A DNA stretch of 64,000 bases, taken from assembly GCA_020059745.1 (NCBI GenBank), contig JAGVBK010000002.1, positions 104,301 through 168,300 on the forward strand. The letters are read 5' to 3'. The DNA comes from Candidatus Shapirobacteria bacterium (GTDB taxonomy: Bacteria; Patescibacteriota; Microgenomatia; UM-FILTER-40-11). The translations under genes were made by a program, and so were the position numbers. The notes under the pieces are model-generated. The model ran no database searches and was not told the origin of the DNA. It saw only the letters and a list, made by a program, of their open reading frames with translations. Below, one piece after another: positions 1 through 64,000 of the stretch (its first letter is position 1; the number at the start of each line of letters is the position of its first letter).

Positions 1-185
1 ATCGGATATCTTGATTCTGAGGAAATTAAAACTGAATTCATTGTAAGCTGTCAACTATAAAACTTTAGTAATAAAGTGTATCAACCATTTAATTCTTTCA
101 ATTTACAATTATCAATTTTCATTAAATGCTTCATTGAATCAATGTTACATTGAAAATTCATTGTGAATTGAAAATTATTCAATAG

Positions 186-629
186 TTATTGAAGCATTTC
201 TCTCACAATCCTGCCAACCTCGTTTCCTTCTGCCCTACCCTTTACTTTTGCCATTACCATCCCCATTACTTTTCCAAAGTTATTTTTTTCGTTTTCCGGT
301 AAGGTGGAAATTACTTCCTGAACCACATTTCTTAATTCATCTTCAGAAAGCTGTTGGGGCAAAAACTTACTCAAAACCTCAATTTCAGCCCTTTCTTTAC
401 TTGACAATTCCTCGCGTCCTGCTTTTTCGTAAATCTCTGCAGATTCTTTTCTTTGTTTGATTTGCCTCTGTACTACCGCGATAACATCTTCGTCAGTGGC
501 TTCTCTTTGTTTGGCGATTTCCTCGTTCTTAACTGCGGCAAGAAGCATCCTTAAAGCAGATAGCTCCTCTTTTTGTCCTGCTTTTAAGGATTGTTTTATG
601 TTTTCCTCAATTTGGGTTTTTAAAGACAT
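186..629 (-). CDS. yqeY: GatB/YqeY-domain protein
   Basis: 147-aa ORF. It is a helical Lys/Glu-rich protein with the LRMLLAAVKNEEI...QRQIKQRKES pattern typical of YqeY. It lies directly downstream of rpsU, a common arrangement. Confidence 0.75.
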   Translation of the reverse strand: MSLKTQIEENIKQSLKAGQKEELSALRMLLAAVKNEEIAKQREATDEDVIAVVQRQIKQRKESAEIYEKAGREELSSKERAEIEVLSKFLPQQLSEDELRNVVQEVISTLPENEKNNFGKVMGMVMAKVKGRAEGNEVGRIVREMLQ

Positions 630-824
630 TTACTTATTACCTTTCTTAAGCTTTTTCATCTTTTCGTATTTAGCTCTTGAAGGCTTTACGTAAAACTCTC
701 TTTTTTTAAGTTCGCCGATAATGTCATCAGCAAGGACTTTTTTCCTAAATTGGGCAATAAGTTGGTCATCAGTTTGACCTGGTTGTTTTTTGACAATGGT
801 TGCCATGAGTGATTCAAATAACAC
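630..824 (-). CDS. rpsU: 30S ribosomal protein S21
   Basis: Small basic ORF with a KREFYVKPSRAKYEKMKK C-terminus typical of S21. The start is ambiguous: GTG at 824 or ATG at 806. Confidence 0.8.
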   Translation of the reverse strand: MLFESLMATIVKKQPGQTDDQLIAQFRKKVLADDIIGELKKREFYVKPSRAKYEKMKKLKKGNK

Positions 825-830
825 CTCCCC

Positions 831-1835
831 TCAATCTTTTTTATTATTTTTATTTAATATATTTTCTGGCTGTTTCCAGAACCTTTTTTCAGCTTCTTCA
901 ATGGGCATTTCAAGAGAAAAACCGGCTGCTTGTTTGTGGCCGCCGCCTCCAAGTTCAACAGCTATTTGGGAAACATCAAAATCTTTCCTTGAGCGCAAAC
1001 TGCCACGCACCAAACAACCTCCCTCTTCATTAAGTATTATACCAAATTCTGTCCCCCCAACAACAGGGGCAAACAAACTGGCCGCCCCCTCAATTTCAGT
1101 CGGGTCAACTCCCAACTCTTCTCTTTCTTTGGCGCTTATTTTTGACCAAATAAACTTACCGCTTTCGTCTATCTGCATATTGTTCAATATTTTTCCCCAA
1201 TACTTCAAAGTTTTAAAACTGTATGAGCGCAAACTAAACAAAACCGACTCATCAAGGGAAGCGCCTTTTTCAATAAGCTCGGCAGCGGCTAAAAAAGTGC
1301 GGGATGAAGTCATCGGATACTGGAAACCGCCGGTATCGGTCATTATGCCCCTGAAGAGAAGGTCGGCCAGTTTTTCGTTAATCTTTATCCCCCAGTCTTT
1401 ATAAAGCCAAAAAAGAAGCTCTGCCGTTGAGCTAAAAGGATAAACCAGGTTAATGTCTCCATACTTATTATTTGTGATATGGTGGTCAATGTTTATTACT
1501 TTAAATTTATTCGGGAACTCTTTTGGATACGGGCTTCTGGTAATCATTCTTTCCTGGGCACTGTCAAGGGCAATAAAAAGGTCAAAGTCGGAAAAATTTA
1601 TCTTTGAAAAATCAGTAATTTCAATTTTGCTTTCTCCGGCAAAGTCAAGAAGCTTGGGTGGAATTTGGCTAAAAGAAATTATTTTTGTTTCCTTGCCCAT
1701 TGACCTTAAAACTTGATCCATGCTTAAAGTTGAAGTCAAGCTGTCAATATCAGGCGAAACATGCAAGGAAAGAAGGATTTTTTTAGCTTTTTTAATTTCA
1801 GAAAGAACTTTCCTTGACTCTTTTTTTAAAAACAC
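831..1835 (-). CDS. DHH/DHHA1 phosphoesterase (NrnA-like)
   Basis: 334 aa. Contains HVSPDIDS, DHHITN and a C-terminal GGGGH motif, characteristic of DHH-DHHA1 oligoribonuclease/pAp phosphatases. Confidence 0.8.
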   Translation of the reverse strand: MFLKKESRKVLSEIKKAKKILLSLHVSPDIDSLTSTLSMDQVLRSMGKETKIISFSQIPPKLLDFAGESKIEITDFSKINFSDFDLFIALDSAQERMITRSPYPKEFPNKFKVINIDHHITNNKYGDINLVYPFSSTAELLFWLYKDWGIKINEKLADLLFRGIMTDTGGFQYPMTSSRTFLAAAELIEKGASLDESVLFSLRSYSFKTLKYWGKILNNMQIDESGKFIWSKISAKEREELGVDPTEIEGAASLFAPVVGGTEFGIILNEEGGCLVRGSLRSRKDFDVSQIAVELGGGGHKQAAGFSLEMPIEEAEKRFWKQPENILNKNNKKD

Positions 1836-1856
1836 TTCTCTATTTTACTAAAATCT

Positions 1857-2942
1857 TTAGTTTCTTACCAGTCTGGCAACATCATTTATGGTGATAAGAA
1901 GCATCAAGGCTAGTAAAAGCGCCATGCCAATACTATTAGCCCAGACTTCAATTTTTGGATTAACTTTTTTCCTGAAAATTGCTTCATAACCTAAAAAGAC
2001 AAGTCTGCCGCCGTCTAAGGCCGGAAAAGGCAAAATGTTAATAATGGCAAGATTTACAGAAAGAATGCCCAAAAACTGAAGTAAAGCAAGGAAACCCGCT
2101 TCTTTTACCTGGCCGGTAATCTGGTAAATTCCAACAGGTCCTGCTAAATCTTTACTAGGCGCTTCACCCTTAACCAGCCTAAGAAGAACATTATCTTTTA
2201 GAGAAGTCAGTATCATTTTTCCCCAATTTATTGATTCTTTAAACCCTTCCCTCACACCTAAATAGGGCATTTGCCAGGCTGGATATTTTTTTAATTCCGT
2301 GTCTGAAATCGCTACACCTAAAGGCCCTTCGCCTTCTGGCGGCTCTTTTCTAGGCACTACCCGATAAACCTGGCTTTCATTTTCTCTGGCGACAGTAAGC
2401 TCGACCTCTTCCCCTGCTTTGGCAGTGGTATATTCAACAAAGCTGTCAATTTCGTTAAACTCCCTGCCGTCAACGGAAATGATTTTATCCTCTGGCATAA
2501 GCCCAATTTCGCTGGCCGGAGAACCAGATGATACTGCCAAGATTTTAATCTCTCCTGTTTTAGTCGGAATACCGTAAATAAAATAAAGGATAGAAAAAAC
2601 AACTATCGCCAATAAAACATTCATTGTTACTCCGCCGACAAGAACAGAAAATCTTTTAAAAAGCGACTTTTCAAAAAAGGCTCTACCTTTAGCTTTTTCA
2701 ATTTTCTCGGCTGTTTCTGCCTGCTCGCCATTCTCTCCAAAGAGTCTGACAAAACCGCCAATAGGAAGCGCGTTTATTGAGTAAATTGTTTCACCTACTT
2801 TTTTACCCCAAATTCTTGGAGGCAAGCCAAAACCAAATTCTTCAACTAAAATACCTGCTTTTTTGGCAGCAATAAAATGGCCGAGCTCGTGAATGAAGAC
2901 CAAAACCGACAGAATCAGAATAAAAATTATTAAAGTCATCAA
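1857..2942 (-). CDS. rseP: RseP-type site-2 metalloprotease (M50 with PDZ)
   Basis: 361 aa. It has an N-terminal HELGHF zinc motif in a TM helix, a central PDZ-like segment and a C-terminal NLAIINILPFPALDGG motif. Confidence 0.85.
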   Translation of the reverse strand: MMTLIIFILILSVLVFIHELGHFIAAKKAGILVEEFGFGLPPRIWGKKVGETIYSINALPIGGFVRLFGENGEQAETAEKIEKAKGRAFFEKSLFKRFSVLVGGVTMNVLLAIVVFSILYFIYGIPTKTGEIKILAVSSGSPASEIGLMPEDKIISVDGREFNEIDSFVEYTTAKAGEEVELTVARENESQVYRVVPRKEPPEGEGPLGVAISDTELKKYPAWQMPYLGVREGFKESINWGKMILTSLKDNVLLRLVKGEAPSKDLAGPVGIYQITGQVKEAGFLALLQFLGILSVNLAIINILPFPALDGGRLVFLGYEAIFRKKVNPKIEVWANSIGMALLLALMLLITINDVARLVRN

Positions 2943-2946
2943 GAAG

Positions 2947-5900
2947 TTAGTATACCCTAATTTTTTCCTGATTCAAAGCAACAATCGCGCTTATGGTTGC
3001 GAGCAGCAAGGTAAAACCAAAATATTGAAGATACTGGGGGATGAAAATCAGAACTACTCTGCTCTCGTTTTCCGAGCCAGGCAACACCCAACCGTTTTCC
3101 CAATTATTGACAAGAACATGATCATTAATCTCCCGGCCAACTAAAGGCAGTAGAAAAGCGGGTCTTTTAATTAAGCTTTCTCCTTCGAAGTAAGCTTTCC
3201 AGCCTTCATGATAAGACTGGGATAAGACAAGAAGGCTTTCCTGCCGTGGGGGGACATCGATTTTATAAAGGCTGGGGTTGGGGTGAGAACTTTCCGCCTT
3301 CATGTATTTAATTGGAGCCAAAGAAACATCTTTTTGGAAACGAATTCCAGAAAGAAAGTAGTATGGAATTGGGTTGATAGTAATCATCCCCAAATCATTG
3401 ACAGATTCATGCCTGCCAATAGAGATATTGTCAAAATGGAGCCGGTAGCCAATGCCTGATTTCTGCATCGGTGGTTGGATAATGAACTTCTCTCCTCCTT
3501 CTTTTTGAAGATAAAATTCCTGGTCTGCCCTTCTTGCACTTTGATTTTCCAGCCAAAAAAGCAGGCTTTTGCCTTTGACATTTTCATTCTCAACTTTAAT
3601 AAGATAGCCGAATTTATGAAGCAAATTCTCAAAACTAAAAGTGGCTGAGCAGTTGGTGGAATTAACGGCGCTAAGCCTTAGAAAGTTATTCCCCTGTTTA
3701 TTTGCAATTTCATTTTTGACTGTACCGAAACTGAATTGATTGCAGTTTTTAGCTTCTAAGCCTCCGGCAGTCGGATTAACTTCACCGCTGAAATAGCCCC
3801 CAACCTTAGGAACAATCACCTCGATATTCCTTCCCTGAACATTTACCTTTGGAATAAGATACTTAACATCGCTAAAGTCCCCGGGGTTTACCCAAATGAG
3901 TTCTCTGCCGTCAAAATCTGGAAGCCTTAGTTCATATGACAAAACCTCTTGAGGCACTTCCTTTGAAAAAATAAAGCTGTCTTTTGTTTCCTTAATATTA
4001 AAATCAAAACCTTCTGTCCCCCTGCCGGTAAAAATGGAACGGAACGGATAGTAGTAGTCCGCTTCTTTTTGCTCTGAATATATCCCCAAATCCAAAAAAG
4101 CCCGGTCATAACTTCCCCACCTGTAAGAAGAAGCCACTTTGGCAGTATCGGTAGAAATAAAGACATAATTTTCTATTGGATAGTCCAGATTAACTTTATA
4201 AAGCAGGATATTGCCAAAAGTTTTTTCAAGGCTGAATTTTGGCGAAGAAAACATCTCTTCAAGCTCGTCAAAACCCAGAGCTTTATAGTTGCCGGTATTG
4301 TAAATGTTTTTATCGACAAGCGCGTATTCTATTTGGTACTTATCAAATATCTTTTCAAATATTTCATTTTTCCTTGAAAAAAGAGCATACGACATTTCCC
4401 AGTAATAGTTCTCGTTTTGGCTGCTCCACATGTCAAAATTACGGTCTAGAATCGGCTGGTTAATACCATACCAAATAAAACCCGAGCCGGTATAATTCCA
4501 ACGGTAAAGACTCCAACCCCAAAAACTTGATTGGGGAAAATCGGCAATTCTCCCGTCTTTACCGCTTTTTTTAAGATAAGAAAAAAGCTCAAAATAGTTT
4601 TCGGGAATGCGGGCTTTTACCCTTGGGTAAAATAATTTACCCTGAAAAACCGGATACAAATAAAACACGGGCAAAAAAGCCAAAAGGACAATGATTAAGA
4701 GGCTCTTTTTTGAGTTTGCCTTTGAACTTAACCAAAAACAAAATGCACCAAAATACAAAGAAAGGCAAAAAGCAAGCAAAGCGGAAAACTTAGTAAAAGG
4801 AAATCTGAACATCTGAGAAAATAGCGGAAGCTTAAAGAAAGCTTTTGACAAAAGCGAAATAACCGGTGTTTCGTTGGCTAAAACTAAAAAAGACAAGAAG
4901 AAAACCGGCAAAAAAGAGATTAATTTTTTAAATTTTAAAAATGAAATTAAAGCGCCTGCCGTTCCTAAGAAAAAAAGCAAAAACCCAAAGAAAGAAATCA
5001 CCGGATTTTCGAGGTGTCCTGTCCAAGGCGCCATTAGATAATTCACTGTTCCGTTCTCACTTGTTTCCGTGGTATCAAACCAAAAACCTTTAAGAAGAAC
5101 GACATTTTTTAGATCCCCGTATTTTTTGTTTTTAAGTAAGTTGTCTTCGGTTGTCATCTGGCTAATTTTTGACTGGACCGTGATATTAACATCCGAAAAG
5201 ACAAAATAAAGATTTGGCAAAAGCCAAAAAGCGTTAGTGATAAAAATAAAAGCAAAAGAAAGCAAAACCCTCTTAAGACTGCCTTTGTTTTGCAAAAGAT
5301 AAACAAAAGAAGCCAAACCCCAAGCCATTAAATAGACCGCAAAAAAGGTGCCTACATATCCCTGTGGCACAGCCAGCAAATTCACCAAAAGAAGAAAAAT
5401 AAGGCTCTTTTTATCCCTTTTCTCCAGGAAATTAAGATTAACTAAAAACAACCAGGGCAAAGAAGCAAAGTGGTGAGAAAAAGCTTCAAAAGGAACATAA
5501 AAAAGCTGAATTGTGGCCAGGTTAAAAAGATAAAAGACAGAGCCGGCCAGAGCGGAAAGTTTTTTCTTACCTTTTCCTGCCAAGAGAAAAGAAAGTAAAA
5601 AGTAAATCCCCAAAGACCCCAGGTAAAGCATTAGAAAGTGGTAAAAATATCTGAGAAACGAACTTGGGAGAAACAAAGAAAAAATCCATAAAATTAGCTG
5701 CCTTGGCAAGTCTGCGGCATGGCCCATGCCACCCATTAAACCCAAGCCCTGATACTCCTGCCAGGAAGCAAAAAATGATCTTTTAAGATTAAGGCCAAAA
5801 TCAAACTCAGGATGAAGGTTATCCCAACCTGAAAGCCATGTTCCGGCATGAGAATTTGCAATGCTTATAGCCAAAAAGACGGCAGTTAAAATCAGCACCG

Positions 5901-5949
5901 GCCAAATGTCAATTACTTTAAGGAAAAATTGTTTAAAAAAGTTTTTCAT
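2947..5949 (-). CDS. Large polytopic membrane protein, GT-C-fold glycosyltransferase-like
   Basis: 1000 aa. The N-terminal half has many hydrophobic helices with an early GWDNLHPEFDF loop. The C-terminal roughly 450 aa is soluble. It neighbours GT1 and GT2 genes. The family assignment (AftD/DUF3367- or YfhO-like) is inference only. Confidence 0.45.
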   Translation of the reverse strand: MKNFFKQFFLKVIDIWPVLILTAVFLAISIANSHAGTWLSGWDNLHPEFDFGLNLKRSFFASWQEYQGLGLMGGMGHAADLPRQLILWIFSLFLPSSFLRYFYHFLMLYLGSLGIYFLLSFLLAGKGKKKLSALAGSVFYLFNLATIQLFYVPFEAFSHHFASLPWLFLVNLNFLEKRDKKSLIFLLLVNLLAVPQGYVGTFFAVYLMAWGLASFVYLLQNKGSLKRVLLSFAFIFITNAFWLLPNLYFVFSDVNITVQSKISQMTTEDNLLKNKKYGDLKNVVLLKGFWFDTTETSENGTVNYLMAPWTGHLENPVISFFGFLLFFLGTAGALISFLKFKKLISFLPVFFLSFLVLANETPVISLLSKAFFKLPLFSQMFRFPFTKFSALLAFCLSLYFGAFCFWLSSKANSKKSLLIIVLLAFLPVFYLYPVFQGKLFYPRVKARIPENYFELFSYLKKSGKDGRIADFPQSSFWGWSLYRWNYTGSGFIWYGINQPILDRNFDMWSSQNENYYWEMSYALFSRKNEIFEKIFDKYQIEYALVDKNIYNTGNYKALGFDELEEMFSSPKFSLEKTFGNILLYKVNLDYPIENYVFISTDTAKVASSYRWGSYDRAFLDLGIYSEQKEADYYYPFRSIFTGRGTEGFDFNIKETKDSFIFSKEVPQEVLSYELRLPDFDGRELIWVNPGDFSDVKYLIPKVNVQGRNIEVIVPKVGGYFSGEVNPTAGGLEAKNCNQFSFGTVKNEIANKQGNNFLRLSAVNSTNCSATFSFENLLHKFGYLIKVENENVKGKSLLFWLENQSARRADQEFYLQKEGGEKFIIQPPMQKSGIGYRLHFDNISIGRHESVNDLGMITINPIPYYFLSGIRFQKDVSLAPIKYMKAESSHPNPSLYKIDVPPRQESLLVLSQSYHEGWKAYFEGESLIKRPAFLLPLVGREINDHVLVNNWENGWVLPGSENESRVVLIFIPQYLQYFGFTLLLATISAIVALNQEKIRVY

Positions 5950-5959
5950 TTTGTTTAAC

Positions 5960-7240
5960 TTATCCGTTTAACAAATAAGCGTATTTTTCTCCGATTGCCG
6001 ACCAGCTTCTTTTTTCAGACATGATCTTGGAAAACTTTTTCATTTTCCCCTGCAAAACCTTGCTTTCCGACACTTCTTTTAATTTTTTAAACAAATCTTT
6101 TGAATCAAGACTAAAAATAATCTCTTCCATTTTAAGATTACTTTTTTCTAATGCCTCTTTTATGTCCAAAGAAAGGCAGTAAGCGCTTAAAGGCTCAGAA
6201 AACAAAACCGGCTTTTTATAGGAAAAGGCAATGGACAGTGGTCCGCTGCTGCTGACAAATATCCGGTAAGGAAGTATTACTACATCACTTAAGCTAAAAA
6301 AGTCGTTTATATTTTCTTCATTAATAAAGCCGGTTATTTCGATGTTTTTACCTGCTTTTTTAGCGCATTTGTAAATAGCGGCAATGAATTTTTTATAAAC
6401 CCTATCCTCTTCATGAGTTTTTGCCGGACCGCCGGCCATTATGAGTTTGATGTTTGTTTTTTTGTTCTTTGAAAAATAATGGCTTAAGGTTTTAACCAAC
6501 CAGTCCGAACCCTTATACCAAGTCAAAAAACCAAAACAAAGAACCACAAAATCACTCTCTTTAATTCTCATTTCTTTAAGTTTCACTCTTGAAAGAGCTT
6601 CTTTTCTTTTGGAAGTTCTTCCGTTTGGCTCAACTCCTAATGAAATAGTAACCACCTTTGAGCGGTCAGAGGTAAACTGAAGAGCATGGTTCCTTAGTAT
6701 TTCTTCAAAAGCCACTGTTTTATGACTTAGGTTAACTCCAAGAAAGTAAAGTGTTTTTAAAGCCAAGGTGTATGCTTTCGCCCGAAAACTGTCTTTTTTA
6801 ATTCCCAATTGTTCCACTGCTAAATTGGCATCAGTTAAAATGCCGTGAGAAACAAAATAAACTTTTTTTTGCATGAGCCTTAAAAATAAAAGCAGTGCCG
6901 GAACGCCGGCAAGAAGATAGCGTTTATTGCCGAATATCGCCCATTCAAAAGCAAAAAACACTTTTAAACAGTTTCTCTCCTTTAGTATCTCCCGCACAAT
7001 CTGCAAAAAAAGCTTTGGCTTGTTTCTATCCCAAACTCTTTTTACCTTGATTTTGTCTTCAAAGTATTCTTCTTTACCACCGTCAAGCTTGTCCGCCAAA
7101 ACCACAAACTTTAGTTTTTTCTCTTTTTCCATGCTGGAGAGCAGGGTTTTTTTGGAATAAGGAGCAACTGCCGAATAAGGGTGGTTGTGTAAACTTCCTT
7201 TAGGAGGATAAGTGGTAATAACTAGAATTTTTTCTTTCAT
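5960..7240 (-). CDS. Glycosyltransferase, GT1/GT4-like
   Basis: 426 aa with Rossmann-like halves. The C-terminal half shows GFINEE...SDVVILPY...SSGPL, resembling the GT-B retaining glycosyltransferase signature. Confidence 0.65.
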   Translation of the reverse strand: MKEKILVITTYPPKGSLHNHPYSAVAPYSKKTLLSSMEKEKKLKFVVLADKLDGGKEEYFEDKIKVKRVWDRNKPKLFLQIVREILKERNCLKVFFAFEWAIFGNKRYLLAGVPALLLFLRLMQKKVYFVSHGILTDANLAVEQLGIKKDSFRAKAYTLALKTLYFLGVNLSHKTVAFEEILRNHALQFTSDRSKVVTISLGVEPNGRTSKRKEALSRVKLKEMRIKESDFVVLCFGFLTWYKGSDWLVKTLSHYFSKNKKTNIKLIMAGGPAKTHEEDRVYKKFIAAIYKCAKKAGKNIEITGFINEENINDFFSLSDVVILPYRIFVSSSGPLSIAFSYKKPVLFSEPLSAYCLSLDIKEALEKSNLKMEEIIFSLDSKDLFKKLKEVSESKVLQGKMKKFSKIMSEKRSWSAIGEKYAYLLNG

Positions 7241-7255
7241 AGGGCAGAAAAGAAA

Positions 7256-8062
7256 TTAATATTCGAAAACTTTTTTAAAAGAAGAAACCACTACCTTTCT
7301 GAATTGTGGCCTTATCTGATAAATATTCTTTAGATCATTAACTTTAATGGCAAACATTTCTTTGAAAGCTCTCAAAATATCCCTTACCAGGTTAACTTTA
7401 CTTGACTTACTTATATGTTTCCAAGTAACAGGCAGCTCGACAATTCTGTAATTAAGCTTGTTGCTGACATAAATTACTTCCGGATCCAGCCCCCATCTTT
7501 CTTGAGTCAATCTGGGAAAAACATCGCGACAGACTTGGTAAGAAAAAACCTTAAAGCCGCCGGTAAAATCAGCAATTTTAATTCCTAAAACAGTTTGGAG
7601 AATTTTACTGTGAACCGTGCCGATTATTTCCCTAACCATACTTCTTTTAACCAAGGAAATAGTTTGGGGAAGCTTTTTGCTGCCTACTAAAACTTCATAA
7701 CCTTTATGCATAAAGAGAGAAAATTCTTTAAGGTTTTCAAGAGGAATTGACATGTCGCCGTCTAAAAACATGCCAAAATCAGTATTTACCTCTTTTACTC
7801 CCTGCATGACCGCATATCCCCGGCCTTTGTTTAAGGGATAGGAAATAAGGAAAATTTCCGTTTGGTCAATAATATTTCCGGAGTACTGTCTTTGGAAATT
7901 TTTCAGTAAAGAAAGAGTTTTGTCTTTACTGCCGTCATCAACAAAAATAAGTTTTTCAATCTTAATGCTTTTTGGGCTTTTGTAATTGACAAGATAACCC
8001 AAAGTTTTTTTAAGCCTTTTTTCTTCATTATAGAGAGGGACAATGACAGTTAATGTTTTCAT
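7256..8062 (-). CDS. GT2 glycosyltransferase (polyprenol-phosphate sugar transferase-like)
   Basis: 268 aa. Contains VIVPLYNEE, VDDGSKDKT and a DGD motif, typical of dolichyl/undecaprenyl-phosphate glycosyltransferases. Confidence 0.8.
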   Translation of the reverse strand: MKTLTVIVPLYNEEKRLKKTLGYLVNYKSPKSIKIEKLIFVDDGSKDKTLSLLKNFQRQYSGNIIDQTEIFLISYPLNKGRGYAVMQGVKEVNTDFGMFLDGDMSIPLENLKEFSLFMHKGYEVLVGSKKLPQTISLVKRSMVREIIGTVHSKILQTVLGIKIADFTGGFKVFSYQVCRDVFPRLTQERWGLDPEVIYVSNKLNYRIVELPVTWKHISKSSKVNLVRDILRAFKEMFAIKVNDLKNIYQIRPQFRKVVVSSFKKVFEY

Positions 8063-8063
8063 C

Positions 8064-8279
8064 TTAAAACCCCTTTTCTTTCATGCACCTTTGGTATGAG
8101 TCCCAATCAGGGACACGGGCGCTGCTGCCGCCCTCAGGGTTCTCATAAGTATTGACGCCCACTGTCATACACCCCTGAACAGCATTGTTTTTTATCATTC
8201 TTTCCGATTGCCTGTATCCCAAAACCACCGCTCCAATAAGGGCGGCGCCGATTAAGATAGTTCCGATATCTTTTCTCAT
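8064..8279 (-). CDS. Small single-pass membrane protein, unknown function
   Basis: The internal Met (MRKDIGTILIGAALIGAVVLGY...) gives a 71-aa protein with one TM helix and two Cys. The longer 94-aa version has an unlikely N-terminus. Confidence 0.45.
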   Translation of the reverse strand: MRKDIGTILIGAALIGAVVLGYRQSERMIKNNAVQGCMTVGVNTYENPEGGSSARVPDWDSYQRCMKEKGF

Positions 8280-8403
8280 TTTTTCACCGATAAAAGCATA
8301 AAATAAATTTTTATACTTTAGTCGATGCGTAACCCGAAGAGTGTTCATTTACCTTATGAAGGTAAACTACTAACCCTCCGGGTTACGCGATCGGCATGCA
8401 ATG

Positions 8404-9549
8404 CTACTTGACAAGTCCCAGATACTGCTCCCGCCAGAATGTGGCTGCAATAGCCATTCCTTCCCACCCTACGGGAATTCTGGCTTTGGGATAGCTTGGG
8501 ATCAATATCAAGTTTGGGTCGGTCGGCACCTCCAGACGCTCTCCGTCGAACGGAAATTCGAACGGATTCCTGATGAAAAACGCGTCTTGGGGAGGTGCCT
8601 GCCAGTTGCCGTTGCCCAGATCGACGAGCCTGACACTCGGTGCAAGGCCGAATGTTGAGCGGATCCACGCTTCGTTCACCTGTGAAGGCGAAAAAGCGGG
8701 GGTCGCACTGGGAACGACGGGCGTTGGGGCAGCTAGCGGAACTGGTGTCTGAGTTGGCACAACTTGGGCTACCAAAGTAGCTGTCGGCTGTACCAAACTT
8801 GAGACCTGACCGATTTGACCAACTGAGGTCACAGGGATCACGCCAGTGATCCTGTGATACTCGTCAATACTGAAAGGCCTGAACGTGATCCCCTGTACAG
8901 GACCACACCAACCAGCAGGAATTCCTGACCCAACTGCTTCTGGGGGAAAACCCTCTTCTAGGGTCCTCCCGTGCAACTCCCGCTGTCTGCGGTCCGCCAT
9001 CCAGCCATCTTGCCGGAAAGGAGTGAAGTTACAAACCTCAATGGAAACAATATTCCCAAAGAGGTCTTTCTCCTCCGGCACCTTCCAGCTCCATGGCTCA
9101 CCCCTAGCCCTGCTAACCTCGCTGGGCTCAATGGACGGCTGAGCCTGTCTCCTTGTTGCAAGGATAACAAACTCATCCACTGACCTTGGCCAATCCTCCA
9201 TGACCTCAAGGCCTAGAACCCTGATGTCGTCCAGAGTCTGACCGCCAGTCAGAGTAAGCCCGAAAGCCTGAACCCTAGGTGACGGTGCCATTGCAACCGT
9301 CGGTTCGGATTGAACAGCCTCCTGACCGGGAGTCGGAGTCACAAGGACCTCAACAACCCGAGTCACTTCGACCGGAACCTCCTTCTCGACAACGACGGTC
9401 TCCTTGACCACCTGAGGGACGACCCTGGTGACCTCGACCGGGACCGTCTCCTTGACGATCTCGGGCGTTGGTGTCAGAGCACTTTCCCTGAGCGCACAAC
9501 CCGTGATCATCACGATAGCCACCATTACAACCAGGAATATCATCTTCAT
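8404..9549 (-). CDS. Lipoprotein, unknown function (GC-rich island)
   Basis: 381 aa. It has a signal peptide with lipobox MITGC and an AGGAGG-type SD upstream. An N-terminal tandem KETV.VEVTRVV repeat and Pro/Thr linkers are present. I recognised no family. Confidence 0.6.
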   Translation of the reverse strand: MKMIFLVVMVAIVMITGCALRESALTPTPEIVKETVPVEVTRVVPQVVKETVVVEKEVPVEVTRVVEVLVTPTPGQEAVQSEPTVAMAPSPRVQAFGLTLTGGQTLDDIRVLGLEVMEDWPRSVDEFVILATRRQAQPSIEPSEVSRARGEPWSWKVPEEKDLFGNIVSIEVCNFTPFRQDGWMADRRQRELHGRTLEEGFPPEAVGSGIPAGWCGPVQGITFRPFSIDEYHRITGVIPVTSVGQIGQVSSLVQPTATLVAQVVPTQTPVPLAAPTPVVPSATPAFSPSQVNEAWIRSTFGLAPSVRLVDLGNGNWQAPPQDAFFIRNPFEFPFDGERLEVPTDPNLILIPSYPKARIPVGWEGMAIAATFWREQYLGLVK

Positions 9550-9559
9550 CTCAACCCTC

Positions 9560-10072
9560 CTAATCCCTCTGATGTCTCCGAAGAAACCCTGGAATGTCCA
9601 ACTCCGAACCGGGCGGATCCAGAGGATTTTCAGGCGTCTGCCTTTCCTCTTTCATCTCCGCCGCCCTGAAATTCAACCGTTCCAATTCCTCGATAAGCTC
9701 CTCCCTTTTCTCGTTCAGCTTCTTGATCTCATTTCTCGCCTGCTCGAGTTGAACTCTTTTTTCGCCAACGACACTAGTCAACTCTGCCACAGTCTTCTGT
9801 AGTTCGAGAACTTCTCCGTACAACTCATTTTTTCGACGCTGGCCTTCCTCAATCTTCTCGTCTGTTGTTGAGGCAACTTCCTCTTTCCTCCCTCTCACGT
9901 TCAAGATTATGGAAAGAACGAAAAGCAAAACCCCAACGACCAGGAGAATCCAGACCCAAGGCTCAAAAATCGCGAAAAAGTCGACGAGGACAAGCCCAAC
10001 AACAATATTTACCAGGCTCACCCCCAAAAACACAGTACCAACAATAAGTAAGACCAACACCAGGCGCTTCAT
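9560..10072 (-). CDS. Membrane-anchored coiled-coil protein (GC-rich island)
   Basis: The start is taken at MKRLVLVLLIVG, which has an AGGAGA SD 7 nt upstream. There are two or three TM helices, then a heptad-like Glu/Lys-rich segment (LQKTVAELTSVVGEKRVQLEQARNEIKKLNEKREELIEELERL). Confidence 0.55.
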   Translation of the reverse strand: MKRLVLVLLIVGTVFLGVSLVNIVVGLVLVDFFAIFEPWVWILLVVGVLLFVLSIILNVRGRKEEVASTTDEKIEEGQRRKNELYGEVLELQKTVAELTSVVGEKRVQLEQARNEIKKLNEKREELIEELERLNFRAAEMKEERQTPENPLDPPGSELDIPGFLRRHQRD

Positions 10073-10285
10073 GTCTTCTTCTCCTTTGCATGCCGATGTC
10101 AAAGAACTACTTTTGGCTCCTTCCAAGAACCGCAATTGGTCCTCTTTCTGGGCCAAAAGACCGATTTTTCAAAATCGGAATAATACCCACTATTAATGAA
10201 CATCTTTCCGACTTCAAAAGACAACCAGCCGGAGAGAGAAAGATACGCTTGCGCGTAAACAAACTCTCTCCGGCGAGATGCCATC

Positions 10286-11068
10286 CTACTCGAACCAAAC
10301 CACTGCGGTCCAGACCTTAACGTGCCCCGGCCCCTTGAATTTGTCTAGGTTTTCCCCAAGAATTGGGTTCCACCCGGTGACCAAGGCATTCTCGGGCACA
10401 GCGAGCATGACAGGGTTTCCACCACTGTTATAGTCAAAGCTGCACCCATCCTTCCGAAGGGCCCAGACACCACCAGTGACAACATTGGCTTGAAGCCAAT
10501 CGATGCTTGGGCAACCCTCGGGTTGGTCCGGAATCGGGAGCCTCGGCAAAGGCGGATTGAACACCACTGGGAGAAACAAAATACTTTCTCCAGGTGTCGG
10601 AACCACCGTTGGCTCGGCGGTTGCCATTGCAGTTGGTTCCGGCGTGGCGGTCGGCGTTGCCGTTACAGTTGGTACTGTAACCGTTGGCTCGGCCGTTGCC
10701 GTGGCGCTCTGTGGCTCAATCCACAGAACCCCGTCCCAAAATTCTCCCGAACCAGGTCCTTCCACCAGAAGGTCTTTTTGGCCCTCCGGCTCCGGCCGCG
10801 GATCCCAACCAGTCATCTTGGATCCACCCGCGGGGACAACGAGCAAGATCGGCTCCTCAAACGGGCCTCTTCCGCTCTCGAAAACAAAATCACAACCTTC
10901 GTCGGGCCCGACTTTCCACATCGAGAGTTCACCCCCGATGTTTTCCGCGACCCACTCGAGATCCGGGCACTCTTGCGGGGGTTCCGGAATGGCAACCTCC
11001 GCTGAGAGCTGGAACGGCAAAACTGCCGCCAGCGCGACCACAACCGCGAGTACAAGACTGCGCTTCAT
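10286..11068 (-). CDS. Secreted protein with internally duplicated 2-Cys domain (GC-rich island)
   Basis: The start is taken at MKRSLVLAVVVALAAV (signal peptide), with an AGGAGGGG SD. Two homologous ~85-aa domains (CPDLEW...GCDF...TGWDP and CPSIDW...GCSF...TGWNP) are joined by a Thr/Pro/Ala linker. Confidence 0.6.
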   Translation of the reverse strand: MKRSLVLAVVVALAAVLPFQLSAEVAIPEPPQECPDLEWVAENIGGELSMWKVGPDEGCDFVFESGRGPFEEPILLVVPAGGSKMTGWDPRPEPEGQKDLLVEGPGSGEFWDGVLWIEPQSATATAEPTVTVPTVTATPTATPEPTAMATAEPTVVPTPGESILFLPVVFNPPLPRLPIPDQPEGCPSIDWLQANVVTGGVWALRKDGCSFDYNSGGNPVMLAVPENALVTGWNPILGENLDKFKGPGHVKVWTAVVWFE

Positions 11069-11216
11069 TTCCCCTCCTGGGATCATAAGGATGGCAAATA
11101 CTCAATGTGCTTCTGGTCTCACCAGCCAGATTGGCGCTTACGCCTTTCTAGTTATTGAAACCAGAAAAGGAAATTGAACTCCTAGTTTCCTTTCCCGGCT
11201 TCAACCGGAAACTTCT

Positions 11217-11849
11217 TTATTTTTTAAGACGAAGCAGCATGTATCCGGCAAGACCGGCAATTGAGGTTAAAGGGGCAACGAAAAGCAAACTAGAACCTGT
11301 GGCAGGAGTTTCACCTAAAACTTTTTTAACTTTGGTAACACAAACTTTAGAAGTGTCTTCTCTTTCTTCACCGCCGAATTTAGCCCTGACAGTGTTTTTG
11401 ACATCACAGTCAAAATCTTTATCACTCGGAGTGGAAACAACAACTGTTTCAATCTGTTTCTCTTCTGATTCGCCAGGTCCTAAATCTAAAATATCAAAAG
11501 TAAGGCTTCCTGACTCAAGCTTTAACTCAGCCGGAAGAAAGTCTGTAACAGTCACTTTTTCAAAAGTGCTGTTGCTGTTGTTAATGATTTTTATTCTGAA
11601 AATAACTTTTTCGCCAATGCTGAATTTATAGCCTTCAGGAGTAATGTCGGCTAAATTGTCTTCGAACCTTTTGTCAATCGGGCTCCAAACCTTTTTATCT
11701 AAAACAAGCTCTTCAACTTCGGTACAGACTTCGCCGCCGCCGTATAAAGATTCGCAACGGATTGCTCCAAAAGCATTTTTAGGAGAAATAATAAAAGCCG
11801 CAATAAATAAAATTGCGGTTAACAAAGCATGTTTCCTGTCCATTTTCAT
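11217..11849 (-). CDS. Surface protein with DUF11-like repeat domain and C-terminal sorting signal
   Basis: It has a signal peptide and a V.F.I...N.....F..V.V.D.LP..L core shared with the 12846-13490 protein. The C-terminus reads GETPATG, then a hydrophobic helix and an RLKK tail, a variant of LPXTG. Confidence 0.65.
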   Translation of the reverse strand: MKMDRKHALLTAILFIAAFIISPKNAFGAIRCESLYGGGEVCTEVEELVLDKKVWSPIDKRFEDNLADITPEGYKFSIGEKVIFRIKIINNSNSTFEKVTVTDFLPAELKLESGSLTFDILDLGPGESEEKQIETVVVSTPSDKDFDCDVKNTVRAKFGGEEREDTSKVCVTKVKKVLGETPATGSSLLFVAPLTSIAGLAGYMLLRLKK

Positions 11850-11974
11850 TTTTATTAAGGCTAAATAATAAAGACATGGCGTATTATAGGGCATGTTTAT
11901 TGCTTTGTCAACTGCCGATTTCTTGATTTTAGTAAACTTTTAAGAGATAATATCGCCGTTTACTAGAGGATATT

Positions 11975-12730
11975 ATGGAAATAATTCTTTTTGATTCATC
12001 CTGGGAAAAGGAAAAAATAATACCGGTTGATATTCCGGTTCCTAAACCTGTGGAACCAAAAATTTCTTCTTCTTTCCCTTTCGCAAAATTTGCCAGAGGC
12101 CTTGCTTTGGGCTTAATCGGCATTTCTCTTTTTGTTTTTGGCGCAGCAGTTTTGCCAATAATCAAGCTGGAATTAAGCTACCGCCTTAATCCTAAAAATG
12201 AAGCTGAAGCAAGAGAATACTTTCCCAAAACTCCAAGTTATGAGGTTGCCTTAGAAAACAAAAAGCAGCTTGCCTCACAAGAAGCAGCCAAATACGGGGT
12301 TGATACAGATTTTTCTCTGGTCATCCCTAAAATTTCTGCTACCTCAAAAATCATTGCCAATGTGGACCCGGCAGACGAAAATAAATACAAAGCTGCTCTT
12401 AAAAATGGAGTTGCCCACGCCAGCGGCACCAAATTCCCTGGCAGCAAAGGCACTATTTATCTTTTTGCCCATTCCACCAACACTTTAGTTAATGTTTCCC
12501 GCTACAATGCTGTCTTTTATCTAGTTAAAGAGCTGGAACCCGGAGACCAGGTTATCATCTTTTTTGCCGGTCTAAAATATTCGTACCGGGTAACCGAAAA
12601 GGTCATCACTACTCCAGAAGATTTATCTTTGATAAAAGACAACCAATCAACTGAAAAGCTAATTCTTCAAACCTGTTGGCCGCCGGGAACAACCTTAAAA
12701 CGGCTCATGGTTGTAGCAGAAAGAATTTAA
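11975..12730 (+). CDS. Sortase-family transpeptidase (copy 1)
   Basis: 251 aa with an N-terminal TM helix. Contains IYLFAHST (catalytic His region) and LILQTCWPPGT (TLxTC-like Cys motif). Confidence 0.8.
   Translation: MEIILFDSSWEKEKIIPVDIPVPKPVEPKISSSFPFAKFARGLALGLIGISLFVFGAAVLPIIKLELSYRLNPKNEAEAREYFPKTPSYEVALENKKQLASQEAAKYGVDTDFSLVIPKISATSKIIANVDPADENKYKAALKNGVAHASGTKFPGSKGTIYLFAHSTNTLVNVSRYNAVFYLVKELEPGDQVIIFFAGLKYSYRVTEKVITTPEDLSLIKDNQSTEKLILQTCWPPGTTLKRLMVVAERI
12281..12392 (+). repeat. Near-identical 112-nt tract shared by the two sortase paralogs (copy 1)
   Basis: Differs at only 2 positions from 13871-13982, while the flanking coding sequence is clearly diverged. Shorter identical blocks lie at 12449-12482 = 14039-14072 and 12653-12687 = 14243-14277. 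Confidence 0.9.
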
Positions 12731-12845
12731 CTTTCCATTTAAAAGTTCCCGAAATTAGTTTTCAAAGAGCTTAAATTGAAAATAATGGTTGGGGTTTAGA
12801 GCAGTTTTAGAAGCATGTAACAACATGGTAATAACTTTGTTAAAG

Positions 12846-13490
12846 CTATCTTCTTTTACCAAAGAAGACCAAGGCCAGACCCAAGAGTCCGTTTACTAAA
12901 GAAAGACCCAAAGTTGCTGGCATGGCACCGCTTCCGGTTTTCGGTAAAACCGTTGGTTTCCTCTCAACAACTTCTCGTCTGCTTACGCAAATTCTTGAGG
13001 TATCTTTATCCTCAATTCCGTCAGCTTTAACCGCTACTTCGTTAAAATCACAGATAACATCCTTATCTTTTGGAAATCTGCCTTCACTTACTACCCTTAC
13101 CCTGATATCCCTTTCCTCCACTTCATTGCGGTCAAAATCTGTAATATCAAAATCCAAATCTCCAGAAACAAACTCTAAAAATGAAGGAAGAGTATCTCTT
13201 ACCTCAACCCTGTCAAAGTCTCTTTCTCCTGTATTTTCCACCCTAATCCTGAAAACAACTTCATCCCCGGAAAAAAACTCATGGTCAGTAAAATCAAGGT
13301 TGTCAACAAAACGGCCGTCTCTTGGGTCCTGCACTTTTTTGTCAACATCAATTTCAATCGGCGGGCAAACATCATACTGAGGCTCACAAATATCAGAAGC
13401 AGCCGCATCTTTCCTCAAAACAAAAAAAAATGAAGCGGATAAAAAGATTAAGCCAAGTTTTCTTAATGTCATTTTGCTTACAATTTCCAT
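12846..13490 (-). CDS. LPXTG-anchored surface protein with DUF11-like repeat domain
   Basis: 214 aa with a signal peptide. The canonical LPKTG is followed by a hydrophobic segment and a GKRR tail. It is a paralog of the 11217-11849 product. Confidence 0.75.
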   Translation of the reverse strand: MEIVSKMTLRKLGLIFLSASFFFVLRKDAAASDICEPQYDVCPPIEIDVDKKVQDPRDGRFVDNLDFTDHEFFSGDEVVFRIRVENTGERDFDRVEVRDTLPSFLEFVSGDLDFDITDFDRNEVEERDIRVRVVSEGRFPKDKDVICDFNEVAVKADGIEDKDTSRICVSRREVVERKPTVLPKTGSGAMPATLGLSLVNGLLGLALVFFGKRR

Positions 13491-13603
13491 TTCTATTTAT
13501 TATTCACAGGGTGCCAAATCGTGTCAAGCAGAAAGAAACATTTTTAGTTCAAATTTATTTTTTTAGCTTGAATTTCCTAGCTTTTTTTTAATATAAACAG
13601 AGT

Positions 13604-14320
13604 ATGGAAATAATTCTTTATGAGGCTAAAGATAAAAAAAGCCTTGTTTTAAAAGAGTTTACAAAACTTTCTTTCATAAACTCCAAAGCCGCAGCCGAAT
13701 ACCTGGGCTACAGCTTTCTTGCCGCCTCCTTAATGTTTCTATTGGTCGGCTTTGCCCCGATTATTAAAGAAGAAGCAAAATATCAACTAAAAAGACTTTT
13801 TACTTTCTCTGCTCCGGAGGCAAGCGTTGAAAGTGTTTTTTTTGAAAACTCAAAAAAAATTGTTGAAGAGGAAGCAGCCAAATACGGGGTTGATACAGAT
13901 TTTTCTCTGGTCATCCCCAAAATTTCTGCAACCTCAAAAATCATTGCCAATGTGGACCCGGCAGACGAAAATAAATACAAAGAACTTCTAAAAACCGGAG
14001 TGGCACACGCGACAGGCACAAAGTTTCCCGGAAACAATGGCACTATTTATCTTTTTGCCCATTCCACCAACAACCCGGAAAACATTGTCCGCTACAATGC
14101 GGTTTTTTACCTTTTAAAAGAACTTGAGCCTGAAGATGAAGTCATTGTTTTTTTTGCCGGCCAAAAATTTGTCTATAAAGTTACCAAAAACTTTATTGCC
14201 GAAGCCGGTGACCTAAAATGGCTCTCGGGAGATGAGAATGAAGAAAAGCTAATTCTTCAAACCTGTTGGCCGCCGGGGACAACTTTCAAACGGCTCATTG
14301 TTGAAGCTAAACCTTTATAA
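13604..14320 (+). CDS. Sortase-family transpeptidase (copy 2)
   Basis: 238 aa with the same IYLFAHST and LILQTCWPPGT motifs as copy 1. Confidence 0.8.
   Translation: MEIILYEAKDKKSLVLKEFTKLSFINSKAAAEYLGYSFLAASLMFLLVGFAPIIKEEAKYQLKRLFTFSAPEASVESVFFENSKKIVEEEAAKYGVDTDFSLVIPKISATSKIIANVDPADENKYKELLKTGVAHATGTKFPGNNGTIYLFAHSTNNPENIVRYNAVFYLLKELEPEDEVIVFFAGQKFVYKVTKNFIAEAGDLKWLSGDENEEKLILQTCWPPGTTFKRLIVEAKPL
13871..13982 (+). repeat. Near-identical 112-nt tract shared by the two sortase paralogs (copy 2)
   Basis: Partner of 12281-12392, with 2 mismatches by direct comparison. Confidence 0.9.
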
Positions 14321-14359
14321 AGGTCTTTCTTAAAGAAAGCTTCATTTTATGTTAAAATA

Positions 14360-16528
14360 TTGATGGACAGAAACCAAATGACTGGAGAAGAATTACCTTT
14401 CTCATTGATTGAGATCCGTTTACCTAAATCAAGCGAAAAAACCCCGGAAGCGGCGGCTCAGCTTTTTGCGGCCTTTTCCTCCCTTCCTAAAAAGTCTTTT
14501 TTGTCTTTTAAACCTCCAGTAAGCATTTGTTTTGAAATTGTTTGTGTTGACCAGGTCGTCCATTTTCTCATTTCCTGCCCTAAGGAAATGAAAGGTTATG
14601 TTGAAAGCCAGCTTTCTGCCCAATATCCGGAAAGCATCCTTCTGGAAATTCCCAAAGATTATCTTGCCGGCTACACCCAAAACTCAAACCCAAACCTGGG
14701 CCAGCTTACTTTATCAAACAGCTTTTATCTGCCTTTGCGAACCTATAAGGAAGTTAAAGACTCTGATCTTATTTCTTCTGTTTTGGGCGCTATGTCCAAA
14801 GCCGGGCCGGAAGATTTTATGGCTATCCAATTTATTATCGCCCAAGCCGGTAACTGGCAAGGCTATGCCCAGGGAATCATTGACAGAGGAATCCCCTCAG
14901 GAGAGGAAGGAAAAACTCTTCCCCACCCCCAGGCAAAACACATTGCTGAAAAAATAAGCAGCGGTGGCTTTTGGACCGCCATAAGAATCATTGCCAGTTC
15001 AGAAGAACTTCTAAGAAATATTTCCAATTCCTTTTCTTCCTACCAAAGCGATGTCAATGGCTTAAAACTTAAAAAAATAAGCCCGAGAAACAAAAAAAAG
15101 CTGCTTGAATCTTGTCTCAAAAGGTCTTTCGAAATGGCTCCTGCTAACCAGGTTCTTAACCTTGACGAGCTCGCTTCTCTTTGGCACCCTCCATCAAAGC
15201 ATTTGTCGGGCATTAAAAACATCATGTGGACACAAACCATTATGAGTGAGCCTCCCCTAAACCTGCCTACAGCAATCGACCTTAATGAAGCTGACAAAAA
15301 AGAAATCAATTTCATAGCCCGGACTGAGCATAAAAACAAGGTGGCAACCTTTGGCATTAAGAAAAAAGACCGTAGAAGGCATGTTTACATTATCGGGAAA
15401 AGCGGTACCGGAAAATCAACTTTAATTGCCAATATGGCCATAAACGACTTAAGGAACCGGGAAGGTCTGGCAGTTATTGATCCTCACGGCGATTTAACTG
15501 AAATTCTTTTGGATTATATTCCCTCTTTTAGGATAAACGAAACTTGCTATCTTGACCCGAGCGACACCGCCAACCCTTTTCATCTTAATCCCCTTGAGGT
15601 TAAAAACCCGGCCCATAGAGAACTTGTGGCCTCGAATATTGTCGCCATTTTTTATAAGCTCTACCACTATTCCTGGGGGCCAAGGCTTGAATACATTTTA
15701 AGAAATACAATCCTGACTTTACTGCAAACCCCGCAGCCAACACTTCTTCAGATTACGGAAATGCTTTCCAATAAAAACTTCAGGAAAAGAGTGGTTGATA
15801 ACCTCAATGACCCGGTCTTAAAAAGCTTCTGGGTTAATGAGTTTGAAAAAATGTCTGAAAAAATGATGAATGAAGCGGTTTCTCCGATTTTAAATAAAGT
15901 CGGCCAGTTTACTTCCTCTCCCACCATCAGACAAATTGTCGGCTCTTATCACTCAACAGTTGACCTTGAGGGTATCATGAATTCCGGCAAAGTTTTGCTT
16001 GTTAACCTTTCCCAAGGAAAAATTGGAGAAGACAATGCTGCGCTTTTAGGTGCCATGATTATTACCCAGCTTCAACTGGCGGCCATGAACAGGATTAATG
16101 TTGCTGAAGAACAAAGGAGAGATTTTTATCTTTATGTTGACGAGTTTCAAAACTTTGCCACCAGTGCCTTTGTTAAAATACTTTCTGAGGCAAGAAAATA
16201 CCGCTTAGACCTTTGTCTGGCAAATCAGTATGTCGGCCAGCTTGAAGAAGACCTGCAAAAAGCAATTTTCGGGAATGCGGGAACTTTAATTTCTTTTGTT
16301 GTCGGTGCCGGAGATGCAGGCTACATGGCCCAGGAATTCGGCCAGATTTATAAAGAAGAAGATTTAGTTAATCTGGGCATGTATCAGGTGGCAATGAAGC
16401 TTTGCATCGACAACTTAACATCTTCTCCGTTTTTGGCTACCACCATGCCTCTTCCAAGATGCAAAAACCAAAACAGGTCAAAAGTGCTTAAGGTCTCCAA
16501 GGAAAGACACACGGTCAAGCAAAAATAA
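14360..16528 (+). CDS. VirD4/TraD/TraG-like P-loop NTPase (type IV secretion coupling-protein family) with orphan N-terminal domain
   Basis: 722 aa. Walker A is IIGKSGTGKST, followed by VIDPHGD. Walker B-like is FYLYVDEFQNF, with a KYRLDLCLANQY region. The N-terminal ~330 aa have no obvious TM helices and no motif I recognise. Confidence 0.65.
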   Translation: MMDRNQMTGEELPFSLIEIRLPKSSEKTPEAAAQLFAAFSSLPKKSFLSFKPPVSICFEIVCVDQVVHFLISCPKEMKGYVESQLSAQYPESILLEIPKDYLAGYTQNSNPNLGQLTLSNSFYLPLRTYKEVKDSDLISSVLGAMSKAGPEDFMAIQFIIAQAGNWQGYAQGIIDRGIPSGEEGKTLPHPQAKHIAEKISSGGFWTAIRIIASSEELLRNISNSFSSYQSDVNGLKLKKISPRNKKKLLESCLKRSFEMAPANQVLNLDELASLWHPPSKHLSGIKNIMWTQTIMSEPPLNLPTAIDLNEADKKEINFIARTEHKNKVATFGIKKKDRRRHVYIIGKSGTGKSTLIANMAINDLRNREGLAVIDPHGDLTEILLDYIPSFRINETCYLDPSDTANPFHLNPLEVKNPAHRELVASNIVAIFYKLYHYSWGPRLEYILRNTILTLLQTPQPTLLQITEMLSNKNFRKRVVDNLNDPVLKSFWVNEFEKMSEKMMNEAVSPILNKVGQFTSSPTIRQIVGSYHSTVDLEGIMNSGKVLLVNLSQGKIGEDNAALLGAMIITQLQLAAMNRINVAEEQRRDFYLYVDEFQNFATSAFVKILSEARKYRLDLCLANQYVGQLEEDLQKAIFGNAGTLISFVVGAGDAGYMAQEFGQIYKEEDLVNLGMYQVAMKLCIDNLTSSPFLATTMPLPRCKNQNRSKVLKVSKERHTVKQK

Positions 16529-16531
16529 AAA

Positions 16532-16888
16532 CTAGGTTCTTCTTCTGGAAAAATTCAGAAACCGGCAACCATATCTTTTCCTGTGTTCCAAACCCTCCTT
16601 AACCTTACCGCTCATATGGGTGCAGGGCGCGCCCTTACCGGAAGTAATTACTTCAAACAACCTAGCTTTATCTTCTCCTGACAAAAACTCACTTTGCCTT
16701 AGCCTTTCAATTTCCGAAAGCGCTTCAGAAGATAAAGATATGTGGCTGCCAAATTGCTTTTCAATCCTTAAAAGTATTCCACCAAGCATGCCATTACCTC
16801 CCTCCTCAAAATAGCTTTTAACAAATTTTCCAAGCGGTCTAGCGGCAAGATCGCCAGATATTCTCTCAGGTCTCATAGTAATTTTCAT
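16532..16888 (-). CDS. Hypothetical protein
   Basis: 118-aa ORF with no recognised motif and no SD. A TATAAT overlaps the first ATG, so the true start may be Met5 (16876) on a short-leader mRNA. Confidence 0.4.
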   Translation of the reverse strand: MKITMRPERISGDLAARPLGKFVKSYFEEGGNGMLGGILLRIEKQFGSHISLSSEALSEIERLRQSEFLSGEDKARLFEVITSGKGAPCTHMSGKVKEGLEHRKRYGCRFLNFSRRRT

Positions 16889-16926
16889 TATAGCAGTTTA
16901 GCTGAGATTTTTTCCAACAAAAAATC

Positions 16927-16952
16927 CGCCTATTCGGCGGACTTCTTGAAAA
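16927..16952 (-). terminator. Intrinsic terminator of ncRNA candidate 2
   Basis: The minus strand reads UCCGCC-GAAUA-GGCGGA followed by UUUUUGUU. Confidence 0.7.
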
Positions 16953-17232
16953 CAATCGAGAGCCAGAGAGAGAATTTGGATTTGCGGGAAACGCTGGCTT
17001 AGCCAACGAATCTCATCCTCTTTCCTCTCTGGCTCTCACCTCCCCAAAGGGAGAAGATAAAGACATCGGACAAAACCTTCTTCTCATTCTCTCCTCTCCA
17101 GCAGCCATTGATGGAAAAGAAAGGTTTCCTGTGCCCCAGCTCACAGTTAGAGATTGGGTTTCTCCTAGTCTTTTTTTTAAAGGACTCCGCACAAAAAAAC
17201 ACTTTCTGCTTTCTTAGGAAGTGTTTGTGAGG
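16927..17232 (-). ncRNA. Structured ncRNA candidate 2 (unclassified)
   Basis: It is bracketed by a TTGACA-17-TATTAT promoter and an intrinsic terminator. It contains a 13-bp perfect helix (16968-16980 with 17025-17037) and further hairpins. There is no ORF with an SD. Confidence 0.5.
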
Positions 17233-17238
17233 AAGATA

Positions 17239-17267
17239 ATAATAACAAATGCTATTTTTCTTGTCAA
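17239..17267 (-). promoter_or_regulatory. Sigma-70-type promoter for ncRNA candidate 2
   Basis: The minus strand has TTGACA (17267-17262), a 17-nt spacer and TATTAT (17244-17239). Confidence 0.6.
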
Positions 17268-17272
17268 GCCCA

Positions 17273-17300
17273 ACAAAAAACCCGCCTATTCGGCGAGTTC
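17273..17300 (-). terminator. Intrinsic terminator of ncRNA candidate 1
   Basis: The minus strand reads CUCGCC-GAAUA-GGCGGG followed by UUUUUUGUU. The loop and 3' arm are almost identical to the terminator at 16927-16952. Confidence 0.7.
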
Positions 17301-17645
17301 TTTGAGAAAACAAGGGAAAACGGATGGGGTCGGGGGAAGGCAACAATACATCAAGTGGTTTTAAAAACCCACAAAATGTATCTTTACCTTCCCGGGTTCC
17401 CCTTACCCTCCCGTTTGACGGGACCGACAGTTGCTTCTCTTTGGTTTGGTAAAAATACACCTTGCCTGGAGAAGCTGGCCCGCTTTAAGCGGAGCCAAAG
17501 GAAGTAGTCCGAGGATATCTGCGAATAAAAGGCAAAATCCCTCCTTTCCTTCAATCACTGCAGTGGCGGATACAACGCCGGGTCGGGGTAACCAAGCTTT
17601 TGTCTTTTGGGTCAGCTTGGTTTTTTAATCCGTTTTCCCTTTTAA
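17273..17645 (-). ncRNA. Structured ncRNA candidate 1 (unclassified)
   Basis: A 14-bp perfect closing helix (17312-17325 AAGGGAAAACGGAT with 17628-17641 ATCCGTTTTCCCTT) encloses about 300 nt that is visibly GC-richer and has several internal hairpins. A terminator follows immediately on the minus strand. The 5' end and promoter are uncertain. Confidence 0.5.
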
Positions 17646-17744
17646 AAGAACAAAACATTCTTACCTTTGCTTATAAAGATAAGAAAAATGACACTAAATA
17701 AATGCTATATAATTTTTTATTTTCTGTCAATATACACCTTGTGC

Positions 17745-18068
17745 CTAAACCTTTGTCCAGCCGGTTTTTTCAAGCTGGCTTATAAGCTGGGGACAATCGC
17801 CTTCTGTAGTAAGCTGCATCACGAAAGCTCCGGTGTCGGTAACCACCTCGCAGATTTCACCTACTTTTCTGCCCTCTTTATAAAGACAAAGACCGCCTTT
17901 TCTTTCCGTAATCTGCTCAGTGCCATGCCCATTTTGCCGAGAAAATCTGACTTCATGATACTCGTTTCCCTTATCGTTCCAAAAGTTTCCATTGCAGTTT
18001 TCGCTAAAGATACAGTGGTTTATAATCCAAACTGAAGGTTGAAAGTGTCCATTTTCAGGACTTAGCAT
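17745..18068 (-). CDS. Hypothetical small Cys-containing protein
   Basis: 107-aa ORF with no recognised motif and no clear SD. Confidence 0.35.
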   Translation of the reverse strand: MLSPENGHFQPSVWIINHCIFSENCNGNFWNDKGNEYHEVRFSRQNGHGTEQITERKGGLCLYKEGRKVGEICEVVTDTGAFVMQLTTEGDCPQLISQLEKTGWTKV

Positions 18069-18201
18069 AATTAATTTTGATATTTTTCAACAAAAATTTC
18101 AATTATCAAATTAAGCCATAAAAATTGACATTATAGGATATTTATGATAAATTTCTGCCCATCCGTTCATTACGGTATGCACATTCACAACAGGAGGTAC
18201 A

Positions 18202-18729
18202 ATGTACATCCGGGAGTTGCCCGCAGTTGGAGAGCTAGCAAAAGTGCAGGCTCAAATCGTCCGGTATGTTCTGCTCACGATTTTTTTCGGATCTCTCCTT
18301 TTTCTCTCTGCCGCTCTTTTCGGCTCCGACATTGTTTGGAGCTGGGATGGCTTTGATCCCTTCTTGGGAGAAAGAGCCATCGAGGGCCTGGCAATCTCAT
18401 TTCTTACCTCTGGGCTGGAAATGCTCAGGGGCATATTGGTTGCAGGAGAAGTAGTAAAAAGGAAATCGCCCGAGTACTACCTTTTGTGCATCCTTGAAGC
18501 AGTTGCCTATGTAGTTGATATCATTACCAACTACTTGGGCATATCTGTACGGCGAGGAGAGTCGGCCTGGGGCTGGACGAGCGACAATGCTGTCGCCACT
18601 ATAGTCAAGGCAGGACTGGCCATCGTCGTCAGCTTCATGGAAATGTTTGTGTTCTGGTTTGCTGAGGCAACGGCTGTTTGCTCGAAATCTCTACAGGCTG
18701 CTGTAGAAACAAAAAAGCAACTGTCCTAG
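18202..18729 (+). CDS. Hypothetical integral membrane protein
   Basis: 175 aa. AGGAGG lies 4 nt upstream of the ATG. There are about 4 hydrophobic helices. It is followed by a long GC-rich hairpin around 18735-18775. Confidence 0.55.
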   Translation: MYIRELPAVGELAKVQAQIVRYVLLTIFFGSLLFLSAALFGSDIVWSWDGFDPFLGERAIEGLAISFLTSGLEMLRGILVAGEVVKRKSPEYYLLCILEAVAYVVDIITNYLGISVRRGESAWGWTSDNAVATIVKAGLAIVVSFMEMFVFWFAEATAVCSKSLQAAVETKKQLS

Positions 18730-18787
18730 CCTCATACCTAAGAGAGGGGGTCTCTTGTTTTTTTTGAGGGACCCTCTCTCGCCTTGC

Positions 18788-19348
18788 TTAAATAGAAGTA
18801 ATCTCTTCTTCTTTTCTCTTGCTTAATTCCTCTACTCTTCCTGTATATTCATCGGTTATTTTTTGCAAATCGTCCTCTGCTTTAAATTTCTCGTCTTCCG
18901 AAATTTCCTTTTCTTCAAAAGCCGTTTTTATTTCTCTTATCTTGTCCTGTCTTATGTTTCTAATCGCAATTCTTGCATTTTCTGTTTTCTGACTTAAAAG
19001 TTTGACGTATTCCTGTCTTCGTTCCGAAGTTAAAGGCGGCACTGAAATTCTTATGATGTTGTTATCAATTACCGGAGTCAATCCGACATTGGCAGCCAGA
19101 ATTCCCTGCCTTATCTCTCCAATCACTGAAGCATCCCAAGGCTGGATAAGAAGTGTTTGCGGGTCTGAAGCAGTAATCATACCCAAAGCCTGAACAGTCA
19201 TTTTTTGGGTTCCGCCGTAAGCGTTTACGGAGATATTTTCAACCAAAGCCGGCACGGCCCTGCCTGTTCTTATGGCAGAAATTTCCGTTTTAAAGTGGTC
19301 AACGGTTTTCTGCATATCAGCTTTAGTGTCTGAAAAATCAACCGCCAT
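18788..19348 (-). CDS. frr: Ribosome recycling factor
   Basis: RRF-like sequence (ISAIRTGRA...LLIQPWD...PPLTSERRQEYVK...IRNIRQD). The first ATG at 19348 gives 186 aa; the longer ORF starts at a TTG. Confidence 0.9.
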   Translation of the reverse strand: MAVDFSDTKADMQKTVDHFKTEISAIRTGRAVPALVENISVNAYGGTQKMTVQALGMITASDPQTLLIQPWDASVIGEIRQGILAANVGLTPVIDNNIIRISVPPLTSERRQEYVKLLSQKTENARIAIRNIRQDKIREIKTAFEEKEISEDEKFKAEDDLQKITDEYTGRVEELSKRKEEEITSI

Positions 19349-19395
19349 AGATAGTTGAAGCGTATCACAAAAGAAGGTTTGCTTCAAGGAATTTA

Positions 19396-19854
19396 TTAGG
19401 CACCAACTTCAAACCTGGCAATTTTGCCGATTTGGATATTTTCCCTGATTTTGCCAATTGCCTCGTTAACAAGGTCTTTAACTTTTTTTGAAGGATCTCT
19501 AATATAATCCTGTTCCAAAAGCTCTTCCTTGTCCTTGGGGCTCATAGCTGCCACCTGCATAGCAAGCTCATGGGCTAAGCTTTTAAATTCATCGTTTCTG
19601 GCCACAAAATCAGTTTCCGAAAGAAGTTCAACCACGCCCACCACTTTTCCCCCGGCATGAGAGTAAACTTCAATAATTCCGGCTTTTGTTTCCCTTTCTT
19701 TTTTTTCTTCGGCAATCTCCAAGCCCTTTTGTTTTATTGCCTCGTAGGCCTTTTCTTCATCGCCTTCAAATTCTTCCAAAGCACGACGGCATTCCATTAT
19801 CCCTGCTCCGCATTTTTCTCTTAATTTTTTAATCTGTTCTGCGGTTACTTTCAT
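19396..19854 (-). CDS. tsf: Elongation factor Ts (short form)
   Basis: It has an N-terminal UBA-like KVTAEQIKKLREKCGAGIMECRRAL motif. It is only 152 aa, so it lacks much of the usual C-terminal module. Confidence 0.8.
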   Translation of the reverse strand: MKVTAEQIKKLREKCGAGIMECRRALEEFEGDEEKAYEAIKQKGLEIAEEKKERETKAGIIEVYSHAGGKVVGVVELLSETDFVARNDEFKSLAHELAMQVAAMSPKDKEELLEQDYIRDPSKKVKDLVNEAIGKIRENIQIGKIARFEVGA

Positions 19855-19862
19855 ATTTCTCC

Positions 19863-20687
19863 TTATGCTGCTTTGACAACTTCTTTAACGCTTTCTTTTT
19901 TTACTTTACTGACTTTTTTTCCCTCTTTTTCTTCTTTTTCCGGAGCTTTTTCTACTTTCTTAGTCTCTTTTTTCGGCTCTGCTTCTTTTTCGCTTTTTGT
20001 GACCTGATTTTTAATTCCCTCTTCAATGGCCTTTCTTATTGTGTCCACAATTAGCTGAAGAGATTTTGATGCGTCATCATTGGCAGGAATCACATAATCA
20101 ACATTACCCGGATCAACATTAGTATCGACAATAGCAACAGTAGTAACTCCCCTGCCTTTGGCTTCTTTTAAAGCACCGTCATCTTTTCTGGCGTCGGTAA
20201 CAAAGATTGCCTCGGGAATGCCTTTAAGACCGGAAATGCCGCCAAAACTTCTCTCCAGCTTAACAATCTCTTTGTCAATTAAAATTCTCTCCTTTTTTGT
20301 TCTGTTTTTGAATCTTTCCTCGGTTTTGCCGGCTTTTAAATCAGCCAAACGGTCAATCCTTTTTTTAATCTGGTCCCAGTTTGTAATAAGTCCGCCAACC
20401 CATCTTTCCGTGATGTATGGCATCCCTACTTTTTCCGCTGCTTCTTTAACAATATCCTGAGCTTGTCTTTTGGTGCCAACAAAAATAATTTTGCCCCCTT
20501 TCGAAGCGATTTCCCTTAACTTTTCTGCCGCCTCTTCAAGGCCTTTTTTGGTTTTTACCAAATCAAAGATATGAATACCGTCCCTGGCTGTATAAATGTA
20601 TTCCTTCATTTTTGGATGCCAACGAGTGGTCTGATGACCAAAATGACATCCGGCTTCTAAGAGTTCTTTTAGTGAAACTTCTTCCAT
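19863..20687 (-). CDS. rpsB: 30S ribosomal protein S2
   Basis: Contains LLEAGCHFGHQTTRWHPKM and IVDTNVDP motifs. It has a Lys/Glu-rich C-terminal extension. Confidence 0.9.
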   Translation of the reverse strand: MEEVSLKELLEAGCHFGHQTTRWHPKMKEYIYTARDGIHIFDLVKTKKGLEEAAEKLREIASKGGKIIFVGTKRQAQDIVKEAAEKVGMPYITERWVGGLITNWDQIKKRIDRLADLKAGKTEERFKNRTKKERILIDKEIVKLERSFGGISGLKGIPEAIFVTDARKDDGALKEAKGRGVTTVAIVDTNVDPGNVDYVIPANDDASKSLQLIVDTIRKAIEEGIKNQVTKSEKEAEPKKETKKVEKAPEKEEKEGKKVSKVKKESVKEVVKAA

Positions 20688-20762
20688 ACTTCCTTTCTTT
20701 ATTAGGACTTAGCTCCTTTATTCCTCCACTTGGTTGAAGCGTTCAAGGAGCCAAACCAAGTG
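20688..20762 (-). promoter_or_regulatory. Candidate rpsB 5' leader pseudoknot
   Basis: On the minus strand, hairpin CUUGGUU (20760-20754) pairs with AACCAAG (20735-20729). Its loop sequence GGCUCCUU (20752-20745) is complementary to the downstream AAGGAGCU (20718-20711). Confidence 0.35.
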
Positions 20763-20813
20763 TGTGTTTTTATTAATTTATAAAATTCATTTTACCAAGT
20801 TCCCGAAAGGTTT

Positions 20814-21245
20814 TCAACTTTTGTTCATTTGTAGAACTTTCAACCCGGTTTCCGGGTCATAAGCTTTACTCAAATTGGTTTCAAGCTTGGTAAAAAGTAT
20901 TTCTCCCACTCCGGAAACCCTGGCATTGACTAAATGGCCTCCAACCATTTCTCCGTTAGGGCGGCTAAAAGAAGCATGGGCGTGAACTATTAATTTTCCC
21001 TCTTCGTCGGGAAAAACATTGCCGACAATGGAAACACCTTCTAATGGCTCTTCTAACATAAAACTGGTGTATTTTTGGGTGTCAACTGAGTAATGAGCCA
21101 ATTCTGCCCGGTCAACCGCCCCAATTCCGTAAAAAAAACCGTTTTTAATACCTTCCTTTTGGCAAAACTCAAAAATCTGACCTATAATTTCCTCCCTTCT
21201 GGTAAGATATATGACATACTTTTTTCCGTCACTATGATATTTCAT
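20814..21245 (-). CDS. PPC/DUF296-domain protein
   Basis: 143 aa. The pattern GAVDRAEL...SIVGNVF...LIVHAHASFS...GGHLV resembles the PPC (DUF296) fold family. Confidence 0.6.
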   Translation of the reverse strand: MKYHSDGKKYVIYLTRREEIIGQIFEFCQKEGIKNGFFYGIGAVDRAELAHYSVDTQKYTSFMLEEPLEGVSIVGNVFPDEEGKLIVHAHASFSRPNGEMVGGHLVNARVSGVGEILFTKLETNLSKAYDPETGLKVLQMNKS

Positions 21246-21299
21246 ATATATTCAAACTACCAGATTTTAAAACCAATCTCAAGGAATTAACTTACAAAA

Positions 21300-21770
21300 A
21301 TGACACCAGAAAATACGCCCCATAAGGAAAACGATCCTCTTCGGGGGAAAAGGGTTTTAATTGTTGACGATGATATCTGTAATGTTTTTTGCTTCGAAGA
21401 AACTCTAAAGCATCTAAGCAACCGCAACAACTTAAACCTGACCATTTTTACTGCCCATTCAGGAAAAGAAGCATTAAAATTACTAGAATCAGGAGAAACA
21501 ATTGACCTTCTTGTCACCGACTGCAACATGGGCGAAAAATCCGGCCCTCGGCTTATTGGCGACATTAAGGCATTGTCTTTAAAAAAAGGCTTTGAATATC
21601 TTGCCTCAATGGCAATCATTATGGCAAGTGCCAGATTTTATGCAGACAGCGCTGAAAAACAGGCGCAAGAATACGGAGCTGATACAGGTTTTGCCAAACC
21701 GGTAAATCCCAAAATAGTGTTTGAAAAAGCAAGAGAAATTTTCAGAAGCCGTCTACAGAAGGCAACTTAA
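21300..21770 (+). CDS. Response regulator, receiver domain only
   Basis: Contains KRVLIVDDD...LLVTDCNMGEKSG...AKP, a CheY-like pattern. There is no output domain. Confidence 0.75.
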   Translation: MTPENTPHKENDPLRGKRVLIVDDDICNVFCFEETLKHLSNRNNLNLTIFTAHSGKEALKLLESGETIDLLVTDCNMGEKSGPRLIGDIKALSLKKGFEYLASMAIIMASARFYADSAEKQAQEYGADTGFAKPVNPKIVFEKAREIFRSRLQKAT

Positions 21771-22506
21771 TAGTGACCCTTGTTCCCGAAGCTTCCTCGC
21801 CTAAATCTTTTCTGTTCCCTATCTCGATACTTCCTCCATGAGCTAAAACTACAGTTTTGGCAACAAAAAGACCGGTAGAAAGAACCTGAAGCCCGCCGTT
21901 TACTGTTTTGGTTGAGAACTTTAATCCAAACATGTCTTCTTTTGGCAATTTAACTCCCTCACCGTTATCAGTAATTTCCACAACAGTTTTTCCCTCTTCT
22001 TCTCTAACGCCCACTTCAACTTGAGAAGCACCTGCTTCTAAGCTGTTGGTAAAAAGACAGGCCAGAGCGTAAGAAAACTTTCTTTTGTCAGCCAAAAGCC
22101 TTTTTTCCCCCGAAAACTCAATCTTAAGCGAATCTTCCCCTTCCGGCATAAATTTCCCGGCAGCCTTGATAAGCTCATCTGTTTTCCCTCTCGAAAAGCT
22201 GTAATTATCAATCTGGCAAGCGTCATTAAGCTCTTTTAACTTTTTCATTATCCTGGTTATATCCTTGGCACTTTCAAGAGACAGCCTAAAATCTTTTTTT
22301 ACCTGATTTTCAGGAAGTTCTATCATGCCAAATTCCAGATAACCCTGAACTGTAACCATCTTGTTATTAATAAGATGAAGCAGTCCTGCTGAAAGCTGTT
22401 CTGCTGTCTCTACCGGACCGGTTGGAGAAAACCAGGCTTCGCCCTCGGGAGTAAGCTTGGGCATTTCTTTAACTAAGGTTTCTTTTCCAAATTGTTCTTC
22501 CATCAA
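21742..22506 (-). CDS. Cytoplasmic sensor histidine kinase
   Basis: 254 aa with no TM helix. It has an H-box-like LHLINNKM and HATPase_c motifs (NSLEAG, ITDNGEGV, GGLQVLSTGLFVAK, HGGSIEI). Its 3' end overlaps the convergent receiver gene by 29 nt. Confidence 0.7.
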   Translation of the reverse strand: MMEEQFGKETLVKEMPKLTPEGEAWFSPTGPVETAEQLSAGLLHLINNKMVTVQGYLEFGMIELPENQVKKDFRLSLESAKDITRIMKKLKELNDACQIDNYSFSRGKTDELIKAAGKFMPEGEDSLKIEFSGEKRLLADKRKFSYALACLFTNSLEAGASQVEVGVREEEGKTVVEITDNGEGVKLPKEDMFGLKFSTKTVNGGLQVLSTGLFVAKTVVLAHGGSIEIGNRKDLGEEASGTRVTIKLPSVDGF

Positions 22507-22522
22507 AAAAATTAAAACCTAA

Positions 22523-23389
22523 TTACAAGCATTTTTCAAGTAGATTTGCAAAAAGAGAGGCCACGGTCACTGGTCCGATGCCTCCGGGAACCGGGGTAAT
22601 AAAGCTTGCTTTTTCTTTTACTGACTCAAAATCAAGATCTCCTTTGGGCTCGCCTTTTTCAACTATCATTACCCCAAGATCAAAAGCTTTTACCCCGTTT
22701 TTTAAATAGTCACCCATTATTATCCCCGGGCTGCCGGTACAGGAAATAACCGTGTCAGCCTTTCTCAAGTCTTGTAGTTTTTCTTCTGTGCCTAGATCAA
22801 TTTCCAAAACTTCAGCCCCATTGTTTTTTAAAACCAAAGCCATCCTCTTACCCACCCAGCCCTTAGCACCAACAACAGCAAAAACCCCCTCGGTTGGCTT
22901 TATTTTATAGGTATCCATTACCTCAAGAACCGCCCTGGTTACCGCAGGCATAAACAGCGCTTTGTTTTCTTTGAGTAAGTCAAATGAGGCTGTAGTTAAA
23001 CCGTCAATGTCTTTTTTAAGAGCAATTGCGTCAAGAATCTCCTGGGTACCTTCTTTTAAACCTTCAGGTAAAGGAAGCTGAACTGTTATTCCGTCAATAA
23101 AAGCGTCTTCTGAAAACTTGGTTATTTTCTTTTTTATTTCCTCTTTTGTTTTGTTTTCTACTATCCTTTTAATTAAGACTTCTACGGAAAGCTCTTGGGC
23201 AAGCTTTTGTTTTTGTTTTACATAAAGCTCTGAAGAAGGGTTTTTGCCAACAAGAACAAAGGCAACTTTTGGCTTGCGCCGGTGCTCCGTTTGCCAGCGT
23301 TCGGATAAATCTTTAAGCTTTATTTTTTGCTCTTTAGTAAATTTTCTGCCGTCAAAAACTATCATTCTGGAATCGGAAATCTCTCGCAT
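22523..23389 (-). CDS. folD: Methylenetetrahydrofolate dehydrogenase/cyclohydrolase
   Basis: 288 aa with VLVGKNPSS..YV, a VVG....VGKRMA NAD(P) motif and TPVPGGIGPVTVA at the C-terminus. Confidence 0.9.
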   Translation of the reverse strand: MREISDSRMIVFDGRKFTKEQKIKLKDLSERWQTEHRRKPKVAFVLVGKNPSSELYVKQKQKLAQELSVEVLIKRIVENKTKEEIKKKITKFSEDAFIDGITVQLPLPEGLKEGTQEILDAIALKKDIDGLTTASFDLLKENKALFMPAVTRAVLEVMDTYKIKPTEGVFAVVGAKGWVGKRMALVLKNNGAEVLEIDLGTEEKLQDLRKADTVISCTGSPGIIMGDYLKNGVKAFDLGVMIVEKGEPKGDLDFESVKEKASFITPVPGGIGPVTVASLFANLLEKCL

Positions 23390-24585
23390 AAAGTTTCAAC
23401 TTCTTTTAAAACATTCTTTTTCCCCTTTAAAACCAAGTTAATTAAGCCGGCAATTTCTTTCATTTCTTCTTCTTTCATCCCCCTTACTGTTACTGCCGGA
23501 GTTCCCAGCCTTATCCCTGAAGGCCGAAAAGGAGGATTAGGGTCATTGGGAATAGTGTTGGCGTTTAAGATAATACCCGACTCTTCCAGCAAAACCGCTG
23601 CTTTTTTACCGTCAATCCCGATATTTCTTAAATCCAAAACCATTAAGTGGTTGTCTGTTCCTCCGGTTACCAAATCAAAATCCAAGCTTTTAAGCTCTTC
23701 TGCTAAAACAGCTGCGTTTTTAACCACCTGCCTTGCATAATCTCTAAAAGAGTTACTCCCTGCTTTTTTAAGAGCAATGGCAATCCCGGCAATACTGTGA
23801 AGGTGCGGCCCGCCCTGCAATCCCGGGAAAACCGCTTTGTTTATCTTTTCTCCTAAATCTTTATCCTTTTTTAAGCCTTTGTCAGTCACAAGAATTATGG
23901 CTCCCCTCGGACCCCTTAAGGTCTTGTGTGTGGTTGAGGTAATAATATGGGCATATGGAGCCGGTGAAGGATGAACCCCCCCCACTACCAATCCGGCAAT
24001 GTGGGAAATATCGGCCATTAAATATGCTCCAACTTCGTCAGCGATTTGGGCGAATTTCTCCCAATTTAAAGTCCTCGGAAAAGCGGTTGTTCCCACCACA
24101 ATAATCTTTGGCTTCTCTTTAAGGGCAAGTTCTCTTATTTTCTCAAAGTCAAAATATTTTTCTTTTTCCGGATCAAGGCCGTACCTTATGCTTTCAAAAT
24201 ACTTACCGGAAAAAGTAATTTTCGGGTGGCCGTGAGTCAGGTGCCCGCCGCTTGAAAGCTCAAGCCCCATAATGCCGTCGCCCGGGTTAAGCAAAGCAAA
24301 GTAAACCGCCGCATTGGCAGGAGAGCCAGAGTATGGCTGAACATTGGCAAAAGGAACCCCAAAAAGCTTTTTTGCCTCCTCTACGGCTAGGGTTTCCACC
24401 TGATCGGCAAACTCATTTCCCTGGTAATAGCGCTTGCCGGGGTAGCCCTCTGCGTATTTGTGTACTAAAAAGGAACCCAAAGCGCTTCTTACCTCGGAGT
24501 AAGTGTAGTTCTCCGAGGGAATAAGCATGAGGGTTCGGGCTTGCCGCTCCTCCTCCTTTTTAATAAGCTCAAAAACTTCTTCCAC
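23362..24585 (-). CDS. glyA: Serine hydroxymethyltransferase
   Basis: 407 aa with LIPSENY, the SHIAGLV...TSTTHKTLRGPRG PLP-lysine region and GLQGGPH. Confidence 0.95.
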   Translation of the reverse strand: MEEVFELIKKEEERQARTLMLIPSENYTYSEVRSALGSFLVHKYAEGYPGKRYYQGNEFADQVETLAVEEAKKLFGVPFANVQPYSGSPANAAVYFALLNPGDGIMGLELSSGGHLTHGHPKITFSGKYFESIRYGLDPEKEKYFDFEKIRELALKEKPKIIVVGTTAFPRTLNWEKFAQIADEVGAYLMADISHIAGLVVGGVHPSPAPYAHIITSTTHKTLRGPRGAIILVTDKGLKKDKDLGEKINKAVFPGLQGGPHLHSIAGIAIALKKAGSNSFRDYARQVVKNAAVLAEELKSLDFDLVTGGTDNHLMVLDLRNIGIDGKKAAVLLEESGIILNANTIPNDPNPPFRPSGIRLGTPAVTVRGMKEEEMKEIAGLINLVLKGKKNVLKEVETLCERFPIPE

Positions 24586-24595
24586 AGCCTCTATT

Positions 24596-25336
24596 TTACT
24601 CTCTCTCCCTACGAATTGAAACCCGAGGGTTAAGTTCTGCCTGCATTTCCCATATCAATTCCCTTTTTCCTTCAATTAACGGTCCAGTCTTCTCCCATAT
24701 TAATTCAGCTTGAGTTTCAATCGGCAGGGAGCCGTCAATCATAAAAATTCTGTCTTTAAACATGCAAGCAAAAAACAAATATCCATCTCTCACTCTTTTG
24801 TAATATTCAAGGCCATGCGAATCATAAACATTGTCTCTTTGCTCCCTTAACGCCACTCTTTGCGCTGACAACTCCGGAGAAATATCAGGGACAATAATTA
24901 AATCAGGACAAACCCCATCCAAACCTTTTTCATTCTCCTTCCAAACATTTTGCCATCCCAAATCCAAACCAAACCCCTGATAACAAAGACTGGAAAGAAC
25001 ACTGCGGTCAGAGACGACAATGGCTCCTCTTTCCAAAGCAGGCTTAATAAGGGTAGCAATTGTCTGCTCTCTTGAGGCGGCAAAAAGTTTGACCTCAACT
25101 CCGGGAAGCAGCTTTTCTCCGGTTTTTGACTGGGTAACAATCACCTCCCTTATCTGGCCGCTCTTTTCCGTTCCTCCAGGTTCTTTAGTAACTACCAGCT
25201 CTCTTCCCCGATATTCCCTTTTTATTCTTTCCCCCAAAAGCCGTGTTTGGGTTGATTTGCCGCAACCGCGGATTCCTTCCAGGGCAATATATACTCCGGG
25301 CAGACTGTTTCCAAGATAATGATTATTTCCGTTCAT
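24596..25336 (-). CDS. tmk: Thymidylate kinase
   Basis: Contains the IALEGIRGCGKSTQ P-loop and a DRSVLSS motif. Confidence 0.85.
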   Translation of the reverse strand: MNGNNHYLGNSLPGVYIALEGIRGCGKSTQTRLLGERIKREYRGRELVVTKEPGGTEKSGQIREVIVTQSKTGEKLLPGVEVKLFAASREQTIATLIKPALERGAIVVSDRSVLSSLCYQGFGLDLGWQNVWKENEKGLDGVCPDLIIVPDISPELSAQRVALREQRDNVYDSHGLEYYKRVRDGYLFFACMFKDRIFMIDGSLPIETQAELIWEKTGPLIEGKRELIWEMQAELNPRVSIRRERE

Positions 25337-25339
25337 TTT

Positions 25340-26251
25340 TTATTTCATTCCAAATATTAAATGGTCATGTGGGTAAATCTCGTCATTCGCGTGAGCCACT
25401 ATCCCATCCTTAACCGGATTACCGCAACTTCTTTTCCCCTCCAAACATTTATCTCTGGAGCACTCCGGCCCTGCAGACTCAAAAATGGAAGGAGCTTCTT
25501 TGTAAGCCAAAAGAACCATTTGAGTTGCTACCATATCAAACTCCCATTGGGCTAGAGCGCAAGTTCTCTTGGAAGCAAATTCCAAAAGGGCTCTTGGATT
25601 CATCGAAACGGTAACGTTTGTAGCCGCGGCATTCGGCAAAAACATGCGCGCATCCTCTTCGGCATGGCCTTCTTTTATTGCTTTTATGTAAAACCTTAAG
25701 TCTCCCTTTATTTTGTCGACATAGTCTCTAAAATCAGACTCTGAATACCTGAAAGACGGAGGAACAACAAAGTTAAAAAACGGTCTTTTCAGCTTTTCGG
25801 CTACCGGGTTAGTATATCTTTGGCTTTGTTGAGAATAGGAGGCGTGACGATGGCGCACTAGCTGATGACTACAGGCACGGGAAATTCCTTCAATACTAAA
25901 TGTAAAAATTCCATGCTCCGCCACTGAATAATGTCTTGACGGTATTATCCTCTCTCCTAAAAATTCCCTGCTTTGATCGGTCGTAAGATTAGGGTAAACT
26001 TCAGAGGCCGGGAAACGGCTATAACAGCTTTTTCCGGCAGCTGCCATAACATTTTCCATGTTTGGCGAACTGGCAATCAACACAACACGGCCAGTTGTGG
26101 GAACTAACTGGATTTCCCTGTTGTCAATTTCTAAAACAAGAGCTTCCTCTTCAATATTAAATCTAACCACATCCATCTGGGGATTTCTGGCTTTCACCTC
26201 CAAATTTCCGTCGGAATTAAAGGAATAAGTTCTGGGCAATTCTTTGCGCAT
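25340..26251 (-). CDS. thyX: Flavin-dependent thymidylate synthase
   Basis: Contains the ThyX signature RHRHASYSQQSQRY. Confidence 0.9.
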   Translation of the reverse strand: MRKELPRTYSFNSDGNLEVKARNPQMDVVRFNIEEEALVLEIDNREIQLVPTTGRVVLIASSPNMENVMAAAGKSCYSRFPASEVYPNLTTDQSREFLGERIIPSRHYSVAEHGIFTFSIEGISRACSHQLVRHRHASYSQQSQRYTNPVAEKLKRPFFNFVVPPSFRYSESDFRDYVDKIKGDLRFYIKAIKEGHAEEDARMFLPNAAATNVTVSMNPRALLEFASKRTCALAQWEFDMVATQMVLLAYKEAPSIFESAGPECSRDKCLEGKRSCGNPVKDGIVAHANDEIYPHDHLIFGMK

Positions 26252-26293
26252 ATTAAACTCCCTGGGCAGGGATATAAAATTAATAACTGAAGT

Positions 26294-26716
26294 TTACCTT
26301 CCAGTGCTGCCAAAACCGCCTGTCCCTCTTTCGGTTTCGGAAAGATTATCTGCCTCTTCTATCTCGGCTTGTTCGATTTTTTGCAATAAAGCCTGGCATA
26401 CTTTGTCGCCTTTTTTAAAGCTTTTTACCTCTTCCCCGTGGTTTATAAGCGCCACAATCCACTCTCCTCGATAGCCATTGTCAATTACCCCCGCCAAAAG
26501 ATCTATTCCACTTTTAACCGCCAGTCCGCTCTTGGGAGCAAACCTAATAAAATAGCCGGGGGGCAACTCAGAGGCAATACCGGTCAAAAATCCATGTCTT
26601 TCTCCTGGTTTTAAGTCATAATCCTCCAGAGTATAAACATCCATAGCCGCATCTCCAGGCAATGCATAAGCAGGAAGTATTGCTTCTTTGTTTATTTTTT
26701 TAAATCTTATTAACAT
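26294..26716 (-). CDS. dut: dUTP diphosphatase
   Basis: Contains AGVIDNGYRGE and a C-terminal RGTGGFGSTG motif. Confidence 0.9.
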   Translation of the reverse strand: MLIRFKKINKEAILPAYALPGDAAMDVYTLEDYDLKPGERHGFLTGIASELPPGYFIRFAPKSGLAVKSGIDLLAGVIDNGYRGEWIVALINHGEEVKSFKKGDKVCQALLQKIEQAEIEEADNLSETERGTGGFGSTGR

Positions 26717-26730
26717 ATTTCTCCCTTCTT

Positions 26731-28572
26731 TTAAATCCTCTGATTGGAGAATTGGCTTTGAACTTCTCCTTTTCCTTCTTCTTTTTTTTCTTTGGATATT
26801 TCAAAGGTTTTTCTTTCCGCAAATTCCCGTGCTTTTCCTTGATTCCAGCGTTTAACCGGTCTTAGGTAACCCACTATTCTTGAATAAACCTCGGTTTCTT
26901 TGCCGCATTTTGGACATATTTCAACCGCTCCTTTTAATCTGCCACAGCTTGAACAAACCGAAAAGGTCGGGGTAATAGTAAAGTAAGGAATCCTTGTTGT
27001 TTCCGCAATCTTTTTAACCAAAGCTTTAGCCGAGCGCCAATCATCCATTTCTTCACCTAAAAAGGTATGGAAAATAGTGCCGCCTGTATAAATGGACTGA
27101 AGCTCATCCTGAAGGCCTAAAGCTTCCCAGAGGTCATTGGTATAATCAACCGGAAGCTGGGTTGAGTTTGTCAGATAAGGATTTTGCTTTGTGCCGGCAG
27201 TTTTTATTCCCGGACAATATTTTTGGTCTAGAATGGCAAAACGATACGAAGTTGATTCAGCCGGAGTAGCCTCAAGGTTATACAGGTGTTTTGTTTCTTT
27301 TTGGAACTTAACCAGCTCATCTTTAATAAAGTTTAAGGTTTCGACCATCAACTTCTGCCCTTCTTTCGTGGTTAAAGACTTGCCAATAAGATTAAGGCAG
27401 GCTTCATTTCCGCCGCAAACGCCAATCGTAGAAAAATGATTTCTTACTGTTCCCAGATAATGCTTAGAGTACGGCATTAACCCTTCTTTCATGCTTTTTT
27501 CAACAATTCTCCTTTTTACTTCCAAGGCTTCCTTGGCAATTTCGAGATATTTTCTAATAAGTTTTTTAAATTCTTTTTGCTCACCCTTGGCCTCATAGGC
27601 TAGCCTATTTAGGTTAATTGTTACCACTCCTACCGAGCCGGTTGAATCTCCTTTAGCCCAAAGATTACCAGGCTGCTTAATAAGCTGGTTTAGGTCCATA
27701 TTAAGCCGGCAGCACATAGCCCTGATTGAACCCGGATCTAAGTTGCTGCCCAAATAGTTTTGGAAATAAGGCAACCCGTATTTGGCAGTTACTTTAAATA
27801 AAAGTTCCTGGTTTTCGCCGTTGGTTTCGAAAAATTCCTTGGTAATGTTGTAGGTGGGAATCGGAAAAGTAAACGGCCGGCCGTTTTTATCACCTTTAAG
27901 CATTACTTGCAAAAAAGCTTTGTTTATCATGTCAGCTTCTTTTTGAAACTGCTTGTATTTCTCTTTTCTTGGCTTGCCGCCGACAACTACATTTTGCTCA
28001 GCCAGGTCTTTTGAGATAATCCAGTCAAAAGTCAGGTTTGAAAAAGGCATCTCAAAACCCCATCTTGAAGGCAGGTTAAGAGAATAAACCAGCTTTTGAA
28101 TTTCCTGATAAACTTGACCATAACTTAGATTATCGTAATGTATAAAAGGGGCAAGCAGTGTATCAAAAGAAGAAAAAGCCTGAGCTCCAGCCCATTCCTG
28201 GTACATGATTTTAATAAAATAAACCACATGCTGGACTGCGGTGGCAAAGTGATGAGCAGGCTTGGTTTCTACCTGGCCTGCTACTCCGCCAAACCCGTCC
28301 ATCAGTAACTTCTGAAGCGACCAGCCGGCACAATAACCAACCAGCGAGTGAGCCAGATCGTGAATATGGATTTCTCCCCTGTCGTGGGCTTTTCTGGCTT
28401 TTGCAGAGTAAAGATTAAACAAAGCATACTTGCCTAAAACTGAAGCTGAAGTATGGGAAATTAAACCTGAAAGTGAATAGTTGGAATTGGAAGTTGCCTT
28501 TGCTTTCCAACCGTCCTGTTTAATATATTCGTCCACTAAAGAGGTAAAATCAAGCATCCCTTTCCTGGCCAT
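26731..28572 (-). CDS. nrdD: Anaerobic ribonucleoside-triphosphate reductase (class III)
   Basis: 613 aa. It has a C-terminal Zn-ribbon (CSSCG...CPKCG) followed by the glycyl-radical motif SRIVGYLRPV. Confidence 0.85.
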   Translation of the reverse strand: MARKGMLDFTSLVDEYIKQDGWKAKATSNSNYSLSGLISHTSASVLGKYALFNLYSAKARKAHDRGEIHIHDLAHSLVGYCAGWSLQKLLMDGFGGVAGQVETKPAHHFATAVQHVVYFIKIMYQEWAGAQAFSSFDTLLAPFIHYDNLSYGQVYQEIQKLVYSLNLPSRWGFEMPFSNLTFDWIISKDLAEQNVVVGGKPRKEKYKQFQKEADMINKAFLQVMLKGDKNGRPFTFPIPTYNITKEFFETNGENQELLFKVTAKYGLPYFQNYLGSNLDPGSIRAMCCRLNMDLNQLIKQPGNLWAKGDSTGSVGVVTINLNRLAYEAKGEQKEFKKLIRKYLEIAKEALEVKRRIVEKSMKEGLMPYSKHYLGTVRNHFSTIGVCGGNEACLNLIGKSLTTKEGQKLMVETLNFIKDELVKFQKETKHLYNLEATPAESTSYRFAILDQKYCPGIKTAGTKQNPYLTNSTQLPVDYTNDLWEALGLQDELQSIYTGGTIFHTFLGEEMDDWRSAKALVKKIAETTRIPYFTITPTFSVCSSCGRLKGAVEICPKCGKETEVYSRIVGYLRPVKRWNQGKAREFAERKTFEISKEKKEEGKGEVQSQFSNQRI

Positions 28573-28683
28573 GGTGAAAATAATTTATGATAAAAATCGC
28601 CTTTTGTAAAGATAGCAATTTAGGCCTTTAAATGGGGAAACTTTTTTTCAAAGAAAAAAATTGAGGCTGTTTTTTCAAAGAAA

Positions 28684-30654
28684 TTACTGTTTTGGCGGCT
28701 TTCTCCAAGAAGCAAAGTCGCACTTAGGATAATTTGAACAACCGTAAAAACCTTTGCCCTTTTTAGTCTTTTTGTAAATTACTTCTCCCCCGCACTTCGG
28801 ACATTTAATGCCTTCCACTTTTTGAATGTAAGGAGCGCGCCAGTCGCAGTCCGGAAAACGGCTGCAGGATAAAAACTTTCCAAACCGGCCAACCCTGATT
28901 ACAACCGCGCCTTCTTTGCATTTAGGACAGGCTTCCCCGGTTGCTTCAGTCTGAATAGCCACTCTTTGAGCCACTTTTTTAACGCCCTCAAGTTTTTCTT
29001 CAAACGGCAGGTAAAATTCAGTTAAAACCGGCACTCTTTTTTTCTTTCCTCCGGCAATTTCGTCAAGGTCGTCCTCCATTTTGGCAGTAAACTGATAATC
29101 CAAAACATTGGGAAAGTACTCTGTCAAAAAATCATTTACCGCAATCCCTAAAGGAGTGGGAGAAAACTGGCGTTCCTTTTTTTCAACATAATTCCTGTCT
29201 TGAATAGTGGAAATAATCGGCGCATAAGTTGAAGGCCGGCCAATCCCAAGCTCTTCCAGGGTTTTAATAAGCGAGGCCTCATTATAGCGAGGCGGCGGCT
29301 GGGTAAACTTTTGCTCAGGTATAACCTCAAGAAGTTTAAGCTCATCTTTTTCGTTAAGCTTAGGCAGAGGCTCAATTTTGCCCTCCTCGTCTGTTTCTTC
29401 AGTAAGACCATAAACTTTTCTCCAGCCGTCAAATTTTTCCAATGCCCCTTTTGTTTCCAGGCTGTAAAGATTCTGGCCTCCTTCAGCCTGAACTGTCAGG
29501 GTAGTAATTTCTGTAATAGACTGCTCCATCTGGCAAGCAGCAAACCTTTTCCAGATTAAATCATAAAGTTTGGCTTGGTCTCCGTGTAGGCCTGCACCTT
29601 TTTCTCCAACATCAGTCGGCCTGATTGCCTCATGGGCCTCCTGGGCAGACTTACTTTTAGTGGCAAAAAACCTGGCTTTTTCCGGCAGATACTGGTCACC
29701 AAAATTAACCTTAATATAGTCTCTTAACCTTAGAACCGCTTCTGATGCTAAATTTGTGGAGTCGGTCCGATGGTAAGTAATTAAGCCCTGTTCATAAAGA
29801 TCCTGAGCAACATTCATGGTTTTTTTAGAACTCCAACCCAACCGGCTTGAAGCTGTCTGCTGAAGGGTCGAGGTGGTAAAAGGCGGCGGCGGGTTTCTAC
29901 GCGAGTCTTTTTTCTCCACCCCCGCCACTTCATAACCGGCAGATTCAAGCTCTTTGACAACATCCTGTGCTTCCGCGCCATTTTTAATCTCTATTTTTTC
30001 ACCGTTTTTTTTAACTAATTTTGACAAAAACTTTGGAGAATCAGGAAGGTCGCTGCCAGCCATTCTTTGCAGCAAGGTTTCAATTTCCCAGTATTCAACC
30101 GGAACAAACTTTTCAATCTCTCTTTCTCTTTCTACAATCAGTCTTACCGCCACAGATTGCACCCGGCCGGCAGAAAGACCTCTTCTCACTTTTTGCCATA
30201 GTAAAGGTGAGAGTTTATAGCCAACCAAACGGTCTAGAATCCTTCTGGCTGCCTGCGCTTCAACCAAATCAACATTTATACTTCCTGAATGTTTTAGAGC
30301 CTCATCAAGGGCTGAACGGGTAATTTCATGGAAGGTAATCCTGGCAATTTCTGCTTTTTTGGGAAGCATTTCCTTAACATGCCAGGCAATAGCTTCTCCC
30401 TCCCGGTCAGGGTCTGTAGCCAGATAAATCTTATCAGCAGTTTTGGCGATTTTTTTAAGCTTATCAATGGTTTCTTTCTTTTTAGAAGAAAGAACATATT
30501 CAGGCTCAAACTTTTCTTTTACATTTACTCCAAGCTTTTTTTCCGGCAAATCCCTAATATGACCCATAGTTGCCTCAACCCTGAATTTTTTGTCATCAAG
30601 AAACCTTCCTAAAGTCCTTGCTTTGGTTGGCGATTCAACAATAATTAAATCCAT
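28684..30654 (-). CDS. topA: DNA topoisomerase I
   Basis: It has the Toprim start MDLIIVESPTKA, an ATDPDREGE motif, the active-site region ITYHRTDS and C-terminal CPKC zinc ribbons. The first ATG is at 30654. Confidence 0.95.
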   Translation of the reverse strand: MDLIIVESPTKARTLGRFLDDKKFRVEATMGHIRDLPEKKLGVNVKEKFEPEYVLSSKKKETIDKLKKIAKTADKIYLATDPDREGEAIAWHVKEMLPKKAEIARITFHEITRSALDEALKHSGSINVDLVEAQAARRILDRLVGYKLSPLLWQKVRRGLSAGRVQSVAVRLIVEREREIEKFVPVEYWEIETLLQRMAGSDLPDSPKFLSKLVKKNGEKIEIKNGAEAQDVVKELESAGYEVAGVEKKDSRRNPPPPFTTSTLQQTASSRLGWSSKKTMNVAQDLYEQGLITYHRTDSTNLASEAVLRLRDYIKVNFGDQYLPEKARFFATKSKSAQEAHEAIRPTDVGEKGAGLHGDQAKLYDLIWKRFAACQMEQSITEITTLTVQAEGGQNLYSLETKGALEKFDGWRKVYGLTEETDEEGKIEPLPKLNEKDELKLLEVIPEQKFTQPPPRYNEASLIKTLEELGIGRPSTYAPIISTIQDRNYVEKKERQFSPTPLGIAVNDFLTEYFPNVLDYQFTAKMEDDLDEIAGGKKKRVPVLTEFYLPFEEKLEGVKKVAQRVAIQTEATGEACPKCKEGAVVIRVGRFGKFLSCSRFPDCDWRAPYIQKVEGIKCPKCGGEVIYKKTKKGKGFYGCSNYPKCDFASWRKPPKQ

Positions 30655-30901
30655 AATAAACAAATACTACACTGGAAAATTTCAAATTCCAAGCTCCAAT
30701 TTCCAAATGGTTCGACCTTGCTCACCATCTTACAAACCCCAACTAAATTTTAAAATCCAAATTTTAAATTTTAATTCAAATTAAAATGATTAAATAATTA
30801 AGCATTAAAACATTTAAACATTCATTTAAAACTTTAAATTTAAAACTTAAAATTGCATTTTACTGCTTTGTTTCTTGTTTTTTGGAACTTGGCTGTTTGA
30901 T

Positions 30902-31789
30902 TTAATCTAGTTCTTCAAGTATATCCTCAACCCGTGTAACCAATTTGGCTCCCTTTTTAATTAAGCTCGCTGTTCCTTCAGACAAAGGAGAATTTACCGG
31001 TCCCGGCACGGCAAAAACTTCTCTTCCCTGTTCTGCTGCCAAAGAAGCGGTAATTAAAGACCCTGAATCAAGGGCTGCTTCTGTAACCAAAACTCCCCGG
31101 CAAAGCCCGCTAATTATTCTGTTTCTGGCGGGAAAGTTTGCCGGTGAAAGCTTTGTCCCAAAAGGAAACTCCGACAAAATTGCCCCTTTGTTTTTAACAA
31201 TTCTTTCTGCAAGCAATTTGTGCTCAGGCGGATAAACCCGGTCAAGCCCGCTGCCGATAACTGCAACGGTAATTCCACTGTTCTCGAGAGCTACCTCGTG
31301 GGCCACTCGGTCAACCCCGCGCGCCAATCCCGAAACAATCACCCAATTTTTTAAAACAAGTTCTTTAACAAGAGCCCGGGTTACCCTGTCGCCATAAGGG
31401 GTCATTTTCCTGCTGCCGACAACAGCTATCGTTTTCTTTCTAAAAATTTCCTTCAGGCTGGTTCTCTCTGACAATTTTACATATAAAACTGACGGTGCTG
31501 AATCAATTTCTTTTAACAAATCTGGGTAATTTTCTTCTCCGCTGAAAACTGCTTTTACCCCTTCATCGGAAAACCGAACAAAATCCGAACCAAAGTTATA
31601 TTTTTTCCTGAAGATTAAAAATTTATCGACTGTTTTTTGCGGCAAACCTATTTCTCTTAACTGTCTTTCTCCGGCATTAAAGGCTTTCTCTGCAGAACCA
31701 AAATAGTCTAAAAGAAGCTTAAAACGGACCGGGCCAATGCCCTCAAAAAGCGAAAAAGCAAGCCAGTATTTTTTTTCCCCTTCTTCCAT
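30902..31789 (-). CDS. dprA: DNA processing protein DprA
   Basis: Contains AVVGSRKMTPYG...SGLARGVD...GSGLDRVYP motifs. Confidence 0.9.
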   Translation of the reverse strand: MEEGEKKYWLAFSLFEGIGPVRFKLLLDYFGSAEKAFNAGERQLREIGLPQKTVDKFLIFRKKYNFGSDFVRFSDEGVKAVFSGEENYPDLLKEIDSAPSVLYVKLSERTSLKEIFRKKTIAVVGSRKMTPYGDRVTRALVKELVLKNWVIVSGLARGVDRVAHEVALENSGITVAVIGSGLDRVYPPEHKLLAERIVKNKGAILSEFPFGTKLSPANFPARNRIISGLCRGVLVTEAALDSGSLITASLAAEQGREVFAVPGPVNSPLSEGTASLIKKGAKLVTRVEDILEELD

Positions 31790-31836
31790 GATTCTATTAT
31801 CAGCTAATCTATCATTAAAAACAAAAGTGCAAAGTA

Positions 31837-33453
31837 TTATTTGTTTTCAAAATACTTCTTGAGAATTTCTTTTGCGATTGGACCAGCGACCGAAGAACCC
31901 TCTCCTCCTTTTTCAACCAAAACCGTCAGCACTATTTCAGGATTCTCGAGAGGGGCAAAAACTGTAAACCAGGCATGGGTTGTTTTTCCGTCTCCTGTTT
32001 CCGCTGTGCCTGTTTTACAAGCCACTTGGGGTTGAAAACCAAAAAAAGGCCAAGCAGTACCACCTTCCTGGCAAGCTAAAAACATTCCTTTTTTAACAAC
32101 CTGAAGATACTGCCTTTTAATGCCAATTTCCCGGCAATCAGCTTGATAAGGAGTGTTTTCCGCCTCGATTTTAAGCATTCTTGGAGTACAAATTTTGCCG
32201 CCACTGGCCACAACCGCGGTCATAAGGTTAACCCCCAAAGGGGTTAAATCTATATCTCCCTGACCGATTGACATGTGATAGGTATTACCCAAAAACCAAG
32301 ATTCGCCCTTTGCCTTCATCTTCCATTCAGGCGTGGCAATGAAACCTGCAAGCTCCCCCGGCATGTCAATGCCAAAAGCTTTATCAAGATTAAACTTTTC
32401 TGCCCAATAATTAAGTTTCTCAATACCTATCATTTCACCGAGCTTATAAAAGTAAGTGTCTGTTGATCTGGCCAGCGCTTTCTCAACATTTATGTCCCCT
32501 TCTTTACCGCCATAACTCGTGTAATACCAATTGGAATAACTGAAAGAGCCAATATAAATTACACCCGGATCGTTTATAAGGGTTTGGGGGGTAATTTTTC
32601 CTTCTTCAAGCCCGGCAATTGAGGTAACAATCTTAAAAGTTGAGCCTGGCTGGTAAAGCCCGCCGATTACCCGGTTTAAAAGAGGCCGGTTTTTTTCATC
32701 GCCAATGATTTGACCAAGTTCTTGCCTTTCATCGTTTAAAAAAAGATTGGGATCATAGGACGGCGAGGAAAAAAAGACAAGTATTTCGCCGTTTTGGGGG
32801 TTAGAAGCAATTACTGCTCCTTTTTTGCCAGCCATTTCTTTGGCCGCAACCTCCTGAAGATTTTTATCCAAAGCAGTAGTGAGGACTTTTCCCGGCAAAG
32901 GCAAAACCCTACCCATTCGCCTGATAATTCTTCCCTGGGTATCAACTTCAACAAGCTCGCTACCGTCTTTCCCTTTTAGAAGCTCCTCATATTGTGCTTC
33001 AAGCCCCACCCTGCCAATAAGGCTACCTAAACCATAACCTTTTAACTCAAGTTTTTTTTCAGTAAATTCTTCTTCCGTCACCTCGCTTAAATAACCAACA
33101 GCATGAGCAAAGAGCTCTTTATGGGGGTAATTTCTTTTTAAGCTTATTTTTAAGTTTTTATCTTCTGCCCTCGACTGAAGACTCAGCGCCTCCTCCCGGG
33201 AAACGGTTTCTTTTTTGTCAACCTCTTTTTCAAGAAGATAAACCGGCTGGTTTTCGGCAATTACTTCATTGTTTCTGTCTAAGATAAGGCCTCTGGGTGC
33301 CTCAATCCTTTTCCTTTGAATTCGGTTGTTATCAGCCAAAAACCTGTTGTCTTTTCCGTTTATAACTTGAAGCTGATAAAGCCTTGACAAAAGAACGGCA
33401 AAAAAGGCAAAGACTAAAAAAACCATTAGTCTCAGGCTAAATGTTTTGTTCAT
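31837..33453 (-). CDS. mrdA: Penicillin-binding protein 2 (elongasome transpeptidase)
   Basis: 538 aa with an N-terminal TM helix and the PGSTFK (SxxK) active-site motif. It lies upstream of mreDCB. Confidence 0.85.
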   Translation of the reverse strand: MNKTFSLRLMVFLVFAFFAVLLSRLYQLQVINGKDNRFLADNNRIQRKRIEAPRGLILDRNNEVIAENQPVYLLEKEVDKKETVSREEALSLQSRAEDKNLKISLKRNYPHKELFAHAVGYLSEVTEEEFTEKKLELKGYGLGSLIGRVGLEAQYEELLKGKDGSELVEVDTQGRIIRRMGRVLPLPGKVLTTALDKNLQEVAAKEMAGKKGAVIASNPQNGEILVFFSSPSYDPNLFLNDERQELGQIIGDEKNRPLLNRVIGGLYQPGSTFKIVTSIAGLEEGKITPQTLINDPGVIYIGSFSYSNWYYTSYGGKEGDINVEKALARSTDTYFYKLGEMIGIEKLNYWAEKFNLDKAFGIDMPGELAGFIATPEWKMKAKGESWFLGNTYHMSIGQGDIDLTPLGVNLMTAVVASGGKICTPRMLKIEAENTPYQADCREIGIKRQYLQVVKKGMFLACQEGGTAWPFFGFQPQVACKTGTAETGDGKTTHAWFTVFAPLENPEIVLTVLVEKGGEGSSVAGPIAKEILKKYFENK

Positions 33454-33460
33454 ATTTTTT

Positions 33461-33667
33461 TTAAATCTTTAAACGGTGGTTATCCTGTCTTAGCCGCCAG
33501 AAAAAGAAATACAAAATAAGGTAAAAAAGAAGAATAAGTATTCCGCTTTGGCCAACCGGCCTTAAACTCCAAAAATCAAAAAAAATGCTTATAAGTAAAA
33601 CCCCCGCTAAAAGCGGAGTTTTTTCTGAACGAAAAATTAAAAAAGTGATAAGAAAAAGAAAAAGCAT
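33461..33667 (-). CDS. mreD: MreD-like small membrane protein
   Basis: 68-aa hydrophobic ORF abutting the mreC stop. It is much shorter than typical MreD, so the call rests mainly on position. Confidence 0.45.
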   Translation of the reverse strand: MLFLFLITFLIFRSEKTPLLAGVLLISIFFDFWSLRPVGQSGILILLFYLILYFFFWRLRQDNHRLKI

Positions 33668-34425
33668 TAAAGTCTGCCTCTTACTAAAAATATGGTGTTT
33701 AGCTCTTCAGGGTTATAAAACCTTTTGACTGAGACATTTTTAAAAACTTCACCCTGATTTTGAAAAATTTCTTCTACTTCGCCCACAAACAATTCCCCTC
33801 CTTCAACACTGGTAAAAATTAGATTCCCTTTTTCGGCTTTTTCTGACGAAAGAATCTGCTCAACCTTCATTTTCCCCTCTCCCTTGCCCACCAAAAGGCC
33901 TTTACCAAAAATTTCTTTGTCTTTCGAGGTAATATTAACTACCGCCTTTTCTTCAAAAAAAGAAGCAAGCCTGACTATGGCAATTTTTTCGCTGACTTTC
34001 TCCACTTTACCTAAATAAGTTTCTCCGAACACAGCTATCATGCCTTCACTGACGCCGTCCCTAATACCGCTGCTTATAGTTAGCTCTTCTCCTTCTGAGC
34101 CAATCACTTTGACTGTCATAAACTGCCAATTCTTTGGTAAAGGAGAAGAAAGAAGCCTCTTTTGGGAAAGATTTTCCTCTTCCAAAACAGCAATTCTTGC
34201 CTTAAGCTCTTTAACCTCTTTCTCGTTAATAAGGCCACAACCGTCTAAGTCTTTTTTAAATCTCCTTTGCCAGGTATAAATTTTTTCTTTTAAGGGAACA
34301 ACTAAGGTTGACTCAGCCAAAAATCTTAAACCCTTAAAAGCGCCTAAAAAGTTTAAAAAGTACAACAAAAGAAAAAGAGCAAGAAGACAGTAGAAAAAAG
34401 AAGATAATCTTTTTTTGTTAAACAT
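33667..34425 (-). CDS. mreC: Rod shape-determining protein MreC
   Basis: 252 aa with an N-terminal TM helix, a coiled coil (LKARIAVLEEENLSQKRLL) and a beta-rich C-terminal domain. It sits between mreB and mreD. Confidence 0.8.
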   Translation of the reverse strand: MFNKKRLSSFFYCLLALFLLLYFLNFLGAFKGLRFLAESTLVVPLKEKIYTWQRRFKKDLDGCGLINEKEVKELKARIAVLEEENLSQKRLLSSPLPKNWQFMTVKVIGSEGEELTISSGIRDGVSEGMIAVFGETYLGKVEKVSEKIAIVRLASFFEEKAVVNITSKDKEIFGKGLLVGKGEGKMKVEQILSSEKAEKGNLIFTSVEGGELFVGEVEEIFQNQGEVFKNVSVKRFYNPEELNTIFLVRGRL

Positions 34426-34462
34426 TGACCCAATAATAACAGTTTATGAAGCTAAAAAAAAG

Positions 34463-35515
34463 TTATCTTACCCCGCCCCTGACCATAACCTTATTAAGAA
34501 GCTCGTTGTCCTCAAGCACCTTTGAACAACCCCTGACTACCGCAGAGGTAGGGTCCTCGACTACCATGCAAGGAATTTTTGCAATTTCTGTAACCAGGCT
34601 TTCCAAACCAGGCAGCTGGGAAACGCCTCCGGAAAGATAAACTCCTTTTTGGGTAATGTCTCCTAAAAGCTCAGGCGGAGTTTCTTCAACGATGTCAGTA
34701 ATGCCGGAAAGAATCTGATTTAAAATCGGGGCCAAAGCCTCCCTTATCTCAGCCGCACTCACCCTTAATGATTTTGGCAAGCCGTTAGAAAGGTCTCTGC
34801 CTCTGACCACCATCATTTTTTCATTTTTGCCGCTGTCGCTGGCTGAACCAATTTGCACCTTTAAAGCCTCTGCTGTCGGCAGGCCGATTAAAACCGAATA
34901 TTTAAGCCTGAGATAATTTATTATTGCCTCGTCCATTTCTGTTCCTGCAATTTTAAGGGATTTATTTATCACAATACCGCCAAGGGAAATAACTGCCAGT
35001 TCTGTGGTTCCGCCGCCAATGTCAACCAAAAGAATTCCGGCTGCTTCAAAAATTGGCAAATTACTGCCAACTGCAATTGCTAAAGGATGTTCAATTAAAA
35101 AAGCTTCCCTGGCACCGGCAGCCAAAGCAGCATCACGAACCGCTTTTTTCTCAACATCAGTCACACTGGTAGGAATGCCAACCGCCACTCTTGGCCTGGG
35201 AACTTTTATCCTAAAACCATGGCTTTCATGAAGCTTCTTAAAATAGTAAGAGAGCATCCCAACTGTGGCATCAAAATCGGAAATTACACTATTTTGAAGC
35301 GGTAAAACCGTTTCCAGCTGACCGGGGGTCCGGCCAATCATTTTTTTTGCCTCTGAGCCAACCGCCACAATTTCTTTGGTTTTTTTATTTCTGGCAACCA
35401 CAGTTGGTTCCCTAACGGCAATACCCTTTCCTAATACCTGAATTAAGATATTTGAAGAACCTAGATCTATTCCCAAATCATAACTAACCAGCTGAAAAAG
35501 TTTATTAAACATCAA
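34463..35515 (-). CDS. mreB: Rod shape-determining protein MreB (copy 1)
   Basis: Actin-fold motifs DLGSSN, VDIGGGTTE and GGVSQLPGL. Confidence 0.9.
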   Translation of the reverse strand: MMFNKLFQLVSYDLGIDLGSSNILIQVLGKGIAVREPTVVARNKKTKEIVAVGSEAKKMIGRTPGQLETVLPLQNSVISDFDATVGMLSYYFKKLHESHGFRIKVPRPRVAVGIPTSVTDVEKKAVRDAALAAGAREAFLIEHPLAIAVGSNLPIFEAAGILLVDIGGGTTELAVISLGGIVINKSLKIAGTEMDEAIINYLRLKYSVLIGLPTAEALKVQIGSASDSGKNEKMMVVRGRDLSNGLPKSLRVSAAEIREALAPILNQILSGITDIVEETPPELLGDITQKGVYLSGGVSQLPGLESLVTEIAKIPCMVVEDPTSAVVRGCSKVLEDNELLNKVMVRGGVR

Positions 35516-35600
35516 AATTAATTTTAACAGGAAGAAAGATGAAAGTTAAGAATACCGGGGAAGCCGAAAATAAAAAGCCTATCGGCTTCCCCTAGAGAAA

Positions 35601-35828
35601 CTACCAACCAACCGGCAAAACCTCAAGAACTCCATCTCGACACCCCAGCAAGTCAAAATCTCCGACCCGTCCGTTTCCGAAATGAAACCGGTAAATCGAC
35701 TCCAAACTTTCCTTGAGGGTCCCGCCTTTGGGTTCTACCAAAAAGTCAGGTTCATGCCCAACAAAGCGGACACGAACTTTGCCCAAAAACGGCTCGTTCA
35801 GCGTCAAGGGAAGTAACATGGTAACCAT
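35601..35828 (-). CDS. Hypothetical protein (GC-richer two-gene cassette, distal gene)
   Basis: 75 aa. AAGGAG lies 5 nt upstream of the ATG. It is followed by an 11-bp hairpin (35563-35597). No family recognised. Confidence 0.5.
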   Translation of the reverse strand: MVTMLLPLTLNEPFLGKVRVRFVGHEPDFLVEPKGGTLKESLESIYRFHFGNGRVGDFDLLGCRDGVLEVLPVGW

Positions 35829-35837
35829 GAATTCTCC

Positions 35838-36125
35838 TTAATTGCTGGCCAGTTCTGCAACCACCTCGGCAATGTCGCCATTCAGTGTAAGTTCCACATT
35901 TTTGAAACTATCAACAGTAGCCCGAAACGATCCTCGATCGCTATACTGAATAAGCACAATAGTGATTAACTCCAAGATTGTCTGGCCAACTCCCCTGATT
36001 ATCTTCCCGTTAATTCCTTCTTCACCTACAATCGTGACAGAAAGCCTTCCGCGGCATCGGCACAAAAGTAACCTCCTGTCTTCCTTCCTTCTTCGGCGTT
36101 CTCTTAGAAAAGCAAGAAGCCCCAT
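35838..36125 (-). CDS. Hypothetical protein (GC-richer two-gene cassette, proximal gene)
   Basis: The start is taken at MGLLAFLRERRRRKEDRR, which has AAGGAG 4 nt upstream and a TATAAT further upstream. This gives 95 aa. No family recognised. Confidence 0.5.
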   Translation of the reverse strand: MGLLAFLRERRRRKEDRRLLLCRCRGRLSVTIVGEEGINGKIIRGVGQTILELITIVLIQYSDRGSFRATVDSFKNVELTLNGDIAEVVAELASN

Positions 36126-36270
36126 TTCACTCCTTTCTTCCGGTTGGTTTTCAATGTGCATTTCCAAGCGCTTGAGCTTGGCTTGCCAATTTGAGGCAAT
36201 TATAGCACTTTAGGTCCATTTGCCAGTGTTCTTTTTTATTAAAGAAAGATTCTGATATACTTTTAAAATA

Positions 36271-38373
36271 ATGAAACTTGATAACTTCTTTAAAAAAGCG
36301 ATTTTTTTTCTTTTTTCGGCGCTGTTTTTTACGGTTCCTCTTTTTTTTACTCCCTATAATTCTGAACTTTTTGAATTTAACAAAATTCTTCTTGTTTACA
36401 GCTTTACCGTCCTGATTCTTGGCTTTTGGCTTGCCAGGATGTTCCTTTTAAAAAAGATTGTTTTCAGAAAAACTCCGCTTGATATTCCTCTTTTTATGTT
36501 TTTTATTTCTCAGGTTGTAAGCACCATCTTTTCAATTGACCCCCATACCAGTATTTTTGGCTATTACTCCCGTTTTAACGGCGGACTGCTTTCAACCACC
36601 TCCTTTTTATGTCTTTATTGGGCCTTAGTTTCAAACTCAAAAAAGATAGATATTTTTAGGTATATTAAAGTCTCTTTTGTCTCGGCTTTGTTGGTTTCTT
36701 TTTACGGCATTTTGGAGCATTTTGGTCATTCATTTAGTTGCCTTTTTTTTGAAGGCAAGTTCGATGTCTCCTGCTGGATTCAGGATGTTAAAACCAGGGT
36801 TTTTGCCACCGTCGGCCAGCCAAACTGGCTGGCTTCTTATCTTGCTGTTTTCATTCCCGTTACTTCTGCTTTTTTTCTAAGAGCAAACTCGATAAAGACC
36901 AAAATCTACTACACACTACTTACTACTAGCTACTTTCTGTGCCTTCTGTTTACCGGTTCGCGCTCTGGCTTTTTAGGTTTTGTAGTCTCTTTAGTTTTTT
37001 TCTGGGCTTCTTTTGTTTTCTCAAGGCTAAAATACCCAAGTAAGCTAAACTCGATTATCAAGCCCTCCGTTTTCTTTGCCCTATTTTTACTTTTCATCTT
37101 ATCCTTGTTCGGCTCCCCTTTTGCTCAGATAAATCGCTATCTTCAGATTAAAAACTGGTTTCCCAAAAATGAGGCTCCGGTTCAAGCCGAAGCAGCAAAC
37201 TTAGTTGTCGAACCCCAGCTTGAGTCAGGCGGCACAGAATCAGGCATAATAAGAAAAATTGTCTGGAATGGCGCTTTGGATATTTTTAAAGCCAATCCTC
37301 TTTTAGGAACCGGTCCGGAAACCTTTGCCTATTCCTACTATAATTTCCGGCCTATGGAACACAATTTAGTTTCTGAATGGGATTTTCTCTATAACAAGGC
37401 ACATAATGAGTACCTTAACTTCCTTGCCACCACCGGCCTTGTCGGTACCGGCACTTATCTTCTTTTTATCGGGTTTTTCTTAGTATGGGGAACAAAAAAA
37501 GCCCTGAAAAGTACTGCAGATAATTTTTTGCTTTCGGTCTCTATCCTTGCTGGTTTTACCTCAATCCTGGTTGCCAATTTCTTTGGCTTCTCCGTAGTTT
37601 TGGTATCCCTTTATTTTTACCTTCTTCCCGGGTTTTTCTTTATCCTTTCAGCCGAAGAACAAGAAAATCTTAAAGTGTCAAAAATTTCCACATTTCAAAC
37701 CTTATCTTTCCTAGCCTTAGCCCTATCCTCGGTTTATCTTCTCTCTGCCGTTATTAATCTCTGGCGCGCTGATTATTATTATTCCCTAGGTCAAAAGCTT
37801 AACAAAGGCAGCGACTATGTAAACGGTTATCAAATGCTTGCCAAAGCCGTGGAAATTTCCCCTAACGAGCCTGTTTTCTTAAATGAGCTTTCCACTGTCA
37901 CTGCAAGTACTGCTCTTCTTTCATACCTTCAGAAAGATGAAAGCGCCGCTCCCCTGGCTGAGGCAGCGTTATATTATTCCGACCTTGCTCTTGAAAAAAG
38001 CCCCAAAAACTTAAATATTTATAAAAGCAGAGTCAGGGTTCTTTACACTCTTTCTCAGATTAATGAAATATATCTTGATAAAGCTATTGAAACGATTAAT
38101 AAAGCCATTAGCCTGGCTCCAACTGATCCAAAACTTGTTTACAATCTCGGCCTTCTTTACGGTCGCAAGGGCATGGTTCAGGAAGCGCTTGATACCATCA
38201 AAAAGTCAATTGAAATGAAACCAAATTATGAAGAAGCTAGAAACGCTTTGGCAATTTTTTATGAAGATTTGGGCATGAATAAAGAAGCCCTAGAGCAGCT
38301 TGAGATTATCTATAAAAACAAAAAAGACGACCCGTCACTGCTCCAAAGAATTGAAAAACTAAAAAATCTTTAA
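36271..38373 (+). CDS. O-antigen ligase-like (Wzy_C) membrane protein with C-terminal TPR repeats
   Basis: 700 aa with about 12 TM helices. It has a periplasmic loop reading AHNEYLNFLATTG and C-terminal TPR-like repeats (AIS..P....YNLG..Y...G....A). Confidence 0.7.
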   Translation: MKLDNFFKKAIFFLFSALFFTVPLFFTPYNSELFEFNKILLVYSFTVLILGFWLARMFLLKKIVFRKTPLDIPLFMFFISQVVSTIFSIDPHTSIFGYYSRFNGGLLSTTSFLCLYWALVSNSKKIDIFRYIKVSFVSALLVSFYGILEHFGHSFSCLFFEGKFDVSCWIQDVKTRVFATVGQPNWLASYLAVFIPVTSAFFLRANSIKTKIYYTLLTTSYFLCLLFTGSRSGFLGFVVSLVFFWASFVFSRLKYPSKLNSIIKPSVFFALFLLFILSLFGSPFAQINRYLQIKNWFPKNEAPVQAEAANLVVEPQLESGGTESGIIRKIVWNGALDIFKANPLLGTGPETFAYSYYNFRPMEHNLVSEWDFLYNKAHNEYLNFLATTGLVGTGTYLLFIGFFLVWGTKKALKSTADNFLLSVSILAGFTSILVANFFGFSVVLVSLYFYLLPGFFFILSAEEQENLKVSKISTFQTLSFLALALSSVYLLSAVINLWRADYYYSLGQKLNKGSDYVNGYQMLAKAVEISPNEPVFLNELSTVTASTALLSYLQKDESAAPLAEAALYYSDLALEKSPKNLNIYKSRVRVLYTLSQINEIYLDKAIETINKAISLAPTDPKLVYNLGLLYGRKGMVQEALDTIKKSIEMKPNYEEARNALAIFYEDLGMNKEALEQLEIIYKNKKDDPSLLQRIEKLKNL

Positions 38374-38419
38374 GAGACTTTTCCTTTTCCATCGTCCTGG
38401 GTTGGGGTATAATTAAACT

Positions 38420-38950
38420 ATGGCAAAAATCATCACTGTTCCTGATCCGGTTTTAAGGGAAAAATCAAAAGAAGTCTCTGTCGATAAAAAAACTCTTGAC
38501 TTGGTAAAAACCCTTAAGCAAACCATTAAAGAAAGCAAAGACATTAAAGGCGTTGGCCTGGCAGCTGTCCAGGTCGGTATTCCTAAAAGAGTCTTTATTG
38601 CTTATTCTGATGCAAGCAAAAAATTTTTAACCTTTATTAACCCGGAAATTACCTGGGTTTCCAAAAGACTGACTAACCAAAAAGAGCAAAAATTTGAAGG
38701 CTGCCTTTCCATACCTAATAAATGGGTTTTAATTAAAAGGCCAAAAGAAGTTAAGGTTAAATACCAAACCGAATCTGGCCAGACGCAAATAAGAAAGTTT
38801 TCCGGCCAAATGGCTACCGTTGTCCAGCACGAATATGACCACTTAAACGGTGTTTTGATTGTCGACCGGGCTTTGGAACAAAAAGAAAAAATTTATGAGC
38901 TGGAAAAAGACGAAAAAGGTGAAGAATATTTAAAAGAAGTGGCACTTTAA
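38420..38950 (+). CDS. def: Peptide deformylase
   Basis: Contains GVGLAAVQVG, EGCLSIP and QHEYDHLNG motifs. Confidence 0.95.
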   Translation: MAKIITVPDPVLREKSKEVSVDKKTLDLVKTLKQTIKESKDIKGVGLAAVQVGIPKRVFIAYSDASKKFLTFINPEITWVSKRLTNQKEQKFEGCLSIPNKWVLIKRPKEVKVKYQTESGQTQIRKFSGQMATVVQHEYDHLNGVLIVDRALEQKEKIYELEKDEKGEEYLKEVAL

Positions 38951-38961
38951 AGAATAAAAAT

Positions 38962-39804
38962 ATGTTTGTTTTTTTTGGCTCTTCGATTCATTCTGCTTAT
39001 TTTTTAGAATTGGGCGTAAAAAACGGCCTTAAAATTGACCTTGTGGTCTCAAACCCTCCCAAACTGCTTGGAAGAAAAAAAATCCTTACTGAAAACCCTA
39101 CTGTTTCTGCTGCCAAAAAACTTGGTATTCCCTATCTTTTAGACCTTAGGGGGTTAGAAAAATTCCAAAACCTGAAGCTGGGCTTGATTCTTGATTATAA
39201 TAAAATTATTCCCGGCGCTTTTATAGACCTTTTTGAAAAAGGCATTATAAATGTTCATTTTTCAAAGCTTCCTGAGTATCGCGGGCCTTCTCCGGTCCAG
39301 CAAACCATTCTTGACGCGAAAACCAAAGCCCATATTTCCTACTTCCTGATTTCAGAAAAGCTTGACCAGGGAAACATTCTTTTCCAATCAGAAGAAGATA
39401 TCAGTCAAAATGAAAATACAGGCTCGCTTTACCTCAAATTAACAGAAAAAGCCTCGAAAGAGATTAAAAAGATGGTTTCTAATTATCTTTCCGGCAAACT
39501 TGTCCCTCAACCCCAAAAAGGGAAAGCCTCTTATACCAAAAAATTTACTGCTGAAGACTGCAAAATCGACTGGCAAAAACCTGATGAATATTCAGAAAGG
39601 CTAGTAAGGGCTTGCTCCCCTGAGCCCGGTACCTGGACTCAAGTACGCATCGGTCCCCAAGTAAAAAGGCTTAAAATCCTTTCTGCCCAGCTTGAGCAAG
39701 GAAAATTTGTGCCTTTAGTTGTCCAACTTGAAGGAAAAAATCCGGTAATGTGGAAGCAATTCTGGCAAGGTTATCCCAATGCGGAGATTATAAAAGAAGC
39801 TTAA
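38962..39804 (+). CDS. fmt: Methionyl-tRNA formyltransferase (short)
   Basis: Contains an INVHFSKLPEYRGPSPVQ motif. It sits after def. Confidence 0.8.
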   Translation: MFVFFGSSIHSAYFLELGVKNGLKIDLVVSNPPKLLGRKKILTENPTVSAAKKLGIPYLLDLRGLEKFQNLKLGLILDYNKIIPGAFIDLFEKGIINVHFSKLPEYRGPSPVQQTILDAKTKAHISYFLISEKLDQGNILFQSEEDISQNENTGSLYLKLTEKASKEIKKMVSNYLSGKLVPQPQKGKASYTKKFTAEDCKIDWQKPDEYSERLVRACSPEPGTWTQVRIGPQVKRLKILSAQLEQGKFVPLVVQLEGKNPVMWKQFWQGYPNAEIIKEA

Positions 39805-40040
39805 GCAGTTACCGCTTTTTTTTCTTCTAAATCAGCCTGTTCTTTTTTAATTCTTTTAAGGCACTTCATACAAAGAAGCATCTGCACACCATTAATGGTA
39901 GCCGGGTGCAGGTTTGGTTTAAACACTTTGACTGTTTTTTGTGCTCTTTTTGCCCACTGTTTACCTGCCACCCCTCTTTTGTGGCGTGATTGCCTTCCTA
40001 TTTGTCTGGCTTTGGCGCAAATGAAACACTGTTGAGACAT
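39801..40040 (-). CDS. rpmB: 50S ribosomal protein L28
   Basis: 79-aa basic protein with C.IC....G......H, a KVFKPNL pattern and a second CxxC. Confidence 0.75.
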   Translation of the reverse strand: MSQQCFICAKARQIGRQSRHKRGVAGKQWAKRAQKTVKVFKPNLHPATINGVQMLLCMKCLKRIKKEQADLEEKKAVTA

Positions 40041-40121
40041 ATTTGTTTGCTTGACCTAAATTTAAGCTAAAGGTTATAATAACACAATCTTGGCTTGGAG
40101 ACAATAACTTTTTAAGGATTT

Positions 40122-40766
40122 ATGAGTGTAATTTTAACCTTACTTGGATTTATTTTTTTTATCTACTCTGTTATCGTCCACGAAATTTCCCATGGCTTTA
40201 TAGCGGAAAAACTGGGAGACCCGACAGCTAGGCTTTCCGGCCGGCTGACCTTAAACCCGCTCCCCCATATTGACCCGGTTACCAGCCTTCTTTTACCCTT
40301 ACTGCTTTTAACAACCGGCTCGCCAATAATAATCGGCGCTGCCAAACCTGTCCCCATTGATCCTTTTAATCTAAGAAATCCAAGAAAAGAAATGGGGCTT
40401 ATTGGCCTGGCGGGCCCAGCTTCAAACCTGCTTTTAGCCATTGCCTTTGGTTTGGTGGCCAGATTAATTTCTCCGGCAACCCCTTCACCCGAAATTTTCG
40501 CTTTCTTGGCCAGGCTTTCACTCATTAATATTGTTTTAGCAGTCTTTAACCTGATCCCCATTCCCCCTTTAGACGGAGGCAGGATCCTGGCGGCAATTTT
40601 ACCCAAAAACGCAGCTCAATCCCTTATGGGCCTGGAACGCATTGGCATCTTTATTGTTATTTTCCTGCTTTTATTCCCCAACCCAATCTTTTCCCTTCAG
40701 AACATAATCTTTAGTATTACCTCTACAATTTTCGGGATTATTTTTCCTTCTTTACCTGTAATTTAA
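40122..40766 (+). CDS. M50-family membrane metalloprotease (no PDZ)
   Basis: Contains HEISHG in TM1 and NLIPIPPLDGGRIL in a later helix. Confidence 0.8.
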   Translation: MSVILTLLGFIFFIYSVIVHEISHGFIAEKLGDPTARLSGRLTLNPLPHIDPVTSLLLPLLLLTTGSPIIIGAAKPVPIDPFNLRNPRKEMGLIGLAGPASNLLLAIAFGLVARLISPATPSPEIFAFLARLSLINIVLAVFNLIPIPPLDGGRILAAILPKNAAQSLMGLERIGIFIVIFLLLFPNPIFSLQNIIFSITSTIFGIIFPSLPVI

Positions 40767-41055
40767 TGCTGCTCCCCATGGCCGGAAATTAAGGTTTTTC
40801 CCTCTATGTCGCAGCATTTAATTGCTTGATTTTTGTGCCTGGGTAGGCTAGACTTTAAATAGTCCTGCCAGCAAGGCAAAGGTTTTGAAAACGCTTTTCT
40901 CTACAATTTCAATGCGTAAGGGAAAGCGAAGTTCTAAAAGAGCGTGCTTTTTTAGACAGCTTACCCACCTGGTTTTCCAGGGAAATGCGCTCAAAACCAC
41001 CTATATTGGCGGGACTTTCCACATCCAAAACCACTCTTTTCCACCCACAAAACCA

Positions 41056-41084
41056 TTTACCCTTGAGGCTTTTTAAGGTAAAAT
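41056..41084 (+). promoter_or_regulatory. Promoter of the tRNA cluster
   Basis: TTTACC (41056-41061), a 17-nt spacer, then TAAAAT (41079-41084). It lies about 20 nt upstream of the tRNA-like 5' end at 41104. Confidence 0.5.
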
Positions 41085-41103
41085 ATACATGTAAATATTT
41101 TTT

Positions 41104-41355
41104 GCCGAAGTAACTCAGCGGCCCGCCCGCCACGCAAGCCAGCTTGCTGGTGTTGCGGGCAGGTAGAGCAAATGTTTTGCCTACCCGCAGTGCTACAGCG
41201 TTGCAGGCGGGCCTGCCCACAGAAGCCTAGCCCTTCTAGCTCAACGGCAGAGCGACGGTTTTGTAAACCGTTGATCAGGGTTCAATTCCCTGGAAGGGCT
41301 CCAGTTTAGGTAGGCGGGTAAACATAGGTCGTCAGTTCAATCCTGACCGTCGGCT
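41104..41355 (+). other. Interrupted tRNA-Thr(UGU)-like gene enclosing an intact tRNA-Thr
   Basis: The 5' part (41104-41179) supplies the acceptor, D-arm and anticodon-stem 5' strand. The 3' part (41318-41355) supplies the anticodon-stem 3' strand, variable loop, T-arm GUCAG-UUCAAUC-CUGAC and acceptor. The acceptor pairs 6/7. There is a 42-nt GC-rich hairpin in the D-loop. See findings. Confidence 0.55.
41230..41303 (+). tRNA. tRNA-Thr (anticodon UGU)
   Basis: Manual cloverleaf: acceptor GCCCUUC/GAAGGGC, D-stem GCUC/GAGC, anticodon arm ACGGU-UUUGUAA-ACCGU, T-arm CAGGG-UUCAAUU-CCCUG, with an encoded CCA. Confidence 0.85.
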
Positions 41356-41403
41356 CTTGATAGTCGGTTAGTTTATTAGTATGTTAGAATTTAGTATTAA
41401 TTT

Positions 41404-41488
41404 GCCGAGATGGCGGAGCGGTCAAACGCAATGGTCTGTAAAACCATCGCTCGAAAGGGCTACGTAGGTTCGAATCCTGCTCTCGGCA
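41404..41488 (+). tRNA. tRNA-Tyr (anticodon GUA)
   Basis: Acceptor GCCGAGA/UCUCGGC, anticodon arm AUGGU-CUGUAAA-ACCAU, a long variable arm and T-arm GUAGG-UUCGAAU-CCUGC. CCA is not encoded. Confidence 0.85.
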
Positions 41489-41495
41489 CTTAACC

Positions 41496-42122
41496 TTAGA
41501 ACTTAAGAATTGAAAACTTCAGGTTCTCCCCTTCAAGCTCAAAAAGAAACCAGACCGAGTAGTCTTTGTTGTTTCTAATATACAAATTTTGCTTTTGGGA
41601 ATTAAGGCCTCCTGAAGGTACAAACTTGATTGAAGTGCCGTATTTTGAGTCAATGCCGGGAATGGCGGCAAAATCATGGTCAACCTCAGCTCTCACTTCC
41701 AAACCTGCTTCCTGGGCGGTCCAATTCATAAGAGAAGCCAGGTGACAAACTCCGTTTCCGCCTAAACCTGCCACTACTTTATAGCCATCATTAACCATAA
41801 ATCCGCTTTCTTGGGTAATTATCTTTTGCCCTTCGTATTCCGGAAGAATGTTTTTATGAAAGCTGAAAACCTCGCCAGGGTTTAGGATAATTACTCCGCT
41901 ACCTACCTTGTTTAAATAGTCTGTGGCAATAAGAATATTTTCTTTAAACCCATTACTGATGGCAGGCTCTGGATAACGGTAAGAAAGGTCAATAGATTTG
42001 GAAGCAATAGTTTCCCATTTAAAGAGATCTTTTTTCTCTTTTTGGGCCGAAACTGTGGCGTTTGCCTCACCTCTAAGTATTAAAGAGGCGACAAGTAGGG
42101 CAGAAATTATTTGATTGAGCAT
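41496..42122 (-). CDS. VanW-like domain protein
   Basis: 208 aa with a signal/TM start. The GLGGNGVCHLASLMNWTAQEAGLEV region resembles the VanW GGGVCQ motif. Confidence 0.55.
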   Translation of the reverse strand: MLNQIISALLVASLILRGEANATVSAQKEKKDLFKWETIASKSIDLSYRYPEPAISNGFKENILIATDYLNKVGSGVIILNPGEVFSFHKNILPEYEGQKIITQESGFMVNDGYKVVAGLGGNGVCHLASLMNWTAQEAGLEVRAEVDHDFAAIPGIDSKYGTSIKFVPSGGLNSQKQNLYIRNNKDYSVWFLFELEGENLKFSILKF

Positions 42123-42134
42123 TATTTATACAAC

Positions 42135-42165
42135 AAAAAAAGTGTTCTCAAAGAGAACACTTTTT
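42135..42165. terminator. Bidirectional intrinsic terminator
   Basis: AAAAAAGUGUUCUC-AAA-GAGAACACUUUUU is a perfect hairpin flanked by A-runs and U-runs. Confidence 0.7.
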
Positions 42166-42499
42166 CGCCTTACCTCAACTAAGTAAGCTGATTTTACCAA
42201 GCGCTTATAGGACAAGTCAAGGGCTTGTTTGAGGCTAATTTTGTCTAGTTTTAAAACAATTTTCTTTTCGTCTCCTCGCGAATATGAATGCTGGCTTTTG
42301 ATGCCTTTTATTTTAGTCTTCTATGTAAACAAAAATTTACTTTTATTTTGTTACTATGAGATACTTTACAAATATTTTCTTTAATTTGTTTGAGTAAAAT
42401 ATTTGCTCTATACCATACTAAAGAATAAATTTTCACCTCTCTTCTTTTTTGTATTTACTTGTTCCCAAAAATGCTGAAGTTTGCTAAAATTACTAGACT

Positions 42500-42573
42500 C
42501 GCCTAAGTAGCTCAGTCGGTAGAGCATTCCCTTGGTAAGGGAAAGGTCTCGGGTTCGATTCCCGACTTAGGCT
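42500..42573 (+). tRNA. tRNA-Thr (anticodon GGU)
   Basis: Acceptor GCCUAAG/CUUAGGC, D-arm GCUC-AGUCGGUA-GAGC, anticodon loop UUGGUAA and T-arm with UUCGAUU. Confidence 0.85.
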
Positions 42574-42654
42574 CAAGGCTAAAAACCGCTAGAAAGCTTT
42601 TAAAAGGCTTTTTAGTTTTAAATTTGATATAATTCCATCTAGAAAGGAAGAAAA

Positions 42655-42825
42655 ATGGCTAAAGGACAAAGAATGATGCTTGGTTTTGCTTGCTCTGTTT
42701 GCAAGAAACTGAACTACTTAACAGAAAAAAACAGGACTAACACTCCTGATAAATTGGTATTGAAAAAATTCTGCAACACCTGCAAAAAAGTAACTGACCA
42801 TAAAGAAAGCACCAAATTTAAGTAA
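42655..42825 (+). CDS. rpmG: 50S ribosomal protein L33
   Basis: 56-aa ORF, below the ORF-track cutoff: MAKGQRMMLGFACSVCKKLNYLTEKNRTNTPDKLVLKKFCNTCKKVTDHKESTKFK. It has two CxxC pairs and the usual position upstream of secE-nusG. Confidence 0.85.
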   Translation: MAKGQRMMLGFACSVCKKLNYLTEKNRTNTPDKLVLKKFCNTCKKVTDHKESTKFK

Positions 42826-42839
42826 ACCGAAAAACTAAA

Positions 42840-43301
42840 TTATTTCTTCTCCGGAGGTTCTGGATATTTTAAAAATTTTGTTTTCTCCCTGTTAACCTTT
42901 AATGTTCTGGCGTGTCTTCGCCCATCAACAGGGCACCTAAGCTCAGAAAGCACTATTGCCATTGCCGGAAGTTTTTCCCCTCTCTTTATAATTTCCCTGG
43001 GCAGTTCAACCCCCTTTTCTGTTTCAAAGCCAATGATAAAATTATTGTAATAAAGAGGGCCTTGACAGCGTCTGCATCTTTTAGGTTCTCCCGAAGTCTC
43101 TCTTGCCGGGATGTCGCGGCCAAGGACAAACACATCGCTGTGCCACTCTTCAATTTCATTTTTACGGGCTTTTGGGGAATTTTCAGGGTGTCTTGGGTGA
43201 GGCTTAGGGAGGATCGGTGAAGAATATTGGACCTCAAAACCAGGCATAGTCATCTGCCCAAAAGAAGAATGTCCTTCAAGTATTAATTCCTTTACAGACA
43301 T
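42840..43301 (-). CDS. Hypothetical protein with CxxC...C.VDG Zn-ribbon-like element
   Basis: 153-aa ORF with no recognised family. Confidence 0.4.
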   Translation of the reverse strand: MSVKELILEGHSSFGQMTMPGFEVQYSSPILPKPHPRHPENSPKARKNEIEEWHSDVFVLGRDIPARETSGEPKRCRRCQGPLYYNNFIIGFETEKGVELPREIIKRGEKLPAMAIVLSELRCPVDGRRHARTLKVNREKTKFLKYPEPPEKK

Positions 43302-43416
43302 ATCCTATATTATACACGAAAGTATCAAGTTTTACCTTAAAACGGCAATCTTTGAATATCTTTTGTGATATATAGCAATCTTACTGTAACAGTTTGCTTT
43401 TGCTAAAGTCAAGAAT

Positions 43417-44208
43417 TTAAAAAATAAAGTGGCCGGCATCAAAAAATACAAATCGGTTAGCCAGATAAAGATGTGAGTTGAGCATGCTTTCCACCACTTC
43501 CCTGTCTCTTTCGCTGCTGCCAATGTAATAAGTAATGTCCGGACCTACTTTTTCTATCATTCCGGCCAAGTCCTCACCTGCCGAACCTATAGGTTTATTG
43601 GGAACCACCAAGAGCTTGTCTTTCCCCAGCCTTTCCAGCCTTCTTACTGTATCATCGTCTATAAAAGGAAAATAGCTAATTGGCCCCCGAAAAGGCTCAG
43701 CCAGTTTTCTTAGTGGTCCTACTTTTTGCAAGGTCTCGTCAGAAAGATAAAAACGGCTGCTCCAAAAAATTGTGAGATCAGAAGCTTTTATTATCCTGGC
43801 AAAAGCCAAGGCTGTTTTTTGGCTTATCTTGCCTCTTTCTTTTGCCTCTCCAAAAGCTTTTTTAATAGCAATTTCACCGTTAAAAACACCGTTTACCACC
43901 TCGTGTAGGGTGTGGGCCGGACTGACAAAAACACCGTCAAAATCAGTAATTGTCAGCACCTTACATTCTCCGCCCTGTCCCAGTACTCCTGACAGCATTC
44001 TTTCCGAAGAGGTGAACTCGTTTAGGTTAACTCTTCTTCCCAACCTTAATCCAAGAAGGCTTCTGTCAAGAACGCTATTAAGATTGGGAACACCATTGCC
44101 GTCATAAATAATCCTGCTCTCCGCCCCTATCCTTCTAATTACCCTTCTGCATTCTTCTGCCCGGCCAAAACAAGGGACAGTTGGGTTAATAAATGTTTCA
44201 ACAGACAT
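43417..44208 (-). CDS. HAD-superfamily hydrolase-like protein
   Basis: The ITDFDGVF motif (HAD motif I, DxDxV) lies mid-protein. The start is taken at MSVETF, immediately after the galU stop. Confidence 0.45.
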   Translation of the reverse strand: MSVETFINPTVPCFGRAEECRRVIRRIGAESRIIYDGNGVPNLNSVLDRSLLGLRLGRRVNLNEFTSSERMLSGVLGQGGECKVLTITDFDGVFVSPAHTLHEVVNGVFNGEIAIKKAFGEAKERGKISQKTALAFARIIKASDLTIFWSSRFYLSDETLQKVGPLRKLAEPFRGPISYFPFIDDDTVRRLERLGKDKLLVVPNKPIGSAGEDLAGMIEKVGPDITYYIGSSERDREVVESMLNSHLYLANRFVFFDAGHFIF

Positions 44209-44210
44209 TG

Positions 44211-45110
44211 TTAGTCTTGAAGTTTTTGCTTCAACCAAATTTTAAAGTCTTCTCCAAACTTAGGGTTTTCTATGCCCAGTTCGACTAAGGTCTTAAGATA
44301 ACCATACCTATCTCCTGTATCAAAAAAGCGGTAGTTTTGATATTCAACCGCATAAACTTTTCTGCCGCCGGCAAGCTGGCCTTTTATACCGTCAATATAA
44401 TAAAGCTCTCTTTGTTCTTCAATTTCTTTGTCTGCTTTTTTAAGATATTCAAAAATGTCCGGAGTAAAAATCTGGCCAGACATGGTTGCCAGGTCAGAAG
44501 GAGCCTGGCCTACACCTGGTTTTTCAATCACATCGCTGACTTCTATAACTCTTTCTTTTACTTCTTCTCCAACTGCAAATCCAAACCTGGCTCCATCTTC
44601 GGGGTTTCCGGTTCTGATACAGCCTAAAACCGTTCCTCCGTATTCATTGTAGACCTCCAAAAGCTGAGTAACCCTGCCAGGGCTGGCTTTATAAAACTCA
44701 TCGGCAAACAAAAGCAAAAAAGGCTCGTCGCCAACAAGTTCCTGGGCAGAAAGAATGGCCACACCGGTTCCCCTTCTTTTTCCTTCTTTTTGCAAACAAA
44801 AAGAAAACTTAGCCATTTGCTCAATTTCCTTAAGCTCATTTAAATAGTCTTCCTTACCTCCTTCTGCAAGCACCTTGTTTAATTCCTCAAAGGGCTCAAA
44901 ATGCCTTCTAATTTCCTGGGTAAAAGGAGAAAGCACAAAAATCACTTCTTTTATGCCTGCTTCAACCGCTTCCTCGGTCACATACTGAATAATCGGCCTG
45001 TCAATAACCGGAAACATGATTTTTGGAACCGCTTTGGAAGCAGGAAGAAAACGGGTACCAAACCCTGCCGCCAAGATAACAGCTTTGTTAACTTTTTTAA
45101 TTTCTGACAT
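44211..45110 (-). CDS. galU: UTP--glucose-1-phosphate uridylyltransferase
   Basis: Contains the KAVILAAGFGTRFLPASKAVPKIMFPV N-terminal signature. The start is taken at MSEIKK, avoiding overlap with the upstream gene. Confidence 0.8.
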   Translation of the reverse strand: MSEIKKVNKAVILAAGFGTRFLPASKAVPKIMFPVIDRPIIQYVTEEAVEAGIKEVIFVLSPFTQEIRRHFEPFEELNKVLAEGGKEDYLNELKEIEQMAKFSFCLQKEGKRRGTGVAILSAQELVGDEPFLLLFADEFYKASPGRVTQLLEVYNEYGGTVLGCIRTGNPEDGARFGFAVGEEVKERVIEVSDVIEKPGVGQAPSDLATMSGQIFTPDIFEYLKKADKEIEEQRELYYIDGIKGQLAGGRKVYAVEYQNYRFFDTGDRYGYLKTLVELGIENPKFGEDFKIWLKQKLQD

Positions 45111-45117
45111 TTTTCCT

Positions 45118-45753
45118 TTACTTGGGTTGACTATCGGGTTTAACTCTTTGAGCATAGTTTTCACTGTCTTCTTTAAGGCAAACAAAGACATATTGAGCCT
45201 TGTCAACCTCAAGATAATCGCCGGGTTTATCCGGCCTGGCAAGAGGATTGCTGTCCATATCAGTAAGTAAAACTGCCCCCCAATCCCACTGGCCTTTCTC
45301 TGTTCTGTAGCTAACTACAAACCGAACCTTAAACTCATCTTTAAAAGAAAGCGCCTTCCCGGTATCTGTTTCTTCATTAACTCTGGGAAATCTTCTGACT
45401 TTTAGCCCGATTGGGCTGCCAACTTTGTAAATTGCTGTCTTTTCAGAATATTCATCAACCGGAGTGACACTAAGCTCTCCAATTTTCTGGCCGGAAAACT
45501 TATTTGCAATTTCTTCTTTAAGCAAGGCTGTTTTTTGGCTTACCAATTTCTTTTCAGCTTCTTTTTCCAAAAGAGGGTTTTCGGGAGTCGGGAATTTAGG
45601 GGCTTCAGGGACACCTTGAGAAGCAGCTTCAAGAAATGCTTTATCTCTCTTGCCAAGCCATCTGTTTACAAATAATGCGGCTGCCCCCACGGCTCCGGCT
45701 TTTATAAGCGTTCTCCTGCCGGGGTCTTTTGGCCCTTCTCCTGTCTCGGACAT
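45118..45753 (-). CDS. Exported protein with twin-arginine signal
   Basis: The N-terminus GRRTLIKAGAVGAAALF fits the Tat motif. No other family recognised. Confidence 0.5.
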   Translation of the reverse strand: MSETGEGPKDPGRRTLIKAGAVGAAALFVNRWLGKRDKAFLEAASQGVPEAPKFPTPENPLLEKEAEKKLVSQKTALLKEEIANKFSGQKIGELSVTPVDEYSEKTAIYKVGSPIGLKVRRFPRVNEETDTGKALSFKDEFKVRFVVSYRTEKGQWDWGAVLLTDMDSNPLARPDKPGDYLEVDKAQYVFVCLKEDSENYAQRVKPDSQPK

Positions 45754-45835
45754 AAACTGATTATATTATATGGCATATTTTACATACAAGAGTCTAAATT
45801 GACTCTCTTTTTAGATTCCGTTAACATGACAAGGT

Positions 45836-46648
45836 ATGATTGATACTCATGCCCACCTTCAGTTTCCCGAGCTTTTGAGAAAAATCGAGGAGATTATCTC
45901 TCAAAGCAAAAAAGCCGGAGTTTCCGGGGTGGTTATTGCCAGCAGCAATGTCTCAGATTCCAAAAAAGCTGTCGAGCTTGCAGAAAAATATTCGGGTTTT
46001 TTATTTGCTTCAATAGGTATTCACCCGCAGAAAACAGATCCCTACAATAAATCATCAATTACCGAGCAAATTGCCAGCTTAAAGGCACTTTTAACTAAGT
46101 CTCAAGATAGCATTTTTGCCATTGGTGAAACCGGACTTGACTTTGCCCCTGCCCCGCCGGTTGAAGAAGACCGTTTGCTTAAAGATCAGGAAAAGCTTTT
46201 TATAGAACAAGTAAAACTGGCCCAAGAATTTAAGCTTCCTCTTATCCTTCATGCCAGGCAAGCCAACGACCAGCTAATTGAAATGCTTAAGCAAATTAGT
46301 GATCCTAATCTTAAAGGAGTTTTCCATTGCTATTCCGGCGGCAAAAAAAAAATTTCAAAAATTCTTGAGATTCCGGGCGAGTGGTATTTTGGCTTTGACG
46401 GCAACCTTACTTATGATCAGGGGCTTCAGACTACCATACGCTTTATTCCTGAACAAAGAATTTTAGTGGAAACAGATTCCCCCTACCTTAGCCCTGAACC
46501 TTACCGGGGTAAAGTTAATACCCCGGCTACAATTCCGATTATCGTTAAAAAAATAAACGAAATTCTCGGTAAAGATACTTCTGAGAATATTTTTGAGAAT
46601 TCAATAAAGCTTTTTAATCTTAAAAAGTTATCTAGCCATAACCCTTAG
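45836..46648 (+). CDS. tatD: TatD-family metal-dependent hydrolase
   Basis: Contains IDTHAHL, GETGLDF, ILHAR, FHCYSG and ETDSPYL motifs. Confidence 0.9.
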   Translation: MIDTHAHLQFPELLRKIEEIISQSKKAGVSGVVIASSNVSDSKKAVELAEKYSGFLFASIGIHPQKTDPYNKSSITEQIASLKALLTKSQDSIFAIGETGLDFAPAPPVEEDRLLKDQEKLFIEQVKLAQEFKLPLILHARQANDQLIEMLKQISDPNLKGVFHCYSGGKKKISKILEIPGEWYFGFDGNLTYDQGLQTTIRFIPEQRILVETDSPYLSPEPYRGKVNTPATIPIIVKKINEILGKDTSENIFENSIKLFNLKKLSSHNP

Positions 46649-46695
46649 CTCTTTTTGCTAAATACTGATTGAAACCTTTATAGTATTTTGTTAAA

Positions 46696-46896
46696 ATGTC
46701 CTTTATGCCGCAAACAAACCCGGCTAAATTTTTGAGTGAGGTTAAAAGCGAACTAACCAAAGTCACCTGGCCTTCCAGGCCTGAAGTTGTCCGCTTAACC
46801 ATGGTGGTAGTAATAATCTCCCTTATTGTCGGACTTTTTGTTGGAGGGCTTGATTTAATTTTTACCAAAATCATACAGCTAATTTTAGGAAGGTAA
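46696..46896 (+). CDS. secE: Preprotein translocase subunit SecE
   Basis: 66 aa with FLSEVKSELTKVTWPSR and a single TM helix. It lies directly upstream of nusG. Confidence 0.85.
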   Translation: MSFMPQTNPAKFLSEVKSELTKVTWPSRPEVVRLTMVVVIISLIVGLFVGGLDLIFTKIIQLILGR

Positions 46897-46898
46897 GT

Positions 46899-47537
46899 AT
46901 GGCCAAGAAAAAACAAGAAGAAATTAAAGAAGAAAAAGTTAGTGAAAAAGAAACCCTAAAAAAAGAGAAAAAAGGGTTTCCTAACCACTTGGTAATTACC
47001 AAATCTGATGACCCAAGAGCTAAGTGGTTTGTTGTCCATACCTACTCTGGCCATGAAGCCAGAGTAATGGCTTCTTTGCAGCAAAGAGTGGAAACCATGA
47101 AGCTTGCAGACAGGATTTTAGAAGTCTTAATCCCTACACAAGAACAAATTCAAATAAGGTCAGGCAAAAAGCACCAGGTTACGGAAAAGATTTTTCCCGG
47201 CTATATCTTGGTTAGAATGATTCTGGATGACAACTCCTGGCTGGCAGTAAGAACTACCCAAGGAGTAACCGGCTTTGTCGGTGTTGGCAACAAACCAACC
47301 CCAATCTCAGACGAAGAAGTTAATACCATCCAAAAGTTCATGAGCATGGAAGCTCCTAAATACAGGGCCAAGTTTTCTGCTGGTGAAGCGGTTAAAATTA
47401 TTGACGGCCCTTTTAATGAGTTTTTAGGCTCAATTGAATCAATTGACGAGGAAAGAGGCAAACTTAAAGTGCTTGTTTCCATTTTCGGAAGAGAAACTCC
47501 GGTAGAACTGGACTTTCTTCAAGTTAAAAAGCTATAA
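46899..47537 (+). CDS. nusG: Transcription termination/antitermination factor NusG
   Basis: Contains WFVVHTYSGHE, FPGYILV and a KOW region (GEAVKIIDGPF...G). Confidence 0.9.
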   Translation: MAKKKQEEIKEEKVSEKETLKKEKKGFPNHLVITKSDDPRAKWFVVHTYSGHEARVMASLQQRVETMKLADRILEVLIPTQEQIQIRSGKKHQVTEKIFPGYILVRMILDDNSWLAVRTTQGVTGFVGVGNKPTPISDEEVNTIQKFMSMEAPKYRAKFSAGEAVKIIDGPFNEFLGSIESIDEERGKLKVLVSIFGRETPVELDFLQVKKL

Positions 47538-47579
47538 TTCAACTTTGTTTAGAGTTTAAAATTTTAAATTTTTAAATAT

Positions 47580-48005
47580 ATGGCAGCAAAAAAAGTTAAA
47601 ACAGTTATCAAGCTAAATTTACCGGCCGGAGAAGCCAATCCTGCTCCTCCTGTTGGTCCGGCCTTAGGACAGCACGGCCTTCCAATCATGGACTTTATTA
47701 AGGCTTACAACGAAAGAACTGCCCAGCTTAAAGGCAATGTTATTCCGGCAGTTATTACCGTTTATGAGGACAGAACTTTTTCCTTTGTTACCAAGCTTCC
47801 TCCGGTAGCAGCCATGATTAAAAAGACCTTGAGCTTGTCGAAGGGTTCGGGAAAAGCAGGCCGGGAAACAGCTGCCACTTTAAGCAAGTCTCAAGTTGAA
47901 CAAATTGCTAAAGAAAAAATGGAAGACTTAAACACTAAAGATTTGGAGGCTGCAAAAAGAACGGTTGAGGGAACAGCAAGAAGCATGGGAATCAAAATAA
48001 AGTAA
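47580..48005 (+). CDS. rplK: 50S ribosomal protein L11
   Basis: Contains the signature PAGEANPAPPVGPALGQHG. Confidence 0.95.
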   Translation: MAAKKVKTVIKLNLPAGEANPAPPVGPALGQHGLPIMDFIKAYNERTAQLKGNVIPAVITVYEDRTFSFVTKLPPVAAMIKKTLSLSKGSGKAGRETAATLSKSQVEQIAKEKMEDLNTKDLEAAKRTVEGTARSMGIKIK

Positions 48006-48047
48006 ATATAACAATTACAACGGTTATAAAATTTATAAATATTATAC

Positions 48048-48788
48048 ATGGCCAAAGATAAAGATAAAAAAGACGAAAAAGAAAAGAAAGTAAAATCTTC
48101 CGGTAAGGGCGAGCGGTTTGTGGATATGTCAGCCGATGCTGTAGTTGTCGACGAAAATGTTCTTGAAGAACAACTTAACGAGGAAAAAGAAGAGAAAGAA
48201 CCTAAAGTCAGAGGTAAAAAATACCAGGAAGCAAGAAAAAAAGTTGATACCACCAAAGCCTATTCGCCTAAAGAGGCCTTTGAGCTTCTTAAAGAAGTTT
48301 CAGTTTCTAAGAAAAACGGCACTGTTGAAGCCCATTTCAATGTCACTGAAAAAGGCTTAAGCGGAGACACCAACCTTCCCCATTCAACCGGAAAAGCAAG
48401 GAAAGTGGCCATATTTAGCGACGAACTGGCAGAACAAATCAAGGCCGGAAAAATTGACTTTGATGTTCTTTTGGCCACTGCTGCTGACATGCCGAAAATT
48501 CTGCCTCTAGCAAAAGCTTTAGGACCCAAAGGTCTGATGCCAAACCCAAAAAGCGGCACTCTTGTTCCTGATCCCAAAAAAGCTTTAGAAAACTTTTCGG
48601 GAAATAGCCTTCACTATAAAACTGAAAAAGATTTCCCTCTTATCCATACTGTCATTGGCAAAGTTGACCAGCCGGTTGAAGAATTAACAGAAAACCTTAA
48701 AGCCCTGGTAAAAGCAGTAAACCCCAAAAACATCAAAAAAGTCACGGTCAAATCCACCATGAGCCCGGGAATAAGAGTAAACTTCTGA
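48048..48788 (+). CDS. rplA: 50S ribosomal protein L1 (with Lys/Glu-rich N-terminal extension)
   Basis: Contains GTVEAHFNV, GLMPNPKSGT and IHTVIGK motifs. Confidence 0.9.
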   Translation: MAKDKDKKDEKEKKVKSSGKGERFVDMSADAVVVDENVLEEQLNEEKEEKEPKVRGKKYQEARKKVDTTKAYSPKEAFELLKEVSVSKKNGTVEAHFNVTEKGLSGDTNLPHSTGKARKVAIFSDELAEQIKAGKIDFDVLLATAADMPKILPLAKALGPKGLMPNPKSGTLVPDPKKALENFSGNSLHYKTEKDFPLIHTVIGKVDQPVEELTENLKALVKAVNPKNIKKVTVKSTMSPGIRVNF

Positions 48789-48792
48789 AAAA

Positions 48793-50100
48793 TTAGCTTG
48801 TCTTGTTTCTTAATTGCCTGAATTTGTCTTGAACTTCAATTGGTAAATCCTCTGTGGCTTTCCCCTTCTCACTGACCATGATTCCGTAGATAGTGTCAAG
48901 CACTTCCTCTGGCCTTAACTCACGACCCCCGGTTTCAAAAGATGAACGCCTTAAAATTGCGTATTCAAGTTCCAAAAGATTTTGAGCATTTTCTAAAGTA
49001 GGATTTCCTCCCCTTTTTACTGCTCTTGCCCTTAATTCAACTACTTTATCCCTCAGTCTTTCTCCATTGGTAATATAGTTTTTATCTAGCTCTCCGCTTA
49101 GATAACCTTTTATTCTATTAACCAAATCCTCTGTTTTATAAGTAAAATTATGGCTGCCCATAATTGTCCTTCCTTTAAGTGCTTCTAAAAGTTCAGAAAA
49201 AAGCTGTGAAGAAGCAATGCTTGGTTTTTCCCGAGATTTTTCTTCAGGCTTTAAAGCCGGCTCAGCCCGATATCCTGTCACTTCGGTGGCAACAACAGTA
49301 ATGTCATCTTTTTTTGCCCTGAAATGGCGGCTTTGCGCTCTTTCCAGAGCTTTTTCCACCAACCTTTTTGCCACTTGTTTTGAATTCCCAAAAAGAGCTT
49401 CTTTAATTTCCTCATCAGTCAAGTTATCGGAAACTCCGTCAGTTACCCCGATAATCCTGTCTCCGGGTTTAAGAGCCAAGACAAAAATATCAGGAAGTTC
49501 TTCTTCGTCGCTGCCAAGATAGCGAACCAGCTTATTTCTGTGCTTGTAAAAAAGACCCACCTCCGGTCTAAGATTTTTAAGTTCCGACTCATTTTTTGCC
49601 TGGTCAACCGCCTTAGCTTCGCTTGGAGTTATTTTCCCGGCATCAACCATTTCATTTAAAGGATTGTGGTCTTTGGTTATTTGTTCAAGCCTTCCGTCCC
49701 GGTAAAGGTAAACCCGGCTGTCTCCAATATTCCCAATTACTACTTTTTTTCCTCCTTCCACAAAAAGAGCAGCAACCGCAGTTGTTCCAGACTCAGGAAC
49801 TCCATTTCTAACACCTCTTCCTGCTTCAATAAAAGCTTCCTCTAAAGTCCTTCTTGCCTCAAACTCATTGCTGTTAGAAGAAAAACCTTTTAGTTTTCTG
49901 GAAAAGACCAAATTCGCCCTTGAGGCAGCCTCTTTCCCTCCTGACATGCCTCCCATACCATCAAAAACAGCAAAATTGCTTCCTTCGGTCCAAAAAGAGT
50001 CTTCGCCCTTTTCCGCCCTGTTTTCAACAGCCAAAGTAGCAGAAAGCCTTTGGCTGGTTTCCGGAGGTCGGGCAAATTCCTGAAAAGATTGGTCGCTCAT
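48793..50100 (-). CDS. PP2C-family Ser/Thr phosphatase with ~150-aa C-terminal extension
   Basis: Contains FAVFDGMGG, GDSRVYL and TDGVSDNL motifs in the N-terminal ~270 aa. The C-terminal part is unassigned. Confidence 0.8.
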   Translation of the reverse strand: MSDQSFQEFARPPETSQRLSATLAVENRAEKGEDSFWTEGSNFAVFDGMGGMSGGKEAASRANLVFSRKLKGFSSNSNEFEARRTLEEAFIEAGRGVRNGVPESGTTAVAALFVEGGKKVVIGNIGDSRVYLYRDGRLEQITKDHNPLNEMVDAGKITPSEAKAVDQAKNESELKNLRPEVGLFYKHRNKLVRYLGSDEEELPDIFVLALKPGDRIIGVTDGVSDNLTDEEIKEALFGNSKQVAKRLVEKALERAQSRHFRAKKDDITVVATEVTGYRAEPALKPEEKSREKPSIASSQLFSELLEALKGRTIMGSHNFTYKTEDLVNRIKGYLSGELDKNYITNGERLRDKVVELRARAVKRGGNPTLENAQNLLELEYAILRRSSFETGGRELRPEEVLDTIYGIMVSEKGKATEDLPIEVQDKFRQLRNKTS

Positions 50101-50146
50101 CTTAGACCATGATATTTTGTTTTTTCTTTCAATGCAACCAATACCA

Positions 50147-50176
50147 TTGCCAAGAAATAAATATAAATGCTATAAT
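50147..50176 (+). promoter_or_regulatory. Strong sigma-70-type promoter (extended -10)
   Basis: TTGCCA (50147-50152), an 18-nt spacer, then TGcTATAAT (50168-50176). Confidence 0.6.
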
Positions 50177-50248
50177 ATTAATAGCTTATAGTATTCATTG
50201 TCTGATAGCCGTTGCCGTCGTCTTCTTCCCCCAGGAAAAGGAGGCATC

Positions 50249-50434
50249 GTGGCAAAGCCGGCAAGAAAGGGCAATGGATCAAAGCCTCGGGGTGAAAAGG
50301 GTCAAGCCAGGCACAGAAGCGCCAGGCCAGTCATTCCTGATCCTTCTCCACTCGTGGCAGGCGGAGACTACAGTGACGAGAATTTGTTGGCAAGAGCCGA
50401 AAGGGGCCTGCTACATTCTCTGCACATCACCTGA
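50249..50434 (+). CDS. Candidate 61-aa basic protein in a GC-rich patch (or part of an ncRNA)
   Basis: AAGGAGG (50238-50244) lies 4 nt upstream of GTG 50249. The product is MAKPARKGNGSKPRGEKGQARHRSARPV.... The unit has its own promoter and terminator. No family recognised. Confidence 0.35.
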   Translation: MAKPARKGNGSKPRGEKGQARHRSARPVIPDPSPLVAGGDYSDENLLARAERGLLHSLHIT

Positions 50435-50451
50435 AGTCCCCCCTCCCCACC

Positions 50452-50505
50452 GGTCCGGTGTTGAAGCGCTGCTTGCAGCCCTTCTTTTTTTCACCGGACC
50501 TTTTT
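50452..50505 (+). terminator. Terminator-like hairpin
   Basis: GGUCCGGUG (50452-50460) pairs with CACCGGACC (50492-50500) and is followed by UUUUU. The loop is unusually long. Confidence 0.45.
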
Positions 50506-50559
50506 CTGGCTTTCTTCTACTCCCTTGCTTTTAAAACACTTTCATGCTATTATTTTTTA

Positions 50560-50668
50560 AGCCTTAAGACAGTAAGTGTCTGGTGAAACCGGACTTAATT
50601 TCTTACCGAGGGGACAAATTAATCTTTTGTTTTTGCCTCGGTAAAGCCGGGGTTTTTATTTTTTAAGG
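50560..50668 (+). promoter_or_regulatory. rplJ (L10) leader with terminator/antiterminator alternative
   Basis: UACCGAGG (50604-50611) can pair with CCUCGGUA (50636-50643). Alternatively, CCUCGG (50636-50641) pairs with CCGGGG (50647-50652), which is followed by a U-run just before the rplJ SD. Confidence 0.5.
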
Positions 50669-50674
50669 AGTAAA

Positions 50675-51193
50675 ATGAAAAAACAAGATAAATTTTTTGA
50701 AGTTGACAACTTAAATGCAAAAATTAAGGACGCCAAATCAGTGGCCCTGGTTGACTACCGCGGCATTACCGTCTCTCAGGCTACTGCTTTAAGAGAAAAA
50801 GTAAAAGAGGCCGGCGGTGAGCTTCAGGTTGTAAAAAATAACCTTTTCTTTAGGGCCTTAAGACAAAACGACTACGAAGTTGAAAAAGAAAAACTTGAAG
50901 GCCCTTCCCTTGCCCTTTTTGCCAACGCTGATGAGATTACTCCCCTTAAAGCTTTAGTTTCATTTGCCAAAACATCAGGACTTCTACCTTTTAAAATTGG
51001 TTTTATGGAAGGAAGAGTTCTTTCTGAGGCTGAACTTAACCGCTTTGCCAATCTTCCCAGCAAACAGGAACTGCAAGCCAAACTCGTCGGCATGTTGGCA
51101 AGTCAGCCCGGCCGTTTGGTTTATGCTTTAAACTACAACTTACAAAGACTGGCTTTAGTATTAAATGCTGTAAAAGAGAAAAAACAGCAATAA
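50675..51193 (+). CDS. rplJ: 50S ribosomal protein L10
   Basis: 172 aa with a [18 protein letters not shown] motif. It is followed by rplL. Confidence 0.9.
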
Positions 51194-51230
51194 TTGTTTA
51201 AAATTTAAAATTTTTGTAAGGAGGTGTAAA

Positions 51231-51641
51231 ATGGCAGACGAAGCTCAAGTATCCAAAAATGTTGAAGGCTTAATTTCAGAAATCGAAAAACTGTCTGTTT
51301 TAGAACTGGCAGATCTAGTCAAGGCTTTAGAGGATAAATTCGGTGTTAGTGCCGCTCCTGTAGCCATGGCTGCTCCTGCGGGCGCTGCTCCCGCTGCTGG
51401 CGGCGAAGCTGCTCCAGCCGAGGAACAAACCACTTTCAATGTGGTTATTGCCAACGCAGGCGCCAACAAAATTTCGGTTATTAAGGCTGTAAGAGAAATC
51501 AACCAAAACCTGGGTTTAAAAGAAGCTAAGGATTTAGTTGAAGCAGCCCCGAAAGAAGTCTTAACCGGGGTTAACAAGAGTACCGCTGAAGAAGCCAAGA
51601 AAAAACTCGAGGCAGCAGGCGCTACTGTTGAATTAAAATAA
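51231..51641 (+). CDS. rplL: 50S ribosomal protein L7/L12
   Basis: It has an Ala-rich hinge and the C-terminal domain [20 protein letters not shown]... Confidence 0.95.
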
Positions 51642-51656
51642 GGCTAAGCACACCTT

Positions 51657-51685
51657 AAAAATCCCCTCTTTCTGAGGGGATTTTT
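51657..51685 (+). terminator. rplL intrinsic terminator
   Basis: AAAAUCCCCUC-UUUCU-GAGGGGAUUUUU. Confidence 0.8.
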
Positions 51686-51799
51686 AGTGGAAAAACTACA
51701 AAAATTGTAATTGCTTGACAAGCGGTTGTAGAATACATCTATAGAAAAAAGCTAAAAAGAGGCTAAAGCGCTTCTTAACAGCTTATTTTTTGTTCTTTG

Positions 51800-52617
51800 A
51801 AAAGGGAGACAGAGTTGAAGACCGAAAGGCGAAGGCACAAAACCTTCGGCTTTCGGTCTTCAGCATTCAAGATAGCCAAAAATGGCAGAAAGGAGAACTT
51901 GGCTACGGATTAGTCGATCCGCCTTACTCACCCCCAGGAGAAAAAAGTGAGAGTAGTTACGGTCGGTTCGGCAAAGGTAGTTCCAACTATCGGGGAAGAG
52001 ATGTTCCCAATGGTCGGCTTCGGACTGGGAGTCCAAACGTCAATGGGAGGCTGTTTCGGACTTAGGTCTGACCACGATGAGTCGGTTCTTGTCTGGAACA
52101 GCCAAAAGAAGCTTCCCGAGCTGCTTGAAGAAGCAGGTATTCCCTTCGTGCAGACGGGGAAAGAGTTCACAACTACTGTTCCCGGCTGCAGGGAGACTGT
52201 AATCAAATCTGGAGAAAGATTGTCTTGGAGCTTCCCGATGCCCACCCTGACAAGCGGACACCCAAAGTTCGCATTCCTTCCCCAACCCCGGTTCGCACGC
52301 ATTGGAGAAGGAAGAAGACAATACTACCTGATCAAGCTTCTCGGCGCACTGGTCGGCACCCAAGAGGCCATTGTATGCCTCGAGTTCGGACAGTTCAGCT
52401 CAAGTTACAAGAACTTGTGCTACAAGTTCGAGCTCAAGGGGGTGGTGGCAATCGGACCAAAAGAACATCTTTTCTGGCAGTTTGAACTACCCCCAGAAGA
52501 AAGCTTTGATTCTCTTCTCAAGAGAATCAAGCTTTACTAGATCCTGGCTCGCGTGCCAATTTTCCCCCAGCCTTGCGGCACGCGAGCCTTCCGTTTGGCA
52601 CTCTCTGTCTCCCTTTT
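51800..52617 (+). other. Inverted-repeat-bounded GC-rich cassette carrying one orphan gene
   Basis: A 15-bp perfect IR: AAAAGGGAGACAGAG (51800-51814) with CTCTGTCTCCCTTTT (52603-52617). Inside are a ~20-bp hairpin (51816-51862), the CDS, and a 12-bp hairpin (52546-52588). Confidence 0.6.
51947..52540 (+). CDS. Hypothetical 197-aa protein (orphan)
   Basis: GTG start with AGGAG 6 nt upstream. The amino-acid composition is balanced. No motif I recognise. Confidence 0.55.
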   Translation: MRVVTVGSAKVVPTIGEEMFPMVGFGLGVQTSMGGCFGLRSDHDESVLVWNSQKKLPELLEEAGIPFVQTGKEFTTTVPGCRETVIKSGERLSWSFPMPTLTSGHPKFAFLPQPRFARIGEGRRQYYLIKLLGALVGTQEAIVCLEFGQFSSSYKNLCYKFELKGVVAIGPKEHLFWQFELPPEESFDSLLKRIKLY

Positions 52618-52799
52618 GTAATTCTTCTATTTTCTTTCTCTTTTTTTTACTATAAAAACATCAATATATTTCAAAATGTCTAAAAGTATTTCACCCCTTT
52701 TATATCCTATTGACAACTTTTTAACTACTGTGATACTCTTTTGATTAGAAAAACATATTCTAAAGTTTAGTATTTTGAATTTCTCCCGAAAGGAGCTAT

Positions 52800-53015
52800 A
52801 TGCCTGATAAAAAGAATCTTAACCTGGATAATCTTCCCGACTTGCTTACTGTCCGCGAGGTAGCTGAAATTCTAAGAGTTTCTCCCCTAACCATTAAAAG
52901 ATGGGGCAAAAGAGGCAAGCTGCCGGCAATCAGAATCAATTCCAGAGGCGACAGAAGGTATAAAAAAGAAGCGGTCCTTTGGATGCTAGGTATTCAACCG
53001 AAAGACCAAATCTAA
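52800..53015 (+). CDS. Excisionase/MerR-type helix-turn-helix DNA-binding protein
   Basis: 71 aa. LLTVREVAEILRVSPLTIKRWGKRGKLPAIRI matches the excisionase-family HTH pattern. Confidence 0.65.
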   Translation: MPDKKNLNLDNLPDLLTVREVAEILRVSPLTIKRWGKRGKLPAIRINSRGDRRYKKEAVLWMLGIQPKDQI

Positions 53016-53089
53016 TTTTTAAAAAATTTGTTTCTTTTTAAAATCGAATAAACAGAGTTTGAAAGTTGTTTTTGCACAGTTTATAAAAA

Positions 53090-53872
53090 TTAAGAATTTA
53101 TTTTAAATTTTTCTCGAAATATTAACCAAGGAAACACAACTGTTGCCGTCCACACCCTTTTTAAGTGCCCCGGCTTTGTTAAACCTCGCCAAAGCCACTC
53201 TAAACCAATCTTCCGCATCAAAAAAGGCGCCCTCTTACTAAAACCCGTTAAAAAGTCAAGAGAGCCACCTATGCCGATAAACACTTTGGCGTTTATTTTT
53301 TCTTTATTGCCAATAATCCACTCTTCTTGCTTAACCATGCCGTGGCAAGCGAAAACAATTTTAAGCCCGCCTGCCGGATGGGCAGGTTTTAAATCTTGCC
53401 TGTCGGCAGACAGGTTTTCTATTTTAAATTCTAAGTTATCGAGGTTAACAAATTTGACCCGAGGGTACTTTTCAGATAACTTTTTAAAAAGAAACTCAGC
53501 TTCCCCTCTATCTCCTCTTCTGGCTCCGGCAATACCCACAGACCAGCCTTTACTATTAGCTGTTTCAAGTAAGCAGGAAACAAGATCAGCACCGCTTACT
53601 CTTTCTTTAACTTCCTTCCTAAATACTCTTGAAAAAAGAACCAAACCAAAACCGTCAGGAATGTTGATATCAGCCACTTTAAGGATTTCTTTGAATTTTA
53701 GGTTTTTTTGAGCTTCAACTAGAAATTCAGGATTAGGAGTAAAAATAATCAGGGGGGGCTTAGCCTCAAAACCTGGCTTTTCTTCAATTAACCCCTCAAT
53801 TTGGTCTAGCAAACTTGGCAGCTGAGTGCTATTTATGGGTACACCTAGAATATTAGCTATATTTCGGCTCAT
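53090..53872 (-). CDS. WecB/TagA/CpsF-family glycosyltransferase
   Basis: Contains PDGFGLV, GIGGSLDFLTG...RAP and GLEWLWR motifs. Confidence 0.8.
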   Translation of the reverse strand: MSRNIANILGVPINSTQLPSLLDQIEGLIEEKPGFEAKPPLIIFTPNPEFLVEAQKNLKFKEILKVADINIPDGFGLVLFSRVFRKEVKERVSGADLVSCLLETANSKGWSVGIAGARRGDRGEAEFLFKKLSEKYPRVKFVNLDNLEFKIENLSADRQDLKPAHPAGGLKIVFACHGMVKQEEWIIGNKEKINAKVFIGIGGSLDFLTGFSKRAPFLMRKIGLEWLWRGLTKPGHLKRVWTATVVFPWLIFREKFKINS

Positions 53873-54228
53873 TTTTTACATCCCCTTTGGCTTTTATGGC
53901 TGTTTTTTTTGATTTTTTCCTGCCCTGTTTTTTGCCCGCTTCAAATTTTTTTTATTTTTTTGCTAATTTTTTTGTATTTTTGTTAAAAAAAACAGGTTTT
54001 TGGCAAAAAAGACATAGGGTTTTTTTATTTTTTTCTCTTTTAATCTTACAGGATATTTTTAAAAAATAGTGTTTGTTTACTTTTTTCAGTTTTTGGGCAA
54101 ATGTTTTACTCTGGCTTTTAAACTTAATTTTTTGTTTTTCAAAGGATTTTTGCTAAAAAAATCAACTTAAAAGCTATAAGATTTATTGCTCTATTTCTAC
54201 AAGCTTATTTTTTAACACAAATTTGCTC

Positions 54229-55233
54229 CTATTTTCTAGTGACTGATCGCTTGTAAAGTTCAATGTTTTCCAAAGCAATTCCCGTTCCTTTAACAACGCA
54301 AAAAAGCGGGTCTTCGGCCACATGGCAGGAAACTCCCAACTCCTTAGTTAGCATCTTGTCAAAACCTCTAAGCAAACTTGTTCCTCCGGTCATCACAATT
54401 CCCTTGTCAATAATATCTGAGCTTAACTCAGGTGCGGTTTCTTCTAAAACCTCCTTAAGCATGTTCACAATCATGTTTAAAACCGGCTTTATTGCCTCGG
54501 TAACTTCATTTGAAGAAATAGTGATAATCTTAGGAAGACCAAGCAGAGAATCCCGGCCCTTGACTTCAAGGCTTTCTTCTTTTACCAAAGGCAAAGCAGA
54601 GCCGATTTTAATTTTAATCTCCTCAGAGGTTTGCTCGCCAATAACAATATTGTGCTTTCTCCTTAAATAAGAAGCAATTGCTTCATCAATCCTATTACCA
54701 GCCACTCTCACGCTTTTATGGACCACAACTCCGCCCAAAGAAATTACCGCTGCCTCAGAAGCACCGCCGCCCATATCTAAAACCATGTTACCCGAAGCCT
54801 GGGCAATCGGAATTTTGGCACCTATGGCCGCAGCTAAAGGCTCGTCAATAAGATAAGCGTTTCTGGCACCGGCAGAAAGAGTGGCATCCAAAACTGCCCT
54901 TCTTTCCACCTGGGTTACTCCAGCCGGAGTGCAAATCATTACCTCGGGCTTAAAAAGCCAAATCTTGCCGCAAACTTTCTGGACAAAATAGCGAAGCATT
55001 GCCTCGGTTACTTCGTAGTCAGCGATCACGCCTTCCCGAAGCGGTCTTAAAGCGGCAATATTACCGGGAGTTCTTCCCAGCATTGTCTTTGCCTCACCGC
55101 CAACTGCTAAAACCCGGTTATCTTCAACTGAAACCGCCACCACGGTTGGCTCATTAAGAACAATGCCCTTCCCAACCTCCCAAACCACAGTGTTTGCTGT
55201 CCCTAAATCAATGGCAATCTGCTTAGAAATCAC
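54229..55233 (-). CDS. mreB: MreB (copy 2)
   Basis: Contains IDLGTANT, LDMGGGASE and GGTSLLRG motifs. It is closer to canonical MreB than copy 1. Confidence 0.9.
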   Translation of the reverse strand: MISKQIAIDLGTANTVVWEVGKGIVLNEPTVVAVSVEDNRVLAVGGEAKTMLGRTPGNIAALRPLREGVIADYEVTEAMLRYFVQKVCGKIWLFKPEVMICTPAGVTQVERRAVLDATLSAGARNAYLIDEPLAAAIGAKIPIAQASGNMVLDMGGGASEAAVISLGGVVVHKSVRVAGNRIDEAIASYLRRKHNIVIGEQTSEEIKIKIGSALPLVKEESLEVKGRDSLLGLPKIITISSNEVTEAIKPVLNMIVNMLKEVLEETAPELSSDIIDKGIVMTGGTSLLRGFDKMLTKELGVSCHVAEDPLFCVVKGTGIALENIELYKRSVTRK

Positions 55234-55347
55234 TTGATATCTTCTGATATTAAATGCATATAGATAGAGACAGTTTTTAGACTATCTCTAAACTTTATTA
55301 TACAGACCTTCAAGGCTTTAGCAAGAATATTTGTAAGCTTTGCTTGG

Positions 55348-56688
55348 TTGTCTAAAATAAAGAAAAAAGATATAATTGCTAAAATGTTAAACCTTTCCAA
55401 ATACCGGGTACCCTTCTTTTTTTTAATCGTTGCTTTTGTAATCATTGGCACCTATGTTGCCATTAAATTCACTCAAGGTTATAGATTTGACTTTTCCAGT
55501 AAGTCGGTAATGCCCACCGGCATGCTGGTAGTTAACTCTTCTCCCCATGGCGCTCAAGTTTTTATTGACGGCAAGCTTAAAGGAGCCACAAACAGCACTC
55601 TTTCCCTTCCTCCGGGCGAATATCTGGTTGAAATTAAAAAACCTGGTACTTTCCCCTGGCAAAAAAAATTACTGATTGAAAAAGAGTTGGTTACCCAGGC
55701 TAACGCCTTGCTTTTCCCCCAGGTTCCTGATCTTAAACCCCTAACCTTTACCGGTGTGGAAAACCCAAAAATTTCACCTGACGGAGGAAAGATTGTTTAC
55801 AGCATTTCCTCACCTAGTCCCCAAGCCGGGCTTTGGGTTCTAGACTTGGGTGGTTTTCTTTTTAGCTCTAATCGAGAACCAAGGCAGATTGCAAAAGATA
55901 GGGCCGGTTATAACTTCTCTGAACTTAACTACTACTGGACTCCCGACTCAAGACAAATTCTTGTTGAAACCCAAAAAGAAAAATATCTGCTTGATCCCAG
56001 CCAGCTAAACCCGTCTGCAAGCTTTGTTGATGTTTCCAAAAGCCTTGAACAAATGGCTTTAACTTGGACTAAAGAAGAAAAAATCAGAAATGAAGCCAGG
56101 TTTAAGAAAGTTCCAGAAAAGTTAAAAGAAATTCTGGCTAGTTCTGCCACAGATATAAGCTTTAGCCCCGACGGCACTAAAATCCTTTACACAGCTACCG
56201 CTTCGGCTGAAATTCCGGAAAAGTTGATTCCGCCGGTTCCCGCTTCCTCAAACCAGCCTGAATCAAGAAAAATCGAGGCAGGTAGGCTTTATGTTTACGA
56301 CATAAAAGAGGATAGAAACTTTACAATTCCCTTTAATCTGCCTGAACCTACCCCCACCCCAACACAAGCCAAAAGCGTAAAAACAAAAGATAAAACCATA
56401 ACTCCCACTCCAACCCCCACCCCGGTTAAGATTGAAACGGAAAACTGGCTAACTAAACCCAATTGGTTTCCTTCAAGCAACCACTTAATCTGGCTTGAGG
56501 CGGGAGAGAACGGAGACAAGGTCATTATCTGCGAGTATGACGGCACCAACTCCACTGCTGTTTACTCTGGCCCAATGGTAAGTCCATTTGCCTTTGTTTC
56601 TCCAGGCGGAGAAAGGCTGGTTATTCTTACTCAGATTAGTTTTGACCCTGAATCAAAACCAAACCTCTACTCTGTTTCCTTGAAGTAA
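55348..56688 (+). CDS. PEGA-domain protein with beta-propeller-like C-terminal region
   Basis: It has an N-terminal TM helix and a PEGA-like SSPHGAQVFIDGKLKG...PGEYLVEIKKPG motif. Repeated SPDG.KI.Y segments and a Thr/Pro linker follow. Confidence 0.6.
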   Translation: MSKIKKKDIIAKMLNLSKYRVPFFFLIVAFVIIGTYVAIKFTQGYRFDFSSKSVMPTGMLVVNSSPHGAQVFIDGKLKGATNSTLSLPPGEYLVEIKKPGTFPWQKKLLIEKELVTQANALLFPQVPDLKPLTFTGVENPKISPDGGKIVYSISSPSPQAGLWVLDLGGFLFSSNREPRQIAKDRAGYNFSELNYYWTPDSRQILVETQKEKYLLDPSQLNPSASFVDVSKSLEQMALTWTKEEKIRNEARFKKVPEKLKEILASSATDISFSPDGTKILYTATASAEIPEKLIPPVPASSNQPESRKIEAGRLYVYDIKEDRNFTIPFNLPEPTPTPTQAKSVKTKDKTITPTPTPTPVKIETENWLTKPNWFPSSNHLIWLEAGENGDKVIICEYDGTNSTAVYSGPMVSPFAFVSPGGERLVILTQISFDPESKPNLYSVSLK

Positions 56689-56755
56689 CTTCTCTGAACT
56701 AAACAAATTGTCCCGCCCTTAGCGGGACAATCGTTCTCACATATCCTAATTTTTT

Positions 56756-57535
56756 TTATTCACTTTCCCCTACCGGAGCAATTGACCAGTCTTTAATCAG
56801 CCTGGTTTCTTCTACCTGGTTTAAGGAAGAATCCCAAGTTCCGCTTACCCTGACACGGTGGCCCTCTTTAAGCTCGGAAAAGGGAATCTCCTTGTGAGCC
56901 CTATTAACAATTTTAGTGCTCTCTTTAACAAGTACGGCTTGATCCTCTCTTTTTGCCGTCTCAATAACCAGCTTGCCCTCGCTTAGGCTTTTTATCTTGC
57001 CCCAAAAAGTGGCAAACCTCTTTTGTAAGGAAAGATCTCTCAAAATCCTTAATTCAAGTACCGCGTTGTCGCTGTCCTGCCAGGTTCCCCGGGCAGAAAC
57101 AAGATGGCCGACTTTAAGATCAGAAACCAAAGCCTTTCCTCCATATTTTTTAAGAATGACTGTTTTCTCAGTTACCAAAAGCTTAACTTCTTTACTTTCA
57201 TGGGTAACAGTAATTTCGTTTCCGGAAATTACTTTTATTTCTGCTTGGTTAAGTCCGGCCGGAAGAAGCTTTGGGTAAAGTTTTCTTATTCTTTCAAGAA
57301 TTCTTGAACGGATGTTTTGACCTGCCTGGCCTGAAGGCGTTGCCAATCTTTTTTCTTCCGTTATCTCGTTTCTTGCTTCTTCTTTTATCCCTTTAATGCT
57401 TTCCCTTACCTCCTCCTTAATTTCTTTTCTTATTGCATTTTGCATTTGGGGAGCATTGCCCTGGCCAAAAACCTGGGTATTAAAAAGAAAAAGAAAGATG
57501 ACAAAAAAAACAGCAGTTTTCTTCAATGGTCTCAC
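56756..57535 (-). CDS. Secreted protein with two DUF5666-like repeats
   Basis: It has a signal peptide and the repeated pattern S.LK.GH.V...GTW. Confidence 0.45.
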   Translation of the reverse strand: MRPLKKTAVFFVIFLFLFNTQVFGQGNAPQMQNAIRKEIKEEVRESIKGIKEEARNEITEEKRLATPSGQAGQNIRSRILERIRKLYPKLLPAGLNQAEIKVISGNEITVTHESKEVKLLVTEKTVILKKYGGKALVSDLKVGHLVSARGTWQDSDNAVLELRILRDLSLQKRFATFWGKIKSLSEGKLVIETAKREDQAVLVKESTKIVNRAHKEIPFSELKEGHRVRVSGTWDSSLNQVEETRLIKDWSIAPVGESE

Positions 57536-57599
57536 CCCCTTTCTTTTTATTAATACCCCAAAAGAAGCAAAAAAGTTTCAAACTGCTAAAGGTTTGGGA

Positions 57600-58016
57600 T
57601 TATTCAATTTCGTAGTAAACCACTAGCTCTTCTTCCGCATCTCCAATTTCATTTCCGGCTACTACCAAAATATAGTTTTCCCCTTCCTCAAGTTCAAGGG
57701 AAACATTGAAACTCCCGTCTTTGTCGGCAACAGTCTCTTTATCATTCACAAACACTTCAGCTTGAGCCAATGTTTTACCCCTAACTTCAACTATGGCTTG
57801 GCCTAGCGTGGTCTTGTTTTTAGGGCTCTCTATTTCAAGAAAGAATCGCTCTTTTTTTAATAAAGAATCTTCTTCCTTGTTTACCGCTGTTTGGCTTTCC
57901 TCGGTTAATTCCTTCAGGCTCTCCGGCTTTTGGGTGAAAACAAGGTACCCCCCCAAAAAAAGAAGAATAATAAACCCGGCAAGTAAATAAATTGTGGCTG
58001 CTCCTTTATTTTTCAT
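57600..58016 (-). CDS. Membrane-anchored extracytoplasmic protein
   Basis: The start is taken at MKNKGAATIYLLAGFIILLF. It has a single TM helix and a beta-rich C-terminal domain. Confidence 0.45.
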   Translation of the reverse strand: MKNKGAATIYLLAGFIILLFLGGYLVFTQKPESLKELTEESQTAVNKEEDSLLKKERFFLEIESPKNKTTLGQAIVEVRGKTLAQAEVFVNDKETVADKDGSFNVSLELEEGENYILVVAGNEIGDAEEELVVYYEIE

Positions 58017-58389
58017 TTTCTTTAAAGAGAATATATAAAGAAAAAGCAAAAGTTGTCACTAAGAAGAAAAGCAGGAAAAGCTCTTTTAATGGGTTTGCCT
58101 CAAGCATGGCTTGAAAAACTGCCCTAGGTTCTGTGGCTAGCCAGCTTTTATCCCAAAAAAGAAGCTGCCAGAACCCAAGGCTGTTAAGTGTTTTTGATAC
58201 CTGGAAAGCTTGCCTGACTGTAAAGAAAGCCAAAAGCACGGAAAGAAAAAGAAGCAAAAAAGAAAGCCTTCTTTCCCAAAGCTTTATTGCCTCCATTTTA
58301 ATTATTTCCCAAATGATTTTTTCAACCGGCCTTTTAGGCTCTACCTTAGGCAAGTTTTCAATTAGTTTTTTTAATTTGTCTTCTTTCAT
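58006..58389 (-). CDS. Putative anti-sigma factor (membrane protein)
   Basis: 127 aa with several TM helices. It lies immediately downstream of, and is probably translationally coupled to, the ECF sigma gene. The call is by position only. Confidence 0.4.
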   Translation of the reverse strand: MKEDKLKKLIENLPKVEPKRPVEKIIWEIIKMEAIKLWERRLSFLLLFLSVLLAFFTVRQAFQVSKTLNSLGFWQLLFWDKSWLATEPRAVFQAMLEANPLKELFLLFFLVTTFAFSLYILFKENEK

Positions 58390-58390
58390 T

Positions 58391-58945
58391 TTAAATTAAA
58401 TCGCTAAGTTCTGATTCAAGCTTTTCCTTGCCCCTTTTGATGTGGGTTCTTATGGTATTAACCGGCATACCCAGGCTTTCGGCAATCTCATTATATTTCA
58501 AGTCTTCAAAATAGTATAAAAAAAGTGCTAAACGGTACTTTTCAGGCAGTTTTTGCAAGGCTTTCTGCACTCTTTCCGCTATCTCATTCCCGCAAACTTC
58601 ATCTAAAAGGTTAGTTTTCTCATCTACCACTTCCTTTTCCTGCCATTCTCCGTTTTCGTTTTTAATTTTAGGAAAAAGAAAGGTTGTTTTTGCTTTCCTA
58701 AAGCTTAAACAGGTGTTTGTGGCTACCTTGTAAGCCCATGGTTTAAACCGTGAGCCCTTGTCAAAAGTTTTAAGATATTTATAAATTCTTAAAAATATTT
58801 CGCTGGTCAGGTCTTCAGCTAAAAAGTGGTCGCCAAGAAAACGGTAAGAAAGATTAAAAAAAGGTTTGTGATAACGCCTAAAAAGCTCTCCTAAAGCTTC
58901 TTTATCGGAATTCAAAACCCTTTCTACTAATTCTTCGTCTGTCAT
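58391..58945 (-). CDS. ECF-type RNA polymerase sigma factor
   Basis: 184 aa with region 2 (FLRIYKYLKTFD....F.PWAYKVATN) and the region 4 HTH (YNEIAESLGMPVNTIRTHIKRGKEKL). Confidence 0.85.
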   Translation of the reverse strand: MTDEELVERVLNSDKEALGELFRRYHKPFFNLSYRFLGDHFLAEDLTSEIFLRIYKYLKTFDKGSRFKPWAYKVATNTCLSFRKAKTTFLFPKIKNENGEWQEKEVVDEKTNLLDEVCGNEIAERVQKALQKLPEKYRLALFLYYFEDLKYNEIAESLGMPVNTIRTHIKRGKEKLESELSDLI

Positions 58946-58976
58946 TAATAAAAATTAATTAAAAGGGCAGAATTTG

Positions 58977-59049
58977 TGCCGCTGGAGGGAATCGAACCCC
59001 CAACCTTTCCCTTAGGACGGGACTGCTCTATCCGTTGAGCTACAACGGC
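58977..59049 (-). tRNA. tRNA-Arg (anticodon CCU)
   Basis: The reverse complement folds as acceptor GCCGUUG/CAGCGGC, D-arm GCUC-AACGGAUA-GAGC, anticodon loop GUCCUAA and T-arm GGGGG-UUCGAUU-CCCUC. Confidence 0.8.
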
Positions 59050-59115
59050 ATTTTGTCATAAATTTACGACATATGTATTTTACCTTAAATAGCCTCGGGA
59101 AACAAACCGAAAAAG

Positions 59116-59562
59116 CTAATAGCTAACCCTATCTCCTATTTCAATGCCATTTGCTTCGCACCAGCCTGAATTAACCTCAATTACTTTGTCTGCCGGTTCG
59201 CGGCTGGTATAGGTTTTCCTTGGGCTCTCAAACTCATGAGGTCCTGGCCTAGAAACGCTTTTGGCAATATCGACAATGGTTTCTCCTCTTACCCAAATAA
59301 TATCAATATCAAAATGCATCTTCCTCATCCAAAAGCCATAAAATCCAGGTTCTGGAAACAAAAAAAGCATACCGCAATCTGGGCACAAACTTTTTCTCTC
59401 CGACAAACCCTGCTGCCTTAGGCTGGACGTATCAGCAATTTCAACTTCAATTTTTTTTCCATTAATGCTTATATAGTTTTTGCCTTCAGTTTTATGATTA
59501 AAAAAAATCAGGCCAATGATCAGAAAGACAAGACCAAAAATTATAATGCGAAGCTTAGCCAT
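59116..59562 (-). CDS. DUF192-family protein
   Basis: It has a signal anchor and the pattern GL......L....GMLF.F......FWM....F.IDIIW typical of DUF192. Confidence 0.65.
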   Translation of the reverse strand: MAKLRIIIFGLVFLIIGLIFFNHKTEGKNYISINGKKIEVEIADTSSLRQQGLSERKSLCPDCGMLFLFPEPGFYGFWMRKMHFDIDIIWVRGETIVDIAKSVSRPGPHEFESPRKTYTSREPADKVIEVNSGWCEANGIEIGDRVSY

Positions 59563-59599
59563 GCTTTAATTTTAGCATCTCGGGTGTTAAGATTTAGGT

Positions 59600-61366
59600 A
59601 TGAAGAAAATTTTTTTTGCCTTCTTGTCTTTACTACTTTTTTTCTCAAAACCCGCTTTTGCCCAAAAATACGGCTCACACCCTTACATTATAAACAACTT
59701 TGAAGCAGAAATTGACCTTAACAAAGACACTTCTTTAACTGTAACGGAAAAGATAAATACCCAGTTTAATATCCCCTCGCACGGCATTTTCAGAGTAATT
59801 CCTGTTACCTATACTGCCGGAGCCAAAACAATTAATGCAGACTTTGAAATACTTTCCCTTACTGACGAAAGCGATAATCCTGTTCCTTATGAAACAAGCC
59901 GGCTCAAGCAAAGCGTGAATATCAAAATCGGTAATCCTGACAGAGAGATAACCGGCGAAAAAACTTACCTTCTAAAATACAGAATTAAAGGCATTGTTTT
60001 AAGGTATGAGAACCACGATGAGATTTACTGGAACGTTACCGGCTGGGAATGGGACACCTGGATTGTCAAAGCCTCGGCTACCATAAATTCTCCCTATGCT
60101 GAGATTGCAAACCATCACTGTTTTGTCGGCAGTTTCGGCGAAAAAGAAACCGACTGCAGTGTTCAGAGTAGTAAAAATAAAATTGTTTTCTCCGCTAACA
60201 CCCCACTTGAGCCGGGAGAAAACCTAACTGTTGTTACCGGTCTTAACAAAAATAACCAACTTGCCTTCCCTGGCTTTTTTGAAAGGACTTTAAAAATAAT
60301 TATTGATAACTCCGGCTATTTACTGGCTTTACTGCCTTTGGCAGTTATCCTTATTGCCTGGTATAAAAAAGGCAGAGATTTAAAGTATCAATCTGATAAT
60401 GTCTATATAAAACAAGATCCGAAAACAGCTAAGGCAAAGCCTCTTTTTGCCAGAGAACACCTACCCACGGTTTACTCACCAATTGAAGGACTTACCCCTG
60501 CTGAAATCGGCACCATTCTTGACGAAAAAATGGATATGAACGATTTAATTGCTGAAATTGTGGAACTGGCCAGACTTGGGTTTTTAGAAATAAAAAAGAC
60601 AGAAGAAAAAGGGTTTTTGGTCAATAAAACCAATTATTTGTTTACTAAAAAAGGCAAATCTCCTTCAAACCTAAAGGAACACCAGAAATTGCTTCTTGAG
60701 AAGCTTTTTAATAATAAAGAAGAGGTAACCCTGGAAAGCTTAAAAAACCGTTTTTACAAACATATTCCCGCTTTTAAAGACAAAGTTTATGTTTCACTTA
60801 CTAAAGAAGAAGTTTTCGATAAAGACCCCCAAAAGGTAATTAAAAAGTGGTATTTAGTCATATTTCTTATTGGCCTTGCGGTAAGTGTGGCAATATTTTC
60901 ATTATTCCCGACACAAGGTAACCCCTTTGTGTTTGTTGTCTTGGTCTTTTCGCTGGTTGCCTCTTTTTTGGTGGTCAGACACATGCCCAGAAAAACAGGC
61001 TGGGGATACTCCCTTTATAGGCAAATAAAAGGACTAAAATATTATCTTGACAAGGGAAAGTGGCGGGAAGAAATTGCTGAAAAAAATTTGTTCTTTCAGG
61101 AAATTTTGCCTCTAAGCATTAGCCTGGGTCTGGTTCACAAGCTTTCGCGCGAAATGGCTGATTTGGGTGTTGAGCCGCCAAGTTACCTAAACGGCTTTAC
61201 CGCTGCCAGCTTTTCTTCAGACTTTAGCAGCTTTTCAAGCAGTGTTTCCGGCAACTTAGGCTCCTCTCCCAGTGGCAGATCTGGTTTTTCGGGAAGTTCT
61301 GGGTTTTCCGGAGGCGGAGGCTTCTCAGGCGGAGGTTTTGGTGGTGGTGGCGGCGGAAGATGGTAA
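59600..61366 (+). CDS. DUF2207-like membrane protein with Gly/Ser-rich tail
   Basis: 588 aa with a signal peptide and an extracytoplasmic N-terminal domain. TM helices follow, and the C-terminus ends SGGGGFSGGGFGGGGGGRW. Confidence 0.65.
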   Translation: MKKIFFAFLSLLLFFSKPAFAQKYGSHPYIINNFEAEIDLNKDTSLTVTEKINTQFNIPSHGIFRVIPVTYTAGAKTINADFEILSLTDESDNPVPYETSRLKQSVNIKIGNPDREITGEKTYLLKYRIKGIVLRYENHDEIYWNVTGWEWDTWIVKASATINSPYAEIANHHCFVGSFGEKETDCSVQSSKNKIVFSANTPLEPGENLTVVTGLNKNNQLAFPGFFERTLKIIIDNSGYLLALLPLAVILIAWYKKGRDLKYQSDNVYIKQDPKTAKAKPLFAREHLPTVYSPIEGLTPAEIGTILDEKMDMNDLIAEIVELARLGFLEIKKTEEKGFLVNKTNYLFTKKGKSPSNLKEHQKLLLEKLFNNKEEVTLESLKNRFYKHIPAFKDKVYVSLTKEEVFDKDPQKVIKKWYLVIFLIGLAVSVAIFSLFPTQGNPFVFVVLVFSLVASFLVVRHMPRKTGWGYSLYRQIKGLKYYLDKGKWREEIAEKNLFFQEILPLSISLGLVHKLSREMADLGVEPPSYLNGFTAASFSSDFSSFSSSVSGNLGSSPSGRSGFSGSSGFSGGGGFSGGGFGGGGGGRW

Positions 61367-61662
61367 ATAAACGAACGAGGGGTAGCAAAACCACAAGGCA
61401 AGAAACTGCTTTGCCACCCCTCCGGCCACTACCAACCTGATACCATGGAGAGAAATGCTCCTCCCCATTCTCTCAGTAGCGGCAGAATGCCGGTAAAAAA
61501 GGTCCAAAAAAAGATTACCTCGAAAACCGCGACCCCCATCCATGCCAAGGCGCACAGCGGATCGAATCCCAGCTTTCTCATTTTGCCCCTTTTGCCAGCT
61601 AGGCACTTGAGCCTGAACGACGCTTAAGTCTGACCAGACTCTTAAACCTCTTAAAAGTGCTA
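61366..61662 (-). ncRNA. Structured ncRNA candidate (unclassified), strand tentative
   Basis: This is a GC-richer, ORF-poor patch. On the minus strand, an extended -10 TGGTATAAT (61678-61670) lies upstream. A long hairpin (61378-61422) with a U-rich tail lies at the far end. Several perfect local hairpins lie inside. Confidence 0.4.
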
Positions 61663-61701
61663 TATAGTAATTATACCAAAAGGTATCAAATTATTGCGGT
61701 T

Positions 61702-61935
61702 TCAGGAAGTTTTCTGAGGATCGGAAGTCTTTTGAAAAGAAACATCGACCCCTGTTCCGTTGATAGGAAGATGAAGCTTAACTATATCCCCTACCTGGGA
61801 AATCCCGATTTTGCCACCATTTTTATGGACTATGATTTTTAACGCACCCATAAAAGCATCCGCTGCCTCGGGACCAAGAATTTTTTTAAAAGCTTCTATA
61901 GATTTTGCTACTCGGTCATCTTCTCTTTCCGACAT
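61702..61935 (-). CDS. Hypothetical small protein
   Basis: The start is taken at MSEREDDRVAKSIEAFKK, giving 77 aa. No SD and no recognised motif. Confidence 0.35.
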   Translation of the reverse strand: MSEREDDRVAKSIEAFKKILGPEAADAFMGALKIIVHKNGGKIGISQVGDIVKLHLPINGTGVDVSFQKTSDPQKTS

Positions 61936-61960
61936 ATTGCTAAAATATATCCAAAAGAGC

Positions 61961-61989
61961 TTTAAAATCAACCCCCAAAATGCTAAAAT
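61961..61989 (+). promoter_or_regulatory. Promoter upstream of the tRNA-half-like leader and tRNA-Pro
   Basis: TTTAAA (61961-61966), a 17-nt spacer, then TGcTAAAAT (61981-61989). Confidence 0.5.
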
Positions 61990-61999
61990 TCTATTGATA

Positions 62000-62084
62000 G
62001 CGAGCGTAGTTCACCCGCCTGCAAAAGCTGACGCTTTAGCGTCTGCGGGCAGGTCGGTAGAATGCACGGTTCAGCCTGCCCGCC
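62000..62084 (+). other. tRNA 5'-half-like leader with GC-rich D-loop hairpin
   Basis: GCGAGCG-UA-GUUC-A[40-nt hairpin 62014-62053]UCGGUA-GAAU-G-CACGG-UUC..., then GCCUGCCCGCC. The D-arm is near-identical to that of the downstream tRNA-Pro. No matching 3' half lies nearby. Confidence 0.5.
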
Positions 62085-62095
62085 AACAACAACGC

Positions 62096-62170
62096 CGGAA
62101 TGTAGTTCATCGGTAGAACGCTCGGTTCGGGACCGAGAGGTAGAGGGTTCAATTCCCTCCATTCCGACCA
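62096..62170 (+). tRNA. tRNA-Pro (anticodon CGG)
   Basis: Acceptor CGGAAUG/CAUUCCG, D-arm GUUC-AUCGGUA-GAAC, anticodon arm CUCGG-UUCGGGA-CCGAG, T-arm GAGGG-UUCAAUU-CCCUC, with an encoded ACCA. Confidence 0.85.
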
Positions 62171-62194
62171 GCTTCTAAATGCTAAAATAAATAA

Positions 62195-63097
62195 ATGCCT
62201 AAAACTGTTGTAACAACTGGTAAGCGATTTTGCGATATTGACGGTCTTGCTTGTGTTGTTGCCTACAGTGAAATTCCCCAAGTTCGCCCTATTCCGGTAA
62301 TTGTTTCCACCTTAAACCACAGTATCAGTAAAGAAATAAGGCAATGGCCGCTTAACTTTTTAAAACATTATGAAGACGAGCCTGACACCAGCTATGTAAT
62401 TGTCGATGTTTCTGAGCCCGACCAATTCCCCCCCTTTGTCAAAGACGAAAGGATTATTGAAATAATTGACCATCATGTTGGTTTTGAAAATCATTGGCAA
62501 GAAAAAATCGGGGAAAAAGCAAAAATTGAAGAAATCGGTGCTTGCGCCACACAAATTTGGGAAGAATTTAAGCTTCGAAAGCCGGGAGCCAAAATGAGCA
62601 GTCTAAGCGCCAATCTTTTATATACTGCCATTTTGTCAAATACCTTAAATTTTCAGTCTTTCTGGACCACTGAGAGGGACAAGAAGGCCTTCGAAGAGCT
62701 TAAGGCATATGTTAACCTACCTCCAAACTGGATTTCCATTTATTACCTTGATCAGGAAAGAGAAATTTACCAAAAACCTGAGGTTGTTCTTAAAAACGAC
62801 ACTAAAATTCAGACCATAAAGGGAATGAAGTGTACTTTCGGCCAGATTGAGCTTTACAACAGCAGGGACTTTTTAAAACAATTCAGCGGGTTGGTGGAAT
62901 CTGTTTTAAAAGAATACGGCAGCGAAGCTTGGATTTTGTCCTCCCCCTGCATTAGCGAAGGAAGAAACTATCTCTTCACTAAAAATAAAACTTTAAAAGA
63001 CTTAATAAGCAGGGTTTTACAAGTCTCTTTCGAGGGTAATGTGGGAGTAACCAGGAAGATTTGGACCAGGAAAGAAATTCTTCAAAAAATTCAGTAA
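62195..63097 (+). CDS. DHH-family phosphoesterase (family II pyrophosphatase-like)
   Basis: 300 aa with CDIDGLACVVAYSE and IIDHHVG (DHH) motifs. Confidence 0.6.
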   Translation: MPKTVVTTGKRFCDIDGLACVVAYSEIPQVRPIPVIVSTLNHSISKEIRQWPLNFLKHYEDEPDTSYVIVDVSEPDQFPPFVKDERIIEIIDHHVGFENHWQEKIGEKAKIEEIGACATQIWEEFKLRKPGAKMSSLSANLLYTAILSNTLNFQSFWTTERDKKAFEELKAYVNLPPNWISIYYLDQEREIYQKPEVVLKNDTKIQTIKGMKCTFGQIELYNSRDFLKQFSGLVESVLKEYGSEAWILSSPCISEGRNYLFTKNKTLKDLISRVLQVSFEGNVGVTRKIWTRKEILQKIQ

Positions 63098-63141
63098 AAA
63101 GTGCTTGATAAATTTTTTTCTTCTTGGTAAGGTTATAGAGA

Positions 63142-63477
63142 ATGAAGCTGTTGCTTGATCTTTTAGTAAAAACTGCGGCAATCTTTATTTCTGCCTACAT
63201 TCTTGAGGGTGTAGTGGTCAGGGATTTTTTAACTGCTTTTATAGTTGCCATAGTTTTGGGCTTGATAAATCTTGTTATCAAACCAATCCTCATTCTGCTA
63301 ACACTACCAATAAATGTCCTTACATTGGGACTTTTTACACTTGTTATTAATGCTTTCCTTATCCTCCTTGTCGGTAGAATTGTCCCCGGTTTTACTGTGG
63401 CCAGTTTTGGCTGGGCTCTTGCCTTTGGTATTATTTTAGCTCTGGTAAACTGGTTCCTCAGCCGTATAATTAAGTAG
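63142..63477 (+). CDS. DUF360 / phage-holin-4-like membrane protein
   Basis: 111 aa with four hydrophobic helices. The pattern LGLINL.IKPIL..LTLP...LTLGLF is typical of the YvlD/DUF360 family. Confidence 0.6.
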   Translation: MKLLLDLLVKTAAIFISAYILEGVVVRDFLTAFIVAIVLGLINLVIKPILILLTLPINVLTLGLFTLVINAFLILLVGRIVPGFTVASFGWALAFGIILALVNWFLSRIIK

Positions 63478-63630
63478 CTTTCTCCTCTTCTATTTCCATT
63501 TAGAGAAAGTTGTGTTATAATTTCTGCTCAGATACCCTGACTTTGTCTAAGTTTCACCGTCTCTGGTTAACCTAGAGCACTAGGAAAACTCACAGAGCTC
63601 TAGGGGCCCGAGAGGAGGTGAAATTTTTAA

Positions 63631-63909
63631 ATGGCATATCAGGATCAAGTTCTTAAATGTAAAGAATGCGGTAACGAGTTTACTTGGACCGCTTCTGAGC
63701 AGGAATTCTACGCCCAAAAAGGCTTTCAGAATGCTCCCCAAAGATGTCCTTCCTGCCGTCAGGCAAGAAAACAGCAATTAAGGGGTAACCGGCAAATGCA
63801 CACTGCTGTCTGCGCTCAATGTGGTAAAGAGTGTGAAGTTCCTTTTGAACCAAGAGGTGACAAACCGGTTTACTGCAACGAGTGTTACCAACAGCATAAA
63901 AACGGTTAA
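63631..63909 (+). CDS. Zinc-ribbon protein (CxxC-x17-CxxC type, duplicated)
   Basis: 92 aa. CKECG...F.W...EQ.FY..KGF...P.RCP.CR is followed by a second CAQCG...CNEC unit. Confidence 0.65.
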   Translation: MAYQDQVLKCKECGNEFTWTASEQEFYAQKGFQNAPQRCPSCRQARKQQLRGNRQMHTAVCAQCGKECEVPFEPRGDKPVYCNECYQQHKNG

Positions 63910-63927
63910 CACTTTATTGAAACAATA

Positions 63928-63955
63928 AACCCCGCCGACTCGGCGGGGTTTTTGG
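63928..63955 (+). terminator. Intrinsic terminator
   Basis: AACCCCGCCG-ACU-CGGCGGGGUUUUU. Confidence 0.8.
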
Positions 63956-64000
63956 TTGGCAAAAAAGGATTGAGGAGCGTTTTTCGCGGATAAGTTTTTT

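What the first reader, a model, noticed from the sequence alone, without database searches (positions are those of the whole stretch)
8350..11100. Compositionally foreign island encoding three exported or membrane proteins
G+C rises abruptly. For example, 34 of 60 bases are G or C at 8641-8700, versus 19 of 60 at 5941-6000. The high GC yields long antisense ORFs typical of such DNA.

All three genes (10286-11068, 9560-10072, 8404-9549) are on the minus strand, tightly spaced and preceded by strong AGGAGG-type SDs. They encode:
- A signal-peptide protein.
- A TM plus coiled-coil protein.
- A lipoprotein with lipobox ITGC.

Thr/Pro/Ala linkers such as ATATAEPTVTVPTVTATPTATPEPTA are common in high-GC lineages. 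The island is wedged between a sortase-substrate gene and the GT2/GT1/GT-C cluster. It may be a horizontally acquired cell-surface module, possibly from a higher-GC host or neighbour, or it may be an assembly chimera.
Basis: partly seen in the sequence, partly recalled or inferred. Interest (0 to 1): 0.6.

Follow-up and report, generated by a model that had tools for sequence, protein, structure and literature searches.

The report
Conserved GC-rich hypervariable surface-protein slot
A 2.7-kb GC-rich stretch in a tiny-celled (Microgenomates/CPR) bacterium is neither an assembly error nor a recent foreign insert: it is an old, fast-evolving, recombining cassette of three exported proteins that keeps the same position and the same odd composition in many related lineages.

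Summary
Window 8350-11100 has 54% G+C against 40.5% elsewhere (z = 7.8). It holds three real minus-strand genes: a signal-peptide protein, a two-TM coiled-coil protein and a lipoprotein.

The cassette sits in the same place, between a sortase substrate gene and orf94-GT2-GT1-GT-C, with the same GC step, in seven other contigs from six other samples of the same clade. At least seven deeper Microgenomates lineages carry mostly unrelated GC-rich genes for exported proteins in or beside the same gene cluster.

Flanking proteins are 64-90% identical between lineages. Cassette proteins are only 31-59% identical, yet dN/dS is 0.11-0.33. Two contigs with 95% identical flanks carry sp260 alleles only 50% identical, with a sharp breakpoint in the signal peptide. 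Intragenic mosaics are frequent.

GC3 is 0.59 against 0.41 expected from the amino-acid composition. It stays near 0.6 although synonymous sites are saturated.

Best reading: a native hypervariable cell-surface locus diversified by homologous recombination, whose GC-richness is maintained locally by an unknown force. The function is inferred, not shown. No homologues were found in phages or in GC-rich genomes.

The parts
8404..9549 (-). lipo381: lipoprotein gene. It has a signal peptide with lipobox ITGC, then a VKETV/VEVTR-type repeat linker, a central Cys/Trp-containing region, a Pro/Thr/Val linker and a C-terminal beta domain.
   Evidence: ORF. GC 0.558, GC3 0.59. No Pfam, NCBIfam, PHROG or PDB-sequence match. 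Homologues are 40-58% identical by tblastn and occur only in the same slot. dN/dS 0.22-0.31. The AF2 model is poor, pLDDT 43, with only residues ~290-335 confident.
9560..10072 (-). TMcc: membrane protein with two N-terminal transmembrane helices and a coiled-coil tail of about 90 aa. Alternative upstream TTG starts lie at 10102 and 10156.
   Evidence: ORF. Hydrophobic stretch over residues 1-62. GC3 0.57 but GC2 0.29. Only sub-threshold coiled-coil, holin or Rz-like hits. Homologues are 31-35% identical, in the same position in L007, L003 and L002.
10073..10285 (-). Conserved, strongly structured intergenic element between sp260 and TMcc. It has terminator-like hairpins, and a hairpin that covers the TMcc Shine-Dalgarno sequence. 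It is a likely recombination anchor and regulatory leader.
   Evidence: 73-92% nucleotide identity between alleles whose coding parts are 20-60% identical. MFE -84.5 kcal/mol, z = -6.4. Consensus structure is kept in 3 sequences, with 1 compensatory pair. Two terminator-like sites. No Rfam family. Four related contigs break here.
10286..11068 (-). sp260: Sec-signal protein made of two copies of a ~85-aa two-cysteine beta domain, joined by a Thr/Pro/Ala linker of variable length. An alternative start lies at 11086.
10605..10705 (-). Imperfect 75-nt direct duplication inside the sp260 linker (ATAEPTV...).
   Evidence: Repeat D2, 26-nt cores 88% identical, 75 nt apart.
11069..11216 (-). Upstream region of sp260. 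It is conserved between lineages and forms the right-hand recombination anchor together with the signal-peptide codons.
   Evidence: 84-96% identity between the window and L007 over 11096-10880, dropping to about 48% further in. The 95% identity between L006 and L007 ends about 100 nt into the gene. GC 0.46 against 0.288 for background intergenic DNA.
8327..8388 (-). Hairpin (16-nt arms, 30-nt loop) spanning the gap between the lipo381 stop and the orf94 start. It marks the left-hand edge of the GC-rich block.
   Evidence: Inverted repeat I7, 88% complementary.
8064..8348 (-). orf94: small single-TM protein with a Cys pair. It has intermediate GC and is conserved next to GT2 in relatives. It is the left flank, not part of the hypervariable cassette.
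   Evidence: GC 0.435. 68-69% identical to its counterparts in L002 and L051. dN/dS 0.15-0.29.
2947..8062 (-). Left flank module: GT-C-type membrane glycosyltransferase (2947-5949), GT1 (5960-7240) and GT2 (7256-8062).
   Evidence: Pfam GT2 and GT1 hits. The best NCBIfam hits of GT2 are polyprenyl-phosphate sugar synthases such as PgfS, ArnC, AglJ and PpgS, all below their cut-offs. More than 850 homologues of the 1000-aa protein exist, mostly in Microgenomates; two of them pass the Pfam GT-C_AftD cut-off.
11217..14320 (.). Right flank module: two DUF11/CLIPPER sortase-substrate genes (11217-11894 and 12846-13490, minus strand), each paired with a sortase gene (11975-12730 and 13604-14320, plus strand).
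   Evidence: Pfam hits. A sub-threshold hit to an isopeptide-forming fimbrial domain, 20.8 bits against a cut-off of 30. The same order is found in relatives.

Best explanation
The GC-rich block is a native, old, hypervariable cell-envelope cassette. It occupies a fixed slot between the sortase/CLIPPER module and the GT2-GT1-GT-C glycosylation module of a Microgenomates (CPR) chromosome.

Shown:
- The three genes are real and under purifying selection.
- They encode Sec-exported or membrane-anchored proteins.
- The cassette is in the same position, with the same GC step, in every sampled relative.
- It diverges several-fold faster than its flanks at the protein level.
- Alleles are exchanged and shuffled by homologous recombination. 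The anchors are conserved segments: the flanks, the 5' region plus signal peptide of sp260, and a structured intergenic element.
- GC3 of about 0.6 persists across divergences at which synonymous sites are saturated, in genomes whose own GC3 is 0.29-0.54.

Inferred:
- The products are surface-exposed proteins under diversifying, negative-frequency-dependent selection, from phage or from the partner cell on which these episymbionts live.
- Their Thr/Pro-rich linkers may be glycosylated outside the membrane by the adjacent polyprenyl-phosphate-sugar synthase-like GT2 and the GT-C enzyme.
- The GC-richness is held up by a force tied to the locus, such as recombination-associated GC bias or selection on the G-rich, U-poor mRNA or coding strand. 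It is not the fading signature of a donor genome.
For: Synteny and the GC step recur in L001-L007 and L051.

By tblastn against the window, flank proteins are 64-90% identical and cassette proteins 31-59%. Cassette dN/dS is 0.11-0.33 against 0.04-0.23 in the flanks, with dS > 1 in both.

Recombination:
- L006 against L007: srtA dS 0.02, DUF11a dS 0.19, sp260 dS 2.2. DNA identity of 95% ends about 100 nt into sp260.
- Mosaic blocks: the window and L007 are 84-96% identical in the sp260 5' part, then about 48%. L004 and L007 are 96-100% identical in one ~120-nt block only.
- Lipoprotein variants P0016 and P0017 are identical to the window's protein apart from one replaced patch at residues 68-95 and five nearby substitutions.
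- All seven related short contigs break inside the cassette, four of them at the conserved intergenic element.

Composition:
- GC3 is 0.59 observed against 0.41 expected. G-ending codons rise in all eight four-fold families. Intergenic GC is 0.45-0.47 against 0.288.
- In the pair L002/L004 against L007, cassette dS (0.8-1.2) is similar to flank dS (0.6-1.5), yet both copies keep GC3 of 0.57-0.64. Under the flank substitution regime this would need an ancestral GC3 of at least 0.85 (my calculation).

Generality: eight lineages all have slot GC1, GC2 and GC3 above their flanks. At four-fold sites G is up in 8 of 8 and T is down in 8 of 8. The slot proteins fall into at least three unrelated families.

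No external reservoir was found. There were 7 hits among 1.84 billion representatives. Four of the five family hits have a known context, and all four lie in or beside this gene cluster (P0007, P0008, P0009, P0011); P0010 was not looked up. The other two weak hits are long repeat proteins that were not examined. Nothing was found in IMG/VR.
Against: - All comparison sequences are metagenome contigs. An assembler switching strains inside a conserved segment could mimic some recombination breakpoints.
- L002 and L004 are assumed to come from one genome because they come from the same sample.
- dS values above 1 are saturated, so the amelioration argument is approximate.
- Polarised third-position changes show a mild, non-significant excess of GC-to-AT (18:13, 25:14, 21:12). 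Some slow decay may therefore be occurring, which fits replenishment by import as well as local maintenance.
- No mechanism for a local GC bias is identified. GC skew and G-runs are ordinary.
- Surface exposure, selection by phage or host, and glycosylation are all inferred. No function was obtained from sequence or structure.
Confidence: 0.65

Rival explanations
1. Integration hot spot fed from outside. The slot repeatedly receives cassettes from an unsampled GC-rich gene pool, such as another CPR lineage, a plasmid or a phage. The GC-richness is the donor's signature, constantly renewed.
For: - The composition shift affects coding and non-coding DNA.
- Slot contents are unrelated between deep lineages.
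- Allele replacement demonstrably occurs.
- There is a mild excess of GC-to-AT changes.
Against: - No homologue was found in any GC-rich context or phage. This holds for an exhaustive search of 1.84 billion representatives, for IMG/VR, and for word-indexed searches of 5.8 billion proteins.
- Every family member whose context was recovered lies in or beside the same cluster.
- The four-fold-site signature (G up, T down, C roughly flat) is shared by eight lineages and is strand-asymmetric. Assorted donors would not be expected to give this.
- There are no mobility genes or attachment-site repeats.
Confidence: 0.2
2. A single ancient horizontal acquisition at the base of the clade from a high-GC donor, still ameliorating slowly.
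For: - The island has GC-rich codon usage and amino-acid usage.
- It is restricted to a narrow clade at the level of detectable homology.
- There is a slight GC-to-AT excess.
Against: - GC3 is about 0.6 in all alleles despite saturated synonymous divergence.
- Seven deeper lineages carry different GC-rich genes in or beside the same cluster. That would need many independent acquisitions at one place.
- No donor-like homologues were found.
Confidence: 0.08
3. The composition is a by-product of amino-acid content: Pro, Val, Thr, Ala, Gly and Trp rich, Lys, Asn and Ile poor, as suits extended surface proteins.
For: GC1 and GC2 are raised. Pro is 10% against 4.3%, Val 12.8% against 7.0%, and Lys 3.2% against 8.9%. 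In lineage L134 most of the excess is at GC2.
Against: This composition with background codon usage gives GC3 of 0.41, whereas 0.59 is observed. The island's intergenic DNA is also GC-enriched. TMcc has a low GC2 of 0.29 but a GC3 of 0.57.
Confidence: 0.04
4. Assembly chimera joining DNA of a higher-GC organism into a CPR contig.
For: An abrupt composition step in a metagenome-assembled genome.
Against: Identical junctions occur in a separately assembled JGI contig. Homologous junctions on both sides occur in contigs from six other samples. Both borders lie in conserved sequence that continues into the cassette.
Confidence: 0.01
5. Remnant of a prophage lysis or conversion cassette (holin or spanin-like membrane protein plus lipoprotein).
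For: TMcc gives weak hits to Phage_holin_3_6 and to Rz-like spanin families. A membrane coiled-coil gene followed by a lipoprotein gene resembles i-spanin plus o-spanin.
Against: - All hits are far below their cut-offs and are of the kind any TM-plus-coiled-coil protein gives.
- The lipoprotein is 381 aa, against roughly 60 aa for an o-spanin (my knowledge).
- There is no endolysin or other phage gene, and no IMG/VR relative.
- The position is fixed across lineages.
Confidence: 0.02

Closest known systems
Replacement-type flexible genomic islands and hypervariable surface-antigen loci kept by balancing selection. Examples: O-antigen or capsule loci, the SAR11 hypervariable region, Borrelia ospC allele types (from my own knowledge of the literature).
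   Same: Fixed chromosomal position. Conserved flanks with sharp recombination breakpoints. Deeply divergent alleles or cassettes between near-identical strains. Products at the cell surface. Composition unlike the rest of the genome.
   Different: Here the deviation is towards higher GC and is reproduced in many lineages whatever the genome's own GC. The contents are small exported proteins of unknown fold rather than sugar-synthesis genes. Within the genus the cassettes are homologous mosaics rather than non-homologous replacements.
Borrelia vls antigenic-variation locus
   Same: A surface lipoprotein system whose variable DNA is far richer in G+C than its genome: 49.1% against about 28.6%. 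The authors interpret this as strong selective pressure to maintain it, tied to recombination (PMC11499132). Here it is 54% against 40.5%, with segmental replaced patches.
   Different: vls has arrays of silent cassettes, a coding-strand GC skew of about 0.52 and clustered G runs. Here the skew is 0.15, G-runs are not enriched (47 against 56 +/- 5 in shuffles), and no silent copies exist in the 64-kb window. Variation here is seen between strains, not shown within a clone.
Two-component extracytoplasmic protein O-glycosylation: a polyprenyl-phosphate sugar synthase GT2 plus a GT-C transferase. Examples: actinobacterial Ppm1/Pmt acting on Thr/Pro-rich secreted lipoproteins, and Streptococcus mutans Pgf acting on Thr-rich adhesins (from my own knowledge).
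   Same: The adjacent GT2's best family hits are PgfS, ArnC, AglJ and PpgS-type enzymes. A GT-C-type membrane protein lies alongside. The cassette proteins are Sec substrates with Thr/Pro/Ala linkers.
   Different: All GT2 hits are far below their equivalog cut-offs. The GT-C is AftD-like, not Pmt (GT39). No evidence of glycosylation exists. The association is by neighbourhood only.
Diversity-generating retroelements, which are common in CPR
   Same: Targeted hypervariability of surface or binding proteins in CPR genomes.
   Different: There is no template/variable repeat pair for the island in the window. The window was not scanned for a reverse transcriptase. Divergence spans three whole genes rather than a ~100-bp C-terminal variable region.

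Membership tests
Recently acquired genomic island (horizontal transfer) | Composition and codon usage deviate from the host genome | tested here: met
   54% against 40.5% GC, and GC3 0.59 against 0.37.
Recently acquired genomic island (horizontal transfer) | Absent from close relatives, or patchy in distribution | tested here: not met
   Present at the same junctions in all seven related contigs. Analogous GC-rich genes occur in or beside the same cluster in deeper lineages.
Recently acquired genomic island (horizontal transfer) | Mobility signatures: tRNA or integrase nearby, flanking direct repeats | tested here: not met
   The nearest tRNA is 30 kb away. There are no flanking repeats. The neighbouring genes carry no integrase family hits.
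Recently acquired genomic island (horizontal transfer) | Homologues in a plausible donor with matching composition | tested here: not met
   Only 3-4 close homologues per protein, all in the same slot. An exhaustive profile search gave 7 hits, none in a GC-rich genome context.
Hypervariable, replacement-type surface locus | Same chromosomal position in relatives, with conserved flanks | tested here: met
Hypervariable, replacement-type surface locus | Much greater divergence inside than outside, including between near-identical strains, with recombination breakpoints | tested here: met
   L006 against L007: flank dS 0.02-0.19 against sp260 dS 2.2, with the breakpoint about 100 nt into the gene. 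Mosaic blocks are seen. Caveat: these are metagenome contigs.
Hypervariable, replacement-type surface locus | Products exposed at the cell surface | tested here: inconclusive
   Signal peptide, lipobox and TM anchors are read from the sequence. Localisation was not tested.
vls-like gene-conversion antigenic variation | Array of silent cassettes homologous to the expressed gene | tested here: not met
   No second copy in the 64-kb window by blastn or tblastn. The rest of the genome could not be searched.
vls-like gene-conversion antigenic variation | High G+C together with a strong coding-strand GC skew and G clusters | tested here: not met
   High G+C: yes. Skew is 0.15, similar to the neighbours. 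G3+ runs number 47 against 56 +/- 5 expected.
Diversity-generating retroelement target | Template repeat / variable repeat pair and a reverse transcriptase nearby | tested here: not met
   No repeat of island sequence elsewhere in the window. The window was not scanned exhaustively for a reverse transcriptase.
Phage holin/spanin lysis cassette | Significant match to holin or spanin families, a small o-spanin lipoprotein, and an endolysin neighbour | tested here: not met
   Hits of 16-22 bits, below their cut-offs. The lipoprotein is 381 aa. There is no endolysin and no viral relative.
Polyprenyl-phosphate-sugar dependent protein O-glycosylation system | GT2 polyprenyl-phosphate sugar synthase | tested here: inconclusive
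   The best NCBIfam hits are PgfS, ArnC, AglJ and PpgS, but at 24-65 bits against cut-offs of 325-529.
Polyprenyl-phosphate-sugar dependent protein O-glycosylation system | GT-C fold transferase | tested here: inconclusive
   The window protein has no direct Pfam hit. Full-length homologues pass the GT-C_AftD cut-off: P0077 (43% identical, 97% of the query) and P0133 (42% identical, 67% of the query).
Polyprenyl-phosphate-sugar dependent protein O-glycosylation system | Glycan attached to Ser/Thr of the exported proteins | not testable with these tools
   Needs glycoproteomics.

The most novel reading that the evidence does not exclude
Microgenomates possess a dedicated, locus-specific diversification process acting on a conserved surface-protein slot next to their sortase and glycosylation genes. 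A recombination- or repair-linked mechanism both accelerates change and drives the DNA towards about 60% G+C (G up and T down on the coding strand) whatever the genome's own composition. That would be a new kind of bacterial antigenic or host-range variation system, recognisable by composition alone.
Probability: 0.15. Interest if true: 0.85.

Novelty: new variant of a known kind. Interest (0 to 1): 0.62.

Why it matters
CPR bacteria are thought to live attached to other microbes, but the molecules that decide which partner they bind, and which phages bind them, are almost unknown. This locus points to a small set of exported proteins that are the fastest-evolving and most recombined genes in an otherwise conserved envelope-biogenesis cluster, so they are natural candidates for those molecules.

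The composition is a second puzzle. A GC3 near 0.6 is held over saturated divergence in AT-biased, repair-poor genomes, and it recurs with unrelated genes in the same gene cluster. Simple amelioration theory does not predict this, which makes the locus a clean natural test for recombination-linked or selection-linked GC maintenance in bacteria.

There are two practical points. Such islands should not be trimmed from CPR bins as contamination. They also explain why assemblies of these organisms break at this spot.

Tried and rejected
- **Family searches.** Pfam, NCBIfam, PHROGs and PDB-sequence searches of the three proteins gave nothing above threshold.
- **lipo381 structure.** pLDDT was 43, unusable apart from a short C-terminal domain, so it was not searched.
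- **Shared domain.** A profile-profile comparison of sp260 and lipo381 found no relationship.
- **Phage origin.** Two IMG/VR scans found no relatives.
- **DGR or silent-cassette idea.** There is no repeat or paralogue of island sequence in the window.
- **vls-like G4 or GC-skew idea.** Skew and G-runs are ordinary.
- **Mobile-element borders.** No tRNA and no direct or inverted repeats bracket the island.
- **Rfam.** No credible family for the island or its intergenic element.
- **Promoter scan.** No better than shuffles.
- **GT2-based scans of GTDB genomes and JGI metagenomes.** Most hits were unrelated GT2 genes. Only L051, L008/L052 and L055/L011 were informative.
- **Literature.** Searches found no description of a GC-rich variable slot in CPR.
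- **Polarised substitution counts.** Too few for significance.


Full report
**1. Observation**

The composition step is real and large.
- Positions 8350-11100 have 54.1% G+C against 40.5% for the rest of the 64-kb window.
- No other 2750-bp window exceeds 45.1% (z = 7.8).

The three minus-strand ORFs are at the stated coordinates, and each is preceded by an AGGAGG or AAGGAG motif (sequence).
- sp260 (10286-11068) has a signal peptide ending LSA|EV.
- TMcc (9560-10072) has a hydrophobic stretch over residues 1-62 followed by a coiled coil.
- lipo381 (8404-9549) has the lipobox ITGC.

The shift is not only an amino-acid effect.
- GC3 is 0.57-0.61 in the three genes against 0.32-0.43 in the neighbours.
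- Their amino-acid composition read with background codon usage predicts GC3 of 0.41, and 0.59 is observed.
- G-ending codons rise in all eight four-fold families.
- The intergenic DNA in and around the block is 45-47% G+C against 28.8% for background intergenic DNA.

**2. Not a chimera and not a recent arrival**

The window belongs to a Candidatus Microgenomates MAG (NCBI tag C4578_02330). A separately assembled JGI contig is 100% identical over 19.5 kb, including both junctions.

Homologues of the island proteins are extremely rare in public data: 3-4 per protein among 5.8 billion clusters. Every one whose context could be recovered lies at the same place.
- On the right side, the order is sortase, then DUF11/CLIPPER substrate, then sp260 homologue (L004, L005, L006, L007).
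- On the left side, the order is lipoprotein homologue, orf94, GT2, GT1 (L002, L051).
- L007 carries all three genes in order.
- L003 is a 1.6-kb fragment that holds only cassette genes.

All these contigs show the same step, from about 0.55-0.62 G+C to 0.28-0.41. The flanking genes of these relatives differ from the window's at saturated synonymous distances (dS 0.5-2).

There is no tRNA within 30 kb, no flanking direct or inverted repeat, no second copy of any island sequence in the window, and no relative in IMG/VR.

**3. Fast evolution, purifying selection and recombination**

Against the window, flank proteins are 64-90% identical. sp260 is 53-59%, the lipoprotein 40-58% and TMcc 31-35% (pairwise comparisons). 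Cassette dN/dS is 0.11-0.33, so these are functional genes with relaxed or partly diversifying constraint. The flanks give 0.04-0.23.

The genealogy is discontinuous.
- Contigs L006 and L007 have identical sortase proteins (dS 0.02) and DUF11a at dS 0.19. Their DNA is 95% identical over 1655 nt, ending about 100 nt into sp260. After that point the proteins are 50% identical and dS is 2.2.
- L007's sp260 is closer to L004's (65%) than to L006's (50%), although the flanks say the opposite.
- Sliding identity shows mosaics. The window and L007 are 84-96% identical through the 5' region and signal peptide of sp260, then about 48%. L004 and L007 are 96-100% identical in a single ~120-nt block.
- Within the window's own population, two lipoprotein variants from other samples match it throughout, apart from one replaced patch (residues 68-95, with an 11-residue deletion) and five substitutions nearby.
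- All seven related short contigs end inside the cassette, four of them at one conserved intergenic element. This is expected if divergent alleles coexist in the samples.

A caveat applies to all of this. The sequences are metagenome contigs, and an assembler switching strains within a conserved segment could create some apparent breakpoints.

**4. A conserved structured element inside the cassette**

The 213-nt spacer between sp260 and TMcc is 73-92% identical between alleles whose coding parts are 20-60% identical.
- It folds far better than shuffled sequence (-84.5 kcal/mol, z = -6.4).
- It contains two terminator-like hairpins and a hairpin that covers the TMcc Shine-Dalgarno sequence.
- With only three sequences there is one compensatory pair, and there is no Rfam family.

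It probably acts as terminator and leader. Together with the sp260 5' region and the outer flanks, it also supplies the homology that lets each gene be swapped separately.

**5. The same slot in deeper lineages**

More distant Microgenomates were reached through GT2 and GT-C homology, and so were chosen without regard to GC. They again have GC-rich genes for exported or membrane-anchored proteins next to the same gene cluster.
- L008/L052: a 331-aa TM-anchored protein, in a stretch whose 500-bp windows reach 0.54-0.63 G+C.
- L055/L011: a 299-aa signal-peptide protein.
- L136/L137: a 214-aa protein with GC3 of 0.63 in a 38% GC locus.
- L138: a 319-aa protein plus two paralogues, GC3 0.56-0.63 in a 47% GC locus.
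- A Shapirobacteria population (L139-L148): proteins of 128 and 345 aa, GC3 0.49-0.58 against 0.27-0.31 in the flanks.

Distant relatives of sp260 found by an exhaustive profile search are P0009 (L131) and P0011 (L134). They also sit inside GT1/GT2/GT-C plus sortase clusters.

Over eight lineages, slot genes exceed their flanks in GC1, GC2 and GC3. Slot GC3 is 0.44-0.72 and flank GC3 is 0.29-0.54. At four-fold sites G is higher in 8 of 8 and T lower in 8 of 8, while C is mostly unchanged. The slot proteins fall into at least three families with no detectable similarity. The common features are position, export signals, low-complexity Pro/Thr/Ala/Val linkers, small Cys- and Trp-containing beta domains, and GC-richness.

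**6. What keeps it GC-rich**

Take the pair L002/L004 against L007. Cassette dS (0.8-1.2) is like flank dS (0.6-1.5), and both copies have GC3 of 0.57-0.64.

In a two-state model with the flank equilibrium (GC3 about 0.37), that amount of change would shrink any excess to roughly 0.35-0.5 of its starting value. The ancestor would then need a GC3 of at least 0.85, and more for deeper pairs. This is my calculation, and it is approximate because dS is saturated.

The cassette is therefore not evolving under the flank regime. Either it is held up locally, or alleles are re-imported from a GC-rich pool. I favour local maintenance for three reasons.
- No reservoir was found in very large searches.
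- Unrelated genes in many lineages show the same signature.
- That signature is strand-asymmetric.

The evidence is not decisive. Polarised third-position changes show a mild, non-significant GC-to-AT excess.

Translational selection is unlikely, because the ribosomal-protein and translation-factor genes in the window have ordinary GC3. A vls-like G-rich recombination signal is not supported. Coding-strand skew is 0.15, G-runs are not enriched, and no silent copies are in the window. The vls locus remains the best precedent for a surface-protein locus whose G+C is held far above its genome: 49.1% against about 28.6%, which its analysts interpret as strong selective pressure (PMC11499132). Whether recombination raises GC in bacteria through biased conversion or through more effective selection is debated (PMC11879095).

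**7. Function**

Nothing can be assigned from sequence or structure.
- sp260 models as two small beta domains with no significant fold match.
- The lipoprotein model is poor.

Context suggests envelope biology.
- Sortases are near-ubiquitous in Microgenomates (PMC6744442).
- The right flank encodes two sortase and CLIPPER-substrate pairs, with a sub-threshold hit to an isopeptide-forming fimbrial domain.
- The left flank encodes a GT2 whose nearest families are polyprenyl-phosphate sugar synthases. It also encodes a widely conserved 1000-aa membrane protein whose homologues pass the Pfam GT-C_AftD threshold.

A reasonable but untested model is that the cassette proteins are surface-exposed and are O-glycosylated on their linkers by this GT2/GT-C pair. 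They would vary because they are seen by phages or by the partner cell.

**8. Verdict**

It is a new variant of the known class of hypervariable or replacement surface loci. The conserved compositional signature across CPR lineages is the unusual and unexplained part.

Noticed in passing
window 10073-10290 (minus strand): A conserved, highly structured intergenic element lies inside the hypervariable cassette (MFE -84.5 kcal/mol, z = -6.4). It has terminator-like hairpins and a hairpin that covers the next gene's Shine-Dalgarno sequence. It has no Rfam family, and several public contigs break here.
   Followed up: partly
window 18202-18729 (+) and 51947-52540 (+): Two further ORFs have raised GC3 (0.55 and 0.57 against about 0.37). 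The first encodes a multi-pass membrane protein near the same cluster. The second is a soluble-looking 197-aa protein with a GTG start. Neither is explained.
   Followed up: no
window 11975-12730 and 13604-14320; 11217-11894 and 12846-13490; 14360-16528: The sortase and DUF11/CLIPPER substrate pair is duplicated; the sortase genes are about 78% identical at DNA level over 441 nt. Next to them is a VirD4/TraG-like coupling ATPase (TrwB_AAD_bind, DUF87). The arrangement is conserved in relatives and suggests a sortase-assembled surface fibre linked to a secretion ATPase.
   Followed up: partly
L139-L148 (Shapirobacteria, identical GT-C protein P0113), slot gene e.g. L143:2824-3861: Within one population the GC-rich slot gene varies by a 93-nt in-frame deletion in its Pro/Thr linker (L142) and by a 2-nt indel that splits it into 249-aa and 84-aa ORFs (L139, L140, L145). 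The surrounding 3.7 kb is 99.9-100% identical.
   Followed up: partly
P0016 / P0017 against window 8404-9549: Lipoprotein variants from other samples match the window's protein throughout, apart from one replaced patch (residues 68-95, with an 11-residue deletion) and five substitutions nearby. The patch resembles the gene's own VEKEV/VEVTR repeats, which suggests intragenic repeat recombination.
   Followed up: partly
L138:13360-13914 and L138:4887-6273: In a deeper relative, additional GC-rich genes (GC3 up to 0.71) lie on both sides of the sortase/GT cluster. Two are paralogues of the slot gene. The GC-rich gene class is therefore not confined to a single intergenic slot.
   Followed up: no
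L134:10881-11258: A 125-aa single-domain paralogue of the sp260-type two-cysteine domain has ordinary GC (0.39). It sits right next to a GC-richer two-domain copy (0.50). The domain family can therefore exist at host composition.
   Followed up: no

Follow-up and report, generated by a model that had tools for sequence, protein, structure and literature searches.

Positions 11217-14320 of the 64-kb stretch of DNA analysed here (the window), from an uncultured Microgenomates (Patescibacteria) bacterium, comprise two head-to-head cassettes, each with a minus-strand gene for a small CLIPPER surface protein and a plus-strand sortase gene. On balance, we favour the explanation that these are paralogous sortase/substrate cassettes that anchor small proteins to the cell wall, that the TPATG tail of one substrate is a genuine sorting motif, and that the two sortases divide the work. 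The division would most likely assign LPKTG to Srt2 and TPATG to Srt1. The tandem module of the original prediction is present in full, with all four ORFs:

11217-11894, minus strand: longest ORF of Sub1, 225 aa
11217-11849, minus strand: likely Sub1 gene from ATG 11849, 210 aa, a secreted single-domain CLIPPER (DUF11) protein
11883-11911, minus strand: Sub1 sigma-70 promoter, consensus TTGACA-17-TATAAT, 12 of 12 matches
11975-12730, plus strand: Srt1, membrane-anchored sortase, 251 aa
12846-13490, minus strand: longest ORF of Sub2, 214 aa
12846-13472, minus strand: likely Sub2 gene from ATG 13472, 208 aa, a CLIPPER paralogue
13499-13527, minus strand: Sub2 sigma-70 promoter, near-consensus TTGACA-17-AATAAT, 11 of 12 matches
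13604-14320, plus strand: Srt2, sortase paralogue, 238 aa

The promoters lie over or just upstream of the start codons of the longest ORFs, which makes the two internal ATG codons the likely starts; for Sub2, this start gives a protein that matches the database protein P0189. Srt1 and Srt2 are the sole sortases in the window, Sub1 and Sub2 are its sole CLIPPER proteins, and their C-termini carry the only two xPxTG signals followed by hydrophobic and basic segments found there. The identical four-gene order was found again in two further lineages, L084 and L173. Purifying selection acts on all four genes, and both substrates are real genes; the dN/dS values against the L084 orthologues are 0.12 for Sub1, 0.22 for Sub2, and 0.12 and 0.09 for the sortases. 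Srt1 has both substrates as neighbours (Sub1 head-to-head, Sub2 tail-to-tail), and gene order is an ambiguous guide to which of them it serves.

The two substrates are 38% identical, and their TPATG and LPKTG motifs share alignment columns one by one. The DUF11-like fold proposed for both was confirmed: PF01345 (DUF11, now CLIPPER) matches Sub1 with 31.0 bits and Sub2 with 31.7 bits (cutoff 24.6), and both proteins exhibit a CnaA-like β-sandwich. Sub1 consists of a signal peptide, a Cys-x9-Cys hairpin, the β-sandwich and the C-terminal TPATG sorting signal. Lys67 and Asp118 are invariant in CLIPPER relatives, and Asn167 is invariant in 36 sequences and conserved in at least 90% of 114. These residues are located on strands 48-56, 96-104 and 146-158 of the substrate model. 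Lys67 and Asn167 probably form an intramolecular isopeptide bond, with Asp118 as the predicted catalyst.

The C-termini contain two different sorting motifs, as originally described, with the Leu of LPXTG replaced in Sub1:

11220-11309, minus strand: tripartite sorting signal of Sub1, composed of TPATG (codons 11295-11309), a 20-residue hydrophobic segment and RLKK; the C-terminus reads ...KVLGETPATG-SSLLFVAPLTSIAGLAGYMLL-RLKK
12849-12947, minus strand: sorting signal of Sub2 with canonical LPKTG (codons 12933-12947); the C-terminus reads ...PTVLPKTG-SGAMPATLGLSLVNGLLGLALVFFG-KRR

The LPXTG_anchor model TIGR01167 matches Sub2 with 17.2 bits (cutoff 15.9), and the tripartite tail is visible. 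Sub1 does not match this model at E<=0.1, though its tripartite layout is present and aligned with LPKTG. Seven other TPxTG proteins match neither TIGR01167 nor PEP-CTERM or other C-terminal sorting models, even at E<=1, and neither the curated sorting-signal models nor any searchable paper covers TPxTG. The TPATG of Sub1 is unchanged in P0121, P0123 and L173, and orthologues at 84-89% identity and more than 100 distant relatives have it too; LPKTG is likewise kept in the Sub2 orthologues of L084 and L173. Among 61 distinct small Patescibacteria CLIPPER proteins from a metagenome sample that was seeded with C[QE][PT][IQ]YGGG[EQ], a motif of the N-terminus, sorting-motif position 1 is Thr in 33, Leu in 19, Ser in four and Val in two, with Ala, Gln and Ile once each; the C-termini are TPxTG in 33/61 and LPxTG in 19/61. 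A profile search, in a sample biased by word seeding, returned 75 TPATG, 13 TPPTG and 7 TPSTG tails. A 114-sequence CLIPPER alignment shows no variation at the Pro, Thr and Gly of the motif, which argues for a motif that is read by an enzyme. L-type and T-type tails are alike in register, in a frequent Gly-Pro-Glu continuation, in the transmembrane segment and in the Arg/Lys tail, and L-type members directly adjoin sortase genes. The two tail types are homologous within one protein family. The Sub1 signal looks functional and is conserved in orthologues and distant relatives. TPATG is not a decayed LPXTG and appears to be a genuine sorting motif. TPxTG is the commonest motif of the small Patescibacteria CLIPPER family and an uncatalogued variant. 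Because it escapes the standard LPXTG model, sortase substrates are under-annotated in Patescibacteria genomes.

Srt1 and Srt2 are 53% identical and match PF04203 with 76.4 and 74.5 bits, respectively (cutoff 26.6). The catalytic residues of Srt1 are His166 (LFAHS), Cys234 (LILQTC) and Arg243. All three are invariant in 23 aligned members of the sortase family, and His166 and Cys234 are also invariant among 203 further members. A hydrophobic segment at approximately 40-62 lies inside a predicted helix (36-71) ahead of the β-barrel (113-250), which is consistent with an N-terminal membrane anchor and an extracytoplasmic catalytic domain. Neither enzyme reaches the cutoff of any NCBIfam model for classes A-F and GN. 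The Srt1 scores (cutoffs in parentheses) are 63.5 for SrtD (140), 53.2 for class D (165), 49.4 for class C (160), 32.8 for class E (160), 16.6 for class F (166) and 20.2 for class GN (158), and Srt2 exhibits a similar profile. Foldseek ranks class C first, followed by D, A and E, with close E-values. Srt1 and Srt2 belong to one Patescibacteria-specific sortase clade, to which classes C and D are nearest.

The two enzymes differ in the β6/β7 loop:

12614-12658, plus strand: β6/β7 loop of Srt1, which reads PEDLSLIKDNQSTEK, with Leu219 where the family has Trp
14204-14248, plus strand: β6/β7 loop of Srt2, which reads AGDLKWLSGDENEEK, with the Trp of the family kept

In the AF2 model, loop 213-227 is located between strands 200-212 and 228-235, with residue 219 inside the loop. 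Across the family, this residue is Trp in 117 members, Tyr in 50, Phe in 21, Leu in eight and His in three; it is Leu, His, Leu and Leu in the Srt1 clade, where the His belongs to the L084 orthologue, and Trp in both members of the Srt2 clade. Residue 219 precedes the catalytic Cys by 15 residues, a spacing that we take to equal that of V168/L169 in S. aureus SrtA. Sequence register and predicted secondary structure would map it to the Leu pocket. Recognition takes place primarily at the β6/β7 loop, and mutants at V168/L169 (e.g. L169H) accept XPKTG and APATG (PMC9126251).

Residue 219 covaries with the motif of the adjacent substrate. Among 38-40 non-redundant sortase/adjacent-substrate pairs, Trp219 is present in 21/32 Leu-motif pairs versus 0/6-8 non-Leu pairs (Fisher p = 0.004 to 0.001, uncorrected for phylogeny). 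Sortases with Tyr, Phe, Leu or other residues adjoin LPxTG substrates in 11/32 pairs; therefore, Trp loss does not exclude Leu substrates. A distant sortase of L035, which adjoins QPKAG, has a convergent 'DLSLLK' loop. In the window, L084 and L173, the partner of TPATG is a 'SLIK'/'NHIK' sortase and that of LPKTG a 'KWLS' sortase. The original prediction gave each substrate its own sortase, of divergent specificity. The divergence agrees with the loop difference and with Trp219 never adjoining a non-Leu motif; the one-to-one assignment draws on gene order and covariation and is loosened by the non-Trp sortases beside LPxTG substrates. We regard separate specificities of Srt1 and Srt2 as plausible.

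Alternatively, the paralogues could be redundant, with both enzymes processing both substrates and the duplication serving dosage, regulation or robustness; this reading is possible but on the unlikely side. It takes the sortase clade to tolerate Leu, Thr, Gln, Ala, Ser, Ile and Val at position 1, and it is favoured by the Tyr-, Phe- and Leu-type sortases that adjoin LPxTG substrates and by the common family and class-HMM profile of Srt1 and Srt2. The two enzymes also show no rate asymmetry: they stand at equal distance from the other family members (58.0% vs 58.3% identity), and nothing points to faster evolution of Srt1. In L001 and L003, two sortases accompany a single intact substrate, LPKTG, and L091 combines two Trp-type sortases with two LPKTG substrates; therefore, the sortase duplication is not explained by motif divergence, and these relatives show that it preceded the motif split. 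Moreover, Srt1 and Srt2 are being homogenised by gene conversion:

12279-12392 (Srt1) and 13869-13982 (Srt2), plus strand: gene-conversion tract, 111/114 nt identical, which encodes QEAAKYGVDTDFSLVIPKISATSKIIANVDPADENKYK

Identity between the paralogues reaches 96-100% here, synonymous sites included, whereas orthologues share 67-80%. The tract, however, ends before the specificity loop, and the loop difference has been maintained despite conversion elsewhere in the genes. The loop and motif differences have been kept together in three lineages, at up to 31-34% protein divergence, which, with the restriction of Trp219 to Leu motifs, argues against full redundancy and for the preferred reading of two sortases that divide the work.

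In the favoured mechanism, Sec would export each substrate, which would fold as one CLIPPER (CnaA-like) β-sandwich, probably locked by the Lys67-Asn167 isopeptide bond and two disulfides. The hydrophobic and basic C-terminal tail would keep the substrate in the membrane. The membrane-anchored sortase, with His166, Cys234 and Arg243, would then cut xPxTG between Thr and Gly and pass the substrate to peptidoglycan, which would leave a small surface protein or adhesin linked covalently to the wall. A wall acceptor exists, as PBP2 and MreB are both encoded in the window. Srt2, with the Trp219 loop, would handle the LPKTG of Sub2, and Srt1, with the Leu/His219 loop, the TPATG of Sub1, with possible overlap.

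A pilus-like fibre, which had also been suggested, is weakly supported, and we consider it quite unlikely. One sortase would polymerise CLIPPER subunits head-to-tail via a Lys and the other would link this fibre, or a subunit at its base or tip, to the wall, with the differing motifs routing subunits to the right enzyme, like IPNTG/LPXTG in Bacillus cereus BcpB/BcpA. Class C (pilin-specific) sortases have an N-terminal lid with a DP[FWY] motif that occludes the active site. This motif is absent from residues 72-112 (NPKNEAEAREYFPKTPSYEVALENKKQLASQEAAKYGVDTD), which connect the membrane anchor to β1; the sole DP in that sortase is in 'VDPADE' after β2, and the class C score is 49 vs 160. A search of the substrates for a YPKN-type pilin motif found none. 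Their sole invariant lysine in 26 sequences, K67, is the residue predicted for the intramolecular isopeptide bond, on the first strand as in CLIPPER; the next best lysines are conserved in 20/26 and 19/26 (<=77%). In addition, the substrates are single-domain, relatives mostly carry a single sortase and a single substrate, and the CLIPPER-type fold is a generic one of wall-anchored adhesins and MG domains.

The description as a minimal two-component system proved too small, as the cassettes are located in a larger conserved cluster:

2947-5949, minus strand: polytopic membrane protein, 1000 aa
5960-7240, minus strand: GT1 glycosyltransferase, by Pfam/NCBIfam matches
7256-8062, minus strand: GT2 polyprenyl-phosphate-sugar-synthase-like glycosyltransferase, by Pfam/NCBIfam matches
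14360-16528, plus strand: VirD4/TraG-like (T4CP-like) P-loop ATPase, 722 aa, without an N-terminal membrane domain

The genes at 2947-8062 follow Sub1 downstream on its strand. The 1000-aa protein has homologues 1-6 kb downstream of a CLIPPER gene on the same strand in approximately 26/29 loci found, and this synteny suggests that the three genes probably belong to the same surface cluster. The ATPase matches TrwB_AAD_bind (41 bits, cutoff 20.5), TraG-D_C (26.4, cutoff 22) and DUF87, and all equivalog and subfamily T4CP models are far under cutoff. None of its segments is of transmembrane grade; the maximum 19-residue Kyte-Doolittle mean is 1.77, in the predicted soluble N-domain. The locus is chromosomal and adjoins frr-tsf-rpsB, and no VirB4, relaxase or other T4SS gene was found in the larger neighbouring ORFs scanned, which are housekeeping and surface genes. 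The ATPase adjoins CLIPPER genes in L001, L003, L005, L006, L010, L084, L091, L107 and L173, and also adjoins 13 of the 61 metagenome proteins (12 TPxTG, one APATG). It is an orphan VirD4-like protein whose position beside these CLIPPER genes is conserved across Microgenomates. In other genomes, the ATPase-adjacent TPxTG genes have no sortase within 10 kb, and the enzyme that processes their products is putative.

A reading in which sortases do not act on the TPATG tail, with Sub1 held by its C-terminal transmembrane helix or the TPxTG-PE tail handled by an exosortase-, archaeosortase- or rhombosortase-like enzyme, is highly improbable: the missing LPXTG_anchor match of Sub1, the ATPase-adjacent TPxTG-PE genes with no sortase within 10 kb and a 'G-P-E + TM + basic' layout that we read as loosely like PEP-CTERM are outweighed by the failure of the seven TPxTG proteins to match any such model, the homology to L-type tails that adjoin sortases and have the same GPE continuation, the TPxTG proteins of Sub1, L096 and L133 that are themselves sortase-adjacent, and the invariant Pro, Thr and Gly.

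Several known systems share features with the cassettes. As in Gram-positive conjugation loci that encode LPXTG adhesins and a VirD4 coupling protein (e.g. pCF10 PrgB), a T4CP-like ATPase gene adjoins sortase-anchored surface proteins (PMC12857230); unlike these loci, the window has a chromosomal locus with no T4SS gene in the ORFs examined and an ATPase without a membrane domain. CPR VirD4 homologues are mostly orphans of this kind, and CPR have no reported PrgB-like adhesin (10.1101/2025.01.22.634366). Synteny ties sortase-anchored CLIPPER proteins to these abundant orphan ATPases, which yields a concrete testable hypothesis. We consider it unlikely, at present, that the CLIPPER proteins, clade sortases, ATPase, glycosyltransferases and polytopic protein form one Patescibacteria-specific surface apparatus with TPxTG and LPxTG as orthogonal sorting codes. 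If true, loop-variant sortases would read the two motifs to place different subunits, and the apparatus could be the missing adhesin or fibre of the orphan CPR T4CP-like ATPases, involved in host attachment or DNA traffic. Described CLIPPER proteins (PF01345; crystal structure 9IFR) are mostly long tandem-repeat fibrillar adhesins, whereas those of the window are single-domain proteins of approximately 210 aa, each of which has a signal peptide and a sorting signal of its own.

Clostridioides difficile SrtB offers a natural case of a sortase whose substrates, (S/P)PXTG, carry a small or polar residue instead of the Leu of LPXTG (PMC4155245, PMC5118464). One class B sortase serves all substrates in C. 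difficile, whereas the window has a Thr variant, non-class-B enzymes and an adjoining LPKTG paralogue pair. The bcpA-srtD-bcpB locus of Bacillus cereus similarly clusters sortase and substrate genes, with two substrates that differ at position 1; IPNTG is read only by a dedicated sortase and LPXTG by both (PMC8225981). This logic, a variant motif with a dedicated sortase, is that proposed for Srt1 and Srt2. In contrast to the multi-domain B. cereus pilins with a YPKN lysine and a dedicated class C sortase with a lid, the window encodes single-domain substrates without a pilin motif and paralogous sortases of an unclassified clade, and polymerisation is unsupported. A parallel for the loop is the engineered S. 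aureus SrtA F40 (V168M/L169H...; XPKTG/APATG), in which changes at the position matching residue 219 by register shift or relax position-1 specificity (PMC9126251); the L084 orthologue of Srt1 likewise has His there. The F40 variants are laboratory class A enzymes; Srt1 and Srt2 are a natural close pair in one genome with substrates that differ at position 1, which makes them a test system for how the β6/β7 loop reads that position. The pair might also supply protein engineering with orthogonal TPxTG-specific ligases.

Four genes alternate across 11217–14320 in the order Sub1 (minus strand), Srt1 (plus), Sub2 (minus) and Srt2 (plus). Both plus-strand proteins match the sortase family PF04203 (76.4 and 74.5 bits; cutoff 26.6), and each minus-strand substrate carries one DUF11 domain, now named CLIPPER in Pfam (31.0 and 31.7 bits; cutoff 24.6), which confirms the two tandem sortase/substrate modules and the shared DUF11-like domain of the original prediction. 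The sortases are 53% identical to each other and the substrates 38%. The TPATG motif of Sub1 aligns exactly with the LPKTG motif of Sub2, and both tails are tripartite, with the motif, approximately 20 hydrophobic residues and Arg/Lys. No further sortase, CLIPPER protein or such tail was found in the rest of the 64-kb window. The promoters of both substrates lie in divergent intergenic regions and are directed into the genes for Sub1 and Sub2. Because these promoters overlie or directly adjoin the start codons of the longest ORFs, the true N-termini of Sub1 and Sub2 are probably shorter.

11217–11849, minus strand: Sub1, probable ATG start at 11849, placed by the promoter
11883–11911, minus strand: Sub1 promoter, sigma-70 consensus (12/12 matches)
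12846–13472, minus strand: Sub2, probable ATG start at 13472, placed by the promoter
13499–13527, minus strand: Sub2 promoter, near-consensus sigma-70 (11/12 matches)

Srt1 is identical to a database entry, 'sortase [Candidatus Microgenomates bacterium]', on a 206-kb contig. The remaining window is ordinary chromosome with frr, tsf, rpsB, NrdD, TopA, PBP2, MreB, SHMT and tRNAs. With such neighbours (frr-tsf-rpsB, NrdD, TopA, PBP2, MreB and SHMT) and conserved synteny, a conjugative or mobile element was ruled out for the ORFs examined. The organism makes peptidoglycan, the acceptor needed by sortases. Of the 32 2-kb bins across 1–64000, 30 show negative GC skew (cumulative −3.7), consistent with a single replichore whose strands are strongly asymmetric. 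The most likely function of the locus, in our reading and with modest confidence, is that two paralogous sortases with different loops and at least partly distinct motif preferences attach two small surface proteins, each probably stabilised by an isopeptide bond, covalently to the cell wall.

The sortase family (3515 matches) is essentially restricted to Patescibacteria, and the catalytic His166, Cys234 and Arg243 are invariant. Class assignment by HMMs, as originally proposed, failed: neither Srt1 nor Srt2 reaches any curated NCBIfam class cutoff, the best scores being 53–63 bits for class D (cutoffs 140–165) and 49 bits for class C (cutoff 160). The AlphaFold2 (AF2) sortase model has a pLDDT of ~80–96 over most of the catalytic domain, falling to 63 near residues 171–180. 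A Foldseek search with this model ranks class C best (E ~1e-12) with classes D, A and E close behind, the class C lid motif is absent, and PDB sequence matches are weak (E 4e-6 at best). Assignment to a known class was therefore given up, and both enzymes are treated as an unclassified Patescibacteria clade. A cytoplasmic N-terminal motif, MEIILYD, precedes the membrane anchor in nearly all clade members (11975–11995 and 13604–13624 in the window). A neighbour-joining tree meant to trace 'substrate-side' and 'ATPase-side' sortases as deep orthologues from genome to genome gave bootstrap support of only 0–1%; the only solid groupings join Srt1 and Srt2 with their respective counterparts at L084, a related metagenome locus (each 100%). 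Clade-specific changes at highly conserved columns amount to four trivial ones, and the informative Srt1/Srt2 differences fall in variable loop columns.

In the AF2 model, residues 213–227 form the β6/β7 loop and β7 ends at Cys234. Residue 219 (Srt1 numbering) lies 15 residues ahead of this catalytic Cys, a spacing that we take, by our own count, to equal that of V168/L169 in Staphylococcus aureus SrtA. Among 203 family members, this position is occupied by Trp (117), Tyr (50), Phe (21), Leu (8) or His (3); it is Trp in the Srt2 clade and Leu, His, Leu and Leu in the Srt1 clade. Just past the catalytic His, the Srt1 clade has 'TLV' and Srt2 has 'NPE'. Primary recognition takes place at the β6/β7 loop, and SrtA mutations at V168/L169, including L169H, allow XPKTG and APATG to be accepted (PMC9126251). 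When sortases are paired non-redundantly with their neighbouring substrates, Trp219 occurs in 21 of 32 cases where position 1, the first residue of the xPxTG motif, is Leu, and in 0 of 6–8 where it is Thr, Gln or Ala (loci L053 and L086 included; Fisher p 0.004 to 0.001, uncorrected for phylogeny). Convergence is seen at L035, where a phylogenetically distant sortase beside a QPKAG substrate has the loop 'DLSLLK'. All 11 Levybacteria/Levyibacteriota sortases in the sample are non-Trp, none with an adjacent substrate, and a Levybacteria TPATG CLIPPER protein exists (P0383).

We read these covariations as Trp219 going with Leu-only recognition, loss of which would open position 1. If so, Srt1 is likely the TPATG enzyme, possibly accepting both motifs, and Srt2 the LPKTG enzyme. 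The proposal that each substrate has its own sortase is plausible from gene order and covariation. Against a strict split, sortases with Tyr, Phe, Leu or other non-Trp residues also adjoin LPxTG substrates. Two further observations speak against a strict split: some relatives have two sortases without two motifs, and the overall rate of Srt1 is not raised, with no asymmetry in a relative-rate test for Srt1 acceleration.

The full four-gene layout also occurs in two other metagenomic lineages, L084 and L173, and in all three TPATG is on the first substrate and LPKTG on the second. The L084 proteins are 66–89% identical to their window counterparts, and the Sub1 and Srt1 counterparts at L173 are ~84% and ~78% identical, respectively. 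The dN/dS values between the window and L084 are 0.12 (Sub1), 0.12 (Srt1), 0.22 (Sub2) and 0.09 (Srt2). Sub1 is far less diverged from its L084 orthologue (4219–4896; 89% amino acid identity, dS 0.54) than are its three neighbouring genes (66–73%, dS 0.95–1.8), possibly because high expression strongly constrains its codons, or because Sub1 was recently exchanged between lineages. In the distant syntenic relative L001, two adjacent sortases accompany a single substrate with LPKTG; L003 adds an 81-residue remnant to this gene content, and L091 has two cassettes with LPKTG in both. These layouts indicate that the duplication is older than the motif difference, and those of L001 and L003 that both sortases can persist after loss of the second substrate. 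The L003 remnant (6711–6956, minus strand), located between the sortases, has an N-terminal transmembrane segment and a C-terminal helix resembling the Sub2 tail, and contains neither a CLIPPER domain nor xPxTG, which gives it the look of a second substrate that has decayed.

Simple redundancy of the two sortases, which sits comfortably with such layouts, is a possible reading that we consider clearly less probable than partly distinct preferences. A gene-conversion tract joins 12279–12392 in Srt1 with 13869–13982 in Srt2 (111 of 114 nt identical, synonymous sites included). Orthologues are only 67–80% identical over this region, and the L084 paralogues are 70–80% identical and lack such a tract, which points to recent sequence exchange between Srt1 and Srt2 in the window lineage. 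Despite this gene conversion, the specificity loop remains different between the two enzymes.

The Sub1 model (pLDDT 87) begins with a signal helix and a Cys-x9-Cys hairpin, followed by a sandwich of nine strands and, after a short linker, the C-terminal helix. Lys67 and Asp118 are invariant, and Asn167 is conserved in at least 90% of a 114-sequence alignment; in the model the three residues are on the strands that bear the isopeptide Lys, catalytic Asp and Asn of CLIPPER domains (PMC12617251). The four invariant Cys residues suggest two disulfides. A pilus-like fibre had also been envisaged, and a single-sequence PDB search gave one match, the SpaA pilin, which is non-significant (E 0.17); a PDB profile search with the substrate family gave none at E ≤ 0.01. 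Candidate isopeptide residues are in place. No second conserved lysine is present in the substrates, which argues against polymerisation, and we regard a fibre as unlikely.

The difference in sorting motif proved sound. TPATG is retained in close orthologues and in relatives with only 26–40% identity. A profile search recovered more than 100 small (~230-residue) Patescibacteria CLIPPER proteins with TPxTG-Pro-Glu, a hydrophobic segment and an Arg/Lys end (TPATG 75, TPPTG 13, TPSTG 7, LPKTG 8), with counts biased towards TPATG because candidates are gathered through shared 5-residue words. For this reason the census was redone on metagenome contigs, with the N-terminal C[QE][PT][IQ]YGGG[EQ] motif as the sole seed. 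Position 1 in the resulting 61 distinct proteins is Thr in 33, Leu in 19, Ser in 4, Val in 2 and Ala, Gln and Ile in 1 each. The sortase-adjacent CLIPPER genes are of the Leu (13) or Thr (2) type, and those adjoining a VirD4-like ATPase with no sortase nearby of the Thr (12) or Ala (1) type, which makes Sub1 one of the uncommon sortase-adjacent Thr members. An exhaustive representative search was dominated by very large DUF11 adhesins with many repeats and added only ~7 useful short homologues. With a dN/dS of 0.12, TPATG in orthologues and widespread TPxTG, a degenerate Sub1 motif or a Sub1 pseudogene was ruled out; judged by sequence, TPATG is a real, common motif. A non-sortase fate for Sub1, which the NCBIfam LPXTG_anchor model does not match although it matches Sub2, is very improbable, since no C-terminal sorting model, PEP-CTERM included, matches the TPxTG-Pro-Glu tail (none even at E ≤ 1 for seven other TPxTG proteins). 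No paper linking TPATG or TPXTG with a sortase was found in the literature searched. Overall, the twin cassettes and two motifs of the original prediction stand, and its interpretation is borne out in part only.

Synteny leads us to infer a wider cluster membership around the cassettes. The neighbouring genes are as follows, those on the minus strand all lying downstream of Sub1.

14360–16528, plus strand: VirD4/TraG-like P-loop ATPase, 722 residues, following Srt2, without membrane domain
10286–11086 and 8404–9549, minus strand: secreted proteins with Pro/Thr/Ala/Val-rich linkers, no family match
7256–8062, minus strand: GT2, best matches the polyprenyl-phosphate sugar synthases PgfS, ArnC and AglJ, all far below cutoff
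5960–7240, minus strand: GT1, downstream on the Sub1 strand
2947–5949, minus strand: 1000-residue membrane protein, ~8 N-terminal and one C-terminal transmembrane segments

The N-terminal domain of the ATPase is soluble and corresponds to Pfam DUF8128 in precomputed matches. The ATPase or a homologue (e.g., L088, 8781–10946; L122, 5101–7269) adjoins small CLIPPER genes at numerous Microgenomates loci, whether or not sortases are present, and the order rho, CLIPPER (TPxTG-Pro-Glu) and convergent ATPase, with no sortase within 10 kb, recurs in many of them. No single contig was found that has a sortase as well as a TPxTG CLIPPER gene beside the ATPase; L171 lacks a sortase, and the candidate pair P0011 and P0323 was dropped as a coincidental match. 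For CPR genomes, a preprint reports 5713 VirD4 homologues, of which only 148 are near virB4, and no PrgB-like adhesins (10.1101/2025.01.22.634366). The TPxTG code and this orphan-ATPase link are the parts worth following up.

GC content rises to 0.47–0.52 at 8–11 kb, over the secreted-protein genes, from ~0.40 in the rest of the window. A 266-residue secreted protein apparently consists of two ~90-residue Cys-containing repeats linked by TATAEPTVTVPTVTATPTATPEP, and its homologues adjoin the Sub1 orthologues in L084 and L173. Because the same Ala/Pro/Thr/Val-rich genes occupy the same place in L001, L003, L084 and L173, misassembly or foreign DNA was ruled out. The 1000-residue protein has no Pfam or NCBIfam match. 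Its homologues were found at 29 loci, and at ~26 of these they lie 1–6 kb downstream of a CLIPPER gene that has the same orientation. GT2-CLIPPER fusions also occur (P0186, P0228 and L091 9113–10648). GT1, GT2 and the 1000-residue protein may form a surface-protein glycosylation module, and we take these genes to resemble extracytoplasmic glycosylation of surface proteins such as the Pgf system of Streptococcus mutans.

Follow-up and report, generated by a model that had tools for sequence, protein, structure and literature searches.

The window analysed here, a stretch of 64,000 nucleotides, has the content of a core chromosome (frr, tsf, rpsB, topA, nrdD, mreBC, PBP2, and ribosomal protein genes), and dprA is also present. 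On its + strand lies an intact open reading frame (14360..16528) with a TTG as its mechanical start. The likely start is the ATG at 14378, since the database protein P0001, which has 716 aa and is 100% identical to the window protein, and the N-termini of homologues agree on this position. NCBI places the start at ATG 14363, resulting in a protein of 721 aa (RJR24787.1, 'DUF87 domain-containing protein [Candidatus Microgenomates bacterium]'), and JGI labels a fragment 'TraG/TraD family ATPase VirD4'. The features of the gene are listed in Table 1.

Table 1. Features at the ATPase locus, in window positions.
Feature	Position	Strand	Remarks
Sortase copy 2	13604..14320	+	
Extended -10-like element TGTTAAAAT	14350..14358	+	20 nt upstream of ATG 14378; read from sequence
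Coding sequence, DUF8128 / TrwB-type ATPase	14378..16528	+	716 aa plus stop
N-terminal domain, aa 1-290, DUF8128	14378..15247	+	VirB4-NTD-like alpha/beta fold (predicted)
Linker, aa 270-330, highly conserved (LWHPP...IKNI.W...EPP.NLP)	15185..15367	+	alignment and pLDDT
C-terminal RecA-like nucleotide-binding domain and C-terminal tail	15368..16525	+	inserted all-alpha domain (helices ~aa 411-535)
Walker A P-loop GKSGTGKST, aa 340-348	15395..15421	+	aligns to TrwB P-loop
DPHGD motif, aa 368-372	15479..15493	+	counterpart in TrwB is DPNGD
Walker B VDEFQ, aa 587-591	16136..16150	+	aligns to TrwB IDEL

A Pfam scan of approximately 60 ORFs of the window found no VirB4, VirB6, VirB3, VirB8, or relaxase families, in agreement with a reading made from the sequence only, which had noted that other type IV secretion system (T4SS) genes were missing. 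Integrase and transposase families were likewise not found among these ORFs, several small flanking ORFs matched nothing, and neither VirB3/PrgI nor any other inner-membrane T4SS component is encoded with the ATPase in the window. Rfam gave nothing credible on the gene-poor stretch at 16.5-18.8 kb.

The C-terminal half of the protein is a nucleotide-binding domain of the TrwB/VirD4/DotL type in which the Walker motifs are intact and an all-alpha domain is inserted. The Pfam model TrwB_AAD_bind matched with 41 bits (cut-off 20.5), DUF87, the HerA central P-loop domain, and TraG-D_C were both above their cut-offs, and TrwB was the best sequence match among solved structures. By its DUF87 match the protein belongs to the HerA / FtsK-HerA superfamily, and the TrwB-type domain has its all-alpha domain as well as Walker A and B. 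The motifs that can be read in the frame, IIGKSGTGKST (Walker A), VIDPHGD, and YLYVDEFQNF (Walker B), are kept invariant across 21 aligned homologues, with G340, K341, G343, T344, G345, and K346 in Walker A, D368, P369, H370, G371, and D372 in the DPHGD motif, and V587, D588, E589, F590, and Q591 in Walker B. The coupling-protein-type P-loop that the sequence-only reading had seen in this half is thus real. All curated NCBIfam models of type IV coupling proteins (T4CPs) remained far under their cut-offs (conju_CD1115, 43 bits versus 250; SXT_TraD, 35.7 versus 366; conj_TOL_TraD, 17.7 versus 648), and the NCBIfam CedD model matched weakly at the P-loop (31 bits, cut-off 600).

A Kyte-Doolittle scan with 19-residue windows found no transmembrane segment in the window protein and, with 20 homologues included, no conserved hydrophobic segment. 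The 19-mer of highest hydrophobicity in the window protein includes E, D, Q, and H, and its hydrophobicity is not kept in the homologues. As a control, TrwB was analysed with the same scan, which detected two transmembrane segments. Both the missing N-terminal anchor and the description as a soluble VirD4/TraD-type P-loop ATPase, a type of motor that passes DNA or proteins into T4SSs, as proposed before, are therefore borne out by the hydropathy scan and the Pfam matches.

At the position where the usual transmembrane anchor would be, the protein has a domain of 290 aa that had been regarded, at a length of 330 aa, as an orphan. It is in fact catalogued as DUF8128 (PF26449), with precomputed Pfam matches in P0001 and in all 120 listed homologues, and a search with this domain alone returned 960 clusters at 50% identity; a literature search for 'DUF8128' found no papers. 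A structural search with the model of the domain gave TrwK chains as the best and only strong matches (PDB 7o42, 7o41, 8rtd), and the predicted DUF8128 fold thus resembles the N-terminal domain of VirB4. It had also been considered that the domain might match a known family with an unrelated role; the known family was found, and its predicted fold points to VirB4. In hhalign comparisons, the N-domain profile (77-81 sequences) reached probabilities of less than 0.3% with MPF_T VirB4, Patescibacteria VirB4-like, and TrsD-like proteins, and we therefore rejected homology at the sequence level; the link to the VirB4 N-terminal domain is structural. With tblastn, the N-domain alone had no match on plasmids, and with the full-length query the alignment to plasmids started from residue 50.

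The linker between the two halves contains the invariant residues H270, L276, N281, I282, W284, E291, P293, N295, L296, and P297 and may be an oligomer or partner interface. The predicted model has low confidence at the linker, with pLDDT values of 50-66 over residues 281-350.

Full-length homologues that include the N-domain are encoded on Bacillus plasmids and by phages. In hhalign comparisons with A1, a Bacillus plasmid DUF87 protein matched over residues 30-687 (probability 100%, E 6e-40), followed by gp156 of phage G (99.95%, E 1.8e-37) and gp27.4 of the lytic phage SPO1 (99.5%, E 1e-22), and phrog_5156 matched with E 3.6e-66. The same hydropathy scan found no transmembrane helix in the Bacillus plasmid homologues or in SPO1 gp27.4, and the N-domain insertion of phage G gp156 contains a single strongly hydrophobic segment (~aa 182). 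On the 24.7-kb B. subtilis plasmid NZ_CP032854, the homologue (WP_121549396.1) is found together with Replic_Relax, TcpC, TcpE, and an AAA_10 (VirB4/TcpF) ATPase of 848 aa, and plasmids of 65 kb have a counterpart of this homologue. Phage G encodes a TrbL_4 (VirB6-like) protein (gp153), a VirB4-like protein (gp155), the homologue (gp156), and Replic_Relax (gp146), and gp155 matched the Patescibacteria VirB4 of locus L001 with E 1.5e-68. Replic_Relax corresponds to the MOB_C family of relaxases (PMC5357655). The full-length homologues of Bacillus plasmids and phage G occupy the coupling-protein slot beside a MOB_C relaxase and T4SS genes. We also considered the T4CP of the pLS20 family as the plasmid counterpart and rejected it: gene 48 of pLS20 encodes a canonical T4CP with two transmembrane helices (PMC8557374), and the Bacillus homologues sit on other, Tcp-type plasmids.

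With a VirB4-NTD-like domain, a RecA-like C-terminal domain, and no transmembrane segment, the protein has the architecture of VirB4 itself. It could in principle be a further VirB4-type ATPase for assembly or energising, a paralogue in the 'outside' VirB4 position of the inner-membrane complex that does not act as the substrate receptor, and the VirB4central-VirB4outside dimer of R388 is indeed formed exclusively through the N-terminal domains (PMC9259494). We nevertheless regard such a role as improbable. The T4CP models named above are favoured over the VirB4 models, of which TIGR00929 reached 19.1 bits at a cut-off of 643 and PF03135 did not match at all. Moreover, a separate VirB4-type ATPase is encoded wherever T4SS genes adjoin, which is the case on the Bacillus plasmid, in phage G, and at three Patescibacteria loci (L001, L004, L006), and a position near the relaxase gene is the usual one of a coupling protein.

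The family is kept in nearly all Patescibacteria. We found 586 relatives in species-representative genomes, with 34-57% identity across Microgenomates, Dojkabacteria, Berkelbacteria, Peregrinibacteria, and Parcubacteria groups and in housekeeping contexts, and the mean column identity over 21 aligned sequences was 58%. The more distant the taxa, the lower the identity, and the genes remain syntenic with housekeeping genes, which indicates vertical inheritance. This synteny is lineage-specific: the neighbours are secDF and a sigma-r4/HARE-HTH-like gene in Parcubacteria, rluD-lytR upstream and yebC-ruvCAB downstream in Dojkabacteria, and rho, topA, and PBP2 in Microgenomates. An all-against-all clustering of the ORFs within ±8 kb of 81 loci found no neighbour family common to the lineages. 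The window and 77 of 80 species-level loci have no T4SS gene up to 10 kb from the ATPase gene; at the remaining three, the orthologue is divergently adjacent to genes for PrgI, TrsD-like, and VirB4-like proteins and an M23 peptidase. As these three loci are related (Gottesmanbacteria-like), their linkage may go back to one rearrangement. Neither the window nor any of the 80 loci gave a relaxase homologue. Relaxases are missing from most Patescibacteria.

In a published survey of 3,035 Patescibacteria genomes, 2,918 had VirD4-type T4CP homologues, which numbered 5,713 in total and of which only 148 were near virB4; at 96% of the genomes, T4CP homologues were more widespread than VirB4 (80%) (PMC12102498). 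The window protein is very probably one of these homologues, judging from its sequence, because the same T4CP-type models match and because of the JGI name of the fragment. In Southlakia epibionticum, the t4cp homologue, which may or may not be of the DUF8128 type, was dispensable, whereas T4SS genes were essential, and the authors stated that an exaptation of Patescibacteria T4CP homologues 'cannot be ruled out' (PMC12102498).

Sortase copy 2 ends 39 nt before the TTG of the ATPase frame, and with ATG 14378 or 14363 as the start, the gap is therefore 42-57 nt. The co-orientation of the two genes had been noted correctly, and the reported spacing of 40 nt shifts accordingly. This arrangement had suggested that the ATPase may be a partner of a sortase/LPXTG surface module and could, for example, energise the export or assembly of sortase substrates. 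Sortases and small LPXTG/DUF11 proteins are also encoded upstream in the close relatives L081 and L082/L083, and DUF11-like proteins occur within 10 kb at 9 of the 80 loci. However, a sortase within 10 kb was detected at only 2/80 loci with phmmer and at 6/80 species-level loci with iterated jackhmmer; at four of these six loci the sortase has the opposite orientation, at the other two it lies over 5 kb from the ATPase gene, and at none is it co-oriented and adjacent. In close relatives (77-78% identity), sortases are nearby within the general synteny, but genes on the opposite strand separate them from the ATPase gene, and the ATPase family is kept in lineages and contexts without any sortase. 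Furthermore, an extended -10-like motif is conserved directly upstream of the ATPase gene, suggesting that this gene has its own promoter. The orthologues in L081 and L082, whose upstream neighbour is encoded on the opposite strand, have the same TGnTAnAAT element at the aligned upstream position; a consensus promoter scan did not list the candidate element of the window. Sortase substrates are exported by Sec, and a cytoplasmic ATPase of this type is not needed for that. The adjacency to sortases is not conserved, which the sequence-only reading had itself named as a refutation, and we therefore rejected the sortase partnership, which appears hardly credible to us; the position of the ATPase gene is most likely a local accident, and the flanking sortases and LPXTG proteins would belong to an unrelated surface module.

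A role as a component of a mobile element or of an anti-phage defence system (MADS mad8-like, DndH/DptH-like, or HerA-type) was weighed because PADLOC models matched the ATPase half (mad8, E 1.7e-14, 52 bits; HerA, E 5e-7; DndH, E 1e-5). In addition, an IMG/VR scan found only relatives that have the C-terminal domain alone (390-520 aa), on contigs of 42% to 58% G+C. Genes for a recombinase or ParB, or unannotated genes resembling those of mobile elements, were present on the contigs examined, and the scan gave no clear sign of Patescibacteria phages carrying the full-length gene. The PADLOC matches, however, were confined to the ATPase, no partner component of these systems was found in the 7-8 flanking ORFs scanned, and we rejected membership in a defence system on these grounds. 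The only PADLOC matches among the neighbours were weak ones (E 7e-5 to 7e-3) of a 198-aa ORF at 9560-10156 to unrelated defence models. The core-chromosomal window, with no integrase, transposase, or relaxase family among the ORFs scanned with Pfam, as well as the vertical inheritance described above, also argue against a mobile element, and we consider a function of either kind very improbable.

We give about even chances to the explanation that the gene, chromosomal and inherited vertically, represents in Patescibacteria a family of anchor-less T4CP-like ATPases and that its product is a motor docked on the T4SS of the lineage, which is encoded elsewhere on the chromosome. By analogy with other members of the FtsK/HerA superfamily, the protein would assemble into an ATP-driven, ring-shaped motor. 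In the R388 structure, VirB4 molecules contact each other as dimers through their N-terminal domains, which also bind VirB3 (PMC9259494). In an analogous manner, DUF8128 could dock the motor onto the cytoplasmic face of a monoderm-type T4SS consisting of PrgI/VirB3, TrsD, VirB4, VirB6, and VirB2 pilins, and the docked motor would recruit a substrate there or push it. The domain matches, the family-wide homology that extends to the N-domain, the core-gene behaviour, the survey counts of T4CP homologues, and the T4SS linkage of homologues on Bacillus plasmids, in phage G, and at three of 80 Patescibacteria loci speak for this explanation. Against it stand the window and the 77 loci without a T4SS gene within 10 kb, the kinship of the three linked loci, the lack of a relaxase homologue in the window and the 80 loci, the low scores with the NCBIfam T4CP models, the likeness to the VirB4 N-terminal domain, which derives from a predicted model and has no profile-profile signal, and the survey data, in which T4CP homologues are commoner than VirB4 and a t4cp is dispensable.

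The unlinked loci and the survey data would fit a housekeeping translocase of coupling-protein descent that was exapted and became independent of the T4SS. It could act on chromosomal or incoming DNA, alone or with unlinked partners other than T4SS components, and contribute to DNA uptake or processing, recombination, or segregation, similar to the DNA import by the archaeal Ced ATPases. The housekeeping neighbours that differ between lineages and the very high conservation of the protein are in line with such a role, as are the dprA gene in the window, the weak CedD match, and the precedent of CedB/CedD, HerA-clade ATPases with partial VirB4-like N-terminal domains that import DNA without a canonical T4SS (PMC11868833). 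On the other hand, no neighbour conserved across lineages names another partner, the linkage to T4SS genes is found independently in Bacillus plasmids, phage G, and three Patescibacteria loci, and the strongly conserved VirB4-NTD-like docking domain suggests a surface for a VirB4-type partner. The stand-alone DNA or protein translocase that the sequence-only reading had envisaged is a live rival, which we consider possible but rather unlikely, and the T4SS genes beside the homologues count against it.

A further-reaching idea is that a motor of coupling-protein descent, kept as a near-universal core gene, in which the anchor was swapped for a VirB4-like docking domain, has moved past conjugation and drives a lineage-defining process. 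We consider this doubtful. Candidate processes would be that DNA or nucleoprotein from the host is imported or processed, or that protein effectors are delivered via the T4SS, which is essential for epibiotic growth in the one Patescibacteria species tested (PMC12102498). If true, the motor would be an experimentally tractable entry to macromolecule exchange between epibiont and host. In any case, the orphan ATPase of Patescibacteria now has an architecture, in which the membrane anchor is missing and the N-terminal domain has a predicted VirB4-like fold, and its family is now tied to T4CP-slot proteins, most of them without membrane helices, from Bacillus Tcp-type MOB_C plasmids and from the phages SPO1 and G. 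The resulting hypotheses can be tested in genetically tractable Bacillus systems and in Saccharibacteria. For annotation, the gene should count neither as evidence of a conjugative element nor as part of a sortase locus.

In comparison with the T4CPs TrwB of R388, VirD4/Cagbeta, DotL/IcmO, and TraD, the window protein has in common the RecA-like domain with an inserted all-alpha domain and the Walker A, DPxGD, and Walker B motifs, with TrwB_AAD_bind and TraG-D_C above their cut-offs, and its Bacillus plasmid homologues adjoin a relaxase gene, as T4CP genes often do. It differs by the soluble DUF8128 in place of an N-terminal transmembrane anchor, by an identity of only 12-13% in structural alignments, and by a gene that is chromosomal, conserved phylum-wide, and in most cases not linked with T4SS and relaxase genes. 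With VirB4 (TrwK of R388) it shares the soluble two-domain layout, with an alpha/beta domain at the N-terminus and a TrwB-like ATPase domain after it, but the N-domain has about 290 aa versus about 400 aa in TrwK and no profile similarity, and VirB4 HMMs do not match. The uncharacterised proteins of Bacillus plasmids, SPO1, phage G, and PHROG 5156 are homologous over the full length with the N-domain, but have 21-30% identity and are 110-200 aa longer, due to a loop insertion in the N-domain near aa 170-180 and a C-terminal extension. They belong to mobile elements and are found next to a MOB_C (Replic_Relax) relaxase and a Tcp-type T4SS, whereas the window gene lies in a core chromosome without a relaxase. 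The archaeal CedB/CedD of Sulfolobales are also members of the FtsK/HerA superfamily, have N-terminal domains homologous in structure to parts of that of VirB4, and act without a canonical T4SS (PMC11868833); unlike the window protein, they belong to the HerA clade by sequence, and each has only part of the VirB4 N-terminal domain. The T4CP homologues of Quinonero-Coronel et al. 2025 are from the same phylum, near-universal, and mostly far from virB4, and the domain architecture presented here, with the missing transmembrane anchor, DUF8128, and the VirB4-like fold, was not described there (PMC12102498).

The open reading frame at 14360..16528 on the forward strand is intact, as the sequence-only reading had it, but its start is likely to lie further downstream: the identical database protein (716 aa) and the alignment of homologue N-termini favor ATG 14378. 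NCBI places the start of RJR24787.1 ([quoted passage not shown]) at ATG 14363. The coupling-protein-type motifs recognized earlier (Walker A GKSGTGKST, DPHGD, and Walker B VDEFQ) are all present and invariant across 21 homologues, and residues 327-662 match the Pfam families TrwB_AAD_bind (41 bits versus a cut-off of 20.5), DUF87, and TraG-D_C. A 19-residue hydropathy scan found no conserved hydrophobic segment in the protein and recovered both known transmembrane helices of the control TrwB, which bears out the proposed lack of a membrane anchor. The gene product belongs to the T4CP (type IV coupling protein)/VirB4 branch of the FtsK-HerA superfamily and has a T4CP-like ATPase without a membrane anchor.

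The N-terminal domain (aa 1-290) had been regarded as an orphan, which can no longer be maintained. PF26449 (DUF8128) is precomputed N-terminal to PF10412 in 120/120 of the best homologues, from a total of more than 3,465, and querying the full library by HMMER with residues 1-320 returned 960 clusters at 50% identity. A local Pfam scan was empty because our Pfam copy lacks the PF26449 model; "DUF8128" gave no literature match. Modeled by itself with AF2 (input of 21 sequences), the domain was predicted very confidently (pLDDT 91.5, pTM 0.89), and the top Foldseek ranks were twelve chains of TrwK/VirB4, TrwK being the VirB4 of R388 (E 8e-6 to 5e-4, probability 1.00, query-normalized TM 0.42-0.53). 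As modeled, DUF8128 has a fold like that of the VirB4 N-terminal domain. Profile-profile comparison of a 77-81 sequence alignment of the domain with VirB4, Patescibacteria VirB4-like, and TrsD-like sequences gave no signal, and the predicted relationship is at the fold level only. In the R388 system, residues 15-400 of VirB4 form its N-terminal domain, which accounts for all of the VirB4central-VirB4outside dimer contact and has VirB3 wrapped around it (PMC9259494). The linker at aa 270-330 is conserved (LWHPP…IKNI.W…EPP.NLP) and predicted with low confidence; it may become ordered within an oligomer or upon a partner.

When one genome per species was scanned, 586 relatives were found. The best 80 comprise Microgenomates-labeled MAGs (Gottesman-, Shapiro-, Levy-, and Roizmanbacteria, 45-57% identity) as well as Dojkabacteria, Berkelbacteria, Peregrinibacteria, and several Parcubacteria groups (34-41%), identity decreasing with taxonomic distance. 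When all ORFs within ±8 kb of 81 loci were clustered, no neighbor was conserved across lineages, and housekeeping synteny was lineage-specific. The gene belongs to the conserved core of Patescibacteria and behaves as vertically inherited, not as a mobile element. A role in defense or in a mobile element is very improbable; with regard to defense, the PADLOC matches are confined to the ATPase half. Many MAG titles are clearly wrong (e.g. "uncultured Gammaproteobacteria" for contigs of Patescibacteria type), and lineage statements therefore rest on sensibly labeled records and shared synteny. Among species representatives with this gene and synteny, the titles "Pseudomonadales" and "Candidatus Saccharibacteria" also occur, many of them in binchicken/SRP assemblies, and look unreliable. 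One homologue record bears the name Bathyarchaeia.

A Pfam scan of ~60 window ORFs turned up core-chromosome functions only (among them frr, folD, glyA, nrdD, dut, dprA-topA, PBP2, mreB/mreC, def/fmt, nusG-rplKAJL, rseP, glycosyltransferases); tsf, rpsB, tmk, and thyX were assigned via synteny with the close relative L081. The scan showed no VirB4, VirB6, VirB3, VirB8, or relaxase family, in agreement with the earlier statement that other T4SS genes are absent here. The segment between the ATPase and frr, which in the close relatives L081 and L082 are ~330-420 bp apart, has no match in Pfam, PHROG, PADLOC, or Rfam and may represent decayed sequence or an insertion specific to the lineage.

Coordinates and gene contexts of features in the window and in related loci
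Feature	Position	Details
ORF upstream of two glycosyltransferases	2947-5949, minus	1000 aa; no Pfam match; ~1000-aa ORF similarly placed in close relatives L081 and L083
Segment of G+C 0.47-0.52 (~0.40 elsewhere in window)	8354-11177	Three minus-strand ORFs: 381-aa putative lipoprotein; 198-aa TM + coiled-coil protein; 266-aa secreted protein with Pro/Thr/Ala/Val-rich repeats (e.g. ATAEPTVT); no Pfam match, no homologue in 80 related loci
Surface module	11217-14320	Two copies
Copy 1, DUF11 protein	11217-11894	Sorting signal …ETPATG…
Copy 1, sortase	11975-12730	Identical 29-nt stretch (12355-12373)
Copy 2, DUF11 protein	12846-13490	Sorting signal LPKTG
Copy 2, sortase	13604-14320	Identical 29-nt stretch (13945-13963)
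Extended -10-like element	14350-14358	TGTTAAAAT, just upstream of ATPase start
ATPase stop to frr	16529-18790	~2.3 kb; weak ORFs of 118, 153, 122, 175 aa only, the 175-aa ORF resembling a membrane protein
nrdD	26731-28572	Anaerobic ribonucleotide reductase
dprA-topA	28684-31789	
mreB	34463-35515	Adjoins mreC and PBP2
L10 leader	50545-50667	
mreB, second paralogue within 64 kb	54229-55233	
T4SS core, L001 (also L004, L006)	2673-9900	488-aa PrgI-domain, 218-aa TrsD-like, 641-aa VirB4-like, 717-aa M23 peptidase
SPO1 (L096), lytic Bacillus phage	86173-102137	Plasmid-/conjugation-like module
Phage G (L097), lytic Bacillus phage	85459-99147	Plasmid-/conjugation-like module
Parcubacteria context		secD-secF, sigma-region-4/HARE-HTH-like gene, ATPase
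Dojkabacteria context		rluD-lytR, ATPase, yebC-ruvC-ruvA-ruvB
Microgenomates context		rho, M23 peptidase, topA, PBP2, Wzy-TPR, rseP

Upstream of the ATPase lies a tandemly duplicated two-gene surface module, each copy consisting of a sortase and, divergent from it, a small protein with DUF11 repeats, a signal peptide, and, at its C-terminus, a cell-wall sorting signal. Both sortases are class C/D-like and match each other with E 1e-75. Relatives at 77-78% identity likewise have sortases and small minus-strand proteins upstream of the ATPase and frr-tsf-rpsB downstream, with opposite-strand genes intervening between sortase and ATPase; the TGTTAAAAT element aligns with its equivalent in L081 and L082. 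In an iterated search, a sortase was found within 10 kb (<=10 kb) in only 6/80 species-level loci, four on the opposite strand and two >5 kb away. The adjacency, from which a partnership with the surface module had been proposed, is local synteny, and that the ATPase serves as a sortase partner is extremely unlikely. Non-conservation of the adjacency was the outcome that the sequence-only reading had itself named as refuting.

Outside Patescibacteria, the protein matched PHROG 5156 (E 3.6e-66), and tblastn found Bacillus phage G gp156, SPO1 gp27.4, SPO1-like phages, and plasmid-encoded "DUF87 domain-containing" proteins of Bacillus, Priestia, Peribacillus, and Shouchella, the latter aligned from residue 50 to ~700. 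Comparison with the family alignment by hhalign (B. subtilis plasmid protein: probability 100%, E 6e-40, residues 30-687; gp156: 99.95%, E 1.8e-37; gp27.4: 99.5%, E 1e-22) confirms, as judged from sequence profiles, full-length homology including the N-domain. Two Bacillus plasmid proteins and gp27.4 have no transmembrane helix, and gp156 has one strongly hydrophobic segment (~aa 182) inside an N-domain insertion.

These homologues are embedded in conjugation modules. On the B. subtilis plasmid NZ_CP032854, the gene order is ParM … homologue, Replic_Relax (PF13814, the MOB_C relaxase family; PMC5357655), TcpC, TcpE, an 848-aa AAA_10 ATPase of the VirB4/TcpF type (E 3e-116), and a conjugal transfer protein. 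Phage G encodes Replic_Relax (gp146), the VirB6-like TrbL_4 (gp153), and a VirB4-like ATPase (gp155) along with gp156, and in SPO1 gp27.4 is directly followed by the Replic_Relax protein gp27.3, with the actin-like ParM homologue gp27.9 ~1 kb upstream and four small ORFs between. In Firmicutes mobile elements, the family occupies the position of the coupling protein, next to the relaxase, and a separate VirB4 is also encoded; a VirB4-like assembly role for the window ATPase is improbable. In Patescibacteria, the ATPase occasionally adjoins a T4SS core: in L001, L004, and L006, the orthologue is divergently adjacent to PrgI (VirB3-like), TrsD-like, VirB4-like, and M23 peptidase genes, and their VirB4-like ATPase matches gp155 (E ~1e-66 to 1e-69). 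These three are Gottesmanbacteria-like genomes with the core head-to-head with the DUF8128 ATPase; in L006, dnaN adjoins the core.

Viral-classified IMG/VR contigs (L085-L091; 42% to 58% G+C) encode relatives of 390-520 aa that are 34-50% identical to the C-terminal half and lack DUF8128; the ATPase half, then, is also in circulation with no N-domain attached. Some of these genes lie beside ParB-like or serine-recombinase genes, and a Patescibacteria origin of the G+C-rich contigs is unlikely.

A survey of Patescibacteria counted 5,713 VirD4-type T4CP homologues in 2,918/3,035 genomes, only 148 of them near virB4; 2,417 genomes had VirB4, and relaxases were scarce (109, mostly MOB_C; 39 near t4cp) (Quiñonero-Coronel et al., 2025, PMC12102498). 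The window protein very probably belongs to this set. The T4SS cluster itself has no recognizable coupling protein or relaxase (Wang et al., 2023, PMC10633639). The gene itself is no discovery, because the family already has a catalogue entry and its ubiquity at sites distant from virB4 is on record. Neither paper describes the domain architecture, and in the searchable literature we found neither the VirB4-like domain in place of a membrane anchor nor the homology to the T4CP-slot proteins of Bacillus Tcp-type MOB_C plasmids, SPO1, and phage G, which are mostly without transmembrane helices.

We infer, with an even chance of being right, that the protein would assemble into a ring motor, that its N-domain would dock this motor onto the cytoplasmic side of the monoderm-type T4SS that the lineage encodes elsewhere (orthologue surroundings were examined for ±10 kb only), and that the docked motor would handle a substrate. 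The main rival, which we consider possible and clearly weaker, is a motor that would now be T4SS-independent, for instance acting on incoming or chromosomal DNA. In Southlakia epibionticum, the t4cp homologue is dispensable though the T4SS genes are essential, so that T4CP exaptation is possible according to the survey authors (PMC12102498). A precedent for such an independent motor is provided by the archaeal CedB/CedD ATPases, which, like the window protein as modeled, have VirB4-like N-terminal parts (PMC11868833).
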